From Mycoplasmoides genitalium G37 (GTDB lineage Bacteria > Bacillota_I > Bacilli_A > Mycoplasmatales > Mycoplasmoidaceae): 32,000 nucleotides of DNA. The stretch is from contig NC_000908.2 of NCBI RefSeq assembly GCF_000027325.1, positions 210,001 to 242,000 of the forward strand, given 5' to 3'. The first letter of the stretch is position 1; the number at the start of each line of letters is the position of its first letter. Both the position numbers and the translations under genes were made by a program. The notes under the pieces are model-generated. The model was not told where the DNA came from. It was given only the letters and a program-made list of their open reading frames with translations, and ran no database searches. Shown in pieces: positions 1 through 32,000 of the stretch.

Positions 1-390
1 TTGATTAAAATTTATGCAAATACTGCGGTTAAATACCAAGGTTTTAAACCTGAAGTAGTTGCTAATAAACTAAAAAAGACCCAGTATCAAAAATCATTGT
101 CACACATCATTGCTATCCCCCATTTTTATGCAGGTAACTTCTATGTTTACAAGTATGCCATTGGCCAAGTTGCAGGTATTTTAGTAGCTAAAAAAATTAA
201 TAGTGGTGATAAAAAGATGAAAGATAATTACTTTAAATTCCTCAGTTCAGGTTCTAGTTTAGCGCCACTTGAAACCATTAAACTCTTAGGGATTGACCTT
301 ACTTCACCCCAACCCTGACAAGAAGCACATAACGAAGTAAAGCGTTGGCTTAAAATTGTGAAACAAAGCTTTAAAAAACTCCAAAAATAA
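1..390 (+). CDS. pepF: Oligoendopeptidase F (M3-family peptidase), C-terminal portion; 5' end lies outside the window
   Basis: Frame 1 is open from the window edge. ORF-track 1..318 continues through TGA 316-318 (read as Trp) to TAA 388-390. Product is assigned from the C-terminal sequence character and from the remembered gene order MG183-MG184; no catalytic motif is visible in this fragment. Confidence 0.6.
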
Positions 391-1344
391 GTGCACCATT
401 TTAACCGCGCTAAAAAGGCCAAGAATAACGAGTTTTTTACTTTAATTGATGAGATTGAAAACGAAGTAATTAACTACCAAAAGCAGTTTGCAAATAAAAC
501 CATTTTTTGTAACTGTAATGATGGTAAAAATTCCCATTTTTTTCAGTTTTTTCAAACTAACTTTAACCAGTTACAACTAAAAAAACTCATTGGGTTTAGT
601 TTTAATAATCTCTCACAAGCTGACAAGTTCACTTTTGATGGAAATAAAGTAACTAAAACCAAATTAAAGGGTAATGGTGATTTTAGTTCTGATGAATCGA
701 TTGAAGTGTTAAAACAAGCAGATATAGTTGTAACAAATCCACCCTTTAGTTTGTTTCAAAGTTTCATTGATCTGTTAATACAACACAACAAGCAGTTTCT
801 GGTTTTAGGGTTAAATGCAGCAGTTAGCTATAACCATATTTTTACCTACTTTAAAACTAACAAGTTGTGGTTTGGCTATACCGTTAATAAAACAATGAGT
901 TTTTCAGTTAACAGTGACTATCAACTTTATAACCCCAAAACTAGTAACTTTTTTACAAAAAATGGCAAGTGTTTCCAAAAGATAGCAGGTATCTCTTGGT
1001 TTACTAATTTAGGAAAACCACATTATAACCCCTTTTTAAATACCAACTGTTTTTATAAAAACAACGAAAAAAACTATCCCAAGTTTGATTGGTATGATGC
1101 TATTTATGTCAACAAGATTAAAAACATCCCTATGGATTGAAATGGATTGATGGGAGTTCCTTTAACCTTTTTAAACTGTTACAACCCCAAGCAGTTTGAA
1201 TTAGTTGATTGTCTTGCTAACCCTTATGCTACCTTAGATACATTAAAAACAAATGCCTTTGTGAAATTAAATCAGGGTGATGTGAGAAATGTTAATGGTA
1301 AAAGAAGGTATGTAAGGGTAATAATTAAAAAACAACAAATTTAG
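391..1344 (+). CDS. N6-adenine DNA methyltransferase, solitary (MG184-like)
   Basis: GTG start directly abuts the pepF stop. ORF-track pieces 391..1140 and 1147..1344 share frame 1 and are joined across TGA 1138-1140. Catalytic motif IV is visible as VVTNPPFSLF. There is no nuclease-like ORF on either side. Confidence 0.85.
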
Positions 1345-1443
1345 TTTTTTCAACATTTAACAACTCTGTTTTTACAAAAGTTAGCTTAATTTTGCTAAAT
1401 TGTTTTTTGATAGCACACTGCTGTCAACGAACCATGTTGATAA

Positions 1444-3549
1444 ATGAAATTCAAACTATTTTTTTTATCAAGCAGTGTGTTGGGTCCAATTGCCCTATTT
1501 ACAACTGCTTGTAGTGCTGTTTATAGGTTTGATCAAGTTGATGATGGCAAGATTAAACTAGCAACTGTAACTTCAGCTTCCGCTAGTGGCTCGCTTACTA
1601 CTATCATCAGTAAATATAATTCACAAAAAGATCCTAATGATTATCCAGTGGAACTGGTTTCACTTGATAGTAGGGGCAGTTATTCTAATGGCAAAAAGGA
1701 TCTGCAAGCTAAACTGCTAGCTAAGGATAAAAATAACTTTTATAACCTTACTTTTAACTATAGTGATGTAGTTTCAATCCTCTCAAGAAGCCAGATGGAG
1801 TTGAGCTTTGATACGGTTGATACTAGTAATTTTGATCCTAGTTTTCTTAGTTTTAACAATAATATTTCCAATGTTAATCCAAATAGCATCTATGCTTTAC
1901 CTGCTACTGTATCAGGTGAAGTTTTAGTTTTAAATGGACCGGTGTTACATTACATTTTAAGTAGTGCTAAAAAAGATAGTAACACCACCCTTTCAACCCA
2001 TTCAGCTAGCAATAATAGCAATAAGGGAACAATGGTTGTTGCTAGTGATAGTGAAACATCAAGTTTATGAACTAAATTAGAAGCTGCAGCAAAAATGAAT
2101 GCTCAAACTAATGAAACCCAAGTTTTAAAAAGTAATTCATCAGAATCTAACCAAACCCAAGCTAGTGATACAGAGATTAAAAAGATTTGGGGTGATTATC
2201 AAGAAGTTGATGGAGGGTTGAAAAATTACACCTTTAAAGCTAGTGTTTTTAACAATTGAAAAGACCTAAATGACTTTGCCACCAGGATTGCAAAATCCTT
2301 TACAAAACTGCAAACTACCACTAAAAAAGGGGAGGAAGTACAAGCTGTATTTGGGATTGGTAGTTTGGAAAATGCCTTATATACTGCTTTATTTGCTTCT
2401 GGAAAAGCTGATTACAATAACTTTCTTTTTAACATCAAAAACCAGCGAATTAATTTCAGTAACTTTTTTAATAAATCCTCAACTGCATTTCAAAACCTTA
2501 AAACTATCTTTAACAGCTTCAAATCCTTAATTGATCAAAACGGTTTAATCTCAAATGCACACTTTAACACCCCAGTTAATGACTATGCTAAGTTTAACCA
2601 ATTAGCTTTTTACACCTCTTCAACTGCACGCTTTCCCTATTCATTTGCAAGTGATAGTGTAAAGCGTTTAATAGTTAATGACAAGACAATTGAAAACAAA
2701 AACAATAAGAGTGTTTTTGAGGTTAATTTAAGTAGTGATAGTGATAACAACAGTAACCTAATTGGTACTGTATCACTGGAAAATAGTAAACAAGTTTCAC
2801 TCTATGAAAAGCAAGTGGATAGTAATAAACAAATTGGTGTTGATGCTTTGTTAATCAAAGATGAAACTTTAATCAACCATCTTAAGAGTTTAAAATCGCA
2901 AGTTAGTGCAAAAAGTGCTAGTGAAACTTCCCAAACAAAACAAAACAAAACCTTTTTAGCATTTACAACTGTGAATGCAGATCAAAAAGCAATCTTTGAT
3001 GTTGGTAAACTTAATGGCAAAACTGCCAAAATCATTATTAATGCTACTGAAACAACTAATGCTAAGATTAGCACCTTACAAGAAAAAGAGGCAATAGTTC
3101 TAAAAGCACCCCAACGCTTTGAGAGCACTGATCCATTTCCTATTGCTTTAGTGCAAGGTCCTAGTTTAATAGGGATCCATGCAAATGAAAGAGAGGATAT
3201 TGAAACCAAAAAGTTTGTGAATTGGTATCTGAATACTAAAGTCCAATGGGAAGAAAATTCTATTAAAACTCCTGCAGAATATGTAGCTGATAAAGCTTCT
3301 TATCTTTTACCTTTTAAAAATAGGCTAAATAATACTAACAGTTACAATGAGTTTGTTAAAACTGCAGTTAGTCAGTTTGCTGATAAAAATGTAACTAAAT
3401 TTGCAGAACCTGCTGATTTTTTATCCAACAAAGTACGTGATGGTGTTAAGAGTAATTTAAATGCTGCAATTAACAACCACAGCATTGATTTTGATAGTTT
3501 TATCAATGATTTAACAGACTATCTTGGTAGTGATGTTAAAAACATCTAA
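1444..3549 (+). CDS. Membrane lipoprotein of unknown function (MG185-like, 701 aa)
   Basis: Signal peptide plus lipobox ([23 protein letters not shown]). Frame 1 is continuous through in-frame TGAs at 2068-2070 and about 2257-2259, linking ORF-track 1444..2070 to 2365..3549. Ends at TAA 3547-3549. Confidence 0.8.
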
Positions 3550-3555
3550 TAATTT

Positions 3556-5832
3556 ATTCCCCCAACCTCTATTTTCTGTTACTAGTGCCTAAGGTGGTAG
3601 TGGAGTATCACAACCTGAATAACCAAGTAGTCAAAGAGAGTTTGGAAGTGGAATCTTCTTCCTCTTTCAACCCCACCCAAAGGTTGCAAAAAGATAGTCC
3701 GGTGAAGGATTCAAACAAAGACAGTGAGAAACTCGAAACAACTGCTTCATCGATGAGTAGTGGGGCTACATCTCCTCGCAAGGCCCTTAAGATAGAGGTG
3801 GAGAAAGGCAGTAATGTCAATCAAGGCGAACTAGCAAAAAACGACTTTGCTAAAAAGCCACTGAAACATAAGAACAGTAGTGGGACAGAGGTGAAGTTAG
3901 CTGCGAATGGGGAGTTTGCAGGAGACAAGGCCTGAAAACCATTGTTGACTACCGAGCAAATAAAAGATAATAGGGGGATGGGGGCTTTCTCCAACTCCCC
4001 CTCCCCTTCAACTTCCGCTTCCTCAACCCCCCTCCCCACTTTTTCTAACATCAATGTTGGGGTTAAATCAATGATCACTCAACATTTAAATCAGCAAAAC
4101 ACCCGGTGGGTGTTTATACCTAACTTTTCACCTGACATCTGAACAGGAGCAGGTTATAGAAAAGCTAATAACAACAATAACGGCATTCCTTTTGAACAGG
4201 TGAAACCTAGCAATAGTAGTCAACAGTTTAATCCCAATTCAGATGATAATAAAGTCACTCAAGGTGGTGGCTCCCCAGCCAAAAAAACAACGTATGACAA
4301 TTTACCAAACTCCATCAGTCCCACCAGTGACTGGATCAACGCATTGACTTTTACTAATAAGAATAACCCGCAGCGCAATCAACTGTTGCTCAGAAGCTTA
4401 CTAGGAACTATCCCGGTCTTGATCAATAAGAGTGGAGGAAGTGGGAATGAGTTTACCCATACGAGTGAGCAGAAGTGGGATAAAACGAATGAAAAAGATG
4501 GGAATTTACCTGGGTTTGGGGAGGTGAATGGTGGTTTTATTATGTTTTTATCAAATCTTTATTTACTTTAATAGTTAAAAAAGTTTTGAATTTTTCTTAG
4601 TTTTTTATTTGTTTAATATTTAAGAAAGTCTCAAATTTTTATCAGTTTATTGGTCAAAGAAGTCGCAAATTTTCTTAATTTATTTATTCAATAGTTAAAA
4701 AAGCGTTAGGTTTTTCTTAGTTTTTTTATTTGTTTAATATTTAAAAATTTCTTGATTTTTATCCTTAATTTAATTAATAAAACCTTTACCCCTATTATCA
4801 CAAACCATCCATAACACCAACCTGTTTGTGTTGTTCAAGTCTAGGGATGTAAAAGTTAAGTATGAGTCAAGTGGCAGTAACAACATTAGTTTTGATTCAA
4901 CTAGTCAAGGTGAAAAACCATCCTATGTGGTCGAGTTTACTAACTCTACCAACATTGGCATCAAGTGAAGCGTGGTGAAAAAGTATCAGTTAGATCTACC
5001 AAATGTTACCAATGAGATGAACCAAGTGTTGCAAGAATTGATCCTAGAACAACCCCTTACCAAGTATACCTTAAACAGTAGTTTGGCTAAACAAAAGGGT
5101 AAAACCCAAAGGGAGGTGCATCTCTCAAATTCAAATCAGTGACAATCGATGCGTAATCAACATGACCTAAACAACAATCCCAGCCCCAATGCTTCAACTG
5201 GATTTAAATTAGACAAAGGCAATGCATATAGAAAACTAAGTGAATCCTGACCAATTTACCAACCAATTGATGGGACCAAGCAGGGCAAAGGGAAGGATAG
5301 TAGTGGGTGGAGTTCAACAGAAGCAACAACGGCAAAAAATGATGCGCCCAGTGTTTCTGGAAGTGGAACATCAGACACCGCTTCAAAATTCAAAAGTTAC
5401 CTCAACACCAAGCAAGCGTTAGAGAGCATCGGCATTTTGTTTGATGGAACAACGGCGAGGAATGTGGTTACCCTCCTTCCTCTACTTTCAACCCAACAAG
5501 GTGAAAAGTGGTCAATATCAACAAAATAACACCTACAACAAGTTAATTGAACCGGAAAGTGCAACAAGTGCAGCGAGCAGCATGACCAACTTGTTAAACA
5601 TGTTGTCTAGTAAAAACATCAAACAGAAGTTGGGGAAGGGGGGAACAGCAATGCAGGGAAGTTTCAGTGTCCAAGACACCTTCAGCTTTGTTGTTCCTTA
5701 TTCGGGGAATCATACAAATAGTGGAACAACTGGACCCATTAAAACTGCTTATCCGGTGAAAAAAGATCAAAAATCAACTGTCAAGATCAATTCCTTGATC
5801 AACGCTACGCCGTTGAATAGTTATGGGGATTT
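3556..5832 (+). repeat. MgPa repeat archive 1 (by genome position probably MgPar4): silent mosaic of mgpB and mgpC segments
   Basis: By-eye alignment to the expression site: 3556-3985 matches mgpB 12156-12585 (B); 3985-4531 matches 13896-14446 (EF); 4532-4800 is an AT-rich spacer; 4801-5445 matches mgpC 16108-16755; 5470-5660 matches mgpB 14872-15057 (G); 5661-5832 matches mgpC 17271-17445. Same orientation as the operon, with clustered substitutions and indels. There is no ATG or signal peptide context. Confidence 0.9.
4532..4800. repeat. AT-rich spacer of archive 1 containing a 120-bp tandem duplication of a ~49-nt motif
   Basis: AATAGTTAAAAAAG..TTTTTCTTAGTTTTTTATTTGTTTAATA occurs at 4570-4618 and 4690-4739. 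Both ends are conserved with the spacer of archive 2 (GGTTTTAT.. on the left, TTAATTAATAAAACCTTTACCCCTATTA on the right). Confidence 0.8.
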
Positions 5833-5920
5833 AAATAATCACACCAAGTTAATTTACCCAAATTATTTACTTATTTATTAACCATTGTTACCCAATTTTT
5901 CAACCACTTCCCCACTCTAT

Positions 5921-5943
5921 AAATTGTTATTTTTTAACAATTT
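5921..5943. promoter_or_regulatory. Perfect 9-bp A/T palindrome (AAATTGTTA-TTTTT-TAACAATTT) upstream of the nuclease/ABC genes; possible operator, function unknown
   Basis: Read directly from the sequence. A second partial palindrome CAATTT..AAATTG follows (5938-5957). A/T-rich -10-like hexamers lie at 5969-5984. It is not followed by a T-run, so it is not a good terminator. Confidence 0.2.
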
Positions 5944-6015
5944 GAACAATTAAATTGCAAAAAATAACTATATTAATGTAAATTTAGCTAACAAGCTTAA
6001 CTGGTTGTTTTTGAG

Positions 6016-6768
6016 ATGAAAGGGTTTTTAAAACCAAATTTCTCGCTCGGTGCTTTGTTTTTAACTTTAAGCCCCATAGCCACTGCATGCATTGCTGAAA
6101 AACCAGTTAACAACCGCTTTAACTTTAATAGCGAGCAATTAGCTAGGCTAAGAAAAGCAAGGGTTAACCACTGAAGAGATGGGGATACTTTGGAAGTTAG
6201 CTTTGCAAATAACCACCAAAAACCGATCCGTATCTATGCCATTGATACCCCTGAAAAAGCAGTTTTATCTATACAACGCAAATCAGAGATAGAACTTAAA
6301 GAAGCTAATAAAGCAACTGAGTTTGCCAAAAGCTTAATTCCCATTGGTAGTGAGGTGTGGATCTGACCACTAAATAGCTATAGCTATGATCGTGAAGTAG
6401 CTGCAGTGTTTTTCAAAACCAATCCATTGCAACTGCACTTTGAATCGTTTGCAGTTGAAATGGTAGCAAATGGTCATGCTTTACCTATTGCTGGTAATGA
6501 CTTTGATTTTGTTTTTAGTGATTTGGACCCATTTAATCCCCTAAAAATAGTAGGGATTGAACTAGCTAATGGTTTAAACAATGCTTTTAACAACAGAAAA
6601 AACATCTTTAGTTATTTAGAAAACAGTTTTCAATCAATAACAATGGTCTATCAACAACGCGGTGTTGACCAAAGTTGAACAAGGTATTTAGCTCCTAGTA
6701 ATGATTTTTCCTCTACTAAACTGGGGTTGGGATTAACCATCTATGAATTGAAACTAAACAATGGCTAA
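6016..6768 (+). CDS. Staphylococcal-nuclease-fold membrane lipoprotein nuclease (MG186-like)
   Basis: ATG 6016. Lipobox LSPIATAC. SNase motifs are visible in my translation (RDGDTLEV...IRIYAIDTPE). Frame 1 is continuous through TGAs (e.g. 6676-6678) to TAA 6766-6768. It overlaps the next gene by 8 nt (ATGGCTAA). Confidence 0.85.
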
Positions 6769-8518
6769 CAATAAGAGTGCAATTGAGTTGAAAAACATCG
6801 TTGTTGATTTTGGTGAATCAGTTGCGATTGACAACATTAACCTTAGTGTTGAAAAACACCAACTAGTTAGCTTACTTGGTCCTAGTGGTTGTGGTAAAAC
6901 CACTACACTTGCAGTTATTGCAGGACTTATTAAACCAACTAGTGGTCAGGTGTTATTTAATGGTTATGATGTCACCAAAAAACCACCCCAAGAACGTAAA
7001 CTAGGGCTAGTTTTTCAAAACTATGCACTTTATCCGCACATGAATGTGTTTGAAAACATTGTTTTCCCCCTCTACAGTGATAACTCGTGAAAACAAGCAG
7101 TTTTGGAAAAAAACAGTGTTGCAAACCATGAGATTAACTGTTTGTTACTTACTAGCAACGGTGCATCAGTTCAAGAGATTGATCAGCTCAATAAGTTATT
7201 TCATGATAGTATTGAAAAACCCAAACAGATCCAATACCAAATTAATGACCTTAATGTTAGTGTTTTTAAAAACTTAAATGAACTAACTGCAAACCTTAAG
7301 TTAATACCAAGTAAGCACCAGTTTGCTATTACCAATCTCAACAAACAAACTCTAAAACAGATTAATGAACTGGAAGCTGAGTTTAAAACAAAGTGAAAGT
7401 TACAAAAACAAACCCCAATTAAGAGTGGGGTTGAACACAATGCCAAACTCCAAGCAATTAAACAACACTTTAGTTATGAAAAACAACGGTTAAAAAAACA
7501 CTATTTCAAAACTAAAGTGGAACTAAAACAAACCCTTGTTGAAAACCTTAAGTTAGTTAAAAAAGCGATTAGTGAACAAACTAAGTTAATTAAACAGAGT
7601 AGTGATTACACTAAGTTAAAGCAATTAAAACGGTTAATTAAAGTTGAACCTAACCAACTCAAAAAACAATATAAGGTTTTTCTCAATCAGTTAATTAAAA
7701 ACTATTCACTTAAAACTGATAAGTTAACTGATACTCAACTTAATGAAATTGAACAGATTAAAACCAGAATTGTTTCAATAAAACAGTTTATCAACAAAAC
7801 TGCACTTGAAGTAGCTAACAAACTAGCGATTACCAAGATTTTAACCAAACGCCCTGATAAGATTTCTGGTGGACAACAACAACGCGTAGCAATTGCTAGA
7901 GCAATTGTCAGAAGACCTAAACTATTGTTAATGGATGAACCACTCTCTAACTTAGATGCAAAGCTAAGGGTACAGACAAGACAGTGGATCAGACAGTTTC
8001 AACAGGAGTTACAAATTACCACTGTTTTTGTCACCCATGACCAGGAAGAAGCGATGAGTATTAGTGATGTCATTGTTTGTATGTCAACTGGAAAAGTGCA
8101 GCAAATCGGCACACCCAGTGAACTTTATTTAAAACCTGCTAATGAGTTTGTTGCGCGCTTTTTAGGCACCCCTGAGATGAACATCATTGAATGTAGTGTC
8201 AAAAACAACCAGTTGTTTTGAAACAACCATCTGTTAGTTACTGAGAGTTTTAAGCTTAATGTAGAGAAACTCTTAGTTGGGTTTAGGTATGAACAACTAG
8301 TGGTCACTACTAACAAAAGTAGTTTGCAAGCTAAACTAATTAACATTGAAAACTTAGGTAAACACTTAGTTGCTACCATTAGTTTGTTTGATACCACCTT
8401 ATCAATGCGCTTAGAATTGAATAGCCACTTAAAAGTAGGTGATAGTTTAAATTTCATTATTAAAGCTAACAACCTCCATTTTTTTGATATTGATACAAAA
8501 CAACGGATTGAGATTTAA
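6761..8518 (+). CDS. ABC transporter ATP-binding subunit, MalK/UgpC type, with a large internal insertion (MG187-like, 585 aa)
   Basis: Four ORF-track pieces (6761.., 7103.., 7517.., 8300..8518) all lie in frame 2 and are joined by in-frame TGAs. Walker [11 protein letters not shown]-loop [12 protein letters not shown], signature ISGGQQQR, Walker [13 protein letters not shown] and H-loop VTHDQ are present, plus a C-terminal regulatory-type domain. Confidence 0.9.
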
Positions 8519-8520
8519 CA

Positions 8521-9510
8521 ATGTTTAAGTGGTTATTAAAACATCATAATCAACCTCATAGCCTCCAGTTAGGGTTACTAGACCAACCATTACCGTTCTG
8601 AAAGCCCTTTTTGTTGTTCCTCCCTGCGCTTTTAACAACAATTTTGTTTACCATTATCCCCTTCTTTTTAAGCTTACAGAAGGGTTTTAGTGCTAACAGT
8701 GATCTGTATGATCTCTCCTCCCAATCCTTTAGTTTACGAACCTTTCAGGATCTGTTTAGTGAATCTAACTTTGTGTTGGGCTTACGCAATAGTTTTCTCT
8801 ATTCACTAATCTCTTTACCCTTTAGCATTATCATTGCTATTGTTATTGCCAGTGCCATAGTATTTGTGTACAAAAAATTGTTAAGAGGGTTTTGACAGAC
8901 CGTGTTTTTTTTACCCTATGTAACTTCAGGGGTGGCAATCTCGATTGCCTTTGTATATATCTTTGATTCTGCCTCTGGTATTTTAAACACGGTGTTTAAT
9001 GTCAACACCAAGTGGCTTGATTCAGGTTCACGTGATACATTTAATGCCTTGTGGGCTATCTTAATCTTTGGGGTGTGGAAAAACTTGGCATTTAATGTGT
9101 TGATTATCTCAACAGCAATGTTAAGTGTTAATCCCCAACTTTACAAGGTAGCAAGTTTAGATAGTGCCAATCCTGTAAGACAGTTCTTTAAGATTACTCT
9201 TCCCTCCATCCGTCCTACTTTAATCTTTCTTACTACCCTTTTAATCTTAGGGGGGATGCAAGTCTTTCCGCTGGCTTTGTTTGAAAACAAACCTGAAGAA
9301 GCGGTTGCTAATGGGGGGAATAGTATCTTGCTTTACATCTTTCAACAGATCCAAAGTGGCAATACTAACTTAGCAGGTGCTGCTACTTTAGTGTTGTTTG
9401 TGTTGGGAGTTTGTTATGGGTTAGTGTTACGTAATGGCTTTTATCTGATTGAATGGTTGCAGTGAAAAATTAAACAGCTTTATGTTCAAAAACAACTTAC
9501 GCTTTACTAG
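8521..9510 (+). CDS. ABC transporter permease (MG188-like, UgpA/MalF family)
   Basis: ATG 8521, 2 nt after the ATPase stop. Frame 1 runs through TGAs at 8599-8601, 8893-8895 and 9463-9465 to TAG 9508-9510. Multiple hydrophobic helices and an EAA-type loop (KVASLDSANPVRQFFKITLP) are present. Confidence 0.85.
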
Positions 9511-10438
9511 TTGAATTAATCAACACAAGTTTTACCAACTTGATCTGAGCTTAAAAACCCGCTCGATCAAACAAATTGTTTTAACGTTGGTTTTCAAAAC
9601 ATTGGTATTGGGGTTTTTTGGGTTAATTGTCATCTTTCCCTTTTATCTGATGGTTGTGGTTAGTTTTGCTAGTGATGAAAGAGCATTAGACACAAGAACC
9701 CCAATCCTTTGACCTGATAGTTGAAACTTTGATAACTTTAGTAGGGTGTTAAGTGATGGGAAATATCTCAATGCAATAGTTGTCAATACTTTAGTAACGG
9801 TACTTTCAGTGTTACTAACATTGTTTTTTACCATTTGCATGGGTTATAGTTTTTCACTACGGAAGTGAAAATACAAAAAACTGGTGTGGTTTTTCTTTCT
9901 TAGTGTGTTAATACTGCCTGAGTCTGCGCTTTTAATTGGTCAGTATCGGATTGTAATAGTTGCTAACTGAAATAACCCCAACAGTCCCTTGATTGTTCTG
10001 GGACTCATTATGCCCTTTGTTAGCAGTGTTTTTAGTGGGTTTATGTACCGTACTAGCTTTGAAGCCATTCCATCTCAATTAAAAGAGTCAGCACTCATTG
10101 ATGGGTGTAATGGCTTTAACTACTTTTTGAAGATTGCTTTACCAATGGTGAAATCTACCAGTTGAACAGTGGGGATTTTAACTGCATTTAGTGCTTGAAA
10201 TTCCTATTTATGACCATTACTGTTGTTGGGCAACAGGGTGGATTTAAACATTAACTTGTGGGTGTTACAACAAGGGATCTTGGATGCTAACAGTAGTGAT
10301 GAACAGATCAGAACGCTGTTAAATCTCAAGATGAGTGCAGCGATTCTAGCTATCCTTCCGATGTTTATTATCTACTTTTTGTTCCATAAAAGGATTATGA
10401 ATGCCATTAAAAACAGAGCCAACACCATTAAGGGTTAA
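9482..10438 (+). CDS. ABC transporter permease (MG189-like, UgpE/MalG family)
   Basis: ATG 9482 overlaps the previous gene by 29 nt. Frame 2 stays open through many TGAs to TAA 10436-10438. EAA-type loop ESALIDGCNGFNYFLKIALP. Confidence 0.85.
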
Positions 10439-10439
10439 T

Positions 10440-10598
10440 ATGCAAAAGTTTAAACAACTGGTTGGTGCAATGCACAGATGGGTAAAACTAGCACTATTAG
10501 TAATCATTGTGTTATTAGGGATTATCTTTTGTCTGTTTGCCATCTATGACATTGCGCAAGTGATCATTACCATTATCAATGAAGGGGCACTTTTATAA
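10440..10598 (+). CDS. Candidate 52-aa single-pass membrane peptide (hypothetical)
   Basis: ATG 10440 lies 1 nt after the permease stop; TAA 10596-10598 lies 8 nt before mgpA. Sequence is MQKFKQLVGAMHRWVKLALLVIIVLLGIIFCLFAIYDIAQVIITIINEGALL, i.e. a basic N-terminus followed by a long hydrophobic helix. It exactly fills an otherwise empty gap, but I recognise no homology. Confidence 0.3.
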   Translation: MQKFKQLVGAMHRWVKLALLVIIVLLGIIFCLFAIYDIAQVIITIINEGALL

Positions 10599-10599
10599 T
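10594..10599 (+). promoter_or_regulatory. Consensus TATAAT -10 box immediately upstream of mgpA
   Basis: TATAAT at 10594-10599 with the mgpA ATG at 10607. The 7-nt gap predicts a leaderless or near-leaderless transcript. Sequence match only. Confidence 0.35.
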
Positions 10600-10606
10600 C
10601 TTTGTT

Positions 10607-11563
10607 ATGAAAAAAGGATCAATAACTGAAGCAATTAATGCCATTAAACAATTTGATAAGATTGTTATCTTTCACCATGTGCGCCCTGATGGGGATTGTT
10701 TAGGAGCACAACAAGGCTTGTTTCACCTCATTAAAGCTAACTTTAAAAATAAGGAGGTGAAGTGTGTTGGTAATAACAACAACCTGTTTAGCTTTATCAA
10801 CATGACATTTACCAACCAAATTGATGAGAGCTTTTTAAAAGAAGCACTTGCCATTGTGGTCGATGCTAATTACAAAAACAGGATTGAATTGAGAGAACTG
10901 TTAGATAAAAACCTGTTTAAAGCAGTGTTAAGGATTGATCACCATCCCAATGAAGATGATCTAAACACTAGCTTTAACTTTGTTGAAGAAAGCTATGTAG
11001 CTTGTTGTGAGCAGATAGTGGAGATGGCCACAGTGGCGAAGTGGACCATACCACCAGTGGCTGCTACTTTACTATATATAGGTATCTATACGGATAGTAA
11101 TAGATTTCTATATAGTAATACATCATATAGAACACTATACTTAGCAGCAATACTATATAAAGCTAAAGCTGATATAAGGATAGTACATGATCATTTAAAC
11201 CATACTAGTTTAGCAGATCTTAAGTTTAAAAAGTATGTTTATAACCACTTTAAAACCCAAGGACAAGTGATCTATTTTATCTGTACTAAAAAGATCCAAA
11301 AGAGACTAAGAATGACTGCAGATCAATGTGCTAGAGTTAACTTGTTAAGTAACATAGCAGATTACAAGATCTGACTTTTCTTTATTGAACAAGCTAATAA
11401 TGAGATCAGGATAGAACTGAGGAGTAATGGGATTAATGTCAGAGATATAGCCATTAAGTATGGTGGGGGAGGACATAATAATGCAAGTGGAGCGATCATT
11501 ACTAACAAAAAACAAATTAGTGATGTTGTTAGTGATTGTGTGAAAAAAATTGTTTATAATTAA
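10607..11563 (+). CDS. mgpA: DHH/DHHA1-family phosphoesterase (NrnA-like), first gene of the MgPa operon (MG190)
   Basis: Motifs HHVRPDGDCLGA, VVDAN, RIDHHPNED and YGGGGHNNASG. Frame 2 continues through TGA 11372-11374 to TAA 11561-11563. Confidence 0.9.
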
Positions 11564-11569
11564 GTTTGT

Positions 11570-14500
11570 ATGCACCAACCAAAGAAAAGACTGGCTAAGA
11601 AGTCTTGAGCCTTTCTAACCGCTGCACTTACCCTTGGGGTTATAACAGGTGTAGGTGGTTATTTTCTCTTTAACCAAAATAAGCAACGTAGTAGCGTGAG
11701 CAACTTTGCTTACCAACCCAAGCAGTTAAGTGTTAAACACCAACAAGCAGTTGATGAAACCTTAACCCCTTGGACTTGAAACAATAACAACTTCTCTTCA
11801 CTAAAGATTACTGGAGAGAACCCAGGATCATTTGGATTAGTAAGAAGCCAAAATGACAACTTAAATATTTCAAGTGTTACAAAGAATTCTAGTGATGATA
11901 ATCTCAAGTATCTCAATGCTGTTGAGAAATACCTTGATGGTCAGCAAAACTTTGCAATCAGAAGGTATGATAACAACGGTAGAGCTTTATATGATATTAA
12001 CTTAGCAAAAATGGAAAACCCCTCAACGGTGCAAAGGGGTTTAAATGGCGAGCCTATCTTTGATCCTTTTAAAGGCTTTGGTTTAACTGGTAATGCCCCT
12101 ACTGATTGGAATGAGATCAAAGGTAAAGTTCCAGTAGAAGTAGTTCAATCCCCCCATTCCCCCAACCTCTATTTTGTGTTACTAGTGCCTAAGGTGGCAT
12201 TAGAGTATCACAACCTGAATAACCAAGTAGTCAAAGAGAGTTTGGAAGTGAAAGCAACCCAATCATCCTTCAACCCCACCCAAAGGTTGCAAAAAGATAG
12301 TCCAGTGAAGGATTCAAGTAAACAAGGGGAGAAACTCAGTGAAACAACTGCTTCATCCATGAGTAGTGGTATGGCTACATCCACTCGAGCCAAGGCCCTC
12401 AAAGTGGAGGTGGAAAGGGGGAGTCAAAGTGATTCACTTTTAAAAAACGACTTTGCTAAAAAGCCACTAAAGCATAAGAACAGTAGTGGGGAGGTGAAGT
12501 TAGAGGCAGAGAAGGAGTTTACTGAGGCCTGAAAACCATTGTTGACTACTGATCAAATAGCAAGAGAGAAGGGGATGGGGGCGACGGTGGTTAGTTTCTA
12601 TGATGCACCCTACAGTGAAAACCATACTGCCTTTGGACTTGTTGATCACATCGATCCTAAAAAGATGGTTGAAAACTACCCACCAAGTTGAAAGACCCCG
12701 AAGTGAAACCACCATGGGATCTGGGATTACAACGCAAGAAACCTCTTGTTACAAACAACAGGGTTCTTTAACCCAAGAAGACACCCGGAGTGGTTTGATG
12801 AAGGACAAGCTAAGGCAGATAACACTAGCCCTGGCTTTAAGGTAGGGGATACTGATCACAAAAAAGACGGGTTTAAAAAAAACTCTTCTTCTCCAATAGC
12901 TTTACCATTTGAAGCATACTTTGCTAACATTGGTAACATGGTTGCTATTGGTAACTCGGTATTTATCTTTGGTGGTAATGGTCATGCTACTAAGATGTTT
13001 ACCACCAATCCCTTAAGTATTGGGGTATTTAGGATTAAATACACTGATAACTTTAGTAAGTCATCAGTAACAGGTTGACCATATGCAGTGTTATTTGGGG
13101 GATTAATTAATCCCCAAACCAATGGCTTGAAAGATCTTCCCCTTGGTACCAACAGGTGGTTTGAATATGTACCAAGAATGGCAGTTAGTGGGGTGAAATG
13201 GGTTGGTAATCAACTAGTGTTAGCAGGAACACTAACAATGGGTGATACAGCTACTGTACCTAGGTTAAAGTATGATCAACTAGAAAAACACTTAAACCTA
13301 GTTGCTCAAGGCCAGGGACTATTGAGAGAAGACTTGCAGATCTTCACTCCCTATGGGTGAGCTAATCGTCCTGATATTCCTGTAGGAGCATGACTCCAAG
13401 ATGAAATGGGCAGTAAATTTGGTCCCCATTACTTCTTAAATAACCCTGATATCCAGGACAATGTTAATAATGATACGGTTGAAGCATTAATCAGTAGTTA
13501 CAAAAACACTGATAAGTTAAAACACGTTTATCCTTATCGATACAGTGGTTTGTATGCTTGACAGTTATTTAACTGGTCTAACAAACTAACCAACACTCCC
13601 CTATCAGCTAACTTTGTTAATGAAAACAGTTATGCACCAAACAGTTTGTTTGCTGCTATCTTAAATGAAGATCTGTTAACAGGGCTAAGTGATAAGATTT
13701 TCTATGGTAAGGAGAATGAGTTTGCTGAAAATGAAGCAGATAGGTTTAACCAACTTTTAAGTTTAAATCCTAATCCTAACACTAACTGAGCTAGGTATTT
13801 AAACGTAGTACAACGTTTTACTACCGGACCTAACCTTGATAGTTCTACCTTCGATCAGTTCTTAGACTTTCTCCCCTGAATCGGCAATGGTAAACCCTTT
13901 TCCAACTCCCCCTCCCCTTCAACTTCCGCTTCCTCTTCTACCCCCCTCCCCACTTTTTCTAACATCAATGTTGGGGTTAAATCAATGATCACTCAACATT
14001 TAAATAAAGAAAACACCCGGTGGGTGTTTATACCTAACTTTTCACCTGACATCTGAACAGGAGCAGGGTATCGCGTTCAAAGTGCTAATCAGAAAAACGG
14101 CATTCCTTTTGAACAGGTGAAACCTAGCAATAATAGTACCCCCTTTGATCCCAATTCAGATGATAATAAAGTCACACCATCAGGTGGCTCCTCCAAACCA
14201 ACCACCTATCCTGCTTTACCCAACAGTATCAGTCCCACCAGTGACTGGATCAATGCATTGACTTTCACTAATAAGAATAACCCGCAGCGCAATCAACTGT
14301 TGCTCAGAAGCTTACTAGGAACTATTCCGGTCTTGATCAATAAGAGTGGGGATAGTAATGATCAATTTAACAAGGATAGTGAGCAGAAATGGGATAAAAC
14401 TGAGACAAATGAGGGTAATTTACCTGGGTTTGGGGAGGTGAATGGGTTGTATAATGCCGCATTACTCCATACCTATGGTTTTTTTGGCACCAATACCAAC

Positions 14501-15904
14501 TCTACTGATCCTAAGATAGGTTTTAAAGCTGATAGTAGTAGTAGTAGTAGTAGTACACTAGTAGGTAGTGGGTTAAACTGAACTAGTCAGGATGTAGGTA
14601 ATCTTGTTGTAATCAATGACACCAGCTTTGGGTTTCAACTTGGTGGTTGGTTTATTACCTTCACTGACTTTATCAGACCAAGAACTGGTTATCTAGGGAT
14701 TACCTTAAGTAGCTTACAAGATCAAACCATTATCTGAGCAGATCAGCCTTGAACTAGTTTCAAAGGCAGTTATCTAGACAGTGATGGTACCCCTAAATCA
14801 CTGTGAGATCCAACTGCTTTAAAATCCCTTCCAAATAGTTCAACTACCTATGATACCAATCCTACCCTCTCACCCTCCTTCCAACTCTACCAACCCAACA
14901 AGGTGAAGGCTTACCAAACCACTAACACCTACAACAAGTTAATTGAACCAGTTGATGCAACAAGTGCAGCAACTAACATGACCAGTTTGTTAAAACTCCT
15001 AACAACTAAAAACATCAAAGCGAAATTGGGGAAGGGAACAGCTTCTTCGCAGGGAAATAATAATGGAGGGGGTGTTAGTCAAACGATTAACACCATCACC
15101 ACTACGGGAAATATTAGTGAAGGTCTAAAAGAAGAAACTAGTATTCAAGCAGAAACACTTAAAAAGTTCTTTGATAGTAAACAAAACAATAAGAGTGAAA
15201 TAGGGATAGGTGATAGTACATTTACCAAGATGGATGGTAAACTAACTGGCGTAGTATCTACTCCCCTTGTTAACCTTATCAATGGCCAGGGAGCAACTAG
15301 TGATAGTGATACTGAAAAAATTAGCTTTAAACCTGGTAACCAGATTGACTTTAATAGGTTATTCACCTTACCAGTAACTGAACTATTTGATCCTAACACG
15401 ATGTTTGTCTATGACCAGTATGTACCACTATTGGTTAACTTACCTAGTGGCTTTGATCAAGCTTCAATCCGCTTAAAGGTAATTAGTTACTCAGTAGAAA
15501 ACCAAACCTTAGGAGTTAGATTAGAGTTCAAAGATCCTCAAACCCAACAGTTTATCCCGGTACTAAATGCATCAAGTACAGGTCCCCAAACTGTCTTTCA
15601 ACCCTTTAACCAGTGGGCAGACTATGTCTTACCTTTGATTGTAACTGTTCCTATAGTAGTGATTATCCTTAGTGTTACTTTGGGATTAACGATTGGAATT
15701 CCAATGCACAGAAACAAAAAGGCATTACAAGCAGGGTTTGATCTTTCTAACAAAAAGGTTGATGTCTTGACCAAAGCAGTTGGTAGTGTCTTTAAAGAGA
15801 TCATTAACAGAACAGGGATCTCTAACGCTCCTAAGAAGTTAAAACAAGCTACCCCAACCAAACCAACTCCTAAAACCCCACCAAAACCTCCAGTAAAACA
15901 ATAA
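11570..15904 (+). CDS. mgpB: MgPa major adhesin P140 (MG191, 1444 aa)
   Basis: ATG 11570, 6 nt after the mgpA stop. All ORF-track pieces (12011.., 14117.., 14903..15904) lie in frame 2 and are joined by TGA codons, giving 1444 codons. N-terminal signal/TM segment, C-terminal TM helix and a Pro-rich tail ([16 protein letters not shown]). Internal segments recur in both archives. Confidence 0.97.
12156..12585 (+). repeat. mgpB repeat region B (expression-site copy)
   Basis: Aligns by eye with 3556-3985 and 19455-19864. Conserved edges (TACTAGTGCCTAAGGTGG ... GGGATGGGGGC) flank a variable core. Confidence 0.85.
13861..14446 (+). repeat. mgpB repeat region EF (the part covered by the two archives in this window)
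   Basis: Aligns with 19865-20436 and, from 13896 onward, with 3985-4531. Both archives end at the same point (GGGGAGGTGAATGG). Confidence 0.85.
14534..14554 (+). repeat. (AGT)7 trinucleotide microsatellite encoding Ser7 in mgpB
   Basis: Counted directly: gat (agt)x7 aca. The protein reads [13 protein letters not shown]. Confidence 0.95.
14872..15057 (+). repeat. mgpB repeat region G (expression-site copy)
   Basis: Aligns with 5470-5660 and 21266-21460 (ACCCTCCTTCC...CCCAACAAGGTGAA...GGGGAAGGGAACAGC..CAGGGAA). Confidence 0.8.
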
Positions 15905-15905
15905 G

Positions 15906-19067
<3,162 letters not shown>

Positions 19068-19088
19068 TTTTTAACCTTTCAATAACCT

Positions 19089-19130
19089 AAAACACAATCT
19101 TTAAAACAAGGTTGTGTTTTTTTGTTTTTT
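19089..19130 (+). terminator. Rho-independent terminator of the MgPa operon
   Basis: An 11-bp stem pairs 19089-19099 with 19110-19120 (one G-U pair) around a 10-nt loop, followed by TTTGTTTTTT (19121-19130). It lies 22 nt after the mgpC stop. Confidence 0.7.
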
Positions 19131-19167
19131 GTCACTTTTCACTAAACTTGCAATTTAGAGAGTGGAT

Positions 19168-19335
19168 ATGAAAAGAACAGTTAAAAAAATAAAACCTGAC
19201 CACTTGTTTAATAAAAAGCAGTGGCACTTACTGAGTGAAGAGATCAGTGATAACCCAATGATTAAGCGTTATTGACTCAAACAACAAAAGCGTCAGCTTG
19301 CCAAACTAAAAAAACGCCGTTATTTTAAAAATTAA
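19168..19335 (+). CDS. Candidate 55-aa highly basic micro-protein (hypothetical)
   Basis: ATG 19168 to TAA 19333-19335 with one in-frame TGA (Trp). Sequence is MKRTVKKIKPDHLFNKKQWHLLSEEISDNPMIKRYWLKQQKRQLAKLKKRRYFKN. It is missing from the ORF track because of the TGA and its size. No homology recognised. Confidence 0.25.
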
Positions 19336-19337
19336 CT

Positions 19338-19439
19338 ATGTATTCTACTTTAAGACAATATAAACCATTGAAAAGAAAGAAATGGTTAAACAAGATCTCA
19401 AAACGGAAGTTAAAACAACTTTATAACAAAGCTTATTAG
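19338..19439 (+). CDS. Candidate 33-aa highly basic micro-protein (hypothetical)
   Basis: ATG 19338, 2 nt after the previous stop, to TAG 19437-19439. Sequence is MYSTLRQYKPLKRKKWLNKISKRKLKQLYNKAY. It shares a W-L-x(3-4)-K-R-x-L-x-x-L pattern with the preceding micro-ORF. Confidence 0.2.
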   Translation: MYSTLRQYKPLKRKKWLNKISKRKLKQLYNKAY

Positions 19440-19454
19440 TTTTGTTTTTTATTT

Positions 19455-21617
19455 TTACTAGTGCCTAAGGTGGTATTAGAGTACCACAAGCTCAGTAAGG
19501 ATGTAGTCAAAGAGAGTTTGGAAGTGGAAGCAACTGATTCTTTTGATCCCACCCAAAGGTTGCAAAAAGATAGTCCAATGAAGGATTCAAGTAAACAAGG
19601 GGAGAAACTCAGTGAAACAACTGCTTCATCCATGAGTGGTATGGCTACATCTCCTCGCAAGGCCCTTAAGATAGAGGTGGAGAAAGGTTCTTCAGGGTCT
19701 GACACCCTCACCAAATCCGACTTTGCTAAAAAGCCACTGAAACATAAAGAAAATAGTGGGACAGAGGTGAAGTTGGATGCACAGAAGGATTTTGCCGGAG
19801 AGAAGGCCTGAAAGCCATTGTTGACTACTGATCAAATAGCAAGAGAGAAGGGGATGGGGGCGACTTAGACTTTCTCCCCTGAATCGGCAACAACAAACCC
19901 TTCTCCAACTCCCACACTGCTTCCCTTTCTGTTAGTTCAAATACCCCCCTCCCCACTTTTTCTAACATCAATGTTGGGGTTAAATCAATGATCACTCAAC
20001 ACTTAAACAAAGAGAACACCCGGTGGGTGTTTACCCCTAACTCTTCACCTGACATCTGAACTGGGGCTGGGTATCGCAAACAAGGTAACAATAATGGCAT
20101 CCCTTTTGATAATGTGAAACCTAGCAATAGTAGTACCCCCTTTAATCCCAATTCAGATGATAATAAAGTCACTTCAGGTGGCTCCTCCAAACCAACCACC
20201 TACACCCATTTACCCAACAGTATCAGTCCCACCAGTGACTGAAGCAATGCATTGACTTTCACTAATAAGAATAACCCGCAACGAAATCAACTGTTGCTCA
20301 GAAGCTTACTAGGAACTATCCCGGTATTGATCAATAAGAGTGGAACGGGAGATCAATTTAACAAGGATAGTGAGCAAAAATGAAACGAAACAGATAAATT
20401 AGGAGGCAACCTCCCGGGGCTTGGGGAGGTGAATGGCGGTTTTTATCAACTAAATAAAAACTTATTAGCTTATTTTTATTAGGTTTTTACTTATTTAATA
20501 GTTAAAAAAGTTTTGAATTTTTCTTAGTTTTTTATTTGTTTAATAGTTAAAAAACACTAGGCTTTACCTTTATTTAATTAATAAAACCTTTACCCCTATT
20601 ACCAAACCATCCATAACACCAACTTGTTTGTGTTGTTCAAGTCCAAGGATGTGAAGCTTACATATAGTTCAAGTGGCAGTAACAACATTAGTTTTGATTC
20701 AACTAACAACAAACCCTCCTATGTGGTCGAATTTACTAATTCCACCAATGTTGGCATCAAGTGAACGATGGTGAAAAAGTATCAGTTAGATGTACCGAAT
20801 GTTTCTAGCAACATGAACGATGTACTGAAAAATTTAATTCTTGAACAACCCCTTACCAAGTATACGCTTAATAGTAGTTTGGCTAAAGAGAAGGGTAAGA
20901 CACAAGTAGCGGTACATCTGGGTAGTGGGCAAGCAACTAATTGACGATCGATGCGCAACTCCATCAGTCTAAACAACAATCCCAGCCCCAATGCTTCAAC
21001 TGGGTTTAAATTAGACAAAGGCAATGCATATAGAAAACTAAGTGAATCCTGACCAATTTACCAACCAATTGATGGGACCAAGCAGGGCAAAGGGAAGGAT
21101 CAAGCGAATTGGAGTTCAACAGAAGAATCAACGGCAGCTAGTGATGCGCCCCTAAGTACAGGAGGGGGATCATCTTCTGGAACATTTAATAAATACCTCA
21201 ACACCAAGCAAGCGTTGGAAAGCATCGGTATCTTGTTTGATGGGGATGGAATGAGGAATGTGGTTAGCCTCCTTCCTCTACTTTCAACCCAACAAGGTGA
21301 AAAGTGGTCAATACCAAACCACCAACACCTACAACAGGTTAATTGAACCTGACAAGTGACAATCAAATAGTGATTTGACTAACATGACCAGCTTGTTAAA
21401 ACTCCTAACAACTAAAAACATCAAAGCGAAATTGGGGAAGGGAACAGCAATGCAGGGAAGCAAGACACCTTTTCCTTCGTTGTTCCTTATTCAGATAGTC
21501 ATAGTAATCAAACTTCATCAGGAACCATTAAAACGGCTTATCCTGTGAAAAGTGATCAAAAATCATCAGTAGCGATCAATTCCTTGATCAACGCTACGCC
21601 GTTGAATAGTTATGGGA
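19455..21617 (+). repeat. MgPa repeat archive 2 (by genome position probably MgPar5): silent mosaic of mgpB and mgpC segments
   Basis: By-eye alignment: 19455-19864 matches mgpB 12178-12585 (B); 19865-20436 matches 13861-14446 (EF); 20437-20602 is an AT-rich spacer; 20603-21242 matches mgpC 16108-16755; 21266-21460 matches mgpB 14872-15057 (G); 21461-21617 matches mgpC about 17285-17445. Same block order as archive 1. Confidence 0.9.
20437..20602. repeat. AT-rich spacer of archive 2 carrying the same ~49-nt motif as archive 1
   Basis: 20497-20545 is identical by eye to 4570-4618. A second partial copy starts at 20542 (AATAGTTAAAAAACACTAGG, compare 4690-4710). Confidence 0.8.
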
Positions 21618-21626
21618 CAATAAAAA

Positions 21627-21655
21627 AACTACCTGTCAACAAAAAACAGGTAGTT
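21627..21655. terminator. Perfect 10-bp hairpin at the right edge of archive 2; terminator-like, stronger on the minus strand
   Basis: AACTACCTGT (21627-21636), a 9-nt loop, then ACAGGTAGTT (21646-21655). The minus-strand reading is followed by TTTTTTTATT; the plus-strand reading by the weaker AATTATTTAT. Confidence 0.45.
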
Positions 21656-22008
21656 AATTATTTATCCAATTAGTAAGTTGCCTATGGGTTAACAAAGAGA
21701 TGCACTTAATATACGACCAACCTAATTTATTTGAAAGCGTATCTTTTATTAATGAATGTGGAACTAAGCAACTATTATTTAAACACAGCAAAAGCGTGTA
21801 ATTTTTTATTAAAAGCGATTTAGTGGGAACAGAAATAAAAGATTAACATGACTTTATACAACTTCTGTTCCCATCTACTAAATTGCACAAAAAAAGCTTT
21901 TTGACAAAAAAATAGTTATTTTTTGTAATTGCTTAATTTAATAACAAACTAAACTATTATTGTTACTTAATGATTTTTTGATCTATATAGCACAATTAAT
22001 ATAACTTC

Positions 22009-23034
22009 ATGATTGATCAAAACAAGTTAATTACTAAGTGAAAAAAAGCATTTGCAAAAGCTAAGAATTTAACTACTTTAGTTAATCTTAAGAACACTTT
22101 ACACAACAGTGATTTAAAGCCATTACTCCAAAAGATTAAAACCGCTACAAAACTAAGTGAAAAAAGTAGTTTAGGTAAGCTTTATCAATCACTTGATATT
22201 CAACTAACTGATCTGTTAACTAGTTACAAAAAAACCTTTGAAATAAATAACCAAGTTAGTCAAAAACCTTCACTTGATGTGATGCTACCAGCAACAGAGT
22301 TTACCAATGGTTCTAATAACGCACTATATCAGGTTATTGATAATTTAGTTGAATACTTTAAAAGCTTTTTATTCACAATTAATTTTGATAGTGAACTGAC
22401 CAGTATTAGTGACTGTTTTGATCTTTTAAATATCCCTAAAGATCATTCCAGTAGGAATGAATCTGATTCTTTTTATATCGATAAAACCAGTTTATTGAGA
22501 ACCCATTGTACTGCTACCACGCTAAAAGCAGTCAGAACTTCTAAAAAAACTAATAATCCTGATATCAGGGTTGTCTCTTTAGGAGCGGTTTTTCGTAATG
22601 ATAGTGATGATGCCACCCACTCCCATCAGTTTACCCAACTTGATTTTATGTGGATTAAAAAAGGGCTTTCATTAGCTAATTTAAAGTGGTTTATTAACAA
22701 TATGATCACCCATTTCTTTGGGGAAAATACTTTTACTAGGTTTAGACTATCCCACTTCCCATTCACTGAACCCTCGTTTGAAATTGACATTAGGTGTTGG
22801 TTATGTCAAAATGGTTGTTCTATTTGTAAGCAAACCAAGTGAATTGAGATCTTAGGGGCGGGGATCATCCATCCCCAGGTGATGAATAACATGGGAATTG
22901 GGGATACTGAAAATATTACTGGGATAGCAGCAGGAATTGGGATTGAACGCTTAGCAATGTTAAAGTATGGGATTGATGATATCCGTGATTTTTATGATAA
23001 CAACTTTAAGTTTTTAACCCAGTTTACTGACTAA
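22009..23034 (+). CDS. pheS: Phenylalanyl-tRNA synthetase alpha subunit (341 aa)
   Basis: ATG 22009. Frame 1 runs through TGAs (22039-22041, 22840-22842) to TAA 23032-23034. Class II aaRS core is visible ([41 protein letters not shown]). Confidence 0.95.
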
Positions 23035-23037
23035 AAT

Positions 23038-25458
23038 ATGTTGATATCAAAAAAAACACTTGGCGTTTTAATCCCTGACATCTTTAGTTTTTCTAATGAT
23101 CAAATTGCCCAAAAGTTAGAACAAATGGGGATTGAAGTGGAATCAATTAAGCAGTTTAACAGCCCTGATTACCTCCAACTTGCAAAGGTTGTATCAATCC
23201 AACCCCATCCCCATGACAACAAGCTTTTTATCTGTGAATTACAAATTGATAAAAACAAGTTTATTAATGTTGTTTCCAATGCTAATAACATTAACAATCC
23301 TGATAATATCAACAAGTTTGTCATTGTTGCAAAAAAAGGAACTGAGTTACTCAACGGGTTAATTGTTAAAACCCAAAATATTAAAGGGATCATTTCAGAA
23401 GGGATTTTATGTAGCTATATTGACATTAACCCCTTCAGTAGACAGATCATTGAAAAAACAGAAGTTGCTGATGCGATTATCATTGATCATGTTAGCAATG
23501 ATCATGACTGAAACCAATACCTCTCGTTTTTAAGTTTGGATGATGTGATCTTTGATGTTAAAACCCCAACTAACAGAGCAGATCTTCATAGCTTAATCTT
23601 TTTAGCAAAAGAACTTGGGGTACTTTTGAAAACCAAAACCTTTTTAAAACAAAAAAGTAGTGTTGTTAACCATGACTTTTTTAAGTTTCCCCTAAATTTA
23701 AAAAACAAGTTAAAAGCGAATTATTTTGGCGGTTTGTTCTTAAGACAAATTAACCAACATAGTTCACCTTGAACAGTTAAAGGACTGTTAATTAACCAAA
23801 TGATCAAACCAGTTAACTATTATGTTGATAAAGCTAACTTAGTAACAGTGTTCACCGCTCAGCCAATCCATTGTCATGATGCAGATAGAATTGTTGGTAA
23901 CATTGAACTTAAACAAGCAACCCATAATGAAACTTTTGTTGGACTTGATGACAAGCAATATGAGATTGAACCAGGGGATATTGTTGTTTGTGATGAGAAG
24001 GGCATTATTGCACTGGTAGGGATCATTGGTTCAAAGCGCACAATGGTCCAACCTACAACAACTAACATCTTTTTTGAAGTTGTTAACTGTAACAGTGAAA
24101 CCATTAAACAAACTGCCAAGCGCTTTTTGATCAATAACTTTGCCAGTAAGTTTATGGTTAAACCGATTAGCTTATTAGCTACTGATAACTGTTTAAACTA
24201 CTTACAAAACAGTTTACTAACCACTGATAACATTGGCAAAATTAGCCACTTTTCAAGTTCGCTTAAAGTTGAACCATTTAGTAAAAAGCTCACAGTGAAT
24301 TTCCATAAGATACGCCAACTAATTGGCATTGAAAAAAAGGAACTAACTGATCAAACCATTAAAAAAAGCCTCAGTCAACTAGGGTTTAAAGTTGACAACC
24401 AACTTCTCAAAATCCCCAGTTACAGACAAGACATTAATACCTGACAAGACATTAGTGAAGAGATTGTGAAGTTAATTGATATCAATAAGTTAAAACCAAT
24501 TGGGATCACTAGTAGTTTTAACTTTGAAAAGTCCAGTTACTTTAACACTTTTAATGCTTTAACAAAACTAAGAAAAAAGCTACAAACACTTGGTTTTCAC
24601 AACGTTATTACCTACCAGTTAACTGATCAAAAAAGTGCAAAAACTTTTAATTTGTTTAACTTAGAAAATTTCATCACCATTAAAAACCCAGTGTCCCAAA
24701 ACCATTCTGTAATGCGTGTTAGCTTAATTGATTCACTGTTAAAAGTGCTAAAAACCAATAACAACTATAAGAATGAACTGGTGAACATCTTTGAGTTTTC
24801 CTTTATTAAAACCCAAAACAATAGTGAACTGCACCTGGCAGTATTATGAGTTGAAAAACTGTTTACTTCTAGTTTCAATCCTATGCAAGGGATAAGCAAT
24901 GATGTTTTTACTATGAAGGGATTAGCAAAACTCATTGTTGCTAACTTAGGGTTTAGTTGTGACTTTGAACCACTTGATGATAGTGACTATTTTGTTAATA
25001 ATCAAAGTTTAAAAATAGTAGTTTTTAACGAACAGATCGGTTTTATTGGGCTAATTAAAGAATCATTGTTAAATAACTATGATCTGAACAATAAACCCAT
25101 TTATTGTCTTGAAATCAACTTAGATAGGATGCTCTCTTCTCTAAACAGGATTGAAAAAAACTACCTTGGTTACAGTAAACTACAACCTGTTTGCAAGGAT
25201 CTTACCTTTAGTTTTACCAACCCTGCTAGTCACTTTGATCAGTTTGCTAACATGATCAAAAGGATAACTGGCATTGAAAGTTGAAAGTTAATTAGTGTCT
25301 TTGAAACTATGCAAAACAACCAACTGATCACTAAGTACACCGTTCGTTATTTTCTGAAAAATGATGCTAACAAACCACTAACTAACCAAACAATTGAACT
25401 TATCACTAATAACTTAAAACTCCAGTGTGAAAAACTAAAAATTAAATTAGATATTTAG
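23038..25458 (+). CDS. pheT: Phenylalanyl-tRNA synthetase beta subunit (806 aa)
   Basis: ATG 23038, 3 nt after the pheS stop. Five ORF-track pieces all lie in frame 1 and are joined by TGA, ending at TAG 25456-25458. N-terminal tRNA-binding (OB) domain sequence AKVVSIQPHPHDNKLFICELQ. Confidence 0.95.
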
Positions 25459-25516
25459 AATTACTTATTACTATCAAGATAGTTACCAACTATTTTGTTA
25501 GTAAAACTTAATACAA

Positions 25517-26062
25517 TTGGCACAAAACGCAAAACACCCTTCTAAAAAAGAACAAAAACCACTCGTTAATGAACAGATTGCTTTCAATCAGTTCACTTTA
25601 ATTGATGAAAACAGTACTAATTTAGGGATAGTTAAGATGGAAAACGCTTTAAAGTTAGCACAAGAAAAACAGTTAGATCTAGTTCTAATTGCTCCAAACC
25701 CAACCAAACCGATCGTTAAGTTGTTGGACTTTGGCAGATATACCTATGATTTAAAGCGTAAGAAAAGACAAGCCAAGAAAAACCAAACAATCATCCAAAC
25801 CAAAGAAGTTGTTGTCAAACCAACGATTGCTAAACATGATTTAGAATTTAGAGCAAAACAGAGTAAGAATTGGATAGAAAAAGGTCATCATGTCAAGTTT
25901 ATAGTCCGTGCCTTTGGCAGGGTTAGCACCAGGATAGAGTTAATTGAAAAGGTGTTTGATGACTTTTACCAGTTAGTTAAAGATGTAGTTGAGATCCAAA
26001 AACCTTTAACCGCTTCTTCCAAAACGATGTACGCTGCTCTATTAGTACCTTTAAAAAGATAG
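25517..26062 (+). CDS. infC: Translation initiation factor IF-3
   Basis: IF-3 N- and C-domain sequence ([23 protein letters not shown]...[23 protein letters not shown]...[16 protein letters not shown]). There is no in-frame ATG before residue ~41. The start must be TTG 25517 or ATA 25511, both after the in-frame TAA 25502-25504. Confidence 0.9.
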
Positions 26063-26064
26063 TT

Positions 26065-26244
26065 ATGAAAACCAAAAGTGCTGCAGTAAAACGCTTTAAA
26101 CTCACCAAATCAGGACAAATTAAGCGCAAACACGCTTATACTTCCCACCTCGCGCCCCACAAATCAACCAAACAAAAGCGCCATTTGCGCAAGCAAGCTA
26201 CTGTGAGCAACAGTGAATTGAAAAGAATTGGTATTTTAATTTAG
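26065..26244 (+). CDS. rpmI: Ribosomal protein L35 (59 aa)
   Basis: Hand-translated because it is below the ORF-track size cutoff: [59 protein letters not shown]. It lies 2 nt after the infC stop, in the canonical infC-rpmI-rplT order. Confidence 0.9.
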
Positions 26245-26246
26245 TT

Positions 26247-26621
26247 ATGCGTGTTAAGGGAACAAATACAACCAGGATTAGAAGAAAAAAATGGTTAAAA
26301 CAAGCTAGTGGTAGCTTTGGGACAAGAAAAGCTTCTTTTAAGGCAGCTAAACAAACTGTTATCCAAGCAAGCAAGTATGCTTACCGTGATAGGAGACAGA
26401 AAAAACGTGAGTTTCGTTCGTTGTGGATCTTAAGGTTAAATGCTGCACTGCGTGCACAAGGGATGACTTATTCAGTGTTTATCAATGAATTGAAAAAAGC
26501 CAAGATAGTCATTAACAGAAAGGTACTTTCTGAACTAGCAATTAAAGAACCTAATAAGTTAAATCTGATTATCAATACCATCAAAAAACCAACTAATAAA
26601 CCAACTGTTGCAAAAACTTAG
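26247..26621 (+). CDS. rplT: Ribosomal protein L20
   Basis: [25 protein letters not shown]...[24 protein letters not shown] is a typical L20 sequence. ATG lies 2 nt after the rpmI stop. Confidence 0.95.
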
Positions 26622-27300
26622 TAACGTTTTTAAAGTTAAGTTTTGCCACCTGTTTAAACTGTTCAATTTGACTAAAACCGCGTTGTTGGTTAAGAAATAA
26701 CAACGCTTGTTCAATGCCATGACTACTGCCTTTGGGTAAATCATAGTTTACCTTTTGGTTGAGTAATTGCAGCTGATTAATAAAGCTATCTCTTGCTAAG
26801 ATAGATGCAGCTGCAATCACCAGTGACTTAGTTTCACCATTAATTAGAAACTGATCAGGTAATAACACTGTTTTATCAGTGAAATTAGTTAGCTTATTTA
26901 GATAGTTAACAAATAACTCTTGATTGGCAAACTGGTCAATGCTAATTGTTACTGTTTGTCTTAATAACTGATTTTTTTCCAGTAACTTTTGGTAAAGCTG
27001 ACAGTGTAAATTGGTCAAAAGTAAATTGGTATTTTTCAGTGATTTTGTCAAATCATTATACTGCTTGGGATCTAATGTAATTGTATGGTGATCCATTACT
27101 GTTGTTTGGATCGATTTAGCTAACAGTTTGACAGTGTGATCACTGAGTTTTTTTGAATCAGTTACTTGTAAATTTTCAAGATTAATAAGCTGTTTTTTTT
27201 CAATTAAAACAGCACTAACACAAATCCCACCAAAACTATCACCCTTGCCAGATTCATCACTGCCAATTAAATAAAAATCAGCTGGTTTGTAATGTTGCAA
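26593..27300 (-). CDS. rnhC: Type 2 RNase H, RNase HIII-like catalytic domain (MG199-like, 235 aa)
   Basis: N-terminal [16 protein letters not shown] (the HIII-style G-K-G-D motif rather than the HII G-R-G motif), TDSKKLS, and C-terminal [15 protein letters not shown] start at 27300 sits immediately after an in-frame TAG. TAG stop at 26593-26595. Confidence 0.8.
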
Positions 27301-27346
27301 CTATCTAGTTAATTAATAAAATTATACTTACTCTGATTGATTCTTA

Positions 27347-29152
27347 ATGGCTGAACAGAAACGTGATTATTATGAAGTGTTAGGAATAACCCCTGATGCT
27401 GATCAATCAGAGATTAAAAAAGCCTTTCGTAAGCTGGCTAAAAAGTACCATCCTGATCGTAACAACGCGCCTGATGCTGCTAAGATTTTTGCTGAAATTA
27501 ATGAAGCAAATGATGTTTTATCAAACCCCAAAAAAAGAGCTAACTATGATAAGTATGGTTTTGATGGGGTTGATGGTGAACCTGCTTTTAACTTCCAAGC
27601 AGATGTTTTTCAATCCTTTTTTGAAGAGATAGCAAAATCAGGGGTTTTTAACAACCAAACCAATCCTGAACAAAAAGAAAAAAAGAAACGTTACCACTGG
27701 TTCTCCAAAAAACCTAAGCAAGAACAACCTGAAATTAACTTAGATCACGTTGTTGAGCAAACCATTAAAAAGGTGCAACAAAACCAAAACCAAAACAAAG
27801 ACCCAGATGAATTACGTTCTAAGGTCCCTGGAGAGGTTACTGCTAGTGATTGGGAAGCATTGGTTGGTGATACTAGGTATGGGTATTTTGATGAAACAGG
27901 GGATTGGAGTTGAAAGGGTTACTTTGATGAACAGGGCAAATGGGTTTGAAACGAACCAGTTGATTCTGAAACCAGTGAGGTATCAGTTGAACCTGAACCA
28001 ACCCCAGTTGCCCCTGAAGCTAGTTTTGAAGAAGCTCAACCTGAAATTAATGCTGAACCAGAAGCTAGTTTTGAATCAACTCCAACTCCAGAACCAGTTG
28101 CCCCAGAAGCTAGTTTTGAAGAAGCTCAACCTGAACCAACTCCAATTCCTGAACCAATCCCAACCCCAGTTCAAGTTCAACCCCTGTTGTTAGATCTCAA
28201 CCTCTTTACTATCCCAACTAAAGCTACTAAGGATGATCTTTTGTTTGACAACATTAACCTCACTACCTATGAACAAGTTGTTGATTATCTCAACAGTCAA
28301 GCAACCCCTAATTTAGCTAAAACCGATGGTGAATTGCAAACGATTGATGGTACCAACCCATTGTTATTAGAACAGTGCAAAAAGATCAAAAAACAAGCAG
28401 AACAACTCTTTAAAAAACTCTTTTTAAAAAAACAACTCCCCTTCATCACCCAACCTGAAGTTGTTGAGGAAAGTAAAACCAGTTTTGATGAGAACAACGT
28501 TAACCTTGTTTACTTTGAAAAGGTCCCTGAAATCCTTTTCATTAACCAACAACCTAAGGAGGTAAAATACACCCGTCAAGTCTTTGATGGGTTGACAAAC
28601 AAAACAACTAGTGAAACGATTACACTAGAGATCCAACTCCTCCAAACCCCAAAAGAGACTGTTAGTGCCATTTTTAAAGGCTTTGGTAATGACCATGGCA
28701 AGGGCTGTGGGGATTTAAAGATTGTTTTTGAAAAGATTAAAAGCCCCTTTTTTCAAGTCAATGAGGATGGCTTGCACTCTGCTTGCATCATTGACCCTTT
28801 AGTTGCTTACAACGGCGGGATTATCGATGTGTTTGGGCCCTACACTAACTTCCAAGTTAAGGTAGATGGGGAGATAGACATCAATGCCATTATGAAGTTT
28901 GAAAAACTAGGCATTGCTAAAACCAAGCGCAAGGGCGATCTTTTTGTCCATCTCTATTACAGTAGTGTCCCTAAAAAGAAACTCACCACTAACCCCCAAG
29001 TTCAACAGTTCTTAGAACTTTTACAAGCTGAATATGAACTGTTGCAAGACAACATCAAGAGCTTAAAGTACTTTAAAAATAACCTAGTTATCCCCAAAAA
29101 GCCACTTGATCAACAAAGCTATCAATACCTCTCCCAAGAACCCATTAGTTAG
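27347..29152 (+). CDS. DnaJ-like J-domain protein with EAGR box and acidic Pro-rich region (MG200, gliding-motility associated, 601 aa)
   Basis: J domain DYYEVLGI...[16 protein letters not shown]. Frame 2 continues through TGAs at 27911-27913 and about 27947-27949, linking 27347..27913 to 28187..29152. Aromatic/Gly-rich segment [35 protein letters not shown]. Followed by PE/ASFEE repeats. Confidence 0.9.
28004..28135 (+). repeat. 90-bp-period direct repeat inside MG200 (42-nt units encoding [14 protein letters not shown])
   Basis: 28004-28045 and 28094-28135 differ at one position by eye. A half copy (CCAGAAGCTAGTTTTGAATCAACTCC) lies at 28058-28083. Confidence 0.85.
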
Positions 29153-29163
29153 AATTTGTTAAT

Positions 29164-29817
29164 ATGTGTGAAAAATCACAAACAATTAAAGAGCTTTTAA
29201 ACGCCATTAGAACCTTAGTTGTCAAGAACAATAAAGCTAAGGTTAGTATGATTGAAAAGGAACTGTTAGCTTTTGTTAGTGAACTTGACAAAAAGTTCAA
29301 ACAACAACTCAACAACTTCAATGAACTACAACAAAAGATCCCACTACTCCAAAAAGCTAACGAAGAGTTTGCTTTAAAGTTTGAAAGGATGCAACGCGAA
29401 GCACAAAACCAGATCCAAGCCAAACTAGATGAGTTGAATCTTAAAAATAAAAAGGAGTTAGAACAAGCCAAGAAATATGCGATTGCCAAAACCCTTGACC
29501 AACCCTTAAACATCATCGATCAGTTTGAAATCGCGCTTTCATATGCCCAAAAAGACCCTCAAGTAAAAAACTATACCACTGGTTTTACCATGGTACTTGA
29601 TGCTTTTTCAAGGTGATTGGAAGCAAATGGGGTTACCAAGATTAAGATTGAACCAGGGATGGAATTTGATGAAAAGATTATGTCTGCATTGGAACTAGTT
29701 GATTCTAACCTTGCTAAAAACAAGGTAGTAAGAGTCTCAAAATCTGGCTATAAACTCTATGACAAAGTGATCCGCTTTGCATCAGTATTTGTCAGCAAAG
29801 GTAATAAAAAATCATAA
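29164..29817 (+). CDS. grpE: Nucleotide exchange factor GrpE (217 aa)
   Basis: ORF-track 29164..29616 and 29617..29817 share frame 1 and are joined at TGA 29614-29616. The C-terminal pattern GVTKIKIEPGMEFDEKIMSALELV...GYKLYDKVIRFASVFVSK is typical of GrpE. Confidence 0.9.
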
Positions 29818-29826
29818 TAACAACTT

Positions 29827-30195
29827 ATGAGTGAACAAAAAAGAAGAACAATCCAAATTGCGATAAGTGAAGACCACTATGAAGAGTTACAAAAGGCATT
29901 GGAACTACTTAAAGGGACCCAATTACCCTTTTCAACCACTGTTGAACAGTTTGTGGAGTTAATCTTATCTAACTATGTAGCTACTTCCAATAAGATTAGT
30001 AGTTTAGCTAAGAGTGGTTTTGATGTAGCTTCATTGCAGCAAGAACTTGAGAAGATAGGTAACCTTAGTGGGGTTGATGATAACCTCAAGGGTTTTCTCT
30101 CAGAACTGTTGAAAACCTCAAGGAATGGGTTTAGTAACCCCAATAAAGATGGCAAAAAAAATGATGACGATAATAACTCGTCATCAAAATCATAG
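29827..30195 (+). CDS. Conserved hypothetical protein (MG202-like, 122 aa); N-terminus resembles a ribbon-helix-helix fold
   Basis: Intact ATG-to-TAG ORF 9 nt after grpE. Sequence KRRTIQIAISEDHYEELQKALELLKG..STTVEQFVELILSNYV, with an acidic/Lys-rich low-complexity tail. Confidence 0.7.
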   Translation: MSEQKRRTIQIAISEDHYEELQKALELLKGTQLPFSTTVEQFVELILSNYVATSNKISSLAKSGFDVASLQQELEKIGNLSGVDDNLKGFLSELLKTSRNGFSNPNKDGKKNDDDNNSSSKS

Positions 30196-30211
30196 TTATA
30201 TAAAACTTTAA

Positions 30212-30285
30212 GTGGTGCCGAATAACAGAGTCGAACTGTTCTCTGATCCTTACCATGGATCTGTTTTGCCCCTAAACCAATTCGG
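30212..30285 (-). tRNA. tRNA-Thr (anticodon GGT), CCA encoded
   Basis: Reverse complement folds by hand into a cloverleaf: acceptor GCCGAAT/ATTCGGC, D stem GTTT/AAAC, anticodon stem GATCC/GGATC with loop AT-GGT-AA, T arm AACAG-TTCGACT-CTGTT, then ACCA. Length 74 nt. Confidence 0.9.
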
Positions 30286-30322
30286 CAGCAAAGCTAATTT
30301 CAATTTTAAATTCAAACTTTAG

Positions 30323-32000
30323 ATGAAAAGTAACTACAGTGCAACTAACATCAAGATCTTAAAGGGTTTGGATGCAGTTAAAAAGCGTCCGGGGATGTAC
30401 ATTGGTTCTACTGATAGTAAGGGTCTGCACCACATGCTATGGGAAATTCTTGCTAACAGTGTTGATGAAGTTTTAGCTGGTTATGCAACCAATATTACTG
30501 TTACTTTAGATCTCAACAACACCATTACTGTTAGTGATGATGGCAGGGGTATTCCCTATGAGATCCACCAAGACAGTAACATCTCTACGATCGATACAGT
30601 TTTCACCTTTCTCCATGCAGGGGGGAAGTTTGATGATCAGTCATACAAACTAGCAGGGGGATTACATGGGGTTGGTGCATCAGTGGTCAATGCCTTAAGT
30701 GATCATTTAGAAGTAACAGTGAAAAGAAATGGTCAGATCTACCAATCAGTTTATCAAGCTGGGGGTAAGATCATCCAAAAAGCCAAAAAGATTGGTGATA
30801 CAACTAGCCATGGTACCACTGTTAGTTTCCATGCTGACCCTAAGGTCTTTAAAAAGGCTCAATTTGATAGCAACATTATTAAAAGCAGGTTAAAAGAGCT
30901 AAGCTTTCTGTTTGCTAAACTAAAGCTCACTTTTACTGATCAAAAAACTAATAAAACCACTGTTTTTTTTAGTACCTCAGGACTAGTTCAGTTCCTTGAT
31001 GAAATTAATAATACTGTAGAAACACTTGGCCAAAAAACACTGATTAAAGGTGAGAAGGATGGGATTGAAGTGGAAGTGGTTTTCCAGTTTAACCAATCAG
31101 ATCAAGAGACAATCTTATCATTTGCTAACTCGATTAAAACCTTTGAAGGAGGGAGTCATGAAAATGGGTTTTGTCTTGCCATTAGTGATGTGATCAACAG
31201 CTATTGCAGAAAGTACAACTTACTAAAAGAAAAAGATAAAAACTTTCAACTTAGTGAGATCAGACAAGGGTTGAATGCTATTATCAAAGTTAACTTACCT
31301 GAAAAAAACATCGCTTTTGAAGGACAAACTAAGAGTAAGTTGTTTTCAAAGGAAGTGAAAAACGTTGTTTATGAATTGGTCCAACAACACTATTTCCAGT
31401 TTCTGGAAAGAAACAACAATGATGCTAAATTGATCATTGATAAACTACTCAATGCTAGAAAGATTAAAGAGCAAATCAAACAACAACGTGAGTTGAAAAA
31501 AAGTTTATCAAGTCCCCAAAAAGAGAAGATCTTATTTGGGAAGTTAGCACCTTGTCAAACCAAAAAAACCAGTGAAAAAGAGTTGTTTATTGTTGAAGGT
31601 GATAGTGCTGGTGGCACTGCTAAAATGGGCCGTGATAGAATTTTTCAAGCTATCTTACCTTTGCGCGGCAAGGTGTTAAATGTTGAAAAAATTAACAATA
31701 AGAAGGAAGCGATCACTAACGAAGAGATCCTCACTTTAATCTTTTGTATTGGTACAGGGATTTTAACTAACTTCAACATCAAGGACTTAAAGTACGGAAA
31801 GATCATCATTATGACTGATGCAGATAATGATGGCGCACACATCCAAATCCTCTTACTTACCTTCTTTTATAGGTACATGCAACCCTTAATTGAACTGGGC
31901 CATGTCTATCTAGCTCTTCCTCCTTTATATAAACTGGAAACCAAAGATAGAAAAACAGTTAAATACCTCTGGAGTGATTTGGAGTTGGAATCAGTCAAAC
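30323..32000 (+). CDS. parE: Type IIA topoisomerase ATPase subunit, topoisomerase IV subunit B (MG203-like); 3' end outside the window
   Basis: ATG 30323, frame 2 open to the window edge. GHKL ATPase N-terminus (LDAVKKRPGMYIGSTDSKGLHHMLWEILANSVDE, GLHGVGASVVNALS) and Toprim (EGDSAGG, LPLRGKVLNVEK, IMTDADNDGAHI). Called parE rather than gyrB from the remembered gene order only. Confidence 0.85.
   Translation, partial: MKSNYSATNIKILKGLDAVKKRPGMYIGSTDSKGLHHMLWEILANSVDEVLAGYATNITVTLDLNNTITVSDDGRGIPYEIHQDSNISTIDTVFTFLHAGGKFDDQSYKLAGGLHGVGASVVNALSDHLEVTVKRNGQIYQSVYQAGGKIIQKAKKIGDTTSHGTTVSFHADPKVFKKAQFDSNIIKSRLKELSFLFAKLKLTFTDQKTNKTTVFFSTSGLVQFLDEINNTVETLGQKTLIKGEKDGIEVEVVFQFNQSDQETILSFANSIKTFEGGSHENGFCLAISDVINSYCRKYNLLKEKDKNFQLSEIRQGLNAIIKVNLPEKNIAFEGQTKSKLFSKEVKNVVYELVQQHYFQFLERNNNDAKLIIDKLLNARKIKEQIKQQRELKKSLSSPQKEKILFGKLAPCQTKKTSEKELFIVEGDSAGGTAKMGRDRIFQAILPLRGKVLNVEKINNKKEAITNEEILTLIFCIGTGILTNFNIKDLKYGKIIIMTDADNDGAHIQILLLTFFYRYMQPLIELGHVYLALPPLYKLETKDRKTVKYLWSDLELESVK

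Follow-up and report, generated by a model that had tools for sequence, protein, structure and literature searches.

Several bacterial pathogens vary their surface by combining one expression site with silent partial cassettes, as in pilE/pilS of Neisseria, vlsE/vls of Borrelia, tprK of Treponema and msp2 of Anaplasma, where segmental homologous recombination generates mosaic surface antigens. In these systems recombination is described as unidirectional gene conversion with unchanged donors, whereas in Mycoplasma genitalium exchange is often reciprocal, so that the archives of partial copies themselves change, and σ20 promoters transcribe the archives conditionally. The comparison of the M. 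genitalium MgPar system with cassette gene-conversion systems was drawn by Ma 2007. M. pneumoniae has orthologous adhesins, P1 (MPN141) and ORF6 (MPN142) (domains P1_N, Adhesin_P1_C, MgpC and MGP3_C; matches to PDB 6rc9 and 6rj1), and likewise holds dispersed truncated copies (RepMP2/3, RepMP4 and RepMP5) from which recombination draws; it also has a σ20 orthologue, and a σ20-type promoter lies 3' of the adhesin genes (MPN143) (PMC6105099). It differs in being another species with other repeat families, the archive frames being 36-42% identical at the protein level, and in that its variation is described in the literature as rarer. Closest is the MgPa/MgPar system of M. genitalium strain G37 itself, reportedly worked out by Peterson 1995, Iverson-Cabral 2006/2007, Ma 2007/2010, Burgos 2012-2018 and Torres-Puig 2015/2018.

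In this work, we follow up a prediction made from a window of 32,000 nucleotides (the whole stretch of DNA analysed), in which an mgpB/mgpC expression site was proposed to lie between two donor archives. This is the textbook MgPa adhesin-variation locus of G37, previously described in full: locus, strain, coordinates, block architecture, AT-rich spacers and partial ORFs are the same, as are reciprocal and non-reciprocal exchange, MgPar 5 deletions and σ20 transcripts including orf192.1, and nothing differs. We put at about 97% the probability that its one mgpA-mgpB-mgpC operon and the donors MgPar 4 and MgPar 5 form a system of recombination-driven antigenic variation of P140 and P110, with deletions through MgPar 5. 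The system is already known, having been characterised in G37 between 1995 and 2018, and finding it adds nothing new; our check contributes the names of the archives, corrections concerning their collinearity and silence, and an in-silico example of reciprocal exchange. Through this locus a pathogen with a 580-kb genome escapes antibody and persists, and the standard typing target is mgpB.

Identity of the locus and its operon

Published primers (PMC2169797, PMC3004944) map with an exact +210,000 offset between window and published coordinates: subtracting 210,000 from the published positions of 4F3, 4R1, 5F4 and 5R2 gives exactly their places in the window, which corresponds to positions 210,001-242,000 of the G37 genome. 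Ma 2007 (Table 3) lists MG192-homologous ranges (MgPar 4, 1258-2287; MgPar 5, 1159-2174) that fit window positions 4801-5830 and 20604-21619, and PMC5745988 places MgPar4 on the upstream and MgPar5 on the downstream side of the expression site. The two archives are thus the published MgPar 4 and MgPar 5 of G37, two of the genome's nine MgPar, with the other seven outside the window. Another G37 assembly (L003; CP159789.1, 580,076 bp) shows 0 differences across window positions 16247-32000, roughly 15.7 kb.

With genes called under translation table 4 (TGA = Trp), the window contains a full-length plus-strand mgpA-mgpB-mgpC operon for P140 and P110, as judged from ORFs, Pfam domains and full-length PDB matches. 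Its first gene, mgpA (MG190; 10607..11563), encodes a member of the DHH/DHHA1 phosphoesterase family (PF01368, PF02272); its start at ATG 10607 follows a 318-aa gene call in genome L001, the longest ORF beginning at 10478. The P140/MgPa adhesin gene mgpB (MG191; 11570..15904) encodes 1444 aa with 16 TGA-Trp codons, has P1_N and Adhesin_P1_C domains and matches PDB 8pbx_B across its full length; self-blastn delimits its variable regions B (12156-12585), EF (13861-14456) and G (14872-15057), and an AGT/TAG repeat lies at 14533-14555. Next comes the P110 gene mgpC (MG192; 15906..19067; 1053 aa), with MgpC and MGP3_C domains, a full-length match to PDB 8pbz_A, variable KLM regions at 16108-16755 and 17271-17445 (self-blastn) and an AGT repeat at 17129-17166. 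That there is a single such operon per genome is a statement from the literature, which a 32-kb window alone cannot show. Between MgPar 4 and mgpA (5832-10478) sit four unrelated genes that had been overlooked.

Archive anatomy and reading frames

The original prediction listed mgpB and mgpC segments that recur in both flanks; gapped self-blastn and a repeat search of the window reproduced every interval at 75-97% identity, with E values down to 0, and found no comparable repeats elsewhere in the window. For the upstream archive, MgPar 4 (3556..5832, plus strand; blastn, blastx with code 4, stop counts, GC and primer mapping), 3556-3985 matches 12156-12582 (81.3%, E 2e-115), 3987-4544 matches 13898-14456 (85.5%), 4801-5446 matches 16110-16755 (86.6%), 5470-5649 matches 14872-15042 (75.4%) and 5670-5830 matches 17284-17444 (96.9%). 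For the downstream archive, MgPar 5 (19446..21617, plus strand; blastn, blastx, stop counts and primer mapping), the pairs are 19455-19864 with 12179-12585 (82.6%), 19864-20436 with 13861-14445 (85.0%), 20601-21242 with 16108-16755 (84.9%), 21268-21448 with 14874-15042 (81.0%) and 21461-21616 with 17286-17441 (80.1%). All matches are plus/plus; the copies therefore repeat directly, in the same orientation as had been claimed. The predicted distances also hold: 388 nt separate the mgpC stop from the start of MgPar 5 (19067 to 19455, with protein-level homology from 19446), and MgPar 4 ends about 4.8 kb upstream of mgpA (4.78 kb to ATG 10607, 4.65 kb to 10478).

Collinearity of the archives with the operon, by contrast with these claims, has to be given up. 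According to blastx (code 4), both follow the order B-EF-[AT-rich spacer]-KLM1-G-KLM2, overlooked before, with the mgpB block G between two mgpC blocks. In MgPar 4 these are B 3556-3985, EF 3987-4544, KLM1 4801-5446, G 5470-5649 and KLM2 5657-5830; in MgPar 5, B 19446-19864, EF 19864-20461, KLM1 20601-21242, G 21266-21449 and KLM2 21446-21617. They map to MgpB aa 196-338, 765-977 and 1102-1163 and to MgpC aa 55-325 and 452-513. The spacers, at 4545-4800 (GC 0.17, with 45-nt repeats) and 20462-20602 (GC 0.18), contain 3-5 stops in every frame.

Read in its homologous frame, every archive block contains 0 stops, compared to 1-29 in the other frames, and of 46 pairwise indels 40 have lengths divisible by 3. 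Open frames reach 343 codons in a genome of 32% GC, where a stop occurs roughly every 17 codons. The archives were predicted to be truncated and to lack a signal peptide and a start codon: they do lack the adhesin N-terminus, transmembrane segment and C-terminal tail (blastx) and any signal peptide, but in-frame GTG/ATG codons exist. Informative sites run in alternating clusters, a mosaic whose observed run count was reached in none of 5000 shuffles for B, EF, KLM1 and G, and in 7 of 5000 for KLM2.

Ancestral polymorphism could account for part of such mosaic runs and of tract sharing between strains.

Transcription of the archives

A terminator-like hairpin (19089..19120, plus strand; 13-bp stem then T-run; -13.5 kcal/mol, z -3.2), identical in 10 other genomes, lies 22 nt past the mgpC stop and separates the operon from MgPar 5. 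A motif scan placed beyond it a σ20 (MG428)-type promoter motif, TTGTCA-N18-ATTTAG (19129..19158, plus strand), whose hexamers are invariant in 10 genomes and which is probably the published ncRNA-2 promoter. It is directly 5' of orf192.1 (19168..19335, plus strand), a published σ20-dependent ORF for a 55-aa basic protein (MKRTVKKIKPDHLF...) that is 56/56 identical in 10 genomes, gene-called at 55 aa in nine of the loci, and expressed in about 0.5% of cells (PMC6105099). The same scan found a second TTGTCA-N18-ATTTAG motif (21878..21907, minus strand), convergent with the first, having TTTTTTGTCA and GCAATTTAG in common with it at equal spacing, and invariant in 10 genomes besides the window. 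Two stable hairpins come after it: one of 13 bp at 21818-21873 (z -4.0), and a terminator-like one (21627..21655, minus strand; 11-bp stem then T-run; -15.6 kcal/mol, z -5.5; exact in 8 of 10 genomes) just outside the MgPar 5 KLM2 end. This minus-strand element, 21907-21878, could be one of the ncRNA-3/4 promoters, and the σ20 regulon may here include a member that has received too little description. On the other side, a candidate σ20 promoter with two mismatches, TTGTTC-N19-ATTTAT (5919..5949, minus strand; motif scan), has an extended -10, CAATTTATAGAGTGG, that agrees at 14/15 positions with that of the 19129 site; it points leftward into KLM2-G-KLM1 of MgPar 4, an orientation that fits the published antisense ncRNA-1, to which we tentatively assign it.

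The σ20-dependent archive transcripts described in 2018 are ncRNA-1 (MgPar-4, antisense), ncRNA-2 (orf192.1 plus B and EF of MgPar-5, sense) and ncRNA-3/4, and are 'puzzling' to their authors (PMC6105099). The silence ascribed to the archives therefore applies to adhesin protein and not to transcription, given these transcripts and the matching motifs found here; conditional promoters are present, and complete secreted proteins are not encoded. The archives might also, or instead, be σ20-induced regulatory RNA genes whose antisense products silence mgpB and mgpC during recombination, since ncRNA-1 runs antisense to G and KLM, silencing was put forward by those who described it (PMC6105099), and the σ20-type motifs that flank both archives are invariant in 11 genomes. 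We consider this improbable, and because it leaves the open frames and the exchanges described below unexplained, regulatory RNA would be an additional function at most. It is similarly doubtful, if conceivable, that σ20-driven transcription into the archives is a requirement for exchange, opening or marking the donor for RecA or choosing the archive; the elements concerned would be the convergent, near-identical σ20-type pair on either side of MgPar 5 (19129, plus strand; 21907, minus strand) and the antisense promoter beside MgPar 4.

Exchange between operon and archives

We compared the window with GCA_054926295.1 (CM142907.1), one public assembly, probably long-read, over the upstream half of the locus. 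The two are 99.18% identical across 14.6 kb; the 121 columns at which they differ form 5 clusters, all of them within repeat blocks. The mgpB-B tract of this genome is the MgPar 4-B tract of the window, 4 indels included, and its MgPar 4-B tract is the mgpB-B of the window along the 3' ~130 nt, a reciprocal swap, base for base. The 5' ~30 nt of its MgPar 4 tract is like MgPar 5 and not like mgpB, which a single event does not explain. Two sites of its MgPar 4 KLM2 are switched to the mgpC state, and the donor of its mgpB-EF change is absent from this 32-kb window. The comparison provides an independent in-silico case in which two public assemblies differ by a reciprocal exchange of mgpB with MgPar 4.

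Repeats are error-prone regions, and the apparent swap could be an assembly or polishing artefact between paralogs, the genome having probably been assembled from long reads (its accession belongs to the CM1429xx series; PMC12852374 is an Oxford Nanopore M. genitalium study). This is very unlikely, as the tracts span ~130-190 nt with ~28-31 discriminating columns, four 3-nt indels among them, and are exact mirrors of one another at two sites separated by 8.6 kb, while the other 14.4 kb are identical and kilobase-length reads easily separate paralogs of 85% identity. For exchange with MgPar 5 the observations are indirect: runs in which the expression site equals MgPar 5 and not MgPar 4 have at most 19 informative sites, and near-identical tracts measure 71 nt (99%) and 61 nt (98%).

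Across nine other genomes, most archive blocks and the mgpC KLM regions carry 7-30 differences per 100 nt, against 0.1-0.2 in the housekeeping flank; most archive blocks diverge at ~100 times background, with spacer and flanks conserved, and MgPar 5 KLM2 shows 0-1.8 per 100 nt in 7 of the 9. MgPar 5 in these nine genomes has exact 45-127-nt tracts equal to the window's mgpB, mgpC or MgPar 4, and not to its MgPar 5.

The archive ORFs could also encode a family of adhesin-like proteins expressed in its own right, to which the in-frame GTG/ATG codons, the 54-326-aa proteins that gene callers annotate in them and the sense ncRNA-2 across MgPar 5 B and EF would lend themselves (PMC6105099). We hold this for highly improbable: the ORFs have no signal peptide, membrane anchor or C-terminal domain, most have no Pfam domain, their blocks lie in different frames, bounded by stops and split by a stop-filled spacer, and the transcripts are regarded by their authors as non-coding except orf192.1. 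That the archives are decaying pseudogene fragments without a donor role, as truncated, non-identical copies might be, is effectively refuted by the open frames and the reciprocal mgpB exchange, with indels in threes and hypervariable blocks between conserved flanks also against it. The reading of the archives as donors, as originally proposed, is borne out by what we observe here: besides the anatomy and between-strain hypervariability, homologous frames maintained open, mosaic runs and the one reciprocal mgpB-B/MgPar 4-B swap.

Proposed mechanism and deletions

Each archive is a set of variant copies of mgpB B, EF and G and mgpC KLM, promoterless for adhesin and truncated at both termini, which stay open in frame with an AT-rich, stop-filled spacer between them. 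Homologous recombination exchanges segments of an archive block with the matching region of the expression site, often reciprocally and sometimes by gene conversion, and the altered surface-exposed adhesin sequence amounts to antigenic variation. Enzyme and sigma-factor dependence, phenotypes and observed deletions come from the literature: published experiments are reported to show that exchange requires RecA and RuvAB and that σ20 (MG428) turns it on in rare cells, as stated in the review PMC9262362, which cites Burgos 2012, 2014 and 2018.

Because archive and operon sequences repeat in direct orientation, one crossover can also delete the DNA between them, as had been predicted from the geometry. 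This is borne out for MgPar 5, simulated crossovers leaving truncated ORFs of 325-1198 aa; such an event would remove 4.2-7.3 kb and leave a truncated chimeric adhesin, giving an irreversible, non-adherent phase variant. The same review (PMC9262362), again citing Burgos 2012, 2014 and 2018, describes class I and II deletions of mgpC or mgpB with MgPar 5, already known as irreversible phase variants. [quoted passage not shown]

A site-specific invertible or shufflon-type switch was considered and rejected, all repeats being direct and no recombinase being found among the ORFs of the span. The only inverted pair in the window (40 nt, 75%, at 25130/27595) is unrelated to the MgPa locus.

Identity and anatomy of the two archives

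We recovered, by ungapped repeat finding and gapped self-blastn, every interval in which the original prediction had placed a repeated mgpB or mgpC segment: five segments recur at 3556-5830 and 19455-21616 with identities of 75-97% (E 1e-29 to 0), all as direct repeats, as had been claimed, and neither method found comparable repeats elsewhere in the 32-kb window. Published primers for MgPar 4, MgPar 5 and MG192 (PMC2169797, PMC3004944) all locate within the window and, for 4F3, 4R1, 5F4 and 5R2, the window position is exactly the published G37 coordinate minus 210,000. As the MgPar primers fall at this exact offset and window 16247-32000 is identical to a G37 assembly (CP159789.1), the window corresponds to M. 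genitalium G37 210,001-242,000 and the two archives are the published MgPar 4 (3556-5832) and MgPar 5 (19446-21617), in an arrangement described as an expression site 'flanked by MgPar4 upstream and MgPar5 downstream' (PMC5745988).

Gene calls in the window require translation table 4, in which TGA encodes Trp; table 11 splits the genes of the region into fragments, which under table 4 merge into three adjacent genes on the forward strand. These are mgpA (10478/10607-11563; DHH and DHHA1 domains), mgpB (11570-15904; 1444 aa, 16 TGA codons, P1_N and Adhesin_P1_C domains, full-length match to PDB 8pbx_B) and mgpC (15906-19067; 1053 aa, MgpC and MGP3_C domains, full-length match to PDB 8pbz_A). 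A hairpin with a 13-bp stem and a T-run (19089-19120, z -3.2) lies 22 nt past the mgpC stop. Perfect AGT/TAG trinucleotide arrays in mgpB (14533-14555, 7.7 units) and mgpC (17129-17166, 12.7 units) correspond to the serine repeat already known to vary in length. mgpB and mgpC have paralogous C-terminal tails (15752-15816 and 18852-18916, 71% identity over 65 nt), with cross-matching PDB hits between MgpB aa 1301-1443 and MgpC aa 886-1032 (E 4e-15).

By blastx with code 4, both archives have the block order B-EF-AT-rich spacer-KLM1-G-KLM2, where B (aa ~196-339), EF (aa ~765-977) and G (aa ~1102-1163) correspond to variable regions of MgpB, and KLM1 (aa ~55-325) and KLM2 (aa ~452-513) to those of MgpC. 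Because the mgpB G block sits between two mgpC blocks, the archives are non-collinear with the operon, an already known feature (PMC5745988) absent from the original prediction. Each block has 0 stops in its adhesin-homologous frame, compared to 1-29 in the other frames. The longest open stretch has 343 codons, although the blocks lie in different, stop-bounded frames; 40 of the 46 pairwise indels between copies are multiples of three. The archive blocks are truncated as predicted, with no adhesin N-terminus, membrane anchor or tail, but the claim that they lack a start codon was too strong, as in-frame GTG and ATG codons are found.

The AT-rich spacers (GC 0.17-0.18) carry 3-5 stops per frame in all frames. 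At 4545-4763 and 20449-20580 they hold a 45-nt unit, TTTAATAGTTAAAAAAGTTTTGAATTTTTCTTAGTTTTTTATTTG, repeated two to three times; for one of these copies, MgPar 4 and MgPar 5 agree at 97% identity. An Rfam search of 3000-22500 returned no family at threshold.

Exchange between the archives and the expression site

The MgPa/MgPar segmental-recombination system was correctly recognised in the original prediction and is already fully characterised in the literature: PMC2169797, PMC4446450, PMC9262362 and PMC6105099 report RecA/RuvAB-dependent segmental recombination, licensed by the alternative sigma factor σ20 (MG428), as experimentally established in G37, with both reciprocal and non-reciprocal exchange and deletion by direct-repeat crossover. 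The locus is already known, with nothing new in the system itself.

The window itself carries evidence of exchange. A site-specific inversion switch is ruled out, the locus having neither inverted repeats nor a gene for a recombinase. In an alignment of all three copies per block, we assigned every informative site to the pair of copies that match there. These sites lie in long alternating runs, with a run count far under that of shuffles (matched by 0 of 5000 shuffles in each of B, EF, KLM1 and G, and by 7 of 5000 in KLM2), a mosaic pattern that rate variation alone is not able to produce.

Reciprocity is seen against a second genome. We searched public proteins with the MgPar 4 B+EF frame for full-length MgpB variants carrying archive sequence; the search mainly returned archive ORFs of other genomes, and included a protein (P0001) 96% identical to that frame from genome X (GCA_054926295.1, CM142907.1). 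The X locus (L001) spans window 1-14571, the part to which the comparison applies, and is 99.18% identical to it, with all 121 differing columns in five clusters within repeat blocks. Region B of X mgpB is the window MgPar 4 tract, exact and with four 3-nt indels included, and X MgPar 4 is the window mgpB tract over its 3' ~130 nt. The tracts are swapped, and the difference at mgpB-B and MgPar 4-B is a reciprocal exchange, in agreement with the predicted reciprocal recombination between archive and mgpB.

A small non-reciprocal patch lies at the left boundary of this exchange. The 5' ~30 nt of the exchanged X MgPar 4 tract (L001 10055-10100, window 3654-3700) are MgPar 5-type and not mgpB-type, the corresponding 5' sub-tract of G37 mgpB being GCAACCCAATCATCCTTCAAC. 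This piece implies a second event, and either an earlier transfer from MgPar 5 to mgpB or an archive-to-archive exchange. In X MgPar 4 KLM2, two substitutions restore the mgpC sequence. The new mgpB-EF tract of X matches neither in-window archive, which places its donor elsewhere in the genome. The mgpB trinucleotide array has one AGT unit more in X than in the window.

Variation across genomes

Ten further genomes, the matches listed via rplT, do not include X; among the neighbouring TGA-free proteins, none is specific to the G37 lineage. Divergence from the window was calculated for nine of them, leaving out CP159789.1, which is identical to it. The housekeeping flank differs by 0.1-0.2 per 100 nt, the terminator/orf192.1 segment by 0-2.6 and the AT spacer by about 0-2 (10.6 in one genome), compared to 7-30 for most archive blocks and the mgpC KLM regions; MgPar 5 KLM2 stands apart, with 0-1.8 in seven of these nine genomes. 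The spacer core is kept across strains while its adjoining blocks differ by 7-30%.

We scored tract sharing by discriminating exact tracts; simple k-mer sharing was confounded by anchor failures and conserved sub-blocks. MgPar 5 of other genomes contains exact 45-127-nt tracts identical to window mgpB, mgpC or MgPar 4 that differ from window MgPar 5 by several to more than 20 edits. Such sharing fits, as expected, one common sequence pool that would serve all sites. Among the 10 downstream loci there was no close pair in which to assess reciprocity at MgPar 5, every pair being at least 489 columns apart.

The mgpC frame is broken within the variable region in two other genomes, GCA_054926515.1 (L002; a single frame switch near the Ser repeat, ~919-928) and GCA_036785455.1 (L007; frame 3 to 2 to 3 across KLM1, 173-684). 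Both are either phase variants that arose naturally or errors of assembly.

Deletion between direct repeats

[quoted passage not shown] This agrees with the irreversible phase variants described in PMC9262362 (class I, mgpC-KLM × MgPar 5; class II, mgpB × MgPar 5), and bears out the prediction that the direct-repeat geometry allows such deletions. [quoted passage not shown] We found no report of MgPar 4-mediated deletion variants in the literature; such variants may be counter-selected.

σ20 motifs and archive transcripts

A σ70 promoter scan found 34 sites compared to 50 expected from shuffles and is uninformative on archive silence; Mycoplasma promoters are without a strong -35 element. A scan with the σ20 motif given in PMC4446450, TTGTCA-N18/19-ATTWAT, gave six sites in the window compared to 2.3 ± 1.4 in simulations. 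It recovered two published candidates, at 97-127 and 27287-27317, which match those upstream of MG_184 and MG_200 (Torres-Puig 2015, PMC4446450, Table 1) and lie where these were expected.

Two further σ20-type motifs converge on MgPar 5, one at 19129-19158 (+), between the mgpC terminator and the archive, and one at 21878-21907 (-). They have TTTTTTGTCA and GCAATTTAG in common with equal spacing, share 19-20 bases, and their hexamer pairs are invariant in ten genomes. The first lies directly 5' of a basic 55-aa ORF (19168-19335, +), 56/56 identical in all ten genomes; the ORF is the published orf192.1, and the motif probably the promoter of the published ncRNA-2. Torres-Puig 2018 (PMC6105099) mapped the start sites of three transcripts that depend on σ20. 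Of these, ncRNA-1 lies in MgPar-4 and runs antisense over G and KLM, ncRNA-2 spans orf192.1 and B and EF of MgPar-5, and ncRNA-3/4 lies in MgPar-5. In the same study, 0.54% of cells expressed an orf192.1 reporter. Our scan places a candidate ncRNA-1 promoter at 5949-5919 (-). Downstream of the 21907 motif are a 13-bp hairpin (21818-21873, -, z -4.0) and, just outside MgPar 5, a terminator-like hairpin (21627-21655, -, z -5.5), with which it would yield a short transcript of ~250 nt that may be ncRNA-3/4.

The predicted silence of the archives needs qualification, as conditional promoters are present, but the archives encode no complete secreted proteins, and the combination of the two that the original prediction named as refuting it does not occur. 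Motifs resembling that of σ20, with 1 and 2 mismatches, also occur at 4773-4803 (-) and 20577-20605 (-), the homologous AT-spacer/KLM1 junctions of the two archives, pointing antisense into spacer and EF.

Elsewhere in the window, the MG200 homologue, a DnaJ-like gene (27347-29152) that includes an EAGR box, contains tandem 42-57-nt repeats at 27953-28147 that encode a Pro/Glu/Ala-rich stretch.
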